A stretch of DNA of 64,000 nt. Origin: Piromyces finnis finn (Eukaryota > Fungi > Neocallimastigomycota). The notes under the pieces are model-generated. The model saw nothing but the letters and a program-made list of their open reading frames with translations. It did no database searches and was not told the DNA's origin. The position numbers and the translations under genes were made by a program. Within the stretch, counting starts at the first letter, position 1. Each line of letters begins with the position of its first letter. The stretch spans positions 1 to 64,000 of the forward strand of contig MCFH01000033.1 in NCBI GenBank assembly GCA_002104945.1, read 5' to 3'. This document shows positions 1 to 64,000 of this stretch, one piece after another.

Positions 1-773
1 ACACTTTATAAATTATTGATAAAGAATAAAAAACTATCAAGGAATTACTCTTTTTTTCATTTGAAATAATATTATAATATTAAATCAAATGGAAATAATA
101 AGAATAAGAATAATAAGAATAATTACTTTGAATTCATTTTATTATAAAAAAAAATTAATAAAACGCATACTTTTTCAAACGATCCAAGAGAGTGAACTTT
201 TTCCATAAAAAGTGTTAAAAATTTTATATTAATTTCATTGATAATATAGGATATATCCACTGGAGTATTTATTATTTAAATGAATAATATATATTATAAA
301 TTTACTATTAATATTAGTAGACTTATATTTTTTAATTTATAAAAAGGATATCACGTGATTATTGTATGTATAAACTAATAACTATGAAATATAATAAAAT
401 TGTATTGTTTAATTAATTATGTCCATATTTGGATAAATTCTTATTTAAAGGATCAAAGTTTTTTCTGTCATTTTGTAATAATTACTTTTTATGGTATTGT
501 TGGAATATTAAAAATTAATTAATAAATAAACCTTAATTATTAATAAAAAATGAATGATTTTTGTTTTATAAATTTTAAGTGTTTTTGCAATTAATTACTA
601 TTAGATACAAGTTTTATTATGAAGTATTTAAATAACCTTTTATTTATTATCACTTTAACAATTCTTTTAATGAATTTAATAGTAATCCATATAATGAAGC
701 TTCCTTTTCCTTATATAACAATAAGTTAAAATTTACCTGTATAGAAAATGATGAAAAAGAATATGAAATTAAT

Positions 774-2672
774 TTGGATGCTTATGTAAAAACAGAAGAC
801 CCAATATTTTCGTTATCTTTATCTTCCAACGGTGATATTACATTAAATAATGGACAATACACATTACATGAGGAATTCTTTAGTAATGATGATTATTATT
901 ATTTTGCTACATTAAAAGGAAATTTAATATTAATATCTAGTACTGGGGAATATAAATGGGCTGCAAAAAAATCAATTAGTAATAGATCTTATGATGCAAG
1001 TGTAATTAAAATTGGTGAATCTTTTAAGGAAGGCGAAATGCTCTATTGTGATACATATTCGATAATTATTTTAGGTGGAAAATTACTTTACAGAGATCAT
1101 TTAACAAAGGAATCAAAAGAAATAAAATATAAGCAAGATACATCAAGTTACTTATATGAAATAGTAATTGGTGATAATTTGATTATATTTAAAGATAATA
1201 AAGGTGAATTTATTTACGTAAGAGGTTCTAATTATAATCCTAATGAAAATAGTATGTTACGATGTGAAAATTCTAATCATGGTATAGTTTGGGATGACGG
1301 TACTGGTAATATTTTATGGAGTTATCCTGAAATGCCTGAAACAACAACAACAACAACTACTACCACTACTACTACTACAACTACTACTACTACCACTGTA
1401 CAAACTCCTCAAACTATTGTTTTTACTACACATGTTACTAATTATTCAACTAAATATATAACAGAAACACAAACTAGTGTAGCCACTAAAACTAGTTATA
1501 GTTATGCAACTTATACCAATGTAAGTTATCAAGGAAGTATCGGATCAAAGTATTACTTAGGTATAAATGAATTAAAAGAATACATCACACTTGAAGCTAA
1601 ATATGGTGGAAATAATAAACAGCCAAGTAAATATATTAAATGGTTAATTAAATCTGAAAAGGAACCTTCCCATATGTATATAGTAAACAGTAATGGTGAA
1701 ATATCAAATTATTGTTTAGACGTAGGTAAAAGTAAAAACAAATATTCTTACTATTTAAGAATTAGTAAATGTTCAGAAGACACTTGCTTATTTAAATATA
1801 ATGTGTCATTTAATGATTATGAAAATTCTAAAATAAATAATCCGAATAATATCGTTGTTTATAAAAATGATAATTCTTTATTCACTAATAGTAATGGTGT
1901 ACCATATTGTATTTATTACAGTGATACGTTACGTATAGAAGAATGTAAAAACCCTAAAGATTATGAAAATTTCAATTGGAAAAAATATAACAATGGCTAC
2001 TATACTGAAACTTCCACAAAGACTAAATTACAAACTTCTACTGAATATCTTACCAAGAGCACAGTAGTACCAACCATATTAACTTCAACAATAACTTCAA
2101 TTTTATTACCTACTTTTTCACCAATCACATCTACTACAACTAATATAAGTAGTACAACTAAGGATATAAATCCTACACAATCCATTGATTTACAATTTAT
2201 TCCTTTAACATTTAAAGGTATACAAAATGGAAATTCAAGTATTTTTTTAAGTGTTCCAAAATTAGGAACAAACGAATCTTTTGATATGAGAATATCTGAC
2301 AGTTACTACACATGGTTTGTTACTTCAACTACAAAACCTTCTTATCTTTATTTATCTAAAGGTATTTCAGGAAATATTGGAAATCCATCAAATTATTGTT
2401 TGGATTTAGGATACTTTGTTCATAATGAAGAGGACAATTATAATTATTTACGTATCGAAAATTGTTCGAATGTAAAATATAAATTTATGTATAATGCTTC
2501 AGATAATGCTAAATATGGAACAATTAATGTTTACGATATCAATGATAATCCTCTTTCTATTAATAATGACTTTATGTGTATTTACTATTCAATGACACCT
2601 CGTATCGATAAATGTGTGGATCCATCCGTAAATACTAAAATGGGTTGGGAAATGGCTATAATAAAAAATTAA
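774..2672 (+). CDS. Probable secreted multi-lectin-like protein: N-terminal bulb-lectin-like region, Thr-rich linkers, two ricin-B/beta-trefoil-like repeats; true 5' end unresolved
   Basis: 632-aa ORF starts at TTG; the frame is open back to 636 without ATG. GNLILISSTGEYKW and GIVWDDGTGNILWS resemble bulb-lectin repeats. A poly-Thr tract is followed by two homologous Cys domains (YCLDVG..YLRISKC..YCIYYS and YCLDLG..YLRIENC..MCIYYS). Confidence 0.6.
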   Translation: MDAYVKTEDPIFSLSLSSNGDITLNNGQYTLHEEFFSNDDYYYFATLKGNLILISSTGEYKWAAKKSISNRSYDASVIKIGESFKEGEMLYCDTYSIIILGGKLLYRDHLTKESKEIKYKQDTSSYLYEIVIGDNLIIFKDNKGEFIYVRGSNYNPNENSMLRCENSNHGIVWDDGTGNILWSYPEMPETTTTTTTTTTTTTTTTTTTVQTPQTIVFTTHVTNYSTKYITETQTSVATKTSYSYATYTNVSYQGSIGSKYYLGINELKEYITLEAKYGGNNKQPSKYIKWLIKSEKEPSHMYIVNSNGEISNYCLDVGKSKNKYSYYLRISKCSEDTCLFKYNVSFNDYENSKINNPNNIVVYKNDNSLFTNSNGVPYCIYYSDTLRIEECKNPKDYENFNWKKYNNGYYTETSTKTKLQTSTEYLTKSTVVPTILTSTITSILLPTFSPITSTTTNISSTTKDINPTQSIDLQFIPLTFKGIQNGNSSIFLSVPKLGTNESFDMRISDSYYTWFVTSTTKPSYLYLSKGISGNIGNPSNYCLDLGYFVHNEEDNYNYLRIENCSNVKYKFMYNASDNAKYGTINVYDINDNPLSINNDFMCIYYSMTPRIDKCVDPSVNTKMGWEMAIIKN

Positions 2673-3268
2673 TAATAAATTAAATTATTAATTGTTATTA
2701 TTATCAAATAATTTTTTCTATTAATATTAAAATGTAAAATTGTAAAATTTTATAGAAAAAATAAAAAAAAATAAAAAAATAAAAAATAATAAAAAATAAT
2801 AAAAAATAAAAAATAAAATAAATATGAAAAAAATAAAAATAAAATAATAACAAAAATAATAATAATGAAACAAATAATAAAATATAAAATATAAAATATA
2901 AATTTAGAATATATCTATAGAAAAAAAAATATATAAATAGAAAAACAAAAAAACAAAAAAACAAAAAAAAAAAAAAAAAAAAAAGAAATAAATAGTAAAT
3001 GATCATAAAAAAATATATATTTATAATTATATATATTTTTTTAAAATTTTAAAAATTTCTTTTTTAGTATCAGTTTTCTATCTTTATTTATTGTTTTTTT
3101 TTAAAAAAGAAAAACCGTATAATATATTATTCATAATAATTACAATAACAAAATTAAAGAAATTATAAACTATTTTTATAAATGATTTTATAAGATATTA
3201 AAAAAACTAATTATAAAATAAACATAAAATATATTAAATTAAAAATTATATATATAAATATATATATT

Positions 3269-3278
3269 TGTAACGAAT
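3269..3278 (+). repeat. First 10 bp of the E3 5' LTR (includes left copy of E1 target-site duplication GAAT, 3275-3278)
   Basis: Identical to the first 10 bp of E2's LTR (TGTAACGAAT); GAAT recurs at 16491-16494. Confidence 0.85.
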
Positions 3279-3926
3279 TGTTACAATGTTATATATTTCT
3301 TATATAATAACTTATTATTATCTTAATTTAATAACTTGAAGTTATTAAAAGTGATAATAATTTGTAACAAAAAAAAAAAATAAATAATTTGTTTTATTAA
3401 AACACAAAATTTATAAAAAAAAATAAAATGTTTTATTAATAACTATTTTATTAGTTAAATTTTATTAAAAATAATGTGTTTATGATTATTAACTATACTA
3501 ATAATAATGTTTAAATAAAGGAATTAAAAGATTATTTATATTTTTCTATTAATATAAACTTTAATTTATCTTCTTTAATTATGTTTTGTTATAAACAAAT
3601 ATTTAATTATAAATATCTAATTATTAATTACATTATAGTTTATTTACATGTTAATAATATCGGAATTTTAAAAATAATTATTTGTTTATTTATTTATTTT
3701 TTACTTAAATACTAATTAATTATAACTAAATTTAACTTTGTTTTGAATTATTATTTTAATATTTATTAATTTATTTCTACATTTAATTTTATCTTATTTA
3801 TTTATTTATTATAAATTTGTTTTTAAGTTTAATATTAAATTGTTAATTAGAACTTACTTATATAATTTTATTTCTTCATTAATAATTATTGTTGTTTTTA
3901 TAATCATTTAAGTTTGCCTTATATCA
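3279..3926 (-). repeat. E1 3' LTR (648 bp)
   Basis: TGTTACA...GCCTTATATCA; matches 9702-10344 plus 16487-16490, with only a 1-nt difference in an A-run noticed (12 vs 11 A). Confidence 0.95.
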
Positions 3927-3938
3927 ATACCTTGGCGG

Positions 3939-6900
3939 CTAAGATTTGACTTCGTCCCTTGAAGTCAGATTTTCTTCTTGTATTACATATGGATAAATGT
4001 TCTTTATATGTACATTACGATTTAATAGCTCGCCTGTTTGAGGATCTTCTAGTACAACAGTATTAAATTTTGGTTTCTGTACTACCTTAAAGGGGCCGTA
4101 GAAATACGGATCTAATTTGCTTCTTCCAATAAGTCTTATCATTACTAGATCGCCAGGTTGATATTTCTTCTTGAGTGCTTTCGAAAAACCCATTCGATGT
4201 TCCCAATATTTATTTGCTTTATCTGAGTATTCAGTCGCTTCTTTAACCCATCTCTGATGTCTTAAGAATCTTCTGAATATATATTCTTCTTCGGATTCTT
4301 CAGCGTCTTTAGGGAAATCTGGAAACATTATCTCCATTGGCCAAGTATCTTTTCTACCGTATAGCAATTCAAAACTGCTAAATTTTGTTTTAGAATTTCT
4401 GGTAGTACGTAAGGCCCAAAGTGCGGAAGGAAGACATACGTCCCATTCTATTTCATTTTCAATTAAGAGTCTTAATGTTTTTCCGATTTCGCGATTCCGG
4501 TTTTCTATCATTCCATTAGATTCTGGATGGTGAGGTGATACATAATGAACCCATGAACCATAAAGATCTATCATCATTTTGGTTATTTCAGATATAAAAG
4601 AACTTCCATTATCTGTTATTATGATTTCTGGGGGTCCGTGTCTAGCTATTACTTCAGTTAGAAATTTAATTACTTCTTCTGATTTGGTGTTAGGGATGGC
4701 TTTAGCCTCGACCCACTTGGTGAAATAATCTACTAGGGTAATAATGTAAGCATTACCTGATTTAGTTATGGGTAGCGGTCCTATTATATCCAAACCTACC
4801 CGTACGAACGGTCTTTCAATAGGTGTAATATTGGTAGCGGTGTTTTTTGGTAATGGCTTAGGTCGGAATAGTTGGCATTTGTGGCAAGATTTTACCCACA
4901 TTTTTACATAGTTCCATATTCCTGGCCAATAGTAGGATTGCATGATTCTATTTACTGTCTTCTCTGCACCTTCATGGCCTACTTGGTGTGCTCTATTTAT
5001 AATGTCTTTTTTATCTTCATCTTTGATTATTACTTTTAGGTAGAGTTCATTCTTTTTATAGTATAGTGTATTATCAACGACTTGATAATTTTTCTTGAAG
5101 TACTTTATTATTCCTTCTGGAAGGTCTAAGTCTTTGGGATTAAATTCACTGAGGATAGCATTTATACATAAGGTAACTTCATTGTTTTTAGATGGTAGCC
5201 TTGATAGAGCGTCAGCAAATACATTTTGTTTTCCTTTTTCATATTTAAGATCGACTTTATACTTATAGAATTCTTCTATCCATCGTGCATGTCTGCCCTT
5301 GGTTGGGATACCTTTCTTGAAGTAACCTAATAATGGTTTATGATCAGTTATTATGATTATTTTTTCTTTACCACTTATTATATAAGGTCTGAAATTCCTT
5401 AGACTATATATTACTCCTAGTCCTTCTAGATCGGTTACAGAGTAATTCTTTTCAGAAGACGAAAGTGTTCTACTAATACAGCATATTGGATGTTCTACTC
5501 CATCTTCTTCCCTTTGAAGTAGAACACCTCCGATTCCTTTTGTAGAGGCATCTGTTCTTATTATAAAATCTTTGTTAAAGTCCGGATATGCAAGTATAGG
5601 ATCTGAAAGTAAGCATTGCTTTATTTCTTCGAAAGCATCGTTACATTCATTGTCCCATATAAATTTTTGATCCTTTTTCAGTAAGTTAAAAAGTGGTTTT
5701 GCCTTTTTTGCAAAGTTTTGGATGAACTTCCTGTAGTAGCTTGCAAGTCCTAAAAATGATCTAAGTTCTTTAATATCCTTTGGAATGTCCCAAAGTGCTA
5801 GGTTTTGTACTTTGTTAGGAACGGTTTTTAATCCTTCTGGAGTAAGCACGTGTCCTAAGACTTCTACTGAGGTTTGGAAAAATTTACATTTTTGTAAGTT
5901 TACAGATAAGTTGTTTTTTGCAAATATTTTGAAGACTTTTCTTAAGTGTTGTAAGTGTTCCTGTAGATTTTTCGAATAGACTACGATATCGTCGATGTAA
6001 ACGAATAGACAGTCTCCTATAAGAGGTAGTAAAATTCTGTTCATTTCGCGTTGGAAGGATGCTGGTGCATTTGTTAGTCCAAATGGCATGACGCGAAAGT
6101 TGTAGTTTCCGAATTTAGTTGTAAAGGATGTTTTTTCTATGTCTTGTGGATTCATTGGTATCTGATGATATCCCGAGAACAGATCTAATGCGGAAAATAT
6201 CTTTGCATCTTTTACTGAAGATACAAGTTCATCTATGAAGGGTAATGCATACGAGTCTTTTATGGTTATTTCATTCAGCTTTCGGTAGTCGATACACATT
6301 CTCCATTTTCCGTTTTTCTTTTGAACGAGAAGAACAGGAAATGAGTAAGGAGAATGTGAGGGTTCGATCAGTCCTTTTTCGAGAAGTGAAATGATTTCTT
6401 TCTTTAGAATATCCGAGTGTTCTTTGGAAAGTTTATACGGTTTGAGTTTAATTGGTTTGTTGGTTGTTGTCATAATAGAATGAGGCTCTAAATTTGCTGT
6501 AGTAAGTTGGGATAGCGAAGTGGCCATCCATTCTTTGTATTCTAGTATTAGTTGTTCAAAATTTCTTTTTATTTCGTCTGGAGAATTTTCGATAATTTTG
6601 TTTAGTACTTCATCAAATTCCCTTTGTTCTTCGTTAGATATTGTTATTGCATTAATTAGTGGAATGTTTTGATTTTCTTTTTCAGTCATGGTAATCTTTG
6701 TTAACCCTTCATTTGATTTTTGATATATCGTATCATTATCTGGGTCTATTAGAAGTCTATACTTCTTCTGGACGCCTCTTCCTAGTATTATATCGTAATT
6801 GTTATTTATTTGGTTTAATATGTAGAAATCCTCTTTTATAGTTAAATGGTTGCCTAGTTTTATTTCTAGTGTTATTTTTTTATTAGTGAGAATTTTTGTA

Positions 6901-7796
6901 TTGTCAGCAGTTGTAATTTCCATTTCTTCGGCTTTATGAATTTCTGGATTTTTTAATTTATTTAAACCTCCTTTAGTTATTATATTGACGTTGGCACCTG
7001 TATCGAAAAGTATCTTTTGTTGATTTCCATTTACTTCACCAACGACTATTGGAATTTCGTAGTTATGTATGGAGCTGATGATTCTTCTTGATTTTCCTTT
7101 AGTACCAAGTTCTAATTCTTTTCTTAAGGTGGGACTTATATTGAGTAGCTGTGAAAGTGTTATTTTTGGGTAATAAGTGCTTATTTCTTTAATAATATCA
7201 AATTTCTCAATTCCTTGATTTGGAATTAATTTTTTGGTAATTTCCGTAGACTTTTTCTTTTCATTATTCTTTTGTGCTTTATTTGTATTTTCTTCTTTCT
7301 TGGGAGTATTTTTATTCGTTTCCATAATATTTCTAGGACTATTATTCTTTTTAATTGACTGATTATTTTTGTTTTCTTGAATTGGATTGGTTTGACTTTC
7401 TTTAGTTTGTTCCGTGTTGACTATCACATTTTCGGACTCTTTTTCTTCGTTTTTATTGTGGTTGTCTTTATTGATTAGTGGTTCATCTTCATCTACAATA
7501 ATTACTTCATCTTGCGTAGAGTCTGGATCTTCTATCATAGGTGTTCTCCTTCGAAGATCTCTAATCTTCTTTTTTTGTTGTTTTATTAATCTTGTATTCG
7601 GCTGATTTAATATAGCTGGTTTAATTATTGGTTTATTGAAATTCTTTTTGTTTGAGTCGCTGATTTGTTTATTTTTCTTTATAGCATTAATACTAAATTT
7701 ATTGTATTTCTGTTCATTCTTATATTGGAATTCTAAGTTTTCTGTTTCTGTATTATTTGCAATTTTGTTATAGTCGGAAGATTGCTTACTCCCCAT
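3939..7796 (-). CDS. pol: E1 pol polyprotein (aspartic protease, RT, RNase H, integrase)
   Basis: ILFDTGAN protease, YIDDIVVYS RT, RTDAS RNase H, H..GH..C..C zinc finger and GLDIIGP/TDNG integrase core, in gypsy order; no chromodomain at the C-terminus. Confidence 0.95.
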   Translation of the reverse strand: MGSKQSSDYNKIANNTETENLEFQYKNEQKYNKFSINAIKKNKQISDSNKKNFNKPIIKPAILNQPNTRLIKQQKKKIRDLRRRTPMIEDPDSTQDEVIIVDEDEPLINKDNHNKNEEKESENVIVNTEQTKESQTNPIQENKNNQSIKKNNSPRNIMETNKNTPKKEENTNKAQKNNEKKKSTEITKKLIPNQGIEKFDIIKEISTYYPKITLSQLLNISPTLRKELELGTKGKSRRIISSIHNYEIPIVVGEVNGNQQKILFDTGANVNIITKGGLNKLKNPEIHKAEEMEITTADNTKILTNKKITLEIKLGNHLTIKEDFYILNQINNNYDIILGRGVQKKYRLLIDPDNDTIYQKSNEGLTKITMTEKENQNIPLINAITISNEEQREFDEVLNKIIENSPDEIKRNFEQLILEYKEWMATSLSQLTTANLEPHSIMTTTNKPIKLKPYKLSKEHSDILKKEIISLLEKGLIEPSHSPYSFPVLLVQKKNGKWRMCIDYRKLNEITIKDSYALPFIDELVSSVKDAKIFSALDLFSGYHQIPMNPQDIEKTSFTTKFGNYNFRVMPFGLTNAPASFQREMNRILLPLIGDCLFVYIDDIVVYSKNLQEHLQHLRKVFKIFAKNNLSVNLQKCKFFQTSVEVLGHVLTPEGLKTVPNKVQNLALWDIPKDIKELRSFLGLASYYRKFIQNFAKKAKPLFNLLKKDQKFIWDNECNDAFEEIKQCLLSDPILAYPDFNKDFIIRTDASTKGIGGVLLQREEDGVEHPICCISRTLSSSEKNYSVTDLEGLGVIYSLRNFRPYIISGKEKIIIITDHKPLLGYFKKGIPTKGRHARWIEEFYKYKVDLKYEKGKQNVFADALSRLPSKNNEVTLCINAILSEFNPKDLDLPEGIIKYFKKNYQVVDNTLYYKKNELYLKVIIKDEDKKDIINRAHQVGHEGAEKTVNRIMQSYYWPGIWNYVKMWVKSCHKCQLFRPKPLPKNTATNITPIERPFVRVGLDIIGPLPITKSGNAYIITLVDYFTKWVEAKAIPNTKSEEVIKFLTEVIARHGPPEIIITDNGSSFISEITKMMIDLYGSWVHYVSPHHPESNGMIENRNREIGKTLRLLIENEIEWDVCLPSALWALRTTRNSKTKFSSFELLYGRKDTWPMEIMFPDFPKDAEESEEEYIFRRFLRHQRWVKEATEYSDKANKYWEHRMGFSKALKKKYQPGDLVMIRLIGRSKLDPYFYGPFKVVQKPKFNTVVLEDPQTGELLNRNVHIKNIYPYVIQEENLTSRDEVKS

Positions 7797-7808
7797 AACT
7801 AATTTAAA
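7775..7808 (-). promoter_or_regulatory. Predicted -1 ribosomal frameshift signal between E1 gag and pol
   Basis: U UUA AAU heptamer (7808-7802) in gag frame immediately before the gag UAG. pol is in the -1 frame and open through the site. A GGGAG/CUUCC stem starts 8 nt downstream. Confidence 0.72.
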
Positions 7809-8641
7809 TGTTGGATGTTTTCAGGACAATCATCAATGACATGACCTATACGTTTACAATTTAGGCAAACATTTATCTTGAGTTCTGCTAATTTTTGGGT
7901 TATTTCTTTCATGTCGTTATTTTCTTCTTGATATTGTCTATAGTTTTTGTGCTTGTAATTATTATTCCATTGATTTTGATAAGTTTTATTTTCCTGTGGA
8001 TGTATCGAGTTAGAGTTCGAATTATATAGTTTTGTTGTTTTATTTGTACTGTTATAAACATTCTTTTGTGATTGTGATGGCCTTTGATCATTTTTATTTT
8101 TATTCCGGTTGTCCTCTATTATATTATATAATCTTTCCTTTTTCGAAGTTATCTTCATTGCTTCTTCTAGAGTATTTGGCTCTTCTTCTAATAGTTTTTC
8201 ATATATTCTAGTCCAATTTCTAAAGGCATTAACGTAATATGAAGCTATTATCTCTTCTGGAATTGACGTAGATTTTGTGGCTTCGTTCAAAATATTCATA
8301 AATCTCAAATCAAAGTCGCATATCTTTTCTCCTTTTCTTATACTTAGAGAAGATAAATCCAATATCTTAGAGTTCTTTGCTGAACTTCTTTTAAAATAGT
8401 TATTTAAATTATTTATTATTGTATTATACGAGTCAGGTGTACTCTTGTTTAATCCGTTTAACACGATAGTCCTAGCCTTTTGTTCTGTTAACGGTAGTAA
8501 AAATTTTATTTTATCCTTTTCTTCTATGTCATTAGAAGTACACCAGTACTCAAATTCAAACTTCCAATCTACAAATTTGGTTTTTCCATTTCCCAAAATT
8601 GGAAGTCTTGAAAAGGTTAACGTTTTTGTAGAAGTATCCAT
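7799..8641 (-). CDS. gag: E1 gag with CCHC zinc knuckle
   Basis: 280-aa ORF directly upstream of pol, ending CLNCKRIGHVIDDC. Confidence 0.9.
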   Translation of the reverse strand: MDTSTKTLTFSRLPILGNGKTKFVDWKFEFEYWCTSNDIEEKDKIKFLLPLTEQKARTIVLNGLNKSTPDSYNTIINNLNNYFKRSSAKNSKILDLSSLSIRKGEKICDFDLRFMNILNEATKSTSIPEEIIASYYVNAFRNWTRIYEKLLEEEPNTLEEAMKITSKKERLYNIIEDNRNKNKNDQRPSQSQKNVYNSTNKTTKLYNSNSNSIHPQENKTYQNQWNNNYKHKNYRQYQEENNDMKEITQKLAELKINVCLNCKRIGHVIDDCPENIQHLN

Positions 8642-8669
8642 TATTTTTGTATATCTTTAAAGGAATAAA

Positions 8670-8701
<32 letters not shown>

Positions 8702-9209
8702 ATTATTATTATTATTTGTATTATTGTTACTATTAGTCACTATTGTTAGTTTTTATAATTAGTTATTATTATTAGTTATTATTATTAATTATTATTTTGG
8801 TAGTTTCTATTAATATGGTAATCATATAATTGTTTCATTTATATATATTATAAGATAAAAATATTTTCAGAACCAAAACTACTCAAGGATCTTTCGACCT
8901 CCAAGCATAAACCGTCAGAATAAAAATATATATTATGCAGTGTGTGCCAATGCGAGGACTGGACCTTACCACTTTCTCTGCACAATATGCTGATATCTTA
9001 AACCTTATTTATGCCTGCTCTACTCCCCTCCTATATAGAGCAGTTTTTCTTACTTTCTATTTTTTTAAATTATTTTTATATCCCTGTAACCTCTACTTAT
9101 CGAATTATTTATATAATAATAACTTATATTTAAATTTTCTTAATATTAATATTTTATGATACTTCTTACTGTATGTTAATAGTAATAATATTGTTATTCT
9201 TTTTACTAT

Positions 9210-9246
<37 letters not shown>

Positions 9247-9687
9247 TTATTTAAATTAATTGTATGAATGATAATTTGTTAAACTTATCCTAATTGAATA
9301 TAGTAATTAATAGTTGATACTGAAATCTTTATATATAATATTTGAGTGATATTTGAATATAATATTTTATAATATTTGAATGATGTTTGCATATAATTTT
9401 TCTAATATTTGAATATTATTTTGAATTATTTTGAATATAATTTTTTTTTTTTTTTTATAATATTTAAATGATATTTGAATATAATTTTTTTATAATATTT
9501 GCATATTATTTTGAATTTTACTTTGAATATGATATATTAATAATATTTAAATGATATTTGAATATAATGTTTTAAAACATAGGTTCTTAATCTTGTCTTT
9601 TGAGTATGTAATACCTATATATATAAATATAAATGTATAAATTTGTTAGTAAAAGAAAATTTTATATTACTCTTACCGGGTTAAAAT

Positions 9688-9700
9688 GGATTCTCCACCA
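9688..9700 (-). promoter_or_regulatory. E1 primer-binding site, complementary to a tRNA 3' end (probably tRNA-Ala)
   Basis: Minus strand TGGTGGAGAATCC 1 nt after the 5' LTR; implies a tRNA ending ..UUCUCCACCA (U70-C71-C72-A73, typical of Ala). Confidence 0.8.
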
Positions 9701-9701
9701 T

Positions 9702-10344
9702 TGTTACAATGTTATATATTTCTTATATAATAACTTATTATTATCTTAATTTAATAACTTGAAGTTATTAAAAGTGATAATAATTTGTAACAAAAAAAAA
9801 AATAAATAATTTGTTTTATTAAAACACAAAATTTATAAAAAAAAATAAAATGTTTTATTAATAACTATTTTATTAGTTAAATTTTATTAAAAATAATGTG
9901 TTTATGATTATTAACTATACTAATAATAATGTTTAAATAAAGGAATTAAAAGATTATTTATATTTTTCTATTAATATAAACTTTAATTTATCTTCTTTAA
10001 TTATGTTTTGTTATAAACAAATATTTAATTATAAATATCTAATTATTAATTACATTATAGTTTATTTACATGTTAATAATATCGGAATTTTAAAAATAAT
10101 TATTTGTTTATTTATTTATTTTTTACTTAAATACTAATTAATTATAACTAAATTTAACTTTGTTTTGAATTATTATTTTAATATTTATTAATTTATTTCT
10201 ACATTTAATTTTATCTTATTTATTTATTTATTATAAATTTGTTTTTAAGTTTAATATTAAATTGTTAATTAGAACTTACTTATATAATTTTATTTCTTCA
10301 TTAATAATTATTGTTGTTTTTATAATCATTTAAGTTTGCCTTAT
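9702..10344 (-). repeat. E1 5' LTR, main part (last 4 bp ATCA displaced to 16487-16490 by E2)
   Basis: Near-identical to 3279-3922. Confidence 0.95.
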
Positions 10345-10753
10345 TGTAACGAATCATAGAAATTAGTAACCTGTCTTAGTGGTTAGTAACTAAGACCTTG
10401 GTTTGAACTACTCGAGTTCGAAACCTCATTAATATCTTTTTTTTAATTATTAAAATATTTTATAACGAAATTTTACCAAAGAAGATAATTTCTGATTGGC
10501 TTAAAAAATTAAGTTGTAAAATTTTTATAAATTTACTTTTAAAAACATTTATATAAATACGAGTGAAATTTCTCAAAAAATTATTTTGAATTCGAGTTTT
10601 TATTAACAAAGAAATTTTATAATAAAAATAAAATTATTAAACACTAACCTGTTATAATTTTGTTAAGTGTTCAATAATAAAATTTTTATTTGCTTTTATT
10701 ATTTTCCTTTTTATATATTTGTGTTTTTATTTATTGAACATTAGTTCTTTACA
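10345..10753 (+). repeat. E2 5' LTR (409 bp)
   Basis: TGTAACG...CTTTACA, repeated at 16073-16481. Confidence 0.96.
10372..10444 (+). promoter_or_regulatory. tRNA-type Pol III promoter mimic in E2 LTR (A-box, B-box, T8 terminator); also at 16100-16172
   Basis: TGTCTTAGTGGTTAG (A-box/D-loop-like), GTTCGAAAC (B-box) 44 nt after T8, and a T-run at 10437-10444. Confidence 0.7.
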
Positions 10754-10763
10754 ATAAAAACTC
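10753..10763 (+). promoter_or_regulatory. E2 self-priming PBS (Tf1/sushi type)
   Basis: AATAAAAACTC is the exact reverse complement of GAGTTTTTATT (10594-10604) in the LTR, about 35 nt downstream of TATATAAATA. Confidence 0.8.
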
Positions 10764-11455
10764 CTAAAATATATAATAACACCTTAGTGTTTAAAAAAGG
10801 AAGAATTTTTAATTTATTAAAAAATTAAGTAAGTCAGTGAAGCTTATTTTAACAATAAGGGTACTGAAAACAAAAGTAAAACCCACAGTTATTATAAGGG
10901 GAGCGCCAGGACGCTTAATTTAATAATAAAGAAAAAATTCATTTTCTAATAAAACGTTTTCTACTTTTAATAAATAAAATTAAATTTTATTTATTATTTT
11001 TGAAAAAATATTAAAATAACAAAGAAGTTAGGATTCAATACCTCCCTTAGCGTGGATAGTTGGACACCTATACGTAATACTTTGTTGTTTAGATATTATT
11101 AATAATCGGGGAATTAAACCTATTTTTTTTCTTTCCGCTTAATTAAGTAAGTGACAATAAAGAAACTAATACCGTTAATTCCTTTTATTGAAAATTTTCA
11201 TTTCCAATATTAACAATTGATAATATCTACGTTATCAACAAAGAGCTACAAGGGACCTAGTATTGAATACTAATAAAATTAAATATTTGATGGTCCAATA
11301 CTATTTAATTTGACTCTTTGTCTATATTTAAAATATTTTAATCAATAAATAATAATAAAGATTTAATTTTTTTTTTCTTTCTTAATTTCTTCAAACATAA
11401 CTTTATCTTATTTACATAATTTTTATTTTCAAACAATTATATTTTTTTAATTTTA

Positions 11456-14400
11456 ATGGAAGGACAAATATTTGATAACGCCTCACTAAAAGACGGTTTC
11501 GCAGGAGACAGAAAATATCTCAAAGGTTTCTTAGCCAAAATAGAACTTGTTTTTCTCCTTTATCCCGAAAGATATCAAGATGAAGAGAGCAAGGTTATCT
11601 ACCTGATTTCTCGCCTTTATGGAAATGCATTAAATTGGGCCGCTACGCTTATTGACAACCATGATCCATGTCTGACCAACTACCAAGCATTCAAGGAAAG
11701 ACTAAAGGCATTCTACGGGAACAATGATGCAGTCTACGTAGCCAATCAAATGCTACGTACTCTCAAGCAACATCGTTTGGGCGGCATCAGAGGATACATC
11801 CTTGAATTTAACAAATACTCTGATGAATCTAACTGGAATGAAGAGGCTAAGATGGATGCTTTTATCGCTGGGCTCAACCAAGAAGTTGCAATGAAGATAT
11901 TAGAGATGTTCCCAGGACCAAGAGATTTGTTTTCCCTCCAAACTATTGCAGCTAGAATAGACTCCAGACTTGCTACCAGGGGATTATTTTTTGACAAAAA
12001 TACTAAGGGACCAAGTTCTAATTCCAGCAATGGCTCCAGAAAGGCTTCCACAAATCTAAAAGAACATCCCAAGAAGAAAAGATACTTTGGTCCGTTATCC
12101 AAGGAAGAAAAAGAAAGAAGAAGTAAGGAAAACTTATGTGTCTATTGTGGATCTCCAGGACACCAACTGAAAGATTGTCATAAGAGAAGAAATAAAAACT
12201 CAGCATTCGAATCTTTAGTTTCTCTACAAAATAATTCTACCAATTCCAAGAAAAATCAACAAGATAGGGTAACCTCAAATTTTAAATTATCGTTTGAACT
12301 AGACACAAAAATTCTTATAGACTCCGGTTCTACACTTAATCTAATAGATGTCGACTATTGCAACGATCACAATATTCCCTACCACTATGAAGAAGATTTA
12401 CCCAACGTATTCGGTATTGGTGGTAGCCAAAAACTGTTCGGAGTTACTCCACTTCTTAATCTTCGCTACATGGATCACCTATGCCGTACTGTCTTTTACG
12501 TTACTGATCTACCTGTATATCCTTGTATTCTAGGTCTACGTTGGCTTAAGGAACATAATCCAAGTATTGACTTTGAAAATAATAAATTATCCTTTGGTTC
12601 TTCATATTGCTTGGATCATTGTATGACTCTCCCTTCGAATGTTCCCGAATTCCATCAGGAAACTTCTGTTTTTTCTACTGATTGCAATAACTCTTCTTCC
12701 GTTTCTTTGCCTATTTTTATTGACAAACCTAAATCTTCTTTTTCAAATTCTAAGTTATCTCATTCTCGTAATCCCAAAGAAAATCGTTCTAAATCTGTCT
12801 TAATTAACAATGAATCTGTTAACGATCCTTTATCACAAGAGACTTGTACTGTCATGGCTTCTAATATATCTCTTTCTAAAGTTGATTCTTGTTCACCAAA
12901 AAACTCTTTTAAAGACTCAAATCCTACTACTAAACTTCCGAAGGAATTAGAATCATATATGGACGTCTTTAGCGAATCTTCTGCTGCTCAATTACCACCT
13001 CATCGTCCTTATGATTGCCAAATAAACCTAATCGAAAATGCCAAGCTATTTTATGGACCAATCTACCCACTAACAGACGAAGAAACAAGAGTTTTGAAGG
13101 ATTATATCGATGAAAACCTCAAAAAGGGTTTCATTAGGAAATCCAAATCTCCTGCTGGTGCGCCTGTACTTTTCGTTCCTAAAAAGAATGGTGAACTCCG
13201 TCTTTGTCAAGATTATAGGGAACTCAACAAAATTACCATTAGAGATTCCTATCCTCTACCTCTGATTCAAGATATGCTAGAGCATCTTGGTAAAGCGAAA
13301 ATCTTCTCAAAATTGGATTTACGATCAGCATATAATTTGGTCCGAATCAAAAAGGGTGATGAATATAAAACAGCTTTCACCTGCAAATTCGGCCACTTTG
13401 AATACCTGGTAATGCCATTCGGACTGAAAAACGCCCCGGCTGTTTTTCAGCATTTTATCAATGATGTTCTGGAAAATATTCTAGGGATTTTTGTTTATTC
13501 ATATATTGACGATTTAATTATTTTTTCTGAAAACCATAAATCCCACATTAAGCACGTTATCGAAGTCCTGGATCGCTTAAGAAATGCTGGTCTTTATGCT
13601 AAGCTTGAAAAGTGTGAATTCTTTGTTTCCTCTATTGATTTCCTTGGTCATCGGATATCCTCTGAAGGTATACATATGGACCCCAATAAAGTTTCTGCTA
13701 TTATTAATTGGCCAGTTCCGTCCAGTGTCAAGGAAGTTCAATCTTTTATTGGCCTAGCCAACTACTATCGTCGGTTTATTCCTAATTTTGCCAAAGTTGC
13801 ACAACCCCTTCACAGACTACTTCGTAAAAACGTTAAATTTGATTTTTCCTCTGAAGCTCTTGATGCATTTAATACCATTAAATCATTAATTTCATCTGCT
13901 CCCATCCTGTCTCACCCAAATCGTGATCTTCCCTTTATTGTTGAAACCGACTCTAGCAACTTTGCTATAGGAGCAGTTCTGTCTCAAAAATCTCCTGATG
14001 ATAAAATGATCCATCCTGTCGCTTTCTATTCAAGATCTCTTACTTCCGCTGAAAGAAACTATCCTATATACGATAAAGAACTTTTAGCTATTGTTAATGC
14101 TCTTGAAACTTGGCGACATTTTCTCAAAGGTGCTTTAACCCCGTTTACTATTTATTCAGATCATCGAAACTTACTATATCAAAAGAAACCGGAAAAAATG
14201 TCACAACGTCTTGTTCGTTGGGCCCTTTTCCTTTCCGAATTTAACTTTAAAATTCTCTACCGCTCTGGTTCATCTAATGGTAAACCTGATGCGCTTTCAC
14301 GAAGACCTGATTATATGGATTCCTCTCTTCCTTCTGATGCTCCTTTTTCGGTTTTACGCCCTGAGAATTTCTGCGCTTTGATTTGTTCCATTTCTTCTCT

Positions 14401-15820
14401 TAATGATGAAATATTATCTGAATATGTGAACGACTCTTTTTACATTGACATTTGCAATTTTCTTGAAAATAAGAATCTCCCAGCTCCACATCCACAAAGT
14501 AATAAATTCTCCCTTAGTAATAGTTTTCTTCTTTTTGATAGTAGAATCTATGTCCCTTTAAAATGCCGTCCCTCCGTTTTGAAACTCTGTCATGATTCCC
14601 CCTCTGCCGGTCATTTTGGTATCCGCAAAACTATTTCTTTGATCTCTCGTGACTTTTGGTGGCCATCCATTTCTATTGATGTTAAGAATTATATCCGATC
14701 TTGCGAGATTTGTTGCCGCTCCAAGCCTTCTCGTCATAAACCATATGGTTTACTTCAACCCCTTGAGATTAGTGACCATCCTTGGGCTTCTATTTCTATG
14801 GATTTCATTACTGACCTCCCTCCTTCGGATGGATTTAACACTATTCTTGTTGTAGTTGACCGCCTTACTAAAATGTGCCACCTCATTCCCTTTAAAGGTA
14901 TTCCTTCTGCTTCTGATACTGCTTTTGCTTTTTTGAATTATATTTTCAAAATTCACGGTCTCCCCTCTGAAATTATTTCCGATAGAGGCGCGCAATTCAC
15001 TTCGAAATTTTGGAAATCTATTTGTCAATCTTTGGACGTCAATGTTAAATATTCTTCACCATATCATCATCAATCCAATGGCCAAACGGAGAGGGTAAAC
15101 TCCGTTGTTGAACAATATTTAAGATGCTTTTCTAATTATAAAGGAACAAACTGGATCAACTTTCTTCCATTGGCAGAATTCAGTTACAATAATGCTGTTC
15201 AAGACTCAACAAAATTCTCACCATTCTTCCTAAATTATGGTTATCACCCAAAATACTCTCCGGTAATTCCTGACCAAACGAATGTTCCAAGAGCTGAAGA
15301 GTTTACAAGAGACTTTGAAGACCTAATGGAGAAACTAAAAGAAAACTTAAAGAAGGCCATCCAAGTTCAAAAGAAATATGCCGACAAGTATAGACAAGAA
15401 CCTCCGACATTCAAGACTGGTGACAAAGTATGGTTGGATAGCTCCTTGATAATTCATAAAGGAAATAAAAAATTTAATCCTAGGAAACTTGGCCCGTTTA
15501 GGATAATTAGTAAAATCTCTAATCTCACTTATAAATTAGAATTACCAAAATCGCTGAAGATTTACCCAATTGTTCATGTTTCAAACCTAGAACCGTATTA
15601 TGAAGATAGTTTTGGAAGAATCAAAGATCCACCTCCACCTATAATAGTAAATGAAGAAGAAGAATACGAAGTAGAAGAAATACTTGATAAAAGAAAGCAT
15701 TATGGGAAGATTCAATATCTAATAAAATGGAAAGGTTATCCGCTTTCAGAAGCATCTTGGGAACCTGAAAGTAATTTAAACTGCGATGAACTAATTAAAA
15801 ACTTTAATAATTCACATTAG
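11456..15820 (+). CDS. E2 gag-pol polyprotein with C-terminal chromodomain
   Basis: Retrotransposon gag, CVYCGSPGHQLKDC knuckle, LIDSGS protease, YIDDLII RT, RNase H, integrase, and [20 protein letters not shown] chromodomain; 1454 aa with no stops. Confidence 0.96.
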   Translation: MEGQIFDNASLKDGFAGDRKYLKGFLAKIELVFLLYPERYQDEESKVIYLISRLYGNALNWAATLIDNHDPCLTNYQAFKERLKAFYGNNDAVYVANQMLRTLKQHRLGGIRGYILEFNKYSDESNWNEEAKMDAFIAGLNQEVAMKILEMFPGPRDLFSLQTIAARIDSRLATRGLFFDKNTKGPSSNSSNGSRKASTNLKEHPKKKRYFGPLSKEEKERRSKENLCVYCGSPGHQLKDCHKRRNKNSAFESLVSLQNNSTNSKKNQQDRVTSNFKLSFELDTKILIDSGSTLNLIDVDYCNDHNIPYHYEEDLPNVFGIGGSQKLFGVTPLLNLRYMDHLCRTVFYVTDLPVYPCILGLRWLKEHNPSIDFENNKLSFGSSYCLDHCMTLPSNVPEFHQETSVFSTDCNNSSSVSLPIFIDKPKSSFSNSKLSHSRNPKENRSKSVLINNESVNDPLSQETCTVMASNISLSKVDSCSPKNSFKDSNPTTKLPKELESYMDVFSESSAAQLPPHRPYDCQINLIENAKLFYGPIYPLTDEETRVLKDYIDENLKKGFIRKSKSPAGAPVLFVPKKNGELRLCQDYRELNKITIRDSYPLPLIQDMLEHLGKAKIFSKLDLRSAYNLVRIKKGDEYKTAFTCKFGHFEYLVMPFGLKNAPAVFQHFINDVLENILGIFVYSYIDDLIIFSENHKSHIKHVIEVLDRLRNAGLYAKLEKCEFFVSSIDFLGHRISSEGIHMDPNKVSAIINWPVPSSVKEVQSFIGLANYYRRFIPNFAKVAQPLHRLLRKNVKFDFSSEALDAFNTIKSLISSAPILSHPNRDLPFIVETDSSNFAIGAVLSQKSPDDKMIHPVAFYSRSLTSAERNYPIYDKELLAIVNALETWRHFLKGALTPFTIYSDHRNLLYQKKPEKMSQRLVRWALFLSEFNFKILYRSGSSNGKPDALSRRPDYMDSSLPSDAPFSVLRPENFCALICSISSLNDEILSEYVNDSFYIDICNFLENKNLPAPHPQSNKFSLSNSFLLFDSRIYVPLKCRPSVLKLCHDSPSAGHFGIRKTISLISRDFWWPSISIDVKNYIRSCEICCRSKPSRHKPYGLLQPLEISDHPWASISMDFITDLPPSDGFNTILVVVDRLTKMCHLIPFKGIPSASDTAFAFLNYIFKIHGLPSEIISDRGAQFTSKFWKSICQSLDVNVKYSSPYHHQSNGQTERVNSVVEQYLRCFSNYKGTNWINFLPLAEFSYNNAVQDSTKFSPFFLNYGYHPKYSPVIPDQTNVPRAEEFTRDFEDLMEKLKENLKKAIQVQKKYADKYRQEPPTFKTGDKVWLDSSLIIHKGNKKFNPRKLGPFRIISKISNLTYKLELPKSLKIYPIVHVSNLEPYYEDSFGRIKDPPPPIIVNEEEEYEVEEILDKRKHYGKIQYLIKWKGYPLSEASWEPESNLNCDELIKNFNNSH

Positions 15821-15923
15821 TAATAGTTATTAATTTAAAAAAAAATTAGTAATTGATAAGAGAAAAAGAGAATAGAAAATAGAAAATAGAAAATGAAAAA
15901 ATATATTTATAATTTAATATTCA

Positions 15924-15974
<51 letters not shown>

Positions 15975-16060
15975 TTCAAAATGTATTCACTCGTTTCAAT
16001 TATTTCTTTTATAATAAAGTAACAAATAAATTTAGTTGATTCGTCTGGTATCCGAATCCT

Positions 16061-16069
16061 GGAGGAGGA
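16061..16069 (+). promoter_or_regulatory. E2 polypurine tract
   Basis: GGAGGAGGA just upstream of the 3' LTR. Confidence 0.8.
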
Positions 16070-16072
16070 CCA

Positions 16073-16481
16073 TGTAACGAATCATAGAAATTAGTAACCT
16101 GTCTTAGTGGTTAGTAACTAAGACCTTGGTTTGAACTACTCGAGTTCGAAACCTCATTAATATCTTTTTTTTAATTATTAAAATATTTTATAACGAAATT
16201 TTACCAAAGAAGATAATTTCTGATTGGCTTAAAAAATTAAGTTGTAAAATTTTTATAAATTTACTTTTAAAAACATTTATATAAATACGAGTGAAATTTC
16301 TCAAAAAATTATTTTGAATTCGAGTTTTTATTAACAAAGAAATTTTATAATAAAAATAAAATTATTAAACACTAACCTGTTATAATTTTGTTAAGTGTTC
16401 AATAATAAAATTTTTATTTGCTTTTATTATTTTCCTTTTTATATATTTGTGTTTTTATTTATTGAACATTAGTTCTTTACA
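16073..16481 (+). repeat. E2 3' LTR (409 bp)
   Basis: Same length as, and apparently identical to, 10345-10753. Confidence 0.96.
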
Positions 16482-16494
16482 CTTATATCAGAAT

Positions 16495-17044
16495 CTATTA
16501 GATAATTAATATTGTCTTAATGGTTAGTATTTAAGACATTAATCTGGATCACTCGGGTTCGACTCACACCTTGATCCGAAATCTATTTAAGATTATTTAT
16601 TTAACAATTTAATTTATGACTCATAGAAACTTATAGAACTTATTCGAAAAAGAATAAGTTCGAATATTCGAAAAATCAAATATTTTTTGTAATTTTATCA
16701 CGGGATTCATTTTATGCAATTTTTAATTAATTTAAAGAACAATCTAGAAAGATAATTAAAATTTTTGATTTAGCCACATCAGATTTAGAAAAAGTATAAA
16801 TAGAAGTGGTTTGAATCGAAAATTAAAAAATTGTGTTTTTATTAACTATTAACTTTTAACTTTTAAATTTTTAAAAAAAAAAAAAAAAAAAAAAAAATAT
16901 TTATTATTAAAAAATAATTTAAATAAAAAATAATTAAAAAATTTTAATAAATAAAATTAATTGACTTATTGGGATCAAAATTATTATCTATATAAAGTTT
17001 ATTAATTACCACATTATTAAATATTTATATAGATACGCGTTACA
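16495..17044 (+). repeat. Remainder of E3 5' LTR (about 560 bp total with 3269-3278)
   Basis: Homologous to E2's LTR head (GTCTTAATGGTTAGTATTTAAGAC..GGGTTCGACTC); ends TACA followed by the same ATAAAAAC PBS motif. Confidence 0.85.
16513..16565 (+). promoter_or_regulatory. tRNA-type Pol III promoter mimic in E3 LTR
   Basis: TGTCTTAATGGTTAG A-box-like and GGTTCGACTC B-box, with the same 44-nt T8-to-G53 spacing as in E2. Confidence 0.7.
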
Positions 17045-17054
17045 ATAAAAACAC
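17044..17054 (+). promoter_or_regulatory. E3 self-priming PBS
   Basis: AATAAAAACAC is complementary to GTGTTTTTATT (16833-16843), about 30 nt after TATAAATA. Confidence 0.8.
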
Positions 17055-17260
17055 CAGTTGTAACATATTCCCTTTACCTTAATTAATTTGTTTATTTTTC
17101 CTACCTGTTATAGTGTCTACCCTTGGTTTAAATATCCACTTGTATATTAGTATCTACCTGACTTTTGTACTTTTCTGTTTTGCTACTTTAGATACTACTT
17201 CTGTTTACTCCTTTATTATTTCTCTAGGCAATAGACACTACCTTTGTATATTGTTTTACA

Positions 17261-17360
17261 ACTCTTTCGGACTCTCTCGGACTCTTTTGGACTCTTTTGG
17301 ACTCTTTTGGACTCTTTTGGACTCTTTTGGACTCTCTTGGACTCTCTTGGACTCTCTTGG
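17261..17360 (+). repeat. 10-bp tandem repeat ACTCTYTYGG x10 in the E3 leader
   Basis: Direct reading of the sequence. Confidence 0.95.
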
Positions 17361-17416
17361 ATATATTATACGATTAAATTGAATTAAAATTAGATATTTT
17401 CAATAAAATAAAGAAT

Positions 17417-20400
17417 ATGGATGAAGAATTGATGAACCATGCTACGTTGAAGGATGGTTTCGCTGGAAATCGTCGTTTCTTTAAGGGTTTTCTCGCTAAA
17501 ATAGAATTAATCTTTATGGTCTACCCAGAGCGCTACGCGGATGACGAAGCAAAAATCGTCTATATTATTTCAAGACTATATGGTGAAGCCTTGAATTGGG
17601 CTGCATCATTAATTCACAACCATGACGAATGCCTATTAAATTATGACTCATTTGTTGCAAAGCTTAAATCTGTGTTTGGCAACAACGACTCAACATTTGT
17701 GGCTAATCAAAAGCTTCGAACTATAAAGCAAAGGAAAATCGGAGAAATTCAAAAATATATTCTTGAATTTAACCGATACTCTGATGACTCCTCTTGGAAC
17801 GAAAGTGCAAAAATGGACGCCTTCTTAGCTGGACTACAAGATCAAGTCGCCAATAGAATTTTAGAAATGTTTCCCGGTCCACAAACGCTACTAAATTTAC
17901 AAGTTATAGCATCAAGAATCGATTCTAGAATCGATACCAATAGAAGATTTTTCAACAACAATCACTCTAATAGCACCAATCAAAACCGAAGAACTGAAGC
18001 AAATAGAAAACCTTTCACTTCGAGAAATAAGAAAACTTACGGACCGCTTACCTCAGAAGAAAAGGCTAGAAGAATTAAGGAGAATCTCTGTTTATATTGT
18101 GGTTCTCCAGATCACAAGTTAAACAACTGTCCAAAAAGAAGTAAAAATGAAAAAACAGCTGGGACTCATATTTCTAATTCTATGCCTGAAAAGAAACCTA
18201 GAATAAGATTCTCCGATAATCCCCATTTGAAACAACCAGTTTTTGAGTTCCAACTCAATACTTCCGACGTCTCCGTTAACACTAAACTACTAATTGATTC
18301 AGGATCCCAACTTAACCTAATAGATGTGGTCTTTGCAGAAGAAAACAACATTCCTTTTGATAAATCCGTCTCTCTCGACAAAATCTCTGGTATTGGTGGG
18401 GAACAACTAGTTTTAGGTAAATCCATCCCAATTTCAATTAAATACAAAAACCACCAATGTAAAACTATATTTTATATTGTAGACCTCCCGGGATATTGTG
18501 GTATCTTAGGTGCTGAATGGTTACATCAGCACAACCCTATTATTAACTTCGTTGAAAAAGAATTATCTTTTAATTCAAATTTCTGTTTGTCACATTGCTC
18601 TGTCATTCCAAATGTTGCCCCTACTTATGTTATTTCTTCTATTTCTAATGATTCCAAACCTTCTTGTAGCACTTCAACCAATTCTTATATCCATGATTCT
18701 GTAACAAATCTTCCAAAAAGTCAAGATTCCACCACTAACACTTCTAGTAATCAAGAAGTTATTCTACCCGCTGAACTTCAAGCCTTTGAAGATGTATTTA
18801 ATGAAAAAGCCGCTGAACAATTGCCGCCACATAGGCAATACGATTGTGAAATCCGTCTTAAGCCGGACTCCAAACTTTTCTATGGACCAATTTATCCTTT
18901 AACGGATAAAGAATCAATGGTATTGAAGGAATACATTGATGAAAATTTGCGAAAAGGTTTCATCAGACCTTCGAAGTCTCCGGCTGGTGCCCCAGTGCTT
19001 TTTGTCCCGAAGAAAAATGGTGAACTACGTCTATGTCAAGATTATAGGAAATTAAACGAAATCACAATCCGTGATTCATACCCTTTACCATTAATTAATG
19101 ACATGTTGGAACATCTAGGTAAAAGCAACATCTTCTCCAAACTTGATTTAAGATCCGCTTATAATCTTGTGAGGATCAAAGAAGGTGATGAATTCAAAAC
19201 TGCTTTTACTTGCAAATATGGACACTTTGAATATACTGTAATGCCGTTTGGTTTGAAAAACGCACCTGCAGTATTTCAACATTTCATTAATGATGTGCTT
19301 GAGGGAATCTTGGGAATATTTGTCTTTAGTTATATTGATGACTTAATAATTTTCTCGGAAAATTTTAAAACCCATGTAATCCAGGTTAAAGAAGTACTTA
19401 AAAGACTTAGAAAAGCGGGACTTTACGCAAAACTTGAAAATGTGAGTTCTTTGTCCCATTTATCGATTTCTTAGGTCATCGTATATCTTCTGAAGGTATT
19501 TTAATGGATCCAAAGAAAATTGCATCTATCTTGGAATGGCCAACTCCTAAAAGCGTTAAAGAGGTTCAAGCGTTTCTTGGGTTAGCTAATTATTATAGAA
19601 GATTCATTGCCGGTTTTGCTGAGATCGCACAACCACTGAATGCGTTACTTAAGAAGGATGTTAAATTCTGCTTCTCTCATCAGTGTGAAAATTCTTTTAG
19701 TTTAATCAAATCCAAATTTGCTTCTTCCCCTGTTCTTGCATACCCGAATCGTGATATACCTTTCATAGTTGAAACGGATGCAAGTAATTTCGCTATAGGA
19801 GCAATCCTTTCACAAACGAATCCAAAAGACAAGTCGGTTCATCCAGTGGCATTTTTCTCTAGATCGCTTAGTTCTTCTGAAAGGAACTATCCGATCTACG
19901 ATAAAGAACTTTTAGCAATTGTAGCTGCTTTAGAAACTTGGCGACATCTACTCAAAGGAACTACTCAGCCTTTCAAGATTTTCTCGGATCATAGAAATTT
20001 GCTCTACCAGAAGAAACCCGAAAAAATGACTCAAAGATTAGTTCGTTGGTCTCTGTTCCTTGCCGAGTTTAACTTTATCATCGTTTATCGGTCGGGTTCT
20101 GCTAATGGTAAACCTGACGCTTTATCTAGAAGACCAGATTACTTAGAAAATTTTAAGTATAACAATGACATTCCAAATTCCGTCCTTAGACCCGAAAACT
20201 TTTGTGCCATGGTTCTGGATAACAATCCCCTTATGGATAAAATCATTTCAAATAGCAAAGATGATAAATTTTACTTTGAAGTATGCAAATATTTAGAAAC
20301 TCAAATTCCCCCAGTCCCTCATTCGCAAATCGAAAACTTTAAAATTCAAGATGGTGTATTATTATTCAATAATAGGATCTATGTCCCCCAAGATTGTCGT

Positions 20401-21651
20401 TTGGAAGTTCTTAAAATTTGCCATGACTCACCCTCCGCTGGACACTTCGGATTAAAGAAAACTACTTCCTTTATTGTTCGTGACTTTTGGTGGCCTTATC
20501 TCTCAGTCGATGTCAAAGAATATGTTAGGTCTTGCGAAATATGTTGCCGATCAAAGGATTCTCGACACAAACCCTATGGATTTCTCTCCCCTTTGGAAAT
20601 TGCTGAACGTCCTTGGTCTTCCTTATCTATGGACTTTATTACGGATCTCCCACCTTCCCAAAAGTATACTTGCATTCTTGTAGTCACCGATAGATTAACT
20701 AAATTATGCCACTTCATTCCTTTTGAGAACATCCCTTCTGCCTCCGATACTGCTGATGCTTTCATGATCAACGTTTTTCGTCTCCATGGATTACCAAATG
20801 AAATTCTTTCGGATAGAGGTACTCAATTTACCTCTAAATTCTGGAATTCAATTTGTAAATCTTTTGATATAAACCTAAAATTTTCTTCTTCCTACCATCA
20901 CCAAACAAACGGGCTGACGGAGAGGGTAAACTCCGTTGTAGAACAATACCTAAGGTGTTACTCAAATTATAAAGGCTCTAACTGGTACAAGTTCTTACAT
21001 CTTGCTGAATTTAGTTACAATAATGCCGTTCAAGAATCTACCAAAACTTCACCATTTTTTGCTAACTATGGCTATAATCCAAAACATTCTCCAATTTTAC
21101 CAAGTCGTACCGAGATACCAACTGCGGATGAATTCACAAGAAATTTCAAAGAAATAATTAAAACTCTTAAAGATAACTTGAAGAAATCCATTAATCAACA
21201 AGAAAAATTCGCAAACAAACACAGAAGTAAAGCCCCTGAACTCAAGGTAAATGATAAAGTATGGATCAACAGTTCTTTAATAATGCGTAATGGTAATAAG
21301 AAGTTAAAACCTAGAAAACTTGGTCCGTACAAAATAATTGAAAAAATTTCTCCAGTTTCTTTCAAATTGGAGTTACCAAAAGAAATTCGCATTCATCCAG
21401 TCATCCACGTTTCAGAATTGGAACCCTACCATGAAGACAAGTTCAATAGAAAGCAACCGCCACCTCCGCCGGTTATTGTGGATAATAAGGAAGAATTTGA
21501 AGTCGAAGAGATATTGGATAAAAGAAGATATTATGGTAAAGTCCAATATCTAATTAAATGGAAAGGATACCCAATATCTGAAGCATCTTGGGAGCCAGAA
21601 ACAAATTTGAATTGTCCAGAACTACTTAAGGAATTCAACAAAAAGAAATGA
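17417..21651 (+). pseudogene. E3 gag-pol with chromodomain, split by a 1-nt deletion at about 19437-19440
   Basis: ORFs 17417-19474 and 19504-21651 join into an E2-like polyprotein if one A is added to GAAAA (KLEKCEFF in E2). May be a homopolymer sequencing error. Confidence 0.85.
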
Positions 21652-22791
21652 TTTCAACAGAAACTTTATTTTTAATTTATTTTTAATTTTAATTTAAAAA
21701 AAAAAAAAAATAACTTATAATTGAAATTTTTAGGTTTTAATAAAATATCCATTTTGAATATATTTTCTTCTCTTTATTTTACTAAAGAGAAAAAAAAACA
21801 TTTTTATATAAATTATAATTTAATTTCCTTTTTCTTTAGGCTATTTTGTTTATAAATAATTTACTATAATATATTACTTTAATATATTAAATAGTAAATT
21901 ACATAATATATATAATATATTATATTTTTAAACTATATCTAGAATACAATATTAAAAATATTAAAAAAAACACCTCTAAATCTGTGTAACTTTAAAAATT
22001 AATATAAGAAAATATAACTTCAATTAGTTTTAATTTATAAAAGAGTATTAACCAATACAATTCTTTTAACATAGTGGTTAGTTATTATTAAAATTACATT
22101 TAAAACAATTTACTAAAAGTATAAATAATCCTATTTATTAATAAATAGCTTTATATATGATTATATATGATTTATTAATATTAATGTTCTTATTTTATAT
22201 TTTAAAATAGTATCAATTTTATGTAAATTAATTTTATATTAAATATAAATTAAATATGTTTATAATATATATAAATCATTTTATGATTGTGGATATTTTA
22301 ATTATTAATTTATTATTATATAATATTATATGTTATATATATTTAAATTAAAATGAATATATTATAATATATTATAATGAAAAATTACTACAATATTACT
22401 AGAATATGTGAAACGTATGACACATGTGTTTTTATGTATTTGTATGTATTGTATTTGAATAGAATGTAGTAGTAGTTCTTTTATTAAAATAATAAAGAAA
22501 TATTATATGTTTTATTATATAATATATAAATGACTAAATTAGCAAGTACTACAATAATAATTAGTATTTTAATTCTGTTGTTATTATTGGACAAAATGTT
22601 GCAAACATTACAGAAAAAATAATAATAAGGATAATAACAAATACAAATTCATTTGTTACATTGGTTATAGTTAAAAAATTACCCCCTTTTTTTCTTTTTT
22701 AATTATAATATGTAATTATAATATTTTTAAAAAAATATATTATTTCTTTTTATATACTAATATTATAAATTTCATAAACTTAAACTAGTGT

Positions 22792-23802
22792 TTATGATGA
22801 TTCTTCACTTGATGAAGATTCATTTGATGAATCTTCATTTGATTCTATTGTTTCAGTAACTTCAACTTCTATAGTTTCATCAGTTTCAGTAGATTCTGGA
22901 TCTTCTGGAAGATCTGTAAATTCTGGTTCATAATCCGGTTCTTCCGGTTCTTTTGGTTCTTCTTTTGGACAGTTATCATTATAATAATTCCACTTTAAAT
23001 CATTAACTTTCATTAAATTTAATTCTTCAAATTTGCCTAAAACATAGCATTCTTTAGCAACAATGCTTGGATTTTTGTATAAAGATTGACACATATAGTC
23101 GCCAAAGCTATTACATTGTTCTTTAAATTCTTCAGTATTTTTAGAAGGTTCACCAAGAATACAATGTTCATAATATTCTAAATCGCTTTTACACTCTTCT
23201 TCAACTTCAGTATTTTCAGTATCACAAAATACACTATAATTTTCATATTTATCCATATATTCTCTGAAAAGATATTTCTTATCTTCACTATCAAATTTTC
23301 CGTAATAGTCACAAAATTCATCATATTTGGAAATATTATCATACTTATTATGACAATCCTTTTCGTTATAAATTTCACAAGTTTTTGAGTTTTCTTCAGC
23401 TGGATTGAAATTACCAGGGCAAGCTTTTTCAAATTCATTGAAATCATTTATACACATTTCAGTAATTTTTTCCTTGAAATCTTCTAAAACTTGGTTACAA
23501 AATTCATTGTTTTTATTAACCAAGTTTTCTATATCTTTACGTTGTTCAGGATTACATTTTCTAAAAGAATAACTTATATTATCAGAGGTGAATTCACAAT
23601 CTACTTTTAAAGTTTTGCATTTTTCTATTTTTTCTTGGTCACTAAGATCATTTGTAAAACCATATAAGCATTCCTTTTCACCTTCAATTTGCATTTCACA
23701 AGTTAGTTTATTGTGTACATTTTCTCTTTTATTTAAAGTGTTAGAGTAAACACCAATACAGTAATTACATAAAATAACTTCTAAAAGAGTTGATATTTTC
23801 AT
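22792..23802 (-). CDS. Secreted Cys-rich repeat protein with acidic Ser/Glu/Thr tail, unknown function
   Basis: 336-aa ORF with signal-peptide-like N-terminus, repeated C..C..C spacing and acidic C-terminus. Confidence 0.75.
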   Translation of the reverse strand: MKISTLLEVILCNYCIGVYSNTLNKRENVHNKLTCEMQIEGEKECLYGFTNDLSDQEKIEKCKTLKVDCEFTSDNISYSFRKCNPEQRKDIENLVNKNNEFCNQVLEDFKEKITEMCINDFNEFEKACPGNFNPAEENSKTCEIYNEKDCHNKYDNISKYDEFCDYYGKFDSEDKKYLFREYMDKYENYSVFCDTENTEVEEECKSDLEYYEHCILGEPSKNTEEFKEQCNSFGDYMCQSLYKNPSIVAKECYVLGKFEELNLMKVNDLKWNYYNDNCPKEEPKEPEEPDYEPEFTDLPEDPESTETDETIEVEVTETIESNEDSSNESSSSEESS

Positions 23803-25140
23803 TTTATTTTTTATTTTTATTTTTTTTTTTTTTTTAAAATTATACTTTATTCAATATTTTTATATGAAAATTTCAATATATTGAAATATATAATTAAACC
23901 ATATATATATTATTGATATATTAATTACAAAGATAAATTAAAAATAGAGATTATTATCTATTTCAACCAATAAATTGTAAAGTAATTAATTAATAAAACT
24001 TTATTATTATTTAATATTTTAACAATATTAAAATTATATTTATTAAAATTTACCTTATTTAATATTAAAAAAAAAATACTAAAGCAACAAACATTCCTAA
24101 TTAAATAAAATGTGATGTATATTCATATCAAGTAATGTAGCTTACATTATTTTATATATTATATACAGATACAGGTATATTATCTATTACTGTATTAAAT
24201 AAAATTATATATATTCTATTAGTTATAAAATATTAAATAAAAAAAAAGATTATTATTAAAAGAGTTGATATTTTCATTTTATTTTTTATTTTTATTTTTT
24301 TTTTTTTTTTAAAATTATACTTTATTCAATATTTTTATATGAAAATTTCAATATATTGAAATATATAATTAAACCATATATATATTATTGATATATTAAT
24401 TACAAAGATAAATTAAAAATAGAGATTATTATCTATTTCAACCAATAAATTGTAAAGTAATTAATTAATAAAACTTTATTATTATTTAATATTTTAACAA
24501 TATTAAAATTATATTTATTAAAATTTACCTTATTTAATATTAAAAAAAAATACTAAAGCAACATTATTTTATATATTATATACAGATACAGGTATATTAT
24601 CTATTACTGTATTAAATAAAATTATATATATTCTATTAGTTATAAAATATTAAATAAAAAAAAAGATTATTATTAAAAGAGTTGATATTTTCATTTTATT
24701 TTTTATTTTTATTTTTTTTTTTTTTTAAAATTATACTTTATTCAATATTTTTATATGAAAATTTCAATATATTGAAATATATAATTAAACCATATATATT
24801 ATTGATATATTAATTACAAAGATAAATTAAAAATAGAGATTATTATCTATTTCAACCAATAAATTGTAAAGTAATTAATTAATAAAACTTTATTATTATT
24901 TAATATTTTAACAATATTAAAATTATATTTATTAAAATTTACCTTATTTAATATTAAAAAAAAAATACTAAAGCAACAAACATTCCTAATTAAATAAAAT
25001 GTGATGTATATTCATATCAAGTAATGTAGCTTACATTATTTTATATATTATATACAGGTATATTATCTATTACTGTATTAAATAAAATTATATATATTCT
25101 ATTAGTTATAAAATATTAAATAAAAAAAAAGATTATTATT
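23783..25140 (-). repeat. Three tandem copies (475, 417, about 465 bp) of the promoter plus first 7 codons of the 22792-23802 gene
   Basis: AAAAGAGTTGATATTTTCAT recurs at 23783, 24258 and 24675 with the following sequence; copy 2 lacks about 58 bp. Confidence 0.92.
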
Positions 25141-26832
25141 ATCTCTATTTTTTTTTATTATTATAATAGTAAAACAAAAGGAATTACATAAAAAAAATCT
25201 TATTATTATAAATAATAGTTTTCATTATTTTTTATAAAATTATTAAAATGATTAATAGATTTTTCTTTTTTTCTTTTTTTAATTTTTTATATCAATAATA
25301 TATAATTTATTATTATATAAAGTTTATTAATAATAAATTAAGATATAAATATTATGAAATGAAAAATTTTTTTAAATTACAAAAGTGAATTAATACTATT
25401 GTGGTGATGTTTTAAATTCATTAATACAATATAAAATTACGATAATTTAATTACTGAACAAAAGGTTAAATAACAATGTTACCATTATCTAACAATGATA
25501 ATATTATTAAAAGTAATAATTTTATAAAAAAATATTTTAGAATATTATACAATTATAAATATCTTTTATTATAATGAAAAATAGGATTCATATATAAAAT
25601 ATATTGATAATTTCTATATTTTATTTTAAACATTTTTTCATATTTTTATAGTATCAAAATATATCTTCTTATCATTTATTATAAAATTTTCTAAAATAAA
25701 AAAGCCTTTAATAATACTATCTATTTTCATGTTTATAAACTTTTTTTTATATTATTAATTGACCCATGAATAATACCAGTATTGTATGGATCATACATTT
25801 ACATTATTTTTACATTACGATCAATGTACTTACAATCACAATTACATTCGTATTGCTTTTTTAAAAGGTATTCTCTTTATATTATACATATTATACATTA
25901 ATGAAAAATTTGTTGTTATTCATAATGTTAATTCTTTCATAAATTGAAAAATAAAAATATTATTATTAATTATTATTTCATGTTTTTCTGTTGTTAGAAA
26001 AGAATTTTTCATATGCATAAACCTATTTAACTTATAATTTATCATATTAAAATAATTTGGCATTATATACCTTGAACTTTACTTTTCAACATATATAATC
26101 ATTAAAATTATTTTTATAATTTAATTATATAAAACAAATAATACTTCCATCTATTATTCATAAAAAAAACTTTATTAAAAATCAATATAAATACAGTACA
26201 ATAAATGATTTGGAGGTTTTATTATTAAAAATACAAAAATAGTTAAATCATTTATAAGTATTAATAGTATATTTAACAAAGGATTAGTAATACTCAATTA
26301 ATATACTTATTATAATTATCTGAAAATCTCAATAATATAATCAATCATTATTATAATCTGTTATAACATAAATATTATTTTTAAGATAACTAATAGTTAT
26401 TAATAATACACATTATTTTATTACTAATTCTCTAAGTATTAATAAATTAAAAATAATAAAAATAATATGTATATTATACCTTTTTTTTATATGTTTTAAT
26501 TCTATAATATTTATGTTATATTTAAACACTTTTTTTTACATTGTCATTTACATAACATGAAGTATATATATTTCACACATAATTTACATAATTTATTTGT
26601 ATATAAATAGTTATTTTTTTAACATTATAAAAGCATTTATTTTTACAAATTAAAAGTTTTTATACTAAATTTATAAATATAACTGTTGTATATATTTAAC
26701 CATAAAAAATATATAATTAATTGCTAAATTAGATAGTAACAAGCATCAAAATTTTAATTTCTAACCATAAAATTAATAATAAAGTATTAATCTAAATCAT
26801 ATAGCATTATACATCTAATACACAATTTCTTT

Positions 26833-27430
26833 TTTCAAAATTAATAATAAATAAAAATAAACAATACTTCAAATTAATACCATTTTATAAAGTACACTTT
26901 ATGAATTTTGTAAATACCATTTATTTTACTTTAAATAACTTTATGAATCTTGTAAATACCATTTATTTTACTTTTCAAAATTAATAATAAATAAAAATAA
27001 ACAATACTTCAAATTAATACCATTTTATAAAGTACACTTTATGAATTTTGTAAATACCATTTATTTTACTTTAAATAACTTTATGAATCTTGTAAATACC
27101 ATTTATTTTACTTTAAATAACTTTATGAATCTTGTAAATACCATTTATTTTACTTTAAATAACTTTATGAATTTTGTAAATACCATTTATTTTACTTTAA
27201 ATAACTTTATGAATCTTGTAAATACCATTTATTTTACTTTAAATAACTTTATGAATCTTGTAAATACCATTTATTTTACTTTAAATAACTTTATGAATCT
27301 TGTAAATACCATTTATTTTACTTTAAATAACTTTATGAATCTTGTAAATACCATTTATTTTACTTTAAATAACTTTATGAATCTTGTAAATACCATTTAT
27401 TTTACTTTAAATAACTTCATGAATCTTGTC
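26833..27430 (+). repeat. 42-bp minisatellite (about 9.3 copies at 27041-27430) preceded by a duplicated ~140-bp block
   Basis: Unit ATGAATCTTGTAAATACCATTTATTTTACTTTAAATAACTTT; block starts at 26833 and 26973. Confidence 0.93.
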
Positions 27431-28153
27431 AATTAATAAGGATAAATGAATATTTTAATATTTATAGATATTACTATAAAAAATAAAAAATTTATATTTT
27501 TAATGATTAATAAAAAAAAATTGATCATCACTAAAAATTAATATAAATTTTATTAAAAATAATTTTATATTTAATTAATTTTTTAATATTTCATTAAATT
27601 AAAAATTTAAATTTATTGTCGATCATTATGTTGTGTAATCTTAAAATAGATTGGTTTATAATATTGAGTATTATTTTCTATAATAACATTATATTATTCT
27701 ATTATATTGTATATATAAAGAATAAATATATTGTATTACATTTTATATACAATATATTTATTAATATTTATTCTTTAATTTCTTCAAATAGGTTTTATCA
27801 TATTCTTTAATATTATTTTAATTTAATAAGTATTTATTCTACTCTATTTTCTATATTAAAAAATAAAAAATTAATAAAACAAAAAAAAAAAAAAAAAAAA
27901 AAGCGGAATAAAAATTTACTAAAAATATAAAAATGCGGCATGAAATAAATGTATATATAAAGATTTTATTTTTCTTTCTTTTTATATTTATATTTTTTTT
28001 TTTTAAAAAAAAAGGAAAGATACCTTTTAATATTGTAATATATAAAAGAACAATTAAATTTTGTAAATTACTTGAAATTTGTAACATAATATATAATTTT
28101 ATTTTTCAAAAAACCTATCTATCTTTTTTTTTTTTTCACTATTATTAAATAAA

Positions 28154-30036
28154 ATGAAATTTAACAAATTATTATTATCATTCTTTGCTTCCGTTGCATT
28201 AGCTTTACCAAGTAAGAAAGTTATACATTTAACATTTCAAGAAAAACAAAATATATTATAAAAAATATAAATGAATATTTAAACTTGAATATATATTTAT
28301 ATAATAAAAAAATAAATATTAATAAAAATTTTTTATTTTTTTTTTTTTTAAAAATAATATTTACATTAAATATAAAACAAACAACAAAACGACAAAAAAA
28401 AAAAAAAATATATATATATATAAACTATTATTTAAATAAAGTTAAAGATAAAGATGGAAGATATTATGTTAAACGTGGTAATAAACAATTTTATATTCCA
28501 AATGAATTAAGAAGTAACAATTTCGATAATAATGCTAGTAATTGGTCATTTGCTCGTAGTAAAGCTTCTGAAGATTTCATTCTTTTCTGGGAACCAGGAT
28601 TTGGAACAAATCCACAAGCTGCACCAGCTAATTTAAGATTTGATGTTGATGATGTTTTAGCTAAAGCTGAAAAATTCTTTGATTATTATAAAAATACCTT
28701 AAAATTTATTGAAGGAAAATCTCAAACTGAAACATACAAAATGAGTATATGGATTAAATATCAAACAGAATGGTTAGCCACTGGTTCTGGTTATGATAAT
28801 GTTGTTGGTGCCCTTTGGGTTAACCCAAGTACCATTCAACCAGTTGGTGGTACTATTGCTCATGAAATTGGACATACTTTCCAATACCAAGTTCATTGTG
28901 ATGGTAAGTACGGTTTCCGTGATCAAGATTATGTTGGTACTTATTGGGAAGTTTGTGCCCAATGGATGGCTTCTAGATTATATCCAGAAATGTTTTCTAA
29001 TACTGAATTTGAATTAGTTCCAAACAATTGTTGGAAACATCCATTACACGAAAACTTCCGTTACCAATCTATTCTTATGAATGAATACTGGAGTGAAAAG
29101 CATGGTATTGATATTATTGGTAGAATATGGAATGGTGCCGCTAACTTAGATGATCCATTTGATGCCTATAAGCGTGTAACTAAAATTGACCAAGCTGCTC
29201 TTAATGATGAAATGTTTTTAGTTGCCCAAAAGAATATTCTTTTTGATTACAAACATATGGGAAATGTTCTCAAACCATTCAGAAATCGTTACAATATTAA
29301 ACTTCAAACAAACAATGATGGAACTTATCAAATTCCACCTGAACAATGTACTCAAACTTATGGTTATGCTCCAATTCCACTTGAAATTCCAGCTGGTGGT
29401 AAGGTTACTGTCAAATTTACTGGTATAACAGGCAATCCTGCCTACCATACTATGCAAGATAGAGTTGCTGGATGGAGATACGGTTTTGTTGCTGTTACTG
29501 GAAATGGTGACACTGCTGAATATAGTAAAGCCTTTGTAGGAACTACCCAAACTAGTTCTGCTACTTTCACTGTTCCAAATGGTACAAAGAACTTATGGTT
29601 TATTGCCATGGGTGCACCAACCGAACATGTAAGACATCATTGGAAGGAAGGAGATAACTCTGGTGATGAACACTTCCCATGGAAGGCAGCTTTCTCTACC
29701 TGTATAAGAGGTCAAGCTTGTAATCCATCTATTCAAGTTGACAATAATGCTGAATCTGCTCCAAATGTTAACCCAGCCCCAGTTGCTAATCCAGCCCCAG
29801 TTGCTAATCCAGCTCCAGTTGCTAATCCAGCTCCAGTTGCTAATCCAGCTCCAGTTGCTAATCCAGCTCCAGTTGCTAATCCAGCTCCAGTTGCCAATCC
29901 AGCTCCAGTAACCAATACTATTCCAAGTTATAATTCAAATACCTTCCCATCCTTTTCTAATCCATTCGGAAATTTCGATTTTTCAAATTTCGATTTTTCA
30001 AGATTTAGAGGATCTTTTCCATTTTTTTTTAAATAA
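28154..30036 (+). CDS. Secreted zinc metallopeptidase-like protein (HExxH, DUF6055-like) with (PAPVAN)n tail; exons 28154-28211 and about 28442-30036
   Basis: MKFNKLLLSFFASVALALP signal exon with GTAAG donor and phase-compatible AG acceptors at 28441/28447/28453; motifs FILFWEPGFG and TIAHEIGHTFQY; 18-bp repeat at about 29770-29910. Confidence 0.8.
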
Positions 30037-30920
30037 GGAAAAATATAATCATTGATTAATAAATTATTTATCCTATAAGCATACAATTTTATAGGATTGT
30101 AATAAAATACCATATTTATAGATCTATTTTTTTTAACTAATTTGTATTTATTAATTTATGTAATAAAATTTATACTAAGAATAATATTTAAATGTATTTA
30201 TCCTCTATTTATAATATACTTTTAATAAATTTTTTGATCCTATAATTAATAATAAATAATGTCTAACTATATGAATTTCTTTTATATAATAATTTTTTTT
30301 TAATTCTCCCTCCTTTTACATATAAATTGATAAATTGTCATGAAAAAAAAAAAGTAATGTTTTGTTTACTTGTTATGAGATAAAAATATATATATATATA
30401 TATTATTTTTTTTTTATGTAATTTTTTCTGTTATTCCTACATGCTTATATATTTAATGCTTTATTTTTCTTTAATCCAAAGAATATGACTATATTTTTTT
30501 TTTACCCAAATTAATTCATTCAAAACAATAACCATTCAACAATAAAGGAAAAAAAAAAATGAATATTTTAAATAATTTTAAATTTATTAAATAAATATTT
30601 ATATTTTTAATATATACAAATAAAATTTAAACCTTTTTTTTTTTTGTATTAAGTTATATTATTTCTTTTTTTATTTTTATTTTTATTTTTTTTTTTAAAA
30701 AAAAGGATATTTCCCCCTTTCCTTTCTTCTATTTTATTTTTTCTATTTTATTTTTATTTATATAATTTTTATTTTTGAAAGTTTATTCTTTCATTTTCTA
30801 TGTTTATTTCTATTTTAATATTTAAATTTTATACCTTGGTTTTCTCATTTTCTTCTTTATCATCTATTACAAAATATAAAATTAAAATATTAATATTTTT
30901 TTTTTAAATTTTTCTTTTTT

Positions 30921-33356
30921 TTAAATTTCGTCATCTGGGTATACTGGTTCTTCATAATCAACTTTAGCTTCAAGTGTTCTGATATGATCACCGTAAATAA
31001 CAGAATAGGTTTCACCTTCAATAATCTTTGGAGAGGTAACAAGAACTTCAGTGAATTTAGTTCTTGGCTTGTAGGTATGAATAATTTCACCCTTGCTATC
31101 CTTAACAACAATTTCATCACCAATTTCTTTTTCATAATTAAAAAGAGTACGTAAGTATGGTTGCTTAATGTATGAATTATCTTCTGGTTTCTTTTGAATT
31201 TCTTGTTGTTCAAGAGAAACAGTTTCCTCTTTTGGTTGTTCTTCTGGAACTGGACCGGCTGGAATTGGACCTTCTGGAATTGGACCTTCTGGAATTGGAC
31301 CTTCTGGAATTGGACCTTCTGGAGCTGGACCGGCTGGACCACCACCATTAAACATCTTAAGTAATTCTTCGAGTTCTTCATCAGTTTTATCCTTGAACAT
31401 TTTCTTAATATCTTTAATAGTCATTTCTCTTGGTGGCTTTGGGGTATCTAAGCCAGCAGCAGCAACAATGACTGTTGCACCATTATCAATAGTGTTTGAA
31501 CCATCAGAATCTAAAGCACACATGTTACCAAAGATATCACCTTCAGCATTATCAATGTAAATTTGAGCATTACCACCGATGTAAAGAGAACCGTTAGCAT
31601 CAAGACCATCAGTGTTAAAACCATCTACGTAAAGACGAAGTTTACCACCAGTGACTCTGATGTAAACTTGTTTATCATTCTTACGAGATTTAACTGGTGG
31701 ACCCTTTGGATCTTTGAATGGATCGTTTATAATCGGAATACCAGTTGGAACTGGTCTAATATATCCAGTATATTCTTCGGTTTGGGTTGGTTCTTCTTCA
31801 ACAGCAATAGTTGTAGCGTAATATTCAGTAACAGTAATTTCTTCTTCAGTTACAGTTGGTCTAGTATCTTCAGTAGAATCTTCAGTTACAGTTGGTCTAA
31901 TATCTTCAGTAGAATCTTCAGTTGCAGTTGGTTCTTCCCCAGCAGTAACAGTTACAGTGTAGTATTCAATAACATATACAGGTTTACAATAACCAGCATT
32001 TATTAAAATTTCTTCATCAGAATACGCTTCATCATAAGGCAATTCTTCATCAGAATACGCTTCATCATTAGACTCATTAGGTATTTCTTCATTAGAATAC
32101 GCTTCATCATTAGACTCATTAGGCATTTCTTCATCAGAATACGCTTCATCATTAGACTCATTAGGCATTTCTTCATCATTAGATTCAAGAAGAAGTTCAG
32201 AGTCTGGATTTTTTTCATCATCTACATCACTATCCATTTCATCTTCTAAATAGATTTTTTCATTAGATCCAATAGGACGATTAATATAGGTAGTTTCTTC
32301 ATCCGAATCTACTGAATAATCAAAATATGTATATTCTTCATCAGAATAAATTCCTTCAAAATAGGTTTTATTGTTATTGATATCGGCATTACTGTCAACC
32401 TTTTTTTTTCCACCAGTTGGAATTTTAGAAGCATTAATACCATCATCTGTAGTTTCAAGAACAATATCTCCATCTGTAATATCAATCATTTGACCTTCAA
32501 TACCTTCGGCACATTCCTTAACTTCAATGTAACCACCATTGATAGATAAGTGAGTTTCTGCATGAATACCATCATTGTCACATTTGACAACTACCTTACC
32601 ACCATCAATAACAATGAATCCCTTTTCTGGATCATCATCCTTGGTGACCTTAATACCAGAGTTTCCGGCTTTAACATTAATATCGGCTTCCTTAATAGAA
32701 ATAGAATTCTTAGCCTTAATACCTTTTCCCTTGGCATTAACATCTATCTTACCAGACACAAACTTGATAGCTTTCTTAGATCTGATGGCTTCATCGAATT
32801 TACCATCAACAGAAAGTGAACCCTTACCATTGAAAGTAAGATTGTCATTGACATATATACAAGCATTTGGTGACTTGGTTTCGTCTTCAGCAGCATCTTC
32901 AGAAACAGCAACTGCTGGGTAATTGGTTGAATCATTGAAAACGTTTTCACCTTCAGTGGTAATAATAATTTTCTTTGCCTTTTCACCGTAAAAGGCTGGT
33001 CCATTATCACTACTGATAGTAGCGTTTCTTAAGACAAGGTGAACAAAATCATTCTTTTTAGCCTTGACATTAAGTTGACCCTTTAAATCACCATCGAAGA
33101 TATAAGTACCAGCATTAGTAATGGTAACCTTTCCTTCTTCGACTAAAACACTTGAACCAGTTGAAATACAAGAATTTCCGTTACAGTGAATTCCAATACT
33201 CTTTTCGTCATATAATTCTTCTAAATCAATAGAATCATATTTACCAGAGATTGGACCTGGAGTTAAAATAAGTTCTTCTCCTTGATTTTCAGCATTTACT
33301 GAATTGAATAAGAATATAGTTAATAAAGTATTTATTAATTGTTTGTTGAATTTCAT
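30921..33356 (-). CDS. Secreted carbohydrate-binding beta-helix protein (DUF4353 / Cthe_2159-like), intact copy A
   Basis: Signal peptide; KVTITNAGTYIFDG, VHLVLRNATI, NDNLTFNGKGSL, DDGIHA, EGIEG, DDGINA, DGLDANG motifs; long acidic insert. Confidence 0.85.
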   Translation of the reverse strand: MKFNKQLINTLLTIFLFNSVNAENQGEELILTPGPISGKYDSIDLEELYDEKSIGIHCNGNSCISTGSSVLVEEGKVTITNAGTYIFDGDLKGQLNVKAKKNDFVHLVLRNATISSDNGPAFYGEKAKKIIITTEGENVFNDSTNYPAVAVSEDAAEDETKSPNACIYVNDNLTFNGKGSLSVDGKFDEAIRSKKAIKFVSGKIDVNAKGKGIKAKNSISIKEADINVKAGNSGIKVTKDDDPEKGFIVIDGGKVVVKCDNDGIHAETHLSINGGYIEVKECAEGIEGQMIDITDGDIVLETTDDGINASKIPTGGKKKVDSNADINNNKTYFEGIYSDEEYTYFDYSVDSDEETTYINRPIGSNEKIYLEDEMDSDVDDEKNPDSELLLESNDEEMPNESNDEAYSDEEMPNESNDEAYSNEEIPNESNDEAYSDEELPYDEAYSDEEILINAGYCKPVYVIEYYTVTVTAGEEPTATEDSTEDIRPTVTEDSTEDTRPTVTEEEITVTEYYATTIAVEEEPTQTEEYTGYIRPVPTGIPIINDPFKDPKGPPVKSRKNDKQVYIRVTGGKLRLYVDGFNTDGLDANGSLYIGGNAQIYIDNAEGDIFGNMCALDSDGSNTIDNGATVIVAAAGLDTPKPPREMTIKDIKKMFKDKTDEELEELLKMFNGGGPAGPAPEGPIPEGPIPEGPIPEGPIPAGPVPEEQPKEETVSLEQQEIQKKPEDNSYIKQPYLRTLFNYEKEIGDEIVVKDSKGEIIHTYKPRTKFTEVLVTSPKIIEGETYSVIYGDHIRTLEAKVDYEEPVYPDDEI

Positions 33357-36300
33357 TTTGAATTATTTTTATTTTTTATAATTTATTTTTATTTGAAGTT
33401 GTTTTATTTTATTTTATTTTATATGATTATTCCATTGATAAATTAAAATTTATTTCTATTTTATTATTTCAATGGTTTAATTTGTTTTTTTTTTATTATT
33501 TATTTTTATCTATTTATTTAAATAAAAATTGAAATAATATAATGAAATTTGTGAAATTATTATTTTCAAAGAAAAAAAAAAGGTACCTGAAATGCGTTGT
33601 TTTATATAGTTTTTTAAGAAATCAATTATAATAAAAAAATTTTTTTTTTTTTCAAGTATGAAACATAGAATCATCTATTAATATACTTTTAATATGCTTT
33701 TAATATATATAATATATATTAAATTAATATAAAAAAAATTATTTTAAAAATATATTAAGAATAATAATATTAAAAAACTTTTTCAACAACACACAAGGAC
33801 AAACAAGGACAAGATTTTTTTTTAGGTATGGAATGTCTTTAATAATTTAAATAATAAAATAAGATATAGATTGAAAGAATATTTAATAAAATAGTTTTAT
33901 TGTTAGATATCCTTATTTTTACATTGACCAATAATAATAGTAATATTATTATTGATAATTGGGTTGTAATCCTTTTGAATAAAAATAAAACAAAACTAAA
34001 TTTCTATTATGTTAACATATAAATCTTTTATATTTTGTCATAAAAATATTTTTCTTAAAATAAAGTATAAAAGATTTATATGTTAATACATGATTAAACT
34101 TTGATGTTTCTATAAAAATGTATTATTCATTCATTTCATTTATTTCTCCATATATAAGGTATAGAAATACTATCTATTATTGCGTTGTAATTTTAAATTG
34201 TTTAATGATTAATATAAATTTGGTATTAAAAATAAAAGTAAAATCATTCTCCAGTAAAGATTTTCATTTTAAGACTTTTAAATTTTGAAAATATTTTATT
34301 TTTTTTTAGCCATTCCTAGTCACTACAATTAAATATTGTAATTATTATTGAAAAAAATTAAAGCATACTTTAAAATTACTTTTTTTTTCCTTTTACCTCT
34401 ATTATATATTTATATAATATGAATATTAAAATTAGGATTAGAATTATATAATATTCCTTTTTTTACCATAAACTAAAAACACAAAATGGTAATGACGGCT
34501 GCCTTGAAAAACCAAAAAAAAAATTATAAAATTCACCAATAAAATTTAATATAAAAAGAAAATTATTTTAATTAAAGAACATGCTATTTCAAACTCTAAA
34601 TATTAATATTTTAGTTTAAAAAAAATTCATCCATTTAAATTTTAATTTATTTAAAATTTATGTGTAACTTGATTGTATCAAAATTAAAACATTCATAAAA
34701 TCTTTAATAGATTCAATTATAATCCAATATATTTGGTATTTATCATCAATTCTATAAAGTTTTTTTTCAAGGTAGAGGCATTCACTTTTTTTATAATAAA
34801 GGCCTGAAAGAATAACTAAAATAATATTATTAAATAGTAATAAAAGTGTATATTAAAGGTTATAGTAATAATTTAATAATTTAAAACTTATAATTAAATA
34901 AAAAAGTAATACTATATCTCATTTAATATATAAAAGATTTATACCTTCATGAATAATGTATTTAAATCATTTTGTTTTTAATTTAATGTTGAAAAAAATA
35001 TTAGTGTTTTATAAATAAAAAATTTATAAAAAAATAATTGTAATGTATACATATATATACATAATTAAATAAAATTGTAATAAATACTATTAATAGGGCA
35101 GGTGTAACAATGTTTCCAATTTATTATTTAATTAGGAAAATATTAATAAATTATTTTATTTCTTTATATATTTCTTTTTAATAAAAGTTTATAAAGTATT
35201 CGTCTTTAAATCTAGAATATCTAGAATATTATTCTACAGTCCATAGGTTGATTTATATACTAATTTCATAATAAAGATTTATTCAACAAAATTTTTATTC
35301 TATTTTCTTATTTTATCATTTTAAAAAGTTTTATATCAGAATTGAAATAATATATTTTTTTAACATTTTCTAATTTTTATTAAAAATTAGTCATTCAATG
35401 AAAATTACAATTCTTTCTTTGTAAACAAGTTTAAATTTTTCATATAAAATGATAAACTTTTTTTGACAGTAATTTATATATTATTTTGGTATTCTTTTCT
35501 CTTTTTTCTTTTTTTTTTTAAAAAAAAAATATTCCAAGGAATTCATAAATTTATTTATTATTTTTATATTAAAAAAAAAAAGTTTAATTTATTTGTAAAT
35601 TTAATTTATTAGTAAATCTAAAAAGTTGATTAATTATTAAAACTTTATTTCATTTATTTTTTTGGGAAACAATTTATTTTTCTGCATAAAACTTAACAAT
35701 AATTTTAAGAAATAAATAAAAATTTATTTTAATATTAAAGTTGGGGCAAATAATATTTTTAATATATTTTAATGATAAATTTATGTTTAAAATTAATAAA
35801 ATTATGTATTATTAATTCTTATATAATTAATTTATTATAGAATTTCAAGATATATTAAAATCTATTCTTCTTCTTCTGCTTATTTTTATTTGTGAAAAGT
35901 AATCAATTAAAACACAAAATAATATTTATTAAAGTTTATTAAATAATATGGATGGAATGAATGCTGCATTAAATGTAACTTTTTTATGATTTGCTAGTTT
36001 AATAAAAATTCTTGGAAAAAGAATTGTGTAACCATGTTTTTAATTAATAGGCAATTAATTTTTTTTCTAGTTTCAACTTGTTATCATCAATAAAATAAAA
36101 GGTTTAAAAAAAAAAAAAAACTTGGTTAGTTGGATTGTTATTGATTATTTTATTAATTATACGAAAATTTTAGATGATTTATAGAATAAATAAAAAGAGA
36201 AATGTATATGTATGTAATAATTAATAATTTAAAAAAAATCTATATAGAATAAAAATAATAAATAAAAAATACCATCAATAACATTTAAAAAAAGATTGAC

Positions 36301-36778
36301 TTAACTTTTTTTTTTACTTAACAATAAAATTTCTTTTTTTTTTTTTTACTTGTTAATATAAAAAAAAAAAAATTAAAATTGTTACACAGAATTAAATTAA
36401 AAGACTTTTTCTATAATTAAAATATTAATTTATTTAAATTTAATTTATAATATATTGAAAATCATTATTTTTTATATTCATTCAATATATAATACATATA
36501 TTAATTATATATATATTTTCTTTGTTTTTTTAAAACTATAAAAATTTAAAATTTTCTTCTTTTTCTATAAGTATTTCCAATAATTCATCCTTAACTTTCA
36601 TAATAATTTTATTATTTCAATTTTCCATAAAAAAATAAAAAAAATCAAAGTAAACCATTGAAATAATAAAACAGAAATAAATTTTAATTTATCAATGGAA
36701 TAATCATATAAAATAAAATAAAATAAAATAAAACAACTTCAAATAAAAATAAATTATAAAAAATAAAAATAATTCAAA

Positions 36779-38739
36779 ATGAAATTCAACAAACAATTAA
36801 TAAATACTTTATTAACTATATTCTTATTCAATTCAGTAAATGCTGAAAATCAAGGAGAAGAACTTATTTTAACTCCAGGTCCAATCTCTGGTAAATATGA
36901 TTCTATTGATTTAGAAGAATTATATGACGAAAAGAGTATTGGAATTCACTGTAACGGAAACTCTTGTATTTCAACTGGTTCAAGTGTTTTAGTCGAAGAA
37001 GGAAAGGTTACCATTACTAATGCTGGTACTTATATCTTCGATGGTGATTTAAAGGGTCAACTTAATGTCAAGGCTAAAAAGAATGATTTTGTTCACCTTG
37101 TCTTAAGAAACGCTACTATCAGTAGTGATAATGGACCAGCCTTTTACGGTGAAAAGGCAAAGAAAATTATTATTACCACTGAAGGTGAAAACGTTTTCAA
37201 TGATTCAACCAATTACCCAGCAGTTGCTGTTTCTGAAGATGCTGCTGAAGACGAAACCAAGTCACCAAATGCTTGTATATATGTCAATGACAATCTTACT
37301 TTCAATGGTAAGGGTTCACTTTCTGTTGATGGTAAATTCGATGAAGCCATCAGATCTAAGAAAGCTATCAAGTTTGTGTCTGGTAAGATAGATGTTAATG
37401 CCAAGGGAAAAGGTATTAAGGCTAAGAATTCTATTTCTATTAAGGAAGCCGATATTAATGTTAAAGCCGGAAACTCTGGTATTAAGGTCACCAAGGATGA
37501 TGATCCAGAAAAGGGATTCATTGTTATTGATGGTGGTAAGGTAGTTGTCAAATGTGACAATGATGGTATTCATGCAGAAACTCACTTATCTATCAATGGT
37601 GGTTACATTGAAGTTAAGGAATGTGCCGAAGGTATTGAAGGTCAAATGATTGATATTACAGATGGAGATATTGTTCTTGAAACTACAGATGATGGTATTA
37701 ATGCTTCTAAAATTCCAACTGGTGGAAAAAAAAGGTTGTTCGTCGTGATATTGATGACAATGACTCTGATGAAGAAGAAGCTGCTGATGTTGGTAGTTCA
37801 GTTGAAGTTGCCGAAGAAGAAGATTCTAATGATGAAGAAGAAATTACTGTTACTGAATATTACACTACAACTATTGCTGTTGAAGAAGAACCAACCCAAA
37901 CCGAAAATACTGAACCAGCTCCAATTGATCCATTTAAGGATCCAAATGGTCCACCATCAGATGATGATCCATTCAAAGATCCAAAGGGTCCACCAGTTAA
38001 ATCTCGTAAGAATGATAAACAAGTTTACATCAGAGTCACTGGTGGTAAACTTCGTCTTTACGTAGATGGTTTTAACACTGATGGTCTTGATGCTAACGGT
38101 TCTCTTTACATCGGTGGTAATGCTCAAATTTACATTGATAATGCTGAAGGTGATATCTTTGGTAACATGTGTGCTTTAGATTCTGATGGTTCAAACACTA
38201 TTGATAATGGTGCAACAGTCATTGTTGCTGCTGCTGGCTTAGATACCCCAAAGCCACCAAGAGAAATGACTATTAAAGATATTAAGAAAATGTTCAAGGA
38301 TAAAACTGATTAAGAACTCGAAGAATTACTTAAGATGTTTAATGGTAGTGGTCCAGCCGGTCCAGTTCCAGAAGGTCCAGCTCCAGAAGGTCCAATTCCA
38401 GAAGGTCCAGTTCCAGAAGAACAACCAAAAGAGGAAACTGTTTCTCTTGAACAACAAGAAATTCAAAAGAAACCAGAAGATAATTCATACATTAAGCAAC
38501 CATACTTACGTACTCTTTTTAATTATGAAAAAGAAATTGGTGATGAAATTGTTGTTAAGGATAGCAAGGGTGAAATTATTCATACCTACAAGCCAAGAAC
38601 TAAATTCACTGAAGTTCTTGTTACCTCTCCAAAGATTATTGAAGGTGAAACCTATTCTGTTATTTACGGTGATCATATCAGAACACTTGAAGCTAAAGTT
38701 GATTATGAAGAACCAGTATACCCAGATGATGAAATTTAA
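36779..38739 (+). pseudogene. DUF4353-like copy B, disrupted
   Basis: N-terminal protein identical to copy A up to GGKK. It has 8 vs 9 A at 37726-37733 (frameshift) and GAA to TAA at 38311-38313. Confidence 0.8.
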
Positions 38740-39497
38740 AAAAAAGAAAAATTTTTAAAAAAAAATTAATATTTTAATTTTATATTTTGTAATAGATGAT
38801 AAAGAAGAAAATGAGAAAACCAAGGTATAAAATTTAAATATTAAAATAGAAATAAACATAGAAAATGAAAGAATAAACTTTCAAAAATAAAAATTATATA
38901 AATAAAAATAAAATAGAAAAAATAAAATAGAAGAAAGGAAAGGGGGAAATATCCTTTTTTTTTAAAAAAAAAAAAAAATAAAAATAAAAAAAGAAATAAT
39001 ATAACTTAATACAAAAAAAAAAAAGGTTTAAATTTTATTTGTATAATAGAATTTTTAATAATTAAAAATTAAAAATATTTAATAAAAAAATTAAAAAAAA
39101 AGTTCATTAATTTTATTATTTGATGATCGATTTGGGTATAAAAAAAGAGTCTTTTAAGTATTATAAAATATTTATATAATAATAATTTTGTTATTCACTA
39201 TTGAAAAAGATATTTATTTTTTAATTTATAATTTTATTTCTATTTATGAATTTTAAATTTATATTTTATGAAATTTATATAAAAAAAAGGATAAATTATA
39301 TGTTATATTTTACATTAAAAAAAAAAAAAAAAAATCGAATTAGTATTTTAAAAAAAAAAGCTTTATTTTTTTTTTTTTAATTTCATTTCATTTTTTTTTT
39401 CGGCATGATACTATGAATTGTCTTCATTTATAAAATTTATCAATATCAATTGATATACTAAAAAAAAAAAAAAAAAAAAAGGAAGAAAAGAGAAATT

Positions 39498-42400
39498 TTA
39501 ACAGGTCTGAATACCACACCATTGATTATTTTCTAATCCCCATGGTCCACTTTCATCGGTGTAGATGATATCTTGATGATGACAACATGGATAGCCTAAG
39601 GATTCTGACCAACAAGAACAAGTTGATACTGAACTTTTAATAATACACCAATCATTGTTTTCAACTCCCCAATTAACATCATCGGTGTAAACAATGGTGG
39701 TGGTGGTCTTACAATATGAATAACCATTGACTTGATCCTGATCCTGATTTTGATTTTCATAACAGGCGTAGGATATACTACACCAGGCATTATTTTCAAC
39801 ACCATAGTCTCCATAGGAATCACTTTCAATAATAGTACAATATTTACAACATGGATAACCTAGTTTTTTTTCTTCACTAAAACAAGAATAGGTAGTGGTA
39901 TGGGTTGGTTGGGCCTGAACTGTGGTGGTGGTCTTTTTTGAGGTGGTAGGTATTGTGGTGGTCATTGTTTTCTTTATGGTAGTGGTGGTGGAAGGCTTAA
40001 CAGCATAATTTAAAGGAGCAATTCCGTTTGATGGATAGGCAGAAAGAAGAGCATTATATTGAGAACTATTAATTGGAATGACATAACCATGACGTGGAGT
40101 AAAATTAAAACTATAACTGTTACGATTGACAGTTTTAAAGTTTACAAGATCAGTGGTTTCTTGCATAACATAATAGCCATTACCATAGGCATCAGACATC
40201 ATAAGCCATTTATTGGTACCTTGAAGTTGATAAATATTAGGTCCTTCAACACCAATATTTCCTTCAGAAACTTGTTTTATTTCACTGTATGGACCACTTG
40301 CGTGACTAGCGGTAGCTAAATAAATACGTTTGTTGGTTTCATTTTTATAATACATGTAATATTTATTGTTTTGGAAAATAATATCGGAATCAATGGCATC
40401 ATTACCGTTACTTGGAGCAAATAACAATTGTGGGGCTGTATCTAATTTTTGCATATTCTTACTGTAGGCATAGTACATAATGGTTCGGTTATCACGACCA
40501 GGGACTCGGGCAGCAAAATAAATCATGTAGGAATCTTTTTCAGGATCATAGATGGCTTGAGGAGCCCAGGCACGATCAGCTCCTTGCATTAAAGGATACT
40601 TATTAGCAATTTCTATACTACTTTCATTCGTCCAATGAATAAGATCAGAGGATTTTGCACTTAAAATATTACGATTACTATTCCAACCTAAAGCAGATTT
40701 CATATCTGTTGCTAATAAATAGTAATATCCATCCTTTCCTTTAAAAATATATGGATCACGTAAACATCCAGTACCTACACTTGATTTCCATACTTCCTTT
40801 CCATTATTAAGAGCTTTAAAATGATAACCATCTGTACTAACAGCATAGGATAATCTTTCTTGTTCTGGTGCATTACCAAGGAAATAAGTAAATAAATAGG
40901 CTCCACCAGAATTAGTGTTTGAACTGCTACCGGTATTTAAAATGTAGAATTTTTGACCATCGCCACCCCAATAATCCCATTGATCAATGTTTGCTCCGTT
41001 ATCATAGCTAATATCATAAACATCAAGAGCAGCATTACCTGAACATTCTGCTGTAATGTAGTAGGCTCCTTCTACTTCATGTAAAATAAAACGTTGATCA
41101 GCTGTATTCTTGTATTCCGAAAGATAGATATTGTTACCATTTTTAGAATTTCCGTTTTCTACTGTCATGGCTAATTTATGGTTTTGTCCTGAAAGAATGG
41201 CAAACTTTCCATTGCCAGCACTTTCAAAGCGCCACACTTGTGAATTATCACTTAAATTTTCCCATTGGTGAACATTACCATTAGATGCAGCGGTAATGTA
41301 TTTTCCACTGAGAACAACCATAATAGCATAATCCTTTCCACTAACAACTTCAGCATTTCCAGCTCTACGTACAAGAGATCTTTTCTTAATATTACCAGAT
41401 GGTACGACATTTGAATCTGATAGGTTGAATCCATTTTGAGAAAGAAAAGCTAAAAGACCTTGGAAAGCGGCATTATTCTCAAAAGCAACAACATTGGTCT
41501 CTTTATCCTTGAAATCTGTAAGGGCACCATAGAAAAGATGTTCATTTTCATCATTAGATCCAAAAGTATTGAGTTTTTGATAAACTTTTGATGATCTAGT
41601 ATTAGCTCCAACAACAAAATCAATCTTTTCTGGATTATCACCAAGCATATAATCAATTTGTTTCTTGACAAAATTCATATACTGTTGACGTTTTGAATCC
41701 TTTTCTTTCATTAAAGATGTCATCATGGCTACTGTAAAAGCAGCATTAGAAGCATATTTATTAGCACCTTCTTGTGATAATTGTTCATCATACCATAAAT
41801 CACCTGAAGTAGTTGGATGATTTACCATGAAATCACTATGGGTTAAAGCTTCTTCAAAATATCTCTTTTCGCCTGTAGTTATAGCCATCAAAACATAGGA
41901 AGAAGCCTTTTTATCATAATAAGAAATTGGATTCTTTGAACCAAGGAATTTATTAGGATTACTTTCATCATATGGGTAATCCCAAATTTCATCAATGTCT
42001 TTCTTATAAACCTTTTCACCTGTTGCTTTATATAACCATGCAGCACTCCAAGCTAATTCATCAATAAAACCATTTCTTGAGGGATAATGTAATTTTGCAT
42101 CAGGAATGGAAACATCGTAATCGCCTCTATATTTATTGGCAAATTCGTAAAGTTCTTTACCATGTTGTAATAAATGATCAGCATAAATTGGATATTCATC
42201 TTTAAATACAAGAGAAGCAGCAACCTAAATATAATATTATATATATATTTAAATTTAAAAAATATTATTTTTATTAAATTTATAAAAAAATAAAAAAAAT
42301 ATTATATAATAACAATTAATAATAGTAATATATTTGTTCTTTGAAAAAAAAATAATTTTATTTTGATGTATAAAAAAAATATTTACTAAGGCAGCAGAAG

Positions 42401-43695
42401 TTTCGGCAGCAAGATCGGAACCTGGAGCAGATTCTGTAATTTTATAAGATGGATTATTCCAAGAATTATCATTTCCAACTTGACCATCTGTTATTTTTTT
42501 TATTTTTTATCAAATATACCAATTTATAAATTATAAATTTTTTAATTATAATTAAAGTATATATTATTATAAACTTACACAAAACATATTTATCAGTATG
42601 ACATTTAATAAGATAATCTGTTCCCCATTGAAGTAATTCTTTCATATCGTCCCATTGACCAGCTTTTTTATATCCATCCTTCCATTCTAAAGCACCCCAA
42701 GCTAAAACTGTGATAAAAAAAAAAAAAGTCGATTAAATGTTATTAAGTTAATCCCAAAATAATAAAATTATTTTAAACAATGGGTTTATGTTAAATATTT
42801 ACGAGTAAGGGAGCTAGCCTGTGGAAAATTAAATTTCACATTATTATTTCCATTATCTTAAAAAAATTTTTTATTATTTTTATCAATATTAATAATAATC
42901 TTTTATAATTTATTAATATATAAAAATTATATATTTAAAAATAATAATAACTCACAGTCTAAATATATATAATAAAATAATAAATATTAGTTTTTAATTT
43001 TTATAATATTCAATATTAATTTTTTTTTTTTTTTTAAATAAAACTATATCAATATATTTACTTACAACCACCAGTTAAATCAACTTTAATATCATCTGTA
43101 CTATCTATATCCTGATGCCATAAAATATCATTGTTAACGGGTAATATACCAGATCTTTGAGCTATCATAAAAAAAAATTATATTTTATAAAAGATTTTTA
43201 AAAATTAGGATTTTCAATTAAATTAATTATTTCACTTATAATATATTCAACACACTAAATTAAAAAAAAAAAAAACTTTAATGTTTAAATTCATCAACTT
43301 TATATATATTGTTATTAATATATTGAATTTTTTAAGAATTTGTTTCCTATATAGATTGAAATTCGATCTTAATTTTTAATGAAATTTTAATTTCATTTCA
43401 AAATTTTATTCTATTTTTTTTTTTAAAAAAAAAAAAAAATAAATGAAAATGAATGAATTATTGAAATATATTATTTCCTATCTCTCGTTTTTGGTTATTT
43501 ATATATACATTCGAGTTTTCTTTAAAAAATTTCATTTTGATTATATGGATTATTATATATATATATTATATTTTCAATAATACCTCTATAAAATTGAATA
43601 GAAAGTTCAAGATGATGAGCATAATCTTTAGATGCAGCTTTAATTAAAGCTGGTCCACAAATAAAAATTGTTGATATGATTTTACTAATTTTCAT
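39498..43695 (-). CDS. Modular cellulosomal protein: signal peptide, degenerate GH9, ricin-B lectin, GH43, Thr linker, three fungal dockerin repeats (middle one degenerate); predicted 1073 aa
   Basis: Exons 43695-43584, 43161-43066, 42958-42956, 42856-42803, 42707-42579, 42487-42387, 42224-39498, all GT-AG, total 3222 nt and in frame. GH9 motifs AQRSG, DLTGG, VKFNFP, LAWG, PGSDLA, DELAW; GH43 LRDP, AIDS, VEGP; dockerins GYPCC..WGxEN..WC. Confidence 0.88.
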
Positions 43696-46565
43696 TTTTT
43701 TTTTTTTAATAACTTTTACAAATATAATTTAATACTAATTATATATATATTTATTTCTTGAATTATTTATTATAATTCTACGGTCATTGTATATAAAAAC
43801 AACAATAATTACAAAAAATATTTATTTACAAAATATAAAAATGAAAATATTTTTATTTTTATATTCTATTTTTTTCCTATAATAATGAAAAAAAAAAGTT
43901 TAACTATTGTTGATTTATAATTCTTTTTTTTTTCTTCTTTACTATATCAATACTTTTAAAAAATCAAAAAATAAAGATTTTTTATTAAAAGCATGGAGTT
44001 GTTTAATTTATTTTTTTAATATAAAATTTATAAATTTTAAAAATATAATTTTATGATTCATTTCTATTAAATATAATAAATAAAATTATTCAATTTATTA
44101 TTTATTAAAGTTTATCTTTTATATTTGGTAAAGGAAAATAATTTCAAAAATATTAATAATTAAAGTTTATATTTTATATTCATATCACATAACAAAAAAG
44201 TTGATGATGATTCACAAATAAAAAATTAATTATTTTTATATCTAAATACATTTATTAATATATATTTAATTTATATATCAATTTATTGTAATACTATTGT
44301 TTAATTTTTTATCCATAATTAAATTAATTAATTATTGGATAAAAACTTTAATTAATAATAAATTAGCCTTTGAGATATAAATTTAATTTATTATAAAAAT
44401 AAAAAAAACCTTTGATCTCTTCCTATTTTATAATAATATATAATTAGAATATATTACAATTAATTTGAATTCAAATAAAGAATGGAAAATGGGATAAATT
44501 TATAATCATCATAAAATTTAATAATTAAAAGATTATTTAATTATAAAATTATACAAAAAAAAAAAAGAGACAGAAGGAAAAAAAAAAAAAAAAAAAGAAA
44601 AGACTAATAAATAAAGATAAAAATACTAAACTTTTATCTATTTAAATATGCAGATATTCTATATTCTTTTTAATTTTTAAAAAAATTAAAGACATAATAC
44701 TGCACATTAATTGTATTCTTAATACCAATAAACTAGAATGAAAATGAAATAAAAACTTTTATAAGTCTGATAATCTATATCATGATTAAATAATAATAAA
44801 CTTGAAATATTCAAAAATAATTATTTTCTAACAAAATAAAAAAGTGAATTAACGTTCATTTATTTAAATATTTTTAAAATTTATTTATCCACTGTAGTTT
44901 TTAATAACTAATTATTGTAAAGTATAAATTAAGAATTTTATATAATAGAAAAGTATTTCCATTCAAGAGAAAGCGTATCTATAACTATTATACTTTTTAC
45001 AAAGATTATTTTAAAAAACAAAGTTTCTTAATCAAGTATGCCTAATAATGAAATAGAATATGAAAAAAATAAAATATAAAAATTATGAATCTTTTATAGA
45101 AAAAAGTTTTTAAATGAAATGATTAAAAGTTCAAATAACCCTTATTCATATTTTCTAGTAGATACTTAATAAAAAATAAGAATATTTAGATTATTTATAT
45201 TTATAGATTAATATAATCAATATGTTTGTGAAATAATTATTTTTTTTTTATTTAAACGTTATTAGAAAATTTATTCTTTTTTTTCTTTTCTTTTTTTTTT
45301 TAAGTAGATATCAACATAATGAATTTTAAATATAAAAACATTAATGGTTAAATTATGAATATAGATTGAATTTTTTCTTCGTCTTTATCTTTTCGATTTT
45401 GACGCTCTTAGAGACGGTTAGTCTAATACTGTATCTAAGATACTTTTTCAAATCGGTCATTGAGTATAGGTCACAAATTACAATTACAATCAGAATGGCA
45501 TTAGTAGAGAATTTGATACAACATTAGAGTACAAGTATATTATACTAATAAATATATCTATTTAAAAAAATATTGTTTTTTTGAAATATATATATTTATA
45601 AATAACTTAAAAAATATTGAAAAAGATAATGAATCTACAATTATTCATTCTTTATAGAAACATATAGTATTTGTCTGGATATGAATTAGTTTTTATAATG
45701 GAATTCATACTAAATTATAGATTGTTGTATTTCTTTTAAATTTTTCATTATTATAATGGTAATAAGAAAAAGATTAAAATCAATTTCATAAGAAAGGATA
45801 GAGAAGTTATTACAATATGAGGGATTAAATATTTCTAAAATAAAATATATTAAAATGTATTTTTTTAATATAAAAAAGATACCTTATTTTTAAATATATT
45901 TCCATATAGTAAAAATTTTTTTTTTTACTATTTTCTATTATTAAATAATATTAATAATCAATTTCTAATAGATTAGGAATTTCATAAAGTCACTAGCTAA
46001 CATTACCTATAAACTTAACAATAACATATTTACTTTTCCATTTTAGTTAATATACTCTTTCTATTTTAATAAAAACAAAATATAATAAATTTCTTATTAT
46101 TCATATTTACTTAAATTCACAACAGTTCTAAAAATATAAAAAATTTATTAGTAATGTAAAAATAATATGTGACTTGAACCTATTATTATATTAGTCAATT
46201 TTTCTTAATATTAAATTTATATAGTTTTATTATAATATTACCTATTTCTATAATGTATATAATGTATAAGAATGTAATGTAAATGCATTATTAATGTAAG
46301 AACTTGTAATGTAAAAGAATAATGTAGATGTATAATCCATATAATTCTGGTCTTATAATTAATTATTAAATAAGCCTCTTTTATATAAATAGATTAGTAT
46401 AATTACTATTAAAAAAGGGCTTCTTGTTTTAGTTAACAACGACAGAATTGACGTTTTAGTATTTAGTTAGAATAGAAATATTGGAACGTAAGAAATAAAG
46501 TTATTAATAAAACATATATTATTTAAAGTTTAATTCTTTCTACATAAAATAATCTGTATCATTAG

Positions 46566-47050
46566 AATGATCTTGTGGCTAAACATCATTTTTATATAAT
46601 TGATCATGTGTTATTTATGTAATATTTAATTATTCTAAGATTCTTAATTAAATTTCAAAAGTAAATTAATTTACTTTTATTTGACAAATAAATTATTTTG
46701 TGTAACAAATGTTTGATACAATCTAATTTTGTATATAAATTAATATCAACTTTATTTTTTTTTGAAAATAAATCATGATTTTTCTTTTTTTCTTTTTTTT
46801 ATTTTATAATATTATTATAAGTACTTGTTTTTTTTTATTTTACAGTAATTATTTTTATTATGGATATAGTAACTAATGGAATAATAATAATTGTTCTTTT
46901 TGTTAATAATATAATAAATCTACATCAAATAAAATAGAAAAAAATAAAAGTTATAATAAAATAAAACTAATAATAAATAAACGAATAAAATAAATAAAAA
47001 AAAATAAAGTTATTAATTAATTATTAAAAATATTAATAATTTAAGTTTTA
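46566..47050 (+). repeat. ~490-bp near-identical copy of the upstream region at 48569-49080
   Basis: ATGATC(T/C)TGTGGCTAAA...AATATTAATAATTTAAGTTTT is present twice. Confidence 0.92.
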
Positions 47051-47134
47051 TAATGTATAGTTTTTTTATTGAAAATAAAAGATATAAATGATTAAAAGAT
47101 TTATAATAATCAAAATAAAAATATAGATTTTATT

Positions 47135-47300
47135 TTTTGTTAGTTGTTGGATTGGTGTTGCTGAATACATTGTCATGGTTCAAAGTCTAGAATGTCATAC
47201 TCCATCACAAAATAGTACTAACAGTAATAATGGTAGCGTTAAGTCAGTTCATTAACTCACTCAGCTATAACTGCTTTTGCCTTAGTTGTTAGTATAAATG
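47135..47300 (+). pseudogene. Internally deleted relic of the 49263-49940 gene
   Basis: Signal-peptide segment (GTTGCTGAAT..GTCATGG.TCAAA) is joined to the C-terminal segment (ACTCAGCTAT.ACTGCTTTTGCCTTAG), followed by a homologous 3' flank. Confidence 0.75.
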
Positions 47301-49262
47301 ATTAATTATAATAATTAAAATCGTTATAAATAATTTGATTTTTTTTTTTCACAATTATATTTTAATTATTAAAATATGAATATAAATATTAAACATCGTA
47401 AATATCTTTCAATTTTAATTATAAATATTAGCTTAATAAAAAAAATAATATAAAATAAGAAAAAAACATTATTAAATATATTCAATATAAATGTAAATAT
47501 TAATGTTATTGACAGAAATTTAAAAAAAATTCAAATGAAAAAATAAAGAATTATAATAAAAAAGGTTAAATATTTATCAAGAATAAATAAATGTTTATTT
47601 AAATTGGTTATTATTTATTTTATAATTTTTATTTTTTTTTGCTACACTTTGAAGCTTTTGTTTTATGTCGATAAACTAATCTATTCTATTTATTAATGTT
47701 TTTTTTTTCTGTAGCAACACTATTTAATTTTTCATTTTTAATTTATTTTTAGGATAATATTCTTTAATATTTTAAGTAAAAACAAAATAAAAAAAAATGT
47801 AATAATGCCTTTGTTTATATAAATGTATAAAATCTATAATTATTCCAAATATAGGTTTAATTTTAAAATTTAATCTTTTTTTCAATATAATAACACTTTT
47901 CTCAAGTTGCCACCTGTTACTTTCTACTTAAAGCAAAAAGCAGTAATCACAAAGGGATCTTCTACAACAGGAAGAGGTCCGAAAGTAGGTCACTCATTGA
48001 TTATATCAATATTTAAATTTTAACTTTTTTTTTTTTTTAAAGAATTCTAATGATCATTTTATTATTTCTTTTTTCTCAAATTTCTATTTCTATTCACACC
48101 CATTGATTGTTAACATAAAAATGGTAATACTTTTAACTTTTTCATTGAGTTACAGCATTCATCATTAATTCAGAACCTTTTCTATTATTAGTATTGTTAA
48201 AAAAATTCTAATATTTAAAGTTTTTATATATTTTTTTGTCATAATCAATTATGAAATTCTAAGTAAATGCTTTTTATTATTTCAACATTAATATATACTT
48301 TTTAAAATATATTAAATTTTTTTAAAAATTTAATTTCTTAACATTAAAAGAAAAATCTTTTTTTTCTAAGAATACTAATTTATAAATATAGAAAATTGAT
48401 TTTATAATAAATATAAAAATAAAAATAAAGAGAGAATTTAAAAAATGCATAAAAATATTTATTAAATGAGTTAGATTTTATTAATAAATAAGTATATATT
48501 TATATCATGCATCTTTTATCTTTTTTATTAATTATGTAATGTTTAAAAAAAAATAAAAAAATTTTTTAAAATGATCCTGTGGCTAAATATTATTTTTATA
48601 TAATTGATCATGTGTTATTTATGTAATATTTAATTATTCTAAGATTCTTAATTAAATTTCAAAAGTAAATTAATTTACTTTTATTTGACAAATAAATTAT
48701 TTTGTGTAACAAATGTTTGATACAATCTAATTTTGTATATAAATTAATATCAACTTTATTTTTTTTTGAAAATAAATCATGATTTTTCTTTTTTTCTTTT
48801 TTTTTTTTTATAATATTATTATAAGTACTTGTTTTTTTTTTATTTTACAGTAATTATTTTTATTATGGATATAGTAACTAATGGAATAATAATAATTGTT
48901 CTTTTTGTTAATAATATAATAAATCTACATCAAATAAAATAGAAAAAAATAAAAGTTATAATAAAATAAAACTAATAATAAATAAACGAATAAAATAAAT
49001 AAAAAAAATAAAGTTATTAATTATTTATTAAAAAATAAAAAATTTTAATTAATTATTAAAAATATTAATAATTTAAGTTTTGTTATCATAAAAATTAAAT
49101 TTAAAGTCCAGAACAATTTAGGGAAATATAATAAAAAAAAAAGTATAAATAAAGGAAGTTTGGAAATTTTTTTAAATTCAAAAAAAAAAAAATTTAATAT
49201 TAATAACAAATAATTAAATAAAACAAAAACAAATTTTTTAAAAAAAATTTATAAAATAAAAA

Positions 49263-49940
49263 ATGAAATTATCATCAAAGATTTTATTAGTTGCTGCTGC
49301 TGTTGCTGAATGCGCAGTCATGGCTCAAACCCCAGGATGTGCTATAGCCTTACAAAAGTTCGAACAATCTTCTGAAGGTAAAACATTAAAAACTTGTTTA
49401 AATAAAGCCCAAGCTAATGATATTAGTGCATGTAAAATGCCTGAATGTCTTAGTTTACCAAAAATCCCTTCTTTTGAAAAAGAATGTAGTTCAATGGAAG
49501 ATCAAGGTATTGTTGAATTCCTTAAAAGTACTTTTGAAGAAATCAACAGAATAACAAACAAAGTTTGTAAGGGAGAACAAAATACTTTACCTTATTATGA
49601 ATCTAGTTCAAGTGAAAATAAGCCAGCCACTCAAGTTAATGCTACTAAACCAACTCCAGTTCAAGCTCCAGTTCAAGCTCCAGTTCAAGCTCCAGTCCAA
49701 GCTCCAGCTACTCAAGCTTCAAGTGGATCATCTACTACTGATAATTCTGCTAACCAAGCTAGTCCAGTTGCTGATAACGCTCAACCAATTGCTAACAACA
49801 ACAGTATTAATGCTGGAAATAGCACCATCATTGCTCCATTACAAAATAGTAACAATGGAGATGTTAAATCTTCTGCTAGTACTTTAACTTACTCAGCTAT
49901 GACTGCTTTTGCCTTAGCTGCTCTTAACTTTTTATTATAA
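49263..49940 (+). CDS. Secreted, probably GPI-anchored protein (small Cys domain, APVQ repeats, Ser/Ala/Asn linker)
   Basis: N-terminal signal peptide; C-terminal SSA omega-like site plus hydrophobic tail SAMTAFALAALNFLL. Confidence 0.85.
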   Translation: MKLSSKILLVAAAVAECAVMAQTPGCAIALQKFEQSSEGKTLKTCLNKAQANDISACKMPECLSLPKIPSFEKECSSMEDQGIVEFLKSTFEEINRITNKVCKGEQNTLPYYESSSSENKPATQVNATKPTPVQAPVQAPVQAPVQAPATQASSGSSTTDNSANQASPVADNAQPIANNNSINAGNSTIIAPLQNSNNGDVKSSASTLTYSAMTAFALAALNFLL

Positions 49941-50527
49941 ATGATTAATTATAATAATTAAAATCTTTATAAATAATTTGATTTTTTAAAAAAAATAGAA
50001 AAGGAATAATCCTTTTCTTTTTTTACCAATAAATTATTTATAAAATTGTAGAAAAAACAAGTTTTTTTTCTTATAATCATATTTTAGTTAATAAAATATG
50101 AATATAAATATTAAATATCGTAAATGATTTTCAATTTTAATTTTAAATATTCGCATATCAAAATAGAAAAAAAATAATATAAAATATAAAAGAAGCATTA
50201 TTAAATATATTCAATATAAATGTATAAATGTAAATATTAATGCTGTAAAAAATCTATTGGTAAAAATTTAAAAAAAAAAATACAATAAAACAATAAAGAA
50301 TTATTAAAAAAAAAAAAAGTTCCATATTTTTTAAGGAATGTTAAATATTATTTGAATTGGTTATTTTTATAAAAAAAATGTTTTATTTTTAATGCTTATC
50401 ATTCATTCCTATTATTATTATGATTATTCAAATTTTATTGATATATATAAAGCATTTAATATTTATAAATAGCTGATTATAAAATATGTACTTCATAGTT
50501 TTGTTTACCCATTCTTTGTAGAAAAGT

Positions 50528-51079
50528 TTGAAATGTTTAGATCTCATGAGTCTTACTTTCCCCTACTTTTATGTTATGAGACTTAAGGAGGTTAACAATA
50601 GTAATTGTAACAATAGTAGTAGTAACAATAATAATAATAACAATAATAGTAGTAGAAATAATAATATTAGTAATGATAGCAATAGTGAAGATAATAATTC
50701 TAATTTAGATAGTAATTTAGTTAATAATAGTAATAGTTCTAATAATCCGGTGAATATTAATGTGTATGATTATTCTAGTGTGTGTAGTAAAATATTTAAA
50801 TTCCTTCTTGGGGGAAGAAGTTTTAACAATATCGATTACAAATCAAGGGAATGGAAAGAACTTTGCAAGTGTCAGATTCAATATGACACTAACGAAGGAA
50901 CACCATTCTTGACGGTAACCGCGGAACTTCTAACCAAAATCATGCCTTTTGCTATTGGCCAGCAATGGTCAATGTTCAAAAGGTTTGAAGCAACATCCAA
51001 GAGCGTCAATGCTGAAGAAACAGTAAGACAGGCCAGGAGGACCAGCACAACCAATGGAGATCATAATTTTGTTCCATGA
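50528..51079 (+). other. Orphan ORF with poly-Asn tract and higher-GC 3' half; possibly a gene or TE relic
   Basis: 183-aa ORF with TTG start and no motif I recognise. Confidence 0.25.
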
Positions 51080-51612
51080 CAAAATTTTGATCTTTGGCTT
51101 GGTGTTCCATTGAAAGTCAAATACAATCATTATACTTTAGTATAATAGTGACTTTCTTACTTTAATTAAAATTACTAGAATACATTATACCTAATTTTTA
51201 TTCATTTGTGTTTTAAACATATTTTTTTTATTTTTATTTTTATTTTTAATTTTTTATATTACATGTATTATAATTTTAATTAAATTAATAAGAAAGTTTA
51301 AAATATTTGATGCCGTTAAAAAAAAAAAAAAAAAAACTTAAGGAGGTCTATTTTAAAACTAACCATATTAGTTGTTCACCTATGTTTTTTTTTATTAATT
51401 AAATATTCATTTCATTTCGTTGACCTTCTTTTTATTAAAAAAAAATTTTATAAAAAAAAATAATTATTTATTTACATTATTTATTTATTTATTTTATATA
51501 AATTTATTTATTTAATAATATTTCATATTTTTTTTAACCTTTTTTAATTTTGTTATTTTATTTAATTAAATGAATATATATTTTAAATATTATATTTTAT
51601 ATAATGTATTAG

Positions 51613-52950
51613 GATGGAAATAATAATGATGATCAAAACTCAATATCTCAAGAACTTCTTATTGATAAAGAATTAAATATATCGGATCTTCAAACAATAA
51701 ATGTTGAAGAATTAGCACCGAAATTAAAGGGTTTGAAAGTTGATAATATTGGTATGGAAATTTCAAAATTATCTCAATTAATATCAAATGCAAGGAATTT
51801 ACGAAAATTTGAACTTTCATATCTTAATTATATAAAATTTAATGAATTAATAAAAGAAATAGTAAATTTAAAAAATTTACAAGATTTAGTTATTTTTAAT
51901 TCAAAATATAAAGCATATGAACTATGTAGTATATTTGATAAAATGACAGAATTACCAAAAAAACTAGGAAATTTAATTAATTTAAAAAAATTGGATCTAT
52001 CTTGGAATAGAAAAACAAAATTTCCAAAAGAAATGAGAAATTTAATTAATTTAAAAAAAAATTGCATCTATCTTTTAATAAAATTGAAGAATTACCAAAA
52101 GAAATAGGGAATTTGTTAAATTTACAAATATTGGATCTATCTTGGAATGAATTAACAGAATTACCAAAAGAAATAGGAAATTTAATATATTTACTAGTAT
52201 TGGGTTTATTTAATAATCAAATAATAGAATTACCAAAAGAAATAGGAGATTTAATAAATTAACAAGATTTATATTTTAGTGATAATAAAATAATTGAACT
52301 GCCAAAAGAAATTGAAAATTTAATAAATATAAAAAATTTATACCTTAGTGATAATCAAATAATTGAATTTCCAAAAGAAATAAGAAATTTAATAAATTTA
52401 GAAGAAATTAAATTAGATCCTCAATATTCTATCAAATATTACTATAATTATTCTAAATGCAGTGAATCGTTATTATTAAATAATAAAAATATTAAATGAT
52501 ATCATTAATGAAGATTTTGAAGCTTTGAAATATTTGAAAATTCTTGATTTAAGGTAATAATCAAATAACGGAAATTCCTCCGCTAATTTCCAAATTAAAA
52601 AACATAAGAAAATTAGATTTTCATAATAATCCATTACAAACTTTACCAAAAACATTATGGACTATGTCATTATTAGAAGAAATGATTGTAGATTATAATT
52701 TAATTCCTATTATTTTAAAAGAAACAAAATCTATTTTAAAAGCAATAGGATTACAACCCTTTTTTTTTTGAAGATGAAACTCATAATTGTGGTTTGATGA
52801 TACAAACAATTTTAAATTTTATCACTTTTTCAAAACATACATTATCAAATGATGAATTGATTAAAAATATTATTAGTTTAAATAAAATATGGAAAATTAT
52901 CGTTATAAATGGAAATACGAAAGAAGATGATGAATTTATTTTATATTTAT
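51613..52950 (+). pseudogene. Leucine-rich-repeat protein pseudogene
   Basis: Repeated LPKEIGNLxNLxxLDLSxN units; frameshift at the A-run near 52050-52061, TAA at 52260, and further stops downstream. Confidence 0.8.
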
Positions 52951-53656
52951 AATTAAAAAATTAAATAGTATAATATTAAAAATAAAAAAATATTAATATG
53001 AATGTATTATGACATTCTTTTTTTTTTTTTTTTTTTTTTTTTTTGCTTTTGTTTATCCTTTTTCAAATTATTTTTATTCGTCTATTTTGTGTAGTATTAA
53101 AATCCATAATTAAATTGTTTTTGAAACAAATTCTTTTATTAATAAATGAATAAAAAAAATAAATAAATTAATTAATAAATATAAATGAATGAAAAATTAT
53201 TCAAAGAAAGAAGTAATAACAATATATTTAGACTATATATACGGCATAAAACTATTAAGAATTTTCAATATTAAAAATATATAACAGGATGGTACAGAAC
53301 TAAATGAATATCTAATCCTAGAATGATATTAAGCCATTCAAACTAAAAAACTTCAAAATAATATAAACTTTATTTATTTTATATATATATATAAAACAGT
53401 TTTATTAAGAATGACATTGTAAGTTACTAAGCTTCTAGTGTAAAGTAAAATACATATTTCATGTATTTGTAATTTATATGTTTAAATTATGATTTTTATA
53501 CATTTAATTTATTACATTATGATTCAATATATTTGACACTTTTATATTCTAACACTTATTTTATAATAATAAAATAAAATTAAAATTAAAAAAAAATTTA
53601 CATTTTACAATTATTTTATTCTTCTGTACCTTCTTGAATATATGGTTCAAATTGTT

Positions 53657-54106
53657 TTACAGGCATGACATAGCTGGATTATCATAAACTATAGTGTTTA
53701 ATGGAATATTTTTTGTAACGACACTACCAGCACCATCAACAACATTATCACCAATAGTAACTCCCGGTACAATGATAATAGAAGCACTAAAGAAACATTT
53801 ATTACCAATACGAATAGACTTAGTAATATCAAAACGAGATTCTTTTCTTTGCTTATATTTAGTTGGATGAGAATAGTGGTTCAGCATCTCTTTTTTCCAT
53901 CTCGTCCTTTTTAATATTTTCCATATTTTCTTCAAAATATTTTCTGTATCAGTTTTCCTTTTGGGTAATCTGTTAAAATGGAAGCATTTTCAACTTTACT
54001 TAAAGCCTTTTTCTTTTCTTCTTCGTTAATATCTTTAATTTTGGAATTAATAAAGCCTTTTCTTAAAATCTTTTTAATTAAAATTTCCTTGAAATTTCCA
54101 AATGCC
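53657..54106 (-). pseudogene. Degenerate maltose/galactoside O-acetyltransferase (hexapeptide LbH) fragment
   Basis: IRIGNKCFF..IVPGVTIGDNVVDGAGSVVTKNIP..IVYDNPA; upstream part is broken by stops. Confidence 0.75.
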
Positions 54107-54256
54107 ATTTTTTATTATTTTATTTTTTATTTGATTTTATTTTATTAATAATTTTTTATTATTATTTAATTTAAATTTTTTTTTTTTTATATTTAAAAAA
54201 AAATATTAGCTTGGAAATTCCACCACCACTTTTAGAATAAACTATTCATAATTGAA

Positions 54257-54372
<116 letters not shown>

Positions 54373-54748
54373 TGTTATATTTAAATGTTTATTTTATTAT
54401 AACAAGATAACTCTTTATAATTATTTTATTATAATCTTTATTATTATTATTTATTTATTTATTTGTTTCAAATTTTAACTAAAAGTTTTATGGAATAAAA
54501 AAAATAGGATTATTAAACATATCTTTTTAAACCTTTTTATTTTTTGAAAAGAAAAAAGATAATTTTTATTATTTTAAAAAATTTTATTTTATATTTTTTT
54601 TTTTTATTATTTTTATATTTTATATTGCTTTATTATTTTAATATTTATTATTTTTTTTTTTTTAGAGATTAAGATAAATATTGGAATAAATGAAAATAAA
54701 ATAAAAAATAATTAAAAAAAAATTAAAATGACCTTTTTATTAATTTAA

Positions 54749-55480
54749 TTATTCACTATCACTTCCACTTTCACTTTCTTCACTATCACTTTTATTTTTG
54801 TCACTTTTTTTTTTACCATTTTTACGATTATCCTCTTCTCCAGAATTCTCGGAATCTGAAGATTCTTCCTCATGAACTTTTTTATGAGAGAGACAGGATT
54901 TCAAATTTTTATATATTGGATTATTACAATCAAGATTTTGACATTCGGTAGCCTTTTCATTTTCTGGATTAGTGCAATCTATGATTTGACATTGGGAAAA
55001 ATTACGGAATATTGGATTTTTACAATCAAGAATTTTACATGGAGCAATGTCTTTAAACATTGGATTTTTACAATCAATTTGACATTGTGGAAGATTTTGA
55101 TTAGCAGTGAGAACACAATCCACTTGACATTGAGGTAGACCATAATTAGTAGCAATACTACAATTAACTTCGGTGGATGAGTTAGAAGAGGATAATAAAT
55201 TGGAAGAAGAAGTCGATGGATTCCAATTTCCTAAATTCCATCTCCAATTCCAACCATTATTATTATTATTGTTATTATTATTATTATTATTATTATTTGA
55301 ATTCCAACCCCAATTAGCATTATTAACACTGGGATTTGTGTTCCAGTTATTATTACTATTATTGTTGTTATTGTTGTTATTGTTATTATTCCAATTAGAA
55401 TTAGGTAATTCAATTGGTTTATTGCAAGTGAATCTGGCCAACATACCAACTAAAATGAAATTTATATATCTTTGATTCAT
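54749..55480 (-). CDS. Secreted Cys-repeat protein, paralog A (6 DC-x10-C units)
   Basis: Signal peptide, Asn/Trp low-complexity region, Cys repeats, charged tail. Confidence 0.85.
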   Translation of the reverse strand: MNQRYINFILVGMLARFTCNKPIELPNSNWNNNNNNNNNNNSNNNWNTNPSVNNANWGWNSNNNNNNNNNNNNNNGWNWRWNLGNWNPSTSSSNLLSSSNSSTEVNCSIATNYGLPQCQVDCVLTANQNLPQCQIDCKNPMFKDIAPCKILDCKNPIFRNFSQCQIIDCTNPENEKATECQNLDCNNPIYKNLKSCLSHKKVHEEESSDSENSGEEDNRKNGKKKSDKNKSDSEESESGSDSE

Positions 55481-56616
55481 TTTTTTTTAAAATATAAATA
55501 TATAAGAATTAAAAATTATTAAATAATTAATGATTCTAAATGTATTATTAATATTAATAGTAGAAAAAAAAAAGATAAAAAATGGTTTATATATATATAT
55601 ATATAAGAAAAATGTTTTTCTATTATTATTATTTGAAATAATTGTCCTTTTATTAATAATAATGTATAAAATATATATATAAATAGATTGCATTAATAAT
55701 ATTTAATATAAATTTAAAAAAAAAAAAAAAAAACTTCAATAATTTTATATAATGAATAAAGTTAACAAGTCATAATCAAATTATTCAAATTTGAAAAAAA
55801 AAATAATTGCAATTATATAAATTTTAATTATAATTATTTGTAAATATTTTTAAATTCAAATTAAGTAACAAGTTATTTTTATTTTTATTATTTTATTTTT
55901 TTTTAAAAAAAAAAAGTTGTAAAATATATTAAAATGAAGTTTACAGAATTTCAAAAGTTTTTTTTTTTTTTTTTAATTGGGAAAAAGTTAATATTTTAAA
56001 TAAAAAAATATATGTAATATAATTTACATCCATAATATTGACTTTTTTTATTTTATATAGAAAAAAAAAGGTTTTATAAATTATATATATAAAAATATAG
56101 ATCTAATATCAAATTATAATATTCATAATATTATTATTTCTTTTAAGGCATATTATTAAAACCAATCTTGATTATCCTTAATTATAAATTAAAATTATAA
56201 TATTTAATATATAAATTTATATAAATTACCTATTACTATTTTAAAAACTCTTTTTATACAATTCATTTTCATTATTCTTTTTTTTTCATTTTGTTTTTTA
56301 CTATTTTAATTTAAATTTAAATTAACGTTAATTATTAAATAAGAATTGAACTTTTTTCTTTTTGAGTAATTTTAAATTGCATTTTAACATTCTATCTATA
56401 GATAAAAAGGAAAAGTAAAACAAAAATATTTTATTATATTTAATTAAAAAAAAAAAAATTAAAATTTTATAACAAACAATTTTAATTATTTAAAAAGGAT
56501 AAAAAATATAAATATATATAGATTTTCTTTTTTATTTTTTTTTCATTTATTTATATAGTATAAATTATATAATAGTACTGAAAAAAAATATTTTTTTTAA
56601 AAAAAAAGAGGTTAAA

Positions 56617-57429
56617 ATGAATAAAAAATTAATAAATTGTATTTTAATTGGTATGATGGCCAGTGAAGCTGTATGTGCTCCATGTATTGGTTTAGGTTTA
56701 GGTTTAGGATATGCTGCTACTAAAATAAGTCAAAGTAAAAACAATAATAATAACTATAATAATAATAATAATAGTAATTGGGGATGGAATAATATTTTCA
56801 ACTGGGGATGGAACAACAATAACAACAATAATAATTATAACAATAACAACAATAATTATAATAATAACAATAATAATTATCCATCAGGTCCTGGAAATAA
56901 TAATGGAGTAATTGATTGTAACAAATATGAAAATTTTGGACTCTCTCAATGTCAAGTTGATTGTACCATTTCTTCTAACCAAAACTACCCTCAATGCCAA
57001 ATAGATTGTACCCTATCTATGTATCAAAATCTTCCACAATGTCAAACCTTGAACTGTCAAAGCTCCATTTTCCGTAATGTTCCCCAATGTCAACCACCGA
57101 TAGATTGTAGTAATCCTGCAAATCTTGATCATCCAAATTGTATTGTTGATTGTAGTATTGCCGGAAATCAAGGACTTCCTCAATGTAAAATTGATTGTAA
57201 TTTAACACTTTACCAAGGTTTAACACAATGTCAAACCTTGAATTGTCAAAGTTCCATTTTCCGTAATGTTCCCCAATGTAAAAATAATAAAGACAATGAA
57301 AATAGTAAGGATGATGATGGCTCTGGTTCTGAACTTGATACTACAGACAACGAAAAAGACGATGCCATTTCGGTAAATGAAGATATTGAAAGTGGTAATG
57401 AAAGTGAAAAAGATGATGATGATAAATAA
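56617..57429 (+). CDS. Secreted Cys-repeat protein, paralog B (8 units)
   Basis: Same architecture as A and C. Confidence 0.85.
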   Translation: MNKKLINCILIGMMASEAVCAPCIGLGLGLGYAATKISQSKNNNNNYNNNNNSNWGWNNIFNWGWNNNNNNNNYNNNNNNYNNNNNNYPSGPGNNNGVIDCNKYENFGLSQCQVDCTISSNQNYPQCQIDCTLSMYQNLPQCQTLNCQSSIFRNVPQCQPPIDCSNPANLDHPNCIVDCSIAGNQGLPQCKIDCNLTLYQGLTQCQTLNCQSSIFRNVPQCKNNKDNENSKDDDGSGSELDTTDNEKDDAISVNEDIESGNESEKDDDDK

Positions 57430-58104
57430 AAAATATTATATGTAGAATCAATGATATCTGTATCCTCTATGTATTCCTTTTAATTAATTATTTATTTTTT
57501 AAAATTATATTAACCACACTATACATGTAATAATAATATAAAAAATAAAAAATAAAAATATAAATTGATACCTATTAAAATTTAAATATTTTTTTTAATA
57601 ATTTACATGATTTTTTTTTTTATTTTATTCATTTTTAAATTTTATTAAAAATAATTATTAATAGTGAGGTGCTATCACAAACTAGTTTACCAAAAATAAC
57701 GGATTGAAATGATTCTTTTTATATTTATATATATATATAAATTTAAACTTTAAAAAAAAATACTATATAAAAAAAGCTATAGTATAGAATATAATATAAC
57801 GATTTAATCAAATAGTTTTTTTTTCTTTAATAAAACATTATTTTAATAGTTATTAACTTATAGAAAATCATAATAATAATATTTTTTATTTTAAAGCAAG
57901 CGTTTTAATAAAATATTTATATTTTATTTAAAATTACTTTATTTATTATAAACATTCAAACTAAATTTTAAAATAAATATATAAATCTTTAATAGATTTT
58001 TTACGATATTATTAATAAAAAAATTTTATTAAAAGAATTATATTATAAATAATGAAAAAAAAAAAGTTTCAACCTCTGATTATCTATCCATTATTATTAT
58101 TTTT

Positions 58105-58974
58105 TTATTTTTCATCAGCACTATCTTCAACTTCATCATTACTGGAAGTACCGGCTTCTTGGACATTATCATTATCATTTTCATCTGCTGATTCAGCATC
58201 TTCTGATTCTTCTATTTTATCCTTTGAAATACATTTTGGATGACTACGGAAGACTGTACTTTGGCAATTTACATTTTGACATTGAGGAAGGTTTTGATAA
58301 AAGGCAAGAGTACAATCAATTTGACATTGAACAAAATTTTGATTACTTGGATTGGTACAATCGACTTGACATTCCTTACGTCCAAAGTTTGAAAAGTTAT
58401 TACAATCAATGTAAAGACATTGGGAGAAATTTTGGAAAATTGGATTATTACAATCTATGGTTTGACATTGAGGAAGATTTTTAAAAGTTTTACTGGTACA
58501 ATCAATTTGACATATTGGAAGGGATTGATTATTTGGATTAGTACAATCAACTTGACATTCGGAAAGTCCAAAATTAGATGATTTATTACAATCCACTGGT
58601 TGACACTGAGAATAGTTTTTAAAAATAGGATTATTGCAATCAAAATTTTTACAAATTGGAACAGCTTGATAGGAAGGAAGAGTACAATCAATTTGACAAA
58701 TTGGAAGACTTTGATTTGAAGCTATTGTACAATCAACTTGACATTCTTGACGAGAAAAGTTTGATGATTTTTTACAATCAATTGTATTACCACCAAAAGA
58801 AGGATACCAATTCCATCCCCAATTATTATTATTATTATTATTGGCTATATTGTTGGCTATATTTTTAGAATATTTAGTCGCAGCATATCCTAAACCTAAA
58901 CCAATACAAGGAGCATTATAAACTTCTCTGGTTAACATACCTATTAAAATGAAAGTAATGTATCTTGGATTCAT
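58105..58974 (-). CDS. Secreted Cys-repeat protein, paralog C (12 units)
   Basis: Same architecture as A and B. Confidence 0.85.
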   Translation of the reverse strand: MNPRYITFILIGMLTREVYNAPCIGLGLGYAATKYSKNIANNIANNNNNNNWGWNWYPSFGGNTIDCKKSSNFSRQECQVDCTIASNQSLPICQIDCTLPSYQAVPICKNFDCNNPIFKNYSQCQPVDCNKSSNFGLSECQVDCTNPNNQSLPICQIDCTSKTFKNLPQCQTIDCNNPIFQNFSQCLYIDCNNFSNFGRKECQVDCTNPSNQNFVQCQIDCTLAFYQNLPQCQNVNCQSTVFRSHPKCISKDKIEESEDAESADENDNDNVQEAGTSSNDEVEDSADEK

Positions 58975-59810
58975 TTTTTTTTTCCTTTATAAAAAATTAA
59001 ATTTTTAATAATAATAAAAAGAAAAAAAATTCTTTTTATAAATATATATATATATTTATTTCTTTATTTATTTTAATGAATGATTGTCTATTTTTTTTAT
59101 TATTATTAATATATTATTTCATTAGTATTATTTATTTATTAATTGCATTTTTTTTCTTTTTGTGTAAAAAAAATAAATAAATAATAATATTATAGTTTTA
59201 TACTTTATAAATTATATTTATTAATAATATTACTAATTCATGGAAAATTAACGATTTAATAACCATTAAACTTTTAAAAAACATATTAAATTTTTTATAA
59301 TGCAAAGTTCATTTTAAATAAATTTCATTTACATTAAAGATAGAGAATAAAAATAGAAATTAGGAATTAAACGTTTTTTTTTTTACTTTTCCAAAAAGCT
59401 GACTGTATATCTAATTAAAACACTTTAAACAACTATTTTTATATAAAATACAATTTTAATATAATAATAATCTTTTTAAACTAAATATAAATAATACTTT
59501 TTTTTTCCTATTTATTATACCAATTCTTATATTCAAATGTTATACAAAAAAAAAAAAAAAAACATATAATTATCAACCATCTTTTTTTTTATCATAGTAT
59601 AATCTTTCTATATCAAGTTATTGTAATCAAGTAGAAAAAATAAAAAAAAAAAAAAAAAGAAACTTTTTTGATTATAAAACTTTAAAAAATTACAAAGTCC
59701 TTTTTTTATTATTATACTGTATAACATGAACTGTAACTTTTTTTTTTCTTTTTTTAAAAAAAACAAACACTATTAACATTTCAAAATAAAAGTATTGGCA
59801 ATAAAATCAT

Positions 59811-59931
<121 letters not shown>

Positions 59932-60409
59932 TATTTATTTATTTTATTTATTTTATTTATTTATATATTTATTTTATTTTATTTATTTTATTTTATTTTT
60001 GTCCTTCTTAATAAAGAATGATGCTATTAGTTTATCATTTATTTATTCAAATAGAGAATATTTTGTTCGTTTGTTTGTTTGTTTATATATATATATATAT
60101 ATTCTTTAATATCTTTATAATTTTATTATGATAATTAAAGAATTTTTTTAAACTTTTTAACATGTATATTTTTTTTTCTTTATTAATAACAATTTTCTTT
60201 TTTTATATATAAAAAATTGTTATTATATTTTATTATTATTTTTTTTTTCTGTTAAATCATTATAAAAAATTATAATTAACCAAAAAAAAAAGAAATCATT
60301 TTTTTACTTTTTTTTTTTGTTAATTACAATTTATAATTTATTTTATTTTTGTTATTGTGGTGGTTGAAATTTTTATTATTATTTCTTTTCTTTTTTTAGT
60401 GTATATTGC

Positions 60410-60916
60410 TTAGTTCATCTTTTTCATACGACCATTGGTAATGAATAAAGATAATTTACAATTATCATTAGTTTTAAGAACAAAACGTTTAACATTTAAT
60501 GTAATATCATTAACTTTGCCATTTTTATCCTTTGTATATTCAATAATATATTCATTTTTTTCATTATCAGAGTCATAAACATCAGCTTTTTTAAATGTTG
60601 TAGTTGAAGAAAGAGTACAATTATTTTTAACTTTAACTGAAAATATAATTTCATATTTTTTTTTATTATCTGTTAAATCACAATAAATTTTCTTTTCAGA
60701 AGTATTGTATCTACAATTTTTAAGTGGAATATCATCAAGAAGTTCACCATCATAGGAATCTTTTACAACTGTACTAGCATATAAAGTACTACGATAACCG
60801 TCCTCTGTATTAACATATTTTGGGAACTTTATTTCAGTAGATACAGGGGCACTATGAACCATTATTGAACACGATAATAAGAAAACTAAAACAACGCAAA
60901 GATTAATAAGCTTCAT
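60410..60916 (-). CDS. Small secreted protein, unknown function
   Basis: 168 aa; signal peptide MKLINLCVVLVFLLSCSIMVHS/AP; four Cys in the mature part. Confidence 0.75.
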   Translation of the reverse strand: MKLINLCVVLVFLLSCSIMVHSAPVSTEIKFPKYVNTEDGYRSTLYASTVVKDSYDGELLDDIPLKNCRYNTSEKKIYCDLTDNKKKYEIIFSVKVKNNCTLSSTTTFKKADVYDSDNEKNEYIIEYTKDKNGKVNDITLNVKRFVLKTNDNCKLSLFITNGRMKKMN

Positions 60917-61782
60917 TTTTTTTATTGTTTATTTATTATTTATTATAAAATATGGTAGAATTAGTGAATAACTATTTTTTTTTTATTTTTATTTTTGTTT
61001 TTTTCCTTTTAACTAAACACACTTTTTTTTAAAGAAATAAAAACTTTTTTTTTAATTTTTGTTTAATTAAAAAACAAAAAAAGTGGTATTATTGGTTCAG
61101 CTAAAAAGTTTATTAATTAATTTGAAGATAAACTTTAAAAAATAAAGAAATTTTTTTTTTTTTTGCTTGCTTTTTGTGCTGATCTTTGCTTGTTGCTTAT
61201 TGCTTGTTGCTTGTTGATGTTAGAAGTAGTAAAAACTCAAATTTAAAAAGAAAATAATTAATAATAATAATTAATTTTTAAAGGTATTGAAAAAAGAAAA
61301 AAAAACATTTATATATACATCGACATAGATTTTCTTTTTTTATTAATGTTAACAAAAACAAAAAAAAAAGTATATATATAACTAAAAGGAGGATGATAAG
61401 TTTATACTAGAAAGAAAAATTTTATTCATTATGGTCTATTTATATTTATTTTATTATAGTTAACTTTTACAAATTCATTTAAATACTTTTTATATAATAG
61501 AAAGTTTTATAAAAATATTTTATTTTTGTATGAAAAAAAAGAAAGAGAAATTGGTTTATTAATATTCATCATAAAAAAAAAAAAAAGATTAAAATAAAAC
61601 ATTACTTTGTAATAGTAATGTTTTATAATAAAATAAATAATAAAATTTATATATAAAGCTTTACTTTATTTAAAAATAGTATATATTAATACTTTTTTCT
61701 ATGGAATATAAATTGGAATATGTCAATAAGATTCATAATTTTCATATAGGCTTTCTTTTTTTTTCTTAATTACTATTACTTT

Positions 61783-62033
61783 GACTATTACCGATTACTA
61801 TTACCGATTACTATTACCGATTACTATTACCGATTACTATTACCGATTACTATTACCGATTACTATTACTATTACTATTACTATTACTATTACTATTACT
61901 ATTACTATTACTATTACTATTACTATTACTATTACTATTACTATTACTATTACTATTACTATTACTATTACTATTACTATTACTATTACTATTACTATTA
62001 CTATTACTATTACTATTACTATTACTATTACTA
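61783..62033 (+). repeat. Compound repeat: 13-bp GATTACTATTACC x5 followed by (ATTACT)n
   Basis: Direct reading. Confidence 0.95.
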
Positions 62034-63433
62034 TATAATAATATCAATACATTATTATAACTAAAACTTTTTACTTGTATCTATAAAATTTTAAGAATTT
62101 CTATGAAATATCTTACTTTATAATTAAAAAAAAAGTGGTTTAATATTGTTTCCTTTTTTAGTTTTTTTTAAATATTAAAAGTATCCATGGTGAATTTAGT
62201 AAAAATAAATATTTAATAAAAAAAGCAACATTTCATTCTTTAGTTTTACATTAAACCTTTGCTATAATTTTTTTTATAATAATAATAAAATATTTTTATA
62301 GTTTTATGAAAAATATGAGTTAAAGTTTTAATTAAAAAAAAAAAGCTTGCTTTAAATGAGGATGGGTAAAAGTATTTAATAAATGTTTTATTTTCACTAC
62401 AATTCTTTATTATTAATGTCATTTTTATGGTTAATCTTTCCTTTTCAAAGAATAAAAAAAAAAATAAATATGATGTATTTCATTGGCACACTTTTGCCTA
62501 TCAATAATTTGAGGAATGCTTGTTAAAAATAGTTAGAATTTATCATTATAAACTGAGTCGCTCTACCATTACTTTTTTCATAAAAAATCAAGACTTTAAA
62601 TAATACACCAAGCAAATTTCTTTTTTTGTGGAAATTTGCTAAAAAGAGCATTGCAACCAAAATTCATTTTACCAGAATTTTTAGCCAACAGTTTTTTAAA
62701 CTCTACCACAACTTTTTAGCAACAATAAATTTTTTCCAATTACAACCAAAACCAAAACCAGAAAAAAAAATTCAAAAATTTGTCCAGAAAATTGGTTTTC
62801 ATTTATTTTTTAATTAAAATATTTATAATATATGTAATTATATATGTATTAATATATTAAATATAATTTGTAAATATATTACAAAATACTAATATTATGT
62901 TATTATATATTTTTATATAAATTTTTATATTATTTCATGGTTTGTATCACTTTTAAAATTAACCAATAGAATGAATCGAAAATTTCTTTTTTTACTTTTA
63001 ATTAAAAATTAATTAAAATAATATATTTTGTAAATGTTTTATTTCATTTTATTATTAATTAAGGTTTATTATTCTATTTCGTTTTAAAAAAAAATAAAAA
63101 TAATTAAAAAAAAATGGCATCATCAATTTTTTTTATGCCTCACCCATAAAAGAAAAATTGTAAAATTTCAATTTAAAAAAAATTTTTTATTATATATATA
63201 AATAATAAAAGAAAAGAAAAAAAAATTTTTTTTTTTTTTGAACATTTAAAAAAATAAACATTTAAAAAAAAAAAAAGTTAAAAAAGAAGTCATCGATTAT
63301 TTAATTAAAGAAAAAAAAATAAAAAACTTTTTTTTTTTGTTTACATCATTAATATAAAATTAAAATAAATTAAAATAATATAATATATAATATAAATATA
63401 AATATAAATATACATTTTATAAATAATATCAAA

Positions 63434-64000
63434 ATGAAATATTTATTACCAATTACTACTCTTGTAGCTTCTGCTTTATTAGCTACTAATGTTGAAGCTA
63501 GATGGCAAGCAACACCAGGTCATACCTGGGATTATCTTCTTGGTGCTGAAGAAAGCGTAATGTAAGAAAATCAAAAAAGAAAAAGATATATCTGCATATA
63601 TATAAATTTGAAATTAAATACAATCCATCTATCATCTATAAAATAATTAAATGGAACAATTATTATTATTATTATTTTTTTTTTGTTAAAAATATTTTTC
63701 TATATTATTGAAATTTCTGTATTATTAAAATAGTAAAGCAAGTAAACAAGATGTTGTCACTATTGATCTTGAAAAAGCTGAAAAATTTGTACCATACCTT
63801 CATAGTAGGGGTCAAAGAGCTATTTGTTATTTCTCTGGTGGTACCACTGAACATCGTGCTTACGATAGAGAAGCATACCAAAAATCTGGTCTTGCTTTAG
63901 GTGGTAATGGTGATGGTTGGGGTAACCAATGGCTTGATATTAGAAATAAAGCTAAACTTCAACCTTTAATTAGAAAACGTATGCAAAGAGCTCGTAGTTA
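63434..64000 (+). CDS. Secreted GH114-family (endo-alpha-1,4-polygalactosaminidase-like) protein, partial; exons 63434-63561 and 63734 to window end
   Basis: Signal peptide, TWDY, VVTIDL, RAICYFSGG, WLDIR..LI.KRM..A motifs; GTAAG/TAG intron in phase. Confidence 0.85.

Follow-up and report, generated by a model that had tools for sequence, protein, structure and literature searches.

A candidate tRNA-derived A/B-box module at the start of chromovirus LTRs from anaerobic gut fungi, and its possible recognition by the RNA polymerase III machinery

Does the LTR of an autonomous retrotransposon begin with a stretch that derives from a tRNA gene, and is such a stretch recognised by the RNA polymerase III (Pol III) machinery? 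The question is raised by a chromovirus, here called E2, in the genome of Piromyces finnis, where the original prediction had placed A-box and B-box motifs in both LTRs of E2 and in the LTR of a diverged neighbour, E3. We analysed the first 64,000 nucleotides of contig MCFH01000033.1 (the window). The DNA here is about 80% A+T, with a G+C content of 12-36% across the window, and the host genes that it carries are typical of anaerobic gut fungi: a reading frame at 39498-41891 on the minus strand combines GH9, GH43, a ricin-type lectin and three CBM_10 dockerin domains, and Cthe_2159 and DUF6055 proteins are also encoded. Among named organisms, Orpinomyces sp. has the protein nearest to the E2 polyprotein, and the other relatives come from metagenomes of gut or rumen type; host genes and relatives together identify the host as a Neocallimastigomycota fungus. 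In an exact look-up, the E2 protein matched no record. E2 belongs to a nest of three elements, the parts of which are as follows (numbers beginning with L are our names for contigs that encode relatives).

10345-16481, plus strand: E2, an autonomous chromovirus of 6137 bp (6.1 kb)
10345..10753, plus strand: E2 5' LTR, 409 nt, TG..CA, 100% identical to 16073-16481
16073..16481, plus strand: E2 3' LTR, with an identical copy of the module at 16100-16172; 78.2 bits with the covariance model
11456..15820, plus strand: E2 gag-pol, a single open frame of 1454 aa with a C-terminal chromodomain
16038-16058 and 16059-16072, plus strand: E2 hairpin preceding the polypurine tract (PPT), and the PPT itself, kept in L081, L091, L094, L095, L104 and L107
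10340..10344 (left) and 16482-16486 (right): target-site duplication CTTAT of E2, 4 nt inside the E1 LTR terminus
3279..16490, minus strand: E1, a Ty3/gypsy element without chromodomain, with E2 nested inside
3279-3926, and 9702-10344 plus 16487-16490, minus strand: E1 LTRs, 648 nt, 99.8% identical
ending at 9699, minus strand: E1 primer-binding site (PBS) TGGTGGAGAATCC, of tRNA type
7799-8641 (gag) and 3939-7796 (pol), minus strand: E1 genes, in different frames as in the relatives L108 and L110
3275-3278 and 16491-16494: target duplication GAAT of E1, 4 bp
3269..3278, plus strand: first piece of the E3 5' LTR, TGTAACGAAT, severed by E1
16491..17044, plus strand: second piece of the E3 5' LTR, its first 4 nt being the duplicated GAAT; the PBS follows from 17045
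17417..21651, plus strand: E3 gag-pol, with chromodomain, one frameshift and one stop

The E2 polyprotein contains the Pfam domains Ty3_capsid, RVT_1, RNase H, Integrase_H2C2, rve, SH3_Tf2-1 and Chromo, and in both E2 and E3 the chromodomain lies at the C-terminus of the integrase (Pfam Chromo E = 7.9e-17 and 2.4e-17, respectively). E3 is a diverged relative of E2, with a protein identity of about 56-67%. Its severed first piece has the same sequence as the first 10 nt of the LTRs of E2, L081, L091, L104 and L107, and its second piece scores 71.3 bits with the covariance model; the two pieces were compared separately and not joined. No E3 3' LTR was detectable downstream, where alignment scores stayed below those of shuffled controls, and a lone 11-mer at 22072 could not be tied to any LTR. 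The junctions, with TGTAACGAAT to the left of E1 and with the GAAT and CTTAT duplications, establish the order of insertion: E3 was there first, E1 inserted into the LTR of E3, and E2 then inserted into the LTR of E1.

The motifs themselves are found in all three LTRs:

10372..10382, plus strand: A-box-like motif of the E2 5' LTR, TGTCTTAGTGG, with A-box position T8 at LTR nt 28
10416..10424, plus strand: B box of the E2 5' LTR, GTTCGAAAC (G53..C61), fitting GTTCRANNC as quoted in PMC5391098
10437..10444, plus strand: run of eight T in E2, a possible Pol III terminator on weak evidence
16513-16523, plus strand: A box of E3, TGTCTTAATGG, in the second LTR piece
16557-16565, plus strand: B box of E3, GTTCGACTC, matching GTTCRANNC

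The E2 motif TGTCTTAGTGG matches the D-arm part of the Rfam tRNA consensus and fits the pattern TRGCY..YGG (PMC10886601) except at position 10, and G52 is replaced by A in E2. The module begins at LTR nt 28-29 in E2 and E3, and from T8 of the A box to G53 the distance is 44 nt in both, so that the motifs and their identical spacing are as the original prediction described them. When the LTRs of E2 and E3 were compared by blastn, the module was the sole detectable similarity (78% over 50 nt). When the window was scanned for a loose A-box pattern with GTTCRANNC 28-40 nt behind it, three matches came up, each in one of these LTRs, against none in 200 simulated windows of equal dinucleotide make-up; the pattern was fitted after the sites had been seen, and the comparison thus leans its way. 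With this reservation, a chance origin of the paired boxes is excluded. The predicted terminator of E2 fared less well: the run of eight T is present, and a run of that length is also found in one of the two LTRs of L092 (L092f), with runs of four to six T in others, but it counts as weak evidence because T runs are frequent in DNA of 80% A+T and because E3 has no run of four or more T near its module. From E3 it also follows that termination, if there is any, is not conserved.

The position of the module relative to the promoter of the element can be read from the priming signals:

10551..10560, plus strand: TATA-like box of the LTR Pol II promoter, 179 nt downstream of 10372
10594..10603, plus strand: GAGTTTTTAT, the reverse complement of 10754-10763 and start of R, for Tf1-type self-priming
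10754..10763, plus strand: PBS ATAAAAACTC, directly 3' of the E2 5' LTR

Since the PBS is the reverse complement of 10594-10603, R starts near 10594, and since this start follows the TATA-like box (which lies about 35-43 nt upstream of the self-primer segment), the module is placed at the 5' edge of U3, which spans about 10345-10593 in the E2 5' LTR. With the predicted Pol II start at about 10594, 222 nt downstream of 10372, the template RNA begins some 220 nt 3' of the module. This is in keeping with the original placement of the unit in U3, some 180-220 nt ahead of the Pol II signals. Self-priming of this kind has been described for Tj1 (PMC4600332). The PBS and the self-primer co-vary by matching changes in L092 and E3, and the same PBS arrangement as in E2 is present in L081, L091, L092, L093 and L104.

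A functional tRNA gene was considered and dropped. ARAGORN reported no tRNA gene in the window or in related loci, and the Rfam tRNA model gave no match on the LTRs even at E <= 10 and none on seven loci at E <= 5, so that ARAGORN and Rfam, the latter at gathering and permissive thresholds, were negative on every LTR; the Rfam model scored 69.9 bits on the genuine tRNA-Arg gene of L108. The canonical T stem is unpaired in both E2 and E3, as had been noted at the outset. The cloverleaf is gone, and the prediction is for two hairpins:

10373..10396, plus strand: predicted hairpin SL1, 8-bp stem with loop GGTTAGTA, the A box forming the 5' arm and the loop
10400..10425, plus strand: predicted hairpin SL2, the B box forming the 3' arm, paired with the upstream GGTTTGAAC
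16513-16538, plus strand: SL1 of E3, predicted fold

The fold of the whole E2 module has z = -3.4, and the same two hairpins are predicted in eight of nine lineages, with z from -2.8 to -4.4 in six of them. The upstream arm of SL2 contains GAAC, and in L104 the SL2 stem is a perfect one of 9 bp. The innermost pair of SL2 switches between T-A and C-G across lineages, and in SL1 we find two-sided changes from T-A to C-G, from T-A to A-T and from G-C to A-T. In a sequence-based alignment the cells that can pair amount to 83% for SL1 and 95% for inner SL2, against 20-49% and 5-66% in a control in which the partners were slid by 1-3 columns. The two-sided changes in the stems mean that structure has been kept too, and not the boxes alone; the covariation comes from few, related sequences, and is suggestive of a hairpin shape conserved as well as the box letters. 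The proposal that the boxes rather than the structure are selected is therefore an oversimplification: the boxes are kept and the cloverleaf has been lost, but the stretch does not look structurally unconstrained. Similarly, the B box has no T stem to sit in, yet it is predicted to be paired as the 3' arm of SL2. Because a pure DNA-binding site needs no compensatory changes, these changes speak for selection acting on the module while single-stranded, and this single strand may just as well be the element's own Pol II RNA, in its 3' UTR. A precursor of Dicer-type small RNAs was set aside, the stems being just 7-10 bp long. The unit of L081 looks nearer to a tRNA: one 4-bp stem resembles a D arm, and a hairpin whose loop has 7 nt resembles a T arm; in this unit, GGTTCAATAC sits in the T-arm-like hairpin and is not a 3' arm. 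In L095 the A-box letters stay aligned though the SL1 stem uses other positions.

LTR starts were recovered from contigs encoding relatives, and also by means of a covariance model built on those LTR starts. The survey contigs are L081/L082, L091, L092 (two LTRs, head to head), L095 (two LTRs), L104-L106 and L107. A metagenome scan mostly returned distant chromoviruses of other organisms, and the five close ones had no usable LTR. Pattern scans for the PPT/LTR junction gave no match in viral contigs; eight matches in bacterial and archaeal genomes have a G+C content of 40-64% and were taken as chance. A search of viral contigs with the E1 pol was likewise without a match.

The module is present in 10 LTR lineages, E2 and E3 included, even though the polyproteins are only 56-74% identical to that of E2. 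In all 10, a conserved polypurine tract is followed by an LTR whose first letters are TGTAACGAA or differ little from it, and the A box has its T8 at LTR nt 28-36. At the LTR tip the mean pairwise identity is 0.72, falling to 0.44 in the spacer; it is 0.71-0.78 for the A box with its hairpin, 0.35 for the linker, 0.69 for the SL2 5' arm and 0.76 for the B box, and 0.38-0.41 downstream. Judged by these identities, the module is as conserved as the LTR tip that the integrase binds, and its flanks have diverged. The comparison of boxes with flanks that was suggested as a check on the original prediction thus comes out in its favour (0.69-0.78 for the module against 0.35-0.44 for the flanks). GTTC and C61 are invariant in nine lineages. 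Position 10 of the A box is T rather than G in most lineages, and G in L081, L092r and L095. As a property of the whole family the claim has to be narrowed. The LTR of L094 (58% aa identity) begins differently, and the 346 nt of it that are available contain no module, so that the module is not essential for the family, and in L107 the reading frame is open, but SL1 is damaged and the B box has lost A58. We consider it highly probable that the stretch is a conserved tRNA-derived A/B-box module.

Evidence that bears on Pol III comes from the elements that have inserted beside the module. Ty3, Tj1 and DGLT-A insert about 1-15 bp upstream of tRNA genes by way of the Pol III machinery (PMC4600332, PMC5006619), the reported distances being within 12 bp for Tj1 and about 15 bp for DGLT-A (PMC4600332, PMC5006619). 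For tRNA-like A/B-box sites in the rDNA of Dictyostelium, occupancy by TFIIIC/TFIIIB has been deduced from where retrotransposons insert, and sites that bind TFIIIC only are not used by Ty3 (PMC5391098). Contig L108 holds an E1 relative (67% aa) whose pol ends at 5240. Its 3' LTR starts with TGATAA (about 5222) and most likely ends with TTATCA at 6041, these being inverted termini, and a tRNA-Arg(TCT) gene with a T7 run behind it lies at 6057-6130. The preferred LTR end at 6041 is 15 nt before the mature 5' end of the tRNA and 22 nt before its T8; an alternative end, CA at 6050, is 6 nt before the tRNA gene and 13 nt before T8. With either boundary the distances fall within the range published for Ty3, Tj1 and DGLT-A. 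The 5' LTR of L108 is not on the contig, and the 3' LTR end is placed by the terminal inverted repeats because its alignment to the LTRs of L110 and E1 gave only an AT-rich smear.

The same distance recurs at the chromovirus LTRs. The E1 terminus at 16490 lies 22 nt upstream of T8 of the E3 A box, which equals the L108 offset with the preferred boundary. In L092, which is from another sample and represents another chromovirus lineage than those of the window, nt 813-824 match, at 12 of 12 positions, the opening 12 nt of the E1-family LTR of L110 when these are reverse-complemented. This match abuts a chromovirus LTR that resumes at its nt 6, 23 nt before its T8; a comparison of L092 725-824 with the 3' ends of E1-family LTRs was uninformative. 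The E1 family is thus found at the same spot in two of the five LTR starts with a visible upstream flank. The target beside the tRNA gene is unrelated in sequence to those in the LTRs, and what the sites have in common is the distance to an A box. Among the contigs of E1 relatives, one of three informative ones (L108) adjoins a tRNA gene; L109 has no tRNA gene on its contig, and L110 and L111 offer no flanks. A second chromovirus is present upstream of the resident module at both loci, E2 at 27-31 nt and the reverse LTR of L092 at about 124 nt, and these two cases are too few to show a preference. The E1-family insertions lend the targeting platform of the original prediction a support that is independent of the boxes, and they make it somewhat likely that the Pol III machinery recognises the module in vivo. 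As Ty3 avoids TFIIIC-only sites, the insertions here would argue for a complete TFIIIC-TFIIIB platform and not for a site of the ETC type.

The explanation to which we give modest preference is that LTR nt 28 to about 100 of these self-priming (Tf1-like) gut-fungus chromoviruses is a decayed tRNA-derived unit that is recognised by Pol III. The cloverleaf would have been lost, the type-2 Pol III boxes kept at tRNA spacing and their surroundings reshaped into two hairpins. TFIIIC would bind the B and A boxes on the DNA and position TFIIIB over the LTR edge, some 20 nt ahead of the A box, with a predicted Pol III start about 10-19 nt before the A box, at LTR nt 9-20. Copies with a T run, such as E2, might then yield a Pol III RNA of roughly 80-90 nt consisting of the two hairpins, which would account for the retention of the stems. 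TFIIIC sites and tRNA genes serve as chromatin boundaries (PMC3395662, PMC2040200). A TFIIIC boundary might accordingly benefit the element by keeping the Pol II promoter next to it active within heterochromatin, to which chromodomain integrases are drawn; the price would be an LTR edge on which elements that target Pol III genes can land. The stronger version, in which the module is a working tRNA-gene mimic, a portable TFIIIC/TFIIIB platform that shields the Pol II promoter and lures tRNA-seeking elements, perhaps including its own family, is one that we put forward as possible but doubtful.

Much of the same evidence could be read as the mark of a structural element of the retroelement's RNA or single-stranded DNA, with the boxes a relic of a tRNA or SINE that has no Pol III role. 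Such an element might act in export, stability, packaging or plus-strand priming, and the stem-loops do follow the polypurine tract in the 3' UTR. The fold predicted in eight of nine lineages (z -2.8 to -4.4 in six), the pairs that change on both sides in SL1 and SL2, the presence of U3 at the 3' end of the full-length transcript and the failure of ARAGORN and Rfam to see a tRNA are all in line with it, as is the finding that the SL1 3' arm and the SL2 5' arm, which lie outside the boxes, are as conserved as the boxes. However, GTTC..C61 and the GG-containing loop stay fixed while the stems, and in L095 and L081 even their register, change; two E1-family insertions at 22-23 nt from T8, as at a real tRNA gene, are left unexplained; and L094 has replicated without the module. 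We regard a purely structural role as unlikely, and it would in any case be compatible with Pol III recognition rather than its exclusive alternative. If the palindromes were instead binding sites for Pol II factors, the module would be a U3 enhancer and its likeness to A and B boxes a coincidence. Enhancers are usual in U3 regions, both hairpins are inverted repeats at the DNA level, and about 180 nt separate the module from the TATA box downstream of it; but palindromic half-sites should stay fixed and not change on both arms with pairing kept, a match to both boxes at tRNA spacing is not expected by chance, and the E1-family insertions again go unexplained, for which reasons we consider an enhancer improbable.

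The insertions could also be detached from the module altogether, if E1 came to lie beside it through the clustering of elements in an AT-rich, gene-poor nest or through a preference for LTR tips. In favour of this, insertions are often nested, E2 lies no more than 9 nt from the site of E1, a copia-type element sits inside the LTR of another chromovirus (L093), and a single E1-family copy was recovered beside a true tRNA gene. Against this, two independent E1-family insertions, in different samples and lineages, are 1 nt apart relative to the A box, and their offset matches the tRNA-Arg case. A sequence preference fails as an explanation because the tRNA-gene and LTR targets share no similarity. 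Clustering or tip preference therefore seems very improbable to us.

As far as the literature searched shows, what is new here is a tRNA-derived module in an autonomous chromovirus, tRNA-derived LTRs as such having already been published. The original prediction knew of no tRNA-type equivalent; this does not hold for LTRs in general, given the Helenus TRIMs (PMC10886601), and it stands for autonomous chromoviruses, for which our literature search, whose coverage is incomplete and which is no proof of novelty, found no such module described. On the mobile elements of Neocallimastigomycota the search returned nothing beyond surveys. If the module recruits the Pol III machinery, this would be the first autonomous LTR element seen to do so, Cassandra and Helenus being tiny and non-autonomous, with Pol III as the proposed sole promoter, and nature would here provide an instance in which one mobile element mimics the target that another seeks in the genome. 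Such mimicry of a host target by one element would steer the insertion of others and build nested islands. For an understudied fungal phylum it yields a checkable prediction: maps of occupancy and censuses of insertions should show LTR starts resembling tRNA genes. Annotation is affected as well, since tRNA-like matches and nested insertions in these very AT-rich genomes are otherwise open to misreading.

Among known systems the nearest is Helenus (TRIMp3; Kojima 2024), a group of non-autonomous elements of fungi, animals and a plant with tRNA-derived LTRs, which keep boxes A and B in a non-functional tRNA-like stretch, as Cassandra and Ajax do with 5S (PMC10886601). Helenus elements are 311-1263 bp long and code for no protein, and the Pol III unit is thought to be their sole promoter; autonomous partners, it has been argued, must depend on Pol II and would not be expected to have LTR sequence of this sort in common with them (PMC10886601). 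The likeness to E2 lies in the tRNA-derived stretch with conserved boxes in the LTR, the non-functional tRNA and the fungal hosts, and for E2, too, an origin by capture of a SINE or tRNA into the LTR is plausible. In contrast, E2 is autonomous, at 6137 bp and with an open gag-pol of 1454 aa, and its template RNA would come from a TATA-driven Pol II start about 220 nt downstream, which makes the module an accessory at the U3 edge. Because these two defining features (non-autonomy and a Pol III unit as the start of the template) fail, we did not file E2 under Helenus. The Cassandra TRIMs of plants differ further, in that they are non-autonomous, have a 5S-type (type 1) promoter and are documented to be transcribed (as summarised in PMC10886601). 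With Tf1/Tf2 the likeness is in the element as a whole, which has one gag-pol frame, a chromodomain, SH3_Tf2-1 and a PBS complementary to the LTR segment at the start of R; in the literature searched we found no tRNA-like module described for LTRs of the Tf1/Tf2 type.

For E1 the comparators are Ty3 of S. cerevisiae, Tj1 of S. japonicus and DGLT-A of Dictyostelium, all of which insert upstream of Pol III genes. E1 resembles them as a Ty3/gypsy element with a tRNA-type PBS and with a relative 6-15 nt upstream of a tRNA gene; unlike theirs, targeting by the E1 family is drawn from two LTR modules and a single tRNA gene. The duplication made by E1 here is 4 bp long, and the E1 family is seen in both orientations, whereas Tj1 is reported in one orientation only (PMC4600332). 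Finally, the module shares with ETC sites and tRNA-gene boundaries a B box outside a functional tRNA gene and a position suited to a boundary. ETC sites, however, bind TFIIIC without TFIIIB and are not used by Ty3 (PMC5391098), whereas the E1 insertions argue for TFIIIB at the module. By this analogy, the module looks more like a tRNA gene than like an ETC site.

Immediately 5' of the polypurine tract, a family of self-priming (Tf1-like) chromoviruses of anaerobic gut fungi carries a hairpin, gattcg-tctggtat-ccgaatc, that is kept across its members. It is present also in L094, a metagenome contig carrying a relative that lacks the tRNA-like A-box/B-box module found near the start of the LTR, and in L095 both arms are altered (aattcg..cgaatt) with pairing retained. 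The 5' arm could serve as an alternative pairing partner for LTR nucleotides 5-11 (ACGAATC). The hairpin, and two LTR features on other contigs, lie at these positions:

Window 16038-16072, hairpin and polypurine tract
L081 5858-5894, hairpin and polypurine tract
L095 about 4728-4766, hairpin and polypurine tract
L095 about 55-566, minus strand, module-bearing LTR of the chromovirus family within a different family member's gag region
L093 359-3461, minus strand, copia-type pol (RVT_2, rve) adjoining a chromovirus 5' LTR

At the downstream end of E3, the diverged relative of the autonomous chromovirus E2, no 3' LTR is detectable past the reading frame (window 21652-22800). The 11-mer at 22072-22082 is an isolated exact copy of TAGTGGTTAGT, the E2 A-box core; its surroundings contain neither a B box nor any similarity to an LTR. 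Elsewhere in the window, the 632-aa ORF at 774-2672 had no match in a Pfam search, and a host gene cluster of the type usual in anaerobic fungi (28285-41891) encodes DUF6055, two Cthe_2159 carbohydrate-binding proteins and one GH9/GH43/ricin-lectin protein bearing three CBM_10 dockerins. Long tandem arrays occupy 26812-27517, 54210-54515, 59747-60055, 61840-62112 and 23771-25196, with periods of 42 nt, 9/12 nt (three places) and repeats of ~415-475 nt.

On three metagenome contigs the 3' LTR continues directly into the 5' leader (L081 5895-6460, L104 5111-5560, L110 4964-5730); these assemblies are collapsed at the LTR and therefore hold a single LTR per element, without host flank. Just the last ~55 nt remain of the chromovirus 5' LTR next to the copia-type pol, and the reverse-oriented LTR of L095 may be a solo LTR, because the sequence following it differs from the family's primer-binding site. 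L092 (1-830) holds a head-to-head pair of chromovirus LTRs separated by 100 nt, and because this stretch terminates in the LTR end of a relative of E1, the Ty3/gypsy element without chromodomain, the second chromovirus entered an E1-family LTR that had itself inserted at the first. L092 repeats the order of the window, in which E1 hit a chromovirus and then received a second one in its own LTR.

Follow-up and report, generated by a model that had tools for sequence, protein, structure and literature searches.

Homologues of glycoside hydrolases that are expressed and retained without their catalytic residues have been described, including an inactive GH10 xylan binder of B. ovatus, BACOVA_03431, and the GH18 chitinase-like lectins (PMC4491172), as well as the GH28 polygalacturonase pseudoenzymes of beetles, which affect digestion (PMC8213348). 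These are stand-alone proteins, some of them with a demonstrated binding or physiological role. The protein ORX46831.1 (P0001) of the anaerobic fungus Piromyces finnis is a further case of this known kind of pseudo-glycosidase, but it differs in that the inactive part is one GH9 module of a multi-module dockerin enzyme, with a dismantled cleft and a role that is putative. Literature searches turned up no account of a dead GH9, nor any report that ORX46831.1 is inactive.

Four sets of proteins provide the closest comparisons. The solved GH9 enzymes, such as T. fusca Cel9A/E4 (1js4, 1tf4), share the (alpha/alpha)6 barrel with the P. finnis module (36% identity to 1tf4 in the Foldseek match), but in the latter Asp55, Asp58, Glu424 and most of the subsite residues are replaced or deleted, and no CBM3c follows the barrel. 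Among anaerobic fungi, a cluster of Neocallimastix proteins (P0002; N. californiae ORX99600.1, N. lanati KAG4108104.1 and Neocallimastix sp. 'constans' KAL6605517.1) has the same GH9-CBM13-GH43-3xCBM10 order and the same GH9-type signal peptide, with 67% identity overall; their GH9, however, is intact, with DAGD, the DH..W..PE loop, HHR and NEVALDY. A second anaerobic-fungal gene encodes CBM13-GH43-3xCBM10 (P0034/P0134; loci L002–L005). Its GH43 is 92% identical to that of P. finnis, and its exon 1, a signal-peptide exon of the GH9 type, is homologous to that of P. finnis and shares its donor site and derived Arg codon, but the whole of GH9 is missing and exon 1 is joined to the linker across a 640-nt intron, a structure confirmed for the L003 gene by the transcript-derived protein P0134. 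Finally, the CBM13-dockerin-GH43 proteins of Ruminococcus flavefaciens (P0045, P0036) have a GH43 block 81–82% identical to the fungal one with the three carboxylates invariant; in these bacterial proteins, which are without GH9, a type I dockerin separates CBM13 from GH43 and there is an extra C-terminal GH43-like part.

Organization of the ORX46831.1 gene

The window analysed here, the first 64,000 nucleotides of contig MCFH01000033.1 (assembly GCA_002104945.1), contains the gene for ORX46831.1 on its minus strand at 43695–39498. The product consists of a signal peptide, GH9, a ricin-B/CBM13 module, GH43 and three CBM10 dockerins, and both features by which fungal cellulosome components are recognized, CBM10 dockerin repeats and a signal peptide, are present. 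A preliminary description of this DNA had reported an intact frame with six introns, and this holds: the 3222-nt coding sequence is divided among seven exons including a 3-nt microexon, 6/6 introns are GT..AG, and the model minus its microexon matches the public protein exactly. The exons are colinear on the Pfam GH9 profile and on the solved GH9 structures. The same description supposed that annotation by open reading frames alone misses the gene, which is in fact already in NCBI, in UniProt and in a published enzyme screen, as Celsome_166 (PMC12421816).

All features lie on the minus strand. Exon 1 (43695–43584) contains the start codon, the signal peptide and, by alignment, the first GH9 residues; the N-terminal hydrophobic leader is common to other fungal GH9s, and the last codon is AGA (Arg), whereas all other anaerobic-fungal GH9s have Glu. 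Exon 2 (43161–43066) encodes the N-terminal GH9 segment AQRSG...DLTGG (Pfam GH9 profile positions 15–52), in which the NNRI.WR.DS stretch has lost its conserved Arg residues to substitution. The microexon ACT (42958–42956; AG/ACT/GTGAGT) encodes the second Tyr of GGYY, as seen in GGYYNGNNN of Celsome_166, and an active paralogue (locus L013) has the same microexon, AG/ACT/GTAAGT. Exon 4 (42856–42803) carries the altered base motif, and exon 5 (42707–42579) the well conserved GH9 helices LAWGALEW...CHTDKYVL (Pfam GH9, E = 1.5e-8, profile 73–111, with matches to GH9s in the PDB). Exon 6 (42487–42387), placed by Pfam, alignment and structures, encodes YGQVGN, a shortened loop and then PGSDLAAETSAAL. 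Exon 7 (42224–39498) begins with the C-terminal two thirds of the barrel (42224–41406; PDB 1js4, E = 3.8e-34; Pfam PF00759, E = 1.5e-37), followed by the three downstream parts described below, and ends in a stop codon at 39500–39498.

The published Celsome_166 sequence has the microexon Tyr and the genome-model protein is without it; the first 400 residues of this independently published sequence are those of the genome-model protein plus that Tyr, which points to a spliced transcript as the source of the sequence. The list containing Celsome_166 was compiled from work on transcriptionally upregulated proteins and dockerin fusions, and the protein was synthesized in that work but is absent from the 17 soluble proteins there (PMC12421816). 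Our searches used the separate exons and the public protein, from which the microexon Tyr is absent, as opposed to the 1073-residue joined model. Two other accounts of the locus were considered and rejected: a whole-gene pseudogene, because the frame is intact, omega is low in GH43 (0.09–0.15) and the protein is in the literature; and an assembly or gene-model artefact, because the independent published sequence agrees.

Replacement of the GH9 catalytic residues

The Asp-x-x-Asp pair that forms the catalytic base of GH9 is absent. DAGD reads NGNN (codons AAT GGA AAT AAT), and alignment and structures place the motif, (Y)NGNNNVKF, at 42856–42831; the preliminary description had correctly read it as changed, although it ended the motif at 42835. 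Likewise correct was its reading of the acid motif, in which GTT at 41492–41490 puts Val in place of the catalytic Glu (NEVA to NVVA; NEVALDY as a whole reads NVVAFEN), and of the HxxWxxPE loop as deleted: 12 residues are missing from the loop that follows YGQVGN, and His125 and the Glu of PE are lost. The HHR region, on the other hand, which was also said to be deleted, is substituted, with VYQKL at 41585–41571 where AVHHR is conserved (VHHR to YQKL), so that the counterparts of His376 and Arg378 in T. fusca Cel9A are missing; the region is followed by deletions of 10, 7 and 4 residues. In addition, SWDDK has become SYYDK, and the W..R of LSxWGSNRY is E..K.

We take the subsite residues of Cel9A to be His125, Trp313, Arg317, His376 and Arg378 (T. 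fusca numbering); in a MAFFT alignment the first is deleted and the others are replaced by E, K, Q and L, respectively. Altogether the P. finnis module has lost D55, D58, H125, D261, W313, R317, H376, R378, E424 and Y429 (Cel9A numbering), while Tyr206 and Tyr318 are kept. Losses thus affect 10 of the 12 family-invariant active-site positions as compared with 42 of the 166 other invariant positions (Fisher p = 9e-5). Across the whole module, there are 178 columns at which 24 further GH9 domains of anaerobic fungi all agree; P. finnis departs from 52 of them, retaining 126, and the Neocallimastix-type protein departs from only 4 of 181, so that the motif changes are not due to chance. In a set of 25 full-length GH9 domains from anaerobic fungi, DAGD to NGNN, NEVA to NVVA and HHR to YQK occur in P. 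finnis only. Judged by its sequence, the module is a homologue of active enzymes that is without the essential catalytic residues.

We regard it as highly improbable that the module is still an enzyme by way of other residues, or that the dead motifs reflect an error of the gene model or assembly. Nothing positive speaks for either, the UniRef label 'cellulase' having been given by homology; the module has neither of the two Asp residues, nor the Glu, His125, His376 or Arg378, the public protein reproduces the exon model, the independent sequence agrees over its first 400 residues and adds the microexon Tyr, and every intron is GT..AG. The label is almost certainly wrong for the GH9 part of ORX46831.1, and counts of anaerobic-fungal 'GH9 cellulases' will include such dead copies.

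Predicted fold and cleft of the GH9 module

AlphaFold2 predicts an intact barrel (pLDDT 87.5, pTM 0.91), with low confidence only at domain residues ~21–40, 112–120 and 351–390, such that the uncertainty in the model is confined to the active-site loops. The best Foldseek match of the predicted module is 1tf4 (TM 0.90), and by homology together with this predicted (alpha/alpha)6 fold the module belongs to GH9. The preliminary description offered glucan binding as a possible function; this is unlikely because the residues of the glucan cleft are replaced (W313E, W260Y, D261Y, R317K and both H376 and R378) and the cleft loops are deleted, with low pLDDT there.

Relationships and rates of evolution

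The GH9 parts of the P. finnis and Neocallimastix-type proteins are sisters (support 99/98), with terminal branches of 0.67 and 0.13, respectively. In the CBM13-GH43 part, by contrast, the P. finnis branch is the shortest (0.054 versus 0.18); it is thus the GH9 domain alone that has evolved faster. The protein tree of the CBM13-GH43 part does not resolve the three fungal genes and the bacterial clade. In topology tests on nucleotides and codons a pairing of P. finnis with the GH9-less gene is favoured, with some alternatives not rejected, and this gene is the best-supported nearest relative of the P. finnis C-terminal half (bootstrap proportion 0.71–0.81); it is probably the closest relative of that half.

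Codon statistics were computed on columns pooled from the separate exon alignments, leaving out intron-split codons. In a branch codon model the P. finnis omega is 0.11 (F3x4) or 0.07 (F61), against a background of 0.06 or 0.02, and omega = 1 is rejected (p = 8e-13 and 9e-7; 2dlnL 24–51), a rejection that stands with the catalytic motifs removed. By NG86, omega over the whole of GH9 on this branch is ~0.35, about twice that of active relatives; in three-taxon comparisons the P. finnis branch has dS 0.42–0.50 and dN 0.16, and the Neocallimastix-type branch dS 0.28–0.35 and dN 0.05. The estimates of omega by maximum likelihood and NG86 differ about three-fold, and dS between the two genes is large (0.8–0.9). 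At the active-site codons dN is 0.51, an NG86 count, a likelihood fit on the 18 catalytic-motif codons alone being unstable; this approximates the dS of the branch, and constraint on the active site has therefore been absent for most of it, with omega in the remainder of GH9 at ~0.1 (ML) to 0.3 (NG86).

These values bear on the proposal that the module died recently and simply drifts, its frame and splice sites being held by the downstream GH43 and dockerins. Selection acting on those modules alone would account for the open frame and for the fact that all deletions are in frame, and a relative has lost the module outright. Moreover, sites that changed on the P. finnis branch make up nearly the same share of columns that were invariant (29%), of low variability (24%) or of high variability (27%), which looks like relaxed rather than scaffold-specific constraint, and at invariant sites the preference for conservative exchanges, relative to random mutation, is marginal (BLOSUM test, p 0.04–0.09). 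We nevertheless consider neutral decay unlikely. Apart from the rejection of omega = 1, a neutral final phase that accounted for the excess over the background omega would span only ~4–25% of the branch, and no more than roughly a quarter of the active-site residues would be exchanged in it, whereas 10 of the 12 have been (P = 3e-5 at 24%); the 126 family-invariant positions that are still present also stand against it. Neutral decay, which the preliminary description had named as an outcome that would count against a kept pseudo-enzyme, thus fails on the P. finnis branch.

The branch omega is an average over active and dead periods, and it is also what would be seen if the module had died late and its active site had been under positive selection. 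Word-based protein searches and a metagenome scan found nothing nearer than the Neocallimastix-type protein and no second dead orthologue, so that the omega of the dead period alone is not separable. The GH9 module has evolved non-neutrally after the loss of catalysis, as read from a branch that mixes the two periods.

Proposed origin and role of the inactive module

The account that we favor, and think probable, is that the GH9 module is an early-inactivated relic with a fold that is still selected, serving as a passive folded body or spacer and not as a glucan binder. The ancestor would have been a bifunctional GH9-CBM13-GH43 enzyme of the kind that appears to survive, with GH9 intact, in Neocallimastix, and the N-terminal barrel of P. 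finnis would be its dead relic. Catalysis would have been lost early on the P. finnis branch, after which the active-site and cleft residues may have drifted more or less neutrally while in-frame deletions trimmed conserved loops, some of them with residues of the catalytic motifs, and the (alpha/alpha)6 scaffold was presumably kept under purifying selection. The most likely reason for such selection is that the barrel is translated first and would have to fold if the whole protein is to be secreted and loaded onto the cellulosome; once folded, it may act as no more than an N-terminal body or spacer, and such a spacer or folding role is possible. The working parts of the secreted dockerin enzyme would then be the CBM13-GH43 block and the three CBM10 dockerins.

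Clean excision of GH9 would be rare but possible, and the GH9-less relative seems to provide an example. Because GH9 has been removed there from a gene that is still expressed, at least one lineage can do without the module; removal without loss of the gene argues against an essential role, and suggests that the CBM13-GH43-dockerin part works without GH9. That the pseudo-enzyme is purposely kept, as the preliminary description has it, says more than the data do: neutral decay is rejected, but the module can be spared in this relative and is intact in the Neocallimastix fusion.

A more tentative reading, which we think doubtful although less so than neutral decay, is that the dead barrel has become a new non-catalytic module that binds another ligand in the remodelled cleft, contacts a cellulosome protein, or acts as an intramolecular chaperone or positioning aid for GH43 action or assembly in the cellulosome. 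It would account for an omega on the P. finnis branch that stays far under 1 when the catalytic motifs are excluded, for the near-complete rewriting of the active site (16/16 motif-run columns are replaced, these columns having been marked post hoc) and for a barrel predicted with high confidence; BACOVA_03431, the GH18 lectins (PMC4491172) and the beetle GH28 pseudoenzymes (PMC8213348) offer precedents. Yet the aromatic and charged residues of the cleft that bind glucan are gone and its loops are deleted or of low confidence, a close relative does without the module entirely, the protein searches and metagenome scan found the dead state conserved in no second lineage, and the changes are spread evenly over site classes. 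If it were true, this would be the first such use of the GH9 fold, with the active Neocallimastix and excised versions as natural controls.

Related fungi offer GH9 in three natural states (active, dead but folded, and excised) in which stages of domain loss can be compared, the last showing the final removal, with the signal-peptide exon spliced directly to the linker. The gene therefore lends itself to studying why a dead domain persists in a secreted enzyme of several modules, whether through folding and secretion, spacing or a new role. For engineering purposes, heterologous expression might become easier if the 416-residue barrel were left out of this protein, which did not come out soluble in the published screen (PMC12421816).

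The CBM13, GH43 and dockerin modules

Downstream of the barrel are a ricin-B type lectin module (CBM13-like; 41330–40941; Pfam RicinB_lectin_2, E = 2e-20), the GH43 module (40925–40032; Pfam PF04616, E = 5e-15) and three CBM10 fungal dockerin repeats (39920–39501; Pfam CBM_10, E = 4.8e-33, in three stretches). The lectin module, which lies between GH9 and GH43, was overlooked in the preliminary description; it is close to that of R. flavefaciens P0045. Searches of the PDB with GH43, using the single sequence and profiles, gave weak and blade-ambiguous matches only, and we assign its putative triad from Pfam and conservation, as Asp 40757–40755 (RDP), Asp 40391–40389 (IDS) and Glu 40247–40245 (EGP). 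Their spacing is in keeping with GH43. The preliminary description had already read these three as its catalytic carboxylates, and they are invariant in seven homologues with 81–92% identity, the bacterial ones included.

A seven-exon gene with a 3 nt microexon

In this very AT-rich window, with its GC-richer coding islands, positions 43695-39498 of the minus strand read directly as one gene of seven exons (CDS 3222 nt): exon 1 (43695-43584), exon 2 (43161-43066), a 3 nt microexon, ACT (42958-42956; AG/ACT/GTGAGT), exon 4 (42856-42803), exon 5 (42707-42579), exon 6 (42487-42387) and exon 7 (42224-39498). All six introns are GT..AG, 91-422 nt long and 6-18% GC. Without the microexon the model matches at every residue the public protein P0001 (ORX46831.1 / A0A1Y1V420, 'Six-hairpin glycosidase' or 'cellulase'); the gene is thus already annotated, and the preliminary description was wrong that ORF-only annotation misses it.

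The microexon encodes the second tyrosine of GGYY(D/N), as checked at two loci, the gene studied and that of P0007, an active GH9 paralogue in P. finnis, where AG/ACT/GTAAGT lies in the corresponding intron (locus L013, about 1640-1660); the public models of P0001 and P0007 both omit it, reading GGY. In the supplement of PMC12421816 the protein is entered as Celsome_166, and the 400 residues shown there are those of P0001 except for an extra tyrosine (GGYYNGNNN), exactly the residue that the ACT supplies. Nearly all other aligned homologues have GGYYDAGD, including all those traced to intron-free, transcript-like contigs. Taken together, the Celsome_166 tyrosine, the ACT at L013 and the homologues argue well, if indirectly, for transcription of the gene and for its splicing with six introns as first modelled. 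Celsome_166 is not one of the 17 soluble proteins assayed in PMC12421816. We note that the Neocallimastix 'constans' model P0052 runs into the intron at the microexon site, reading GGCKYY, and that two introns within the GH9 barrel (42225-42386, after ...SAAL, and 42488-42578, after ...KYVL) are both absent from P0007, a single exon from LAWG through the stop (L013 1868-3943).

The last exon matches the GH9 Pfam profile (E = 1.5e-37) and the small exons match successive stretches of it; there follow a ricin-B lectin module (2e-20), absent from the preliminary description, GH43 (5e-15) and three CBM10 dockerins (4.8e-33). Both halves of the GH9 module match solved GH9 endoglucanases (1js4, 3.8e-34; 1ks8, 4.7e-34). 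For searches and fold prediction exons were taken singly, P0001, which lacks the microexon tyrosine, represented the whole protein, and codon columns of separate exons were pooled for statistics only.

Loss of the GH9 active site

We aligned 27 anaerobic-fungal GH9 sequences (25 full-length domains and two fragments), and P0001 alone shows the following changes: DAGD is NGNN, 12 residues are deleted after YGQVGN with loss of the His and Glu of DH..W..PE, SWDDK is SYYDK, LSxWGSNRY is LSQEGANKY, AVHHR is VYQKL, and NEVALDY is NVVAFEN, the acid Glu being replaced by Val (GTT, 41492-41490); three more deletions, of 10, 7 and 4 residues, are likewise confined to it. These changes bear out the earlier reading of the base, acid and loop motifs, except that the HHR region is substituted, not deleted. 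P0001 departs from 52 of the 178 columns invariant in the 24 other full-length domains (12 of them by deletion), and its nearest relative P0002 from 4 of 181 family-invariant columns.

On T. fusca Cel9A numbering, verified on the 1js4 alignment, the positions which we take from the Cel9A literature to be functional are lost at D55, D58, H125, D261, W313, R317, H376, R378, E424 and Y429 and kept at Y206 and Y318; active-site positions are thus changed in 10 of 12 cases, against 42 of 166 other invariant positions (Fisher p = 9e-5). Having lost the two bases, the acid and most of its subsite residues, the module on this evidence cannot be a GH9 hydrolase. An artefact or residual activity is very improbable. 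The loss of aromatic and charged cleft residues also makes it a poor candidate for the glucan binder that had been proposed. The names 'cellulase' and 'Six-hairpin glycosidase' (UniRef, NCBI) are based on homology only and are very likely wrong for the GH9 part.

AlphaFold2 (residues 22-440, 47-sequence alignment) predicts a barrel with mean pLDDT 87.5 and pTM 0.91, although an alignment of active homologues pulls the model in that direction; the top Foldseek match is T. fusca E4 (TM 0.90), with other GH9 enzymes next. Low-confidence stretches are confined to domain residues of about 21-40, 112-120 and 351-390, the loops that carry, or formerly carried, catalytic motifs. The sequence is therefore compatible with a GH9 barrel, though a prediction is no proof of folding.

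Constraint on an inactive module

P0001 and P0002 are sisters in the GH9 tree (support 99/98), with terminal branches of 0.67 and 0.13 respectively, yet in the CBM13-GH43 tree the P0001 branch is the shortest (0.054 versus 0.18); the acceleration is therefore specific to the GH9 domain rather than the lineage. Pairwise NG86 omega between the two is highest in GH9 (0.26), followed by the dockerins (0.18), GH43 (0.15) and ricin-B (0.11). A custom-written GY94 branch model (six taxa, 411 codon columns) gives omega on the P. finnis branch of 0.114 under F3x4 (background 0.064) and of 0.067 under F61 (background 0.020). Equality with the background is rejected weakly (p 0.03-0.04), omega = 1 is rejected strongly (2dlnL 51 and 24; p = 8e-13 and 9e-7, respectively), and the outcome is unchanged without catalytic-motif codons. 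Three-taxon distance estimates are dS 0.42-0.50, dN 0.16 and omega about 0.35 for the P0001 branch, and dS 0.28-0.35, dN 0.05 and omega about 0.16 for that of P0002; absolute omega differs about three-fold between ML and NG86, but both give roughly a doubling and a value well below 1. On these codon models the GH9 coding sequence is not evolving neutrally.

Because a late neutral phase could hide in a branch average, active-site codons were taken as an internal clock. The 11 that are not deleted have a dN of 0.51, entirely on the P. finnis branch and equal to its synonymous length, as if unconstrained over essentially the entire branch. If a closing neutral phase accounted for the excess of omega over background, it would span only about 4-25% of the branch and replace at most a quarter of active-site residues; the chance of 10 of 12 replacements would be 3e-5. 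Plain recent decay, improbable on this count and from the rejection of omega = 1, does draw support from the near-equal fractions of changed sites in P0001 at invariant (29%), low-variability (24%) and high-variability (27%) columns; in P0002 these are 1%, 8% and 9%. Compared with random mutation, the replacements at invariant sites in P0001 show no more than a marginal bias towards conservative changes (p 0.04-0.09), and with the even spread this indicates that part of the former GH9 constraint has clearly gone. The simplest fit is early inactivation, with the catalytic apparatus drifting freely and the rest constrained though relaxed, but the even spread and marginal conservativeness pull the other way.

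Active, dead and excised forms of one fusion

P0002 (1114 aa, 67% identical to P0001), whose 90% cluster contains proteins of Neocallimastix californiae, N. lanati and Neocallimastix sp. 'constans', has the same domain order but differs in that all its GH9 motifs are intact. The relative P0034 (601 aa) shares CBM13-GH43-3xCBM10, its GH43 being 92% identical to that of P0001, but lacks the whole GH9, and none was found upstream of its gene on metagenome contigs L002-L005. On L003 an exon (2214-2298) encodes a GH9-type signal peptide ending ...IEYVQR, with the donor context of P. finnis exon 1 (AGAG/GTATT) and the same Arg codon AGA, which is Glu in all other GH9 genes; after a 640 nt intron (2299-2938), an exon from 2939 begins in the linker (EEHTLVRRA...). 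We note that this acceptor maps to P. finnis linker coding sequence. The transcript-derived P0134 (650 aa, contigs of about 2 kb), a member of the P0034 cluster, has exactly this junction, which confirms the splice and shows that the GH9-less gene is expressed.

One ancestral fusion thus exists in three states, active in Neocallimastix, dead in P. finnis and excised in an anaerobic-fungal relative, and the common AGA suggests, though it does not prove, that excision followed an inactivation common to the latter two. Codon topology tests of CBM13-GH43 favour P0001 and P0034 as closest (bootstrap proportion 0.71-0.81) and, under the codon model, reject P0001 with P0002 (AU p = 0.012); the third topology is not rejected, and the protein tree does not resolve the three. 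The relative's GH9 may have been lost through a new splice site and then decay, or by deletion.

At the N-terminus of this protein stands a dead barrel of GH9 origin, ahead of conserved CBM13, GH43 and dockerin modules. The barrel is probably kept folded because it would enter the secretory pathway first, where misfolding of a 416-residue head would forfeit the entire enzyme; its clean removal would need a rare event such as the relative's new splice junction. We somewhat favour this reading, a constrained relic or passive spacer. A gained non-catalytic role is a good deal less probable: of the purposely kept pseudo-enzyme suggested previously, the dead, non-neutral coding sequence stands, and against it are the poor case for glucan binding and the excision in the relative. 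Pseudo-glycosidases are already established, among them an inactive, xylan-binding GH10 protein from B. ovatus, GH18 lectins (both PMC4491172) and beetle GH28 pseudoenzymes (PMC8213348); particular to P. finnis are the GH9 family and the setting within a fungal cellulosomal enzyme. Our literature search, incomplete in coverage and thus no proof of absence, found no report of a dead GH9 or of P0001 inactivity.

The GH43 module and neighbouring genes

As first described, GH43 retains the RDP Asp (40757-40755), IDS Asp (40391-40389) and EGP Glu (40247-40245, all minus strand), each invariant in seven homologues that include Ruminococcus proteins; mapping them by sequence onto a solved GH43 had no success. 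Omega of the module is 0.09-0.15. That GH43 is active can be inferred on good grounds, short of a demonstration.

Within 40032-41330, which spans CBM13 and GH43, the GH43 module is 81-82% identical in our alignments to that of the Ruminococcus flavefaciens-type proteins P0045, P0036 and P0047, and CBM13 is visibly similar too, which points to recent inter-kingdom transfer; the bacterial proteins differ in having a type I dockerin between CBM13 and GH43. The CBM13-GH43 tree settles neither the root nor the direction of transfer.

In the GH9 alignment, P0020 groups in its first half with the Cel9A-like clade and is identical in its second to P0016/P0017, and P0016 also switches partner near its C-terminus; these are probably chimeric metatranscriptome assemblies, which would account for zero-length branches in the GH9 tree.

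Neighbouring ORFs encode a DUF6055 protein (28285-30036, plus strand; E = 1e-157) as well as two carbohydrate-binding proteins of Cthe_2159 type (30921-33356, minus, and 36779-38065, plus; E about 1e-57). The gene therefore belongs to a small group of clustered plant-cell-wall genes of bacterial type.
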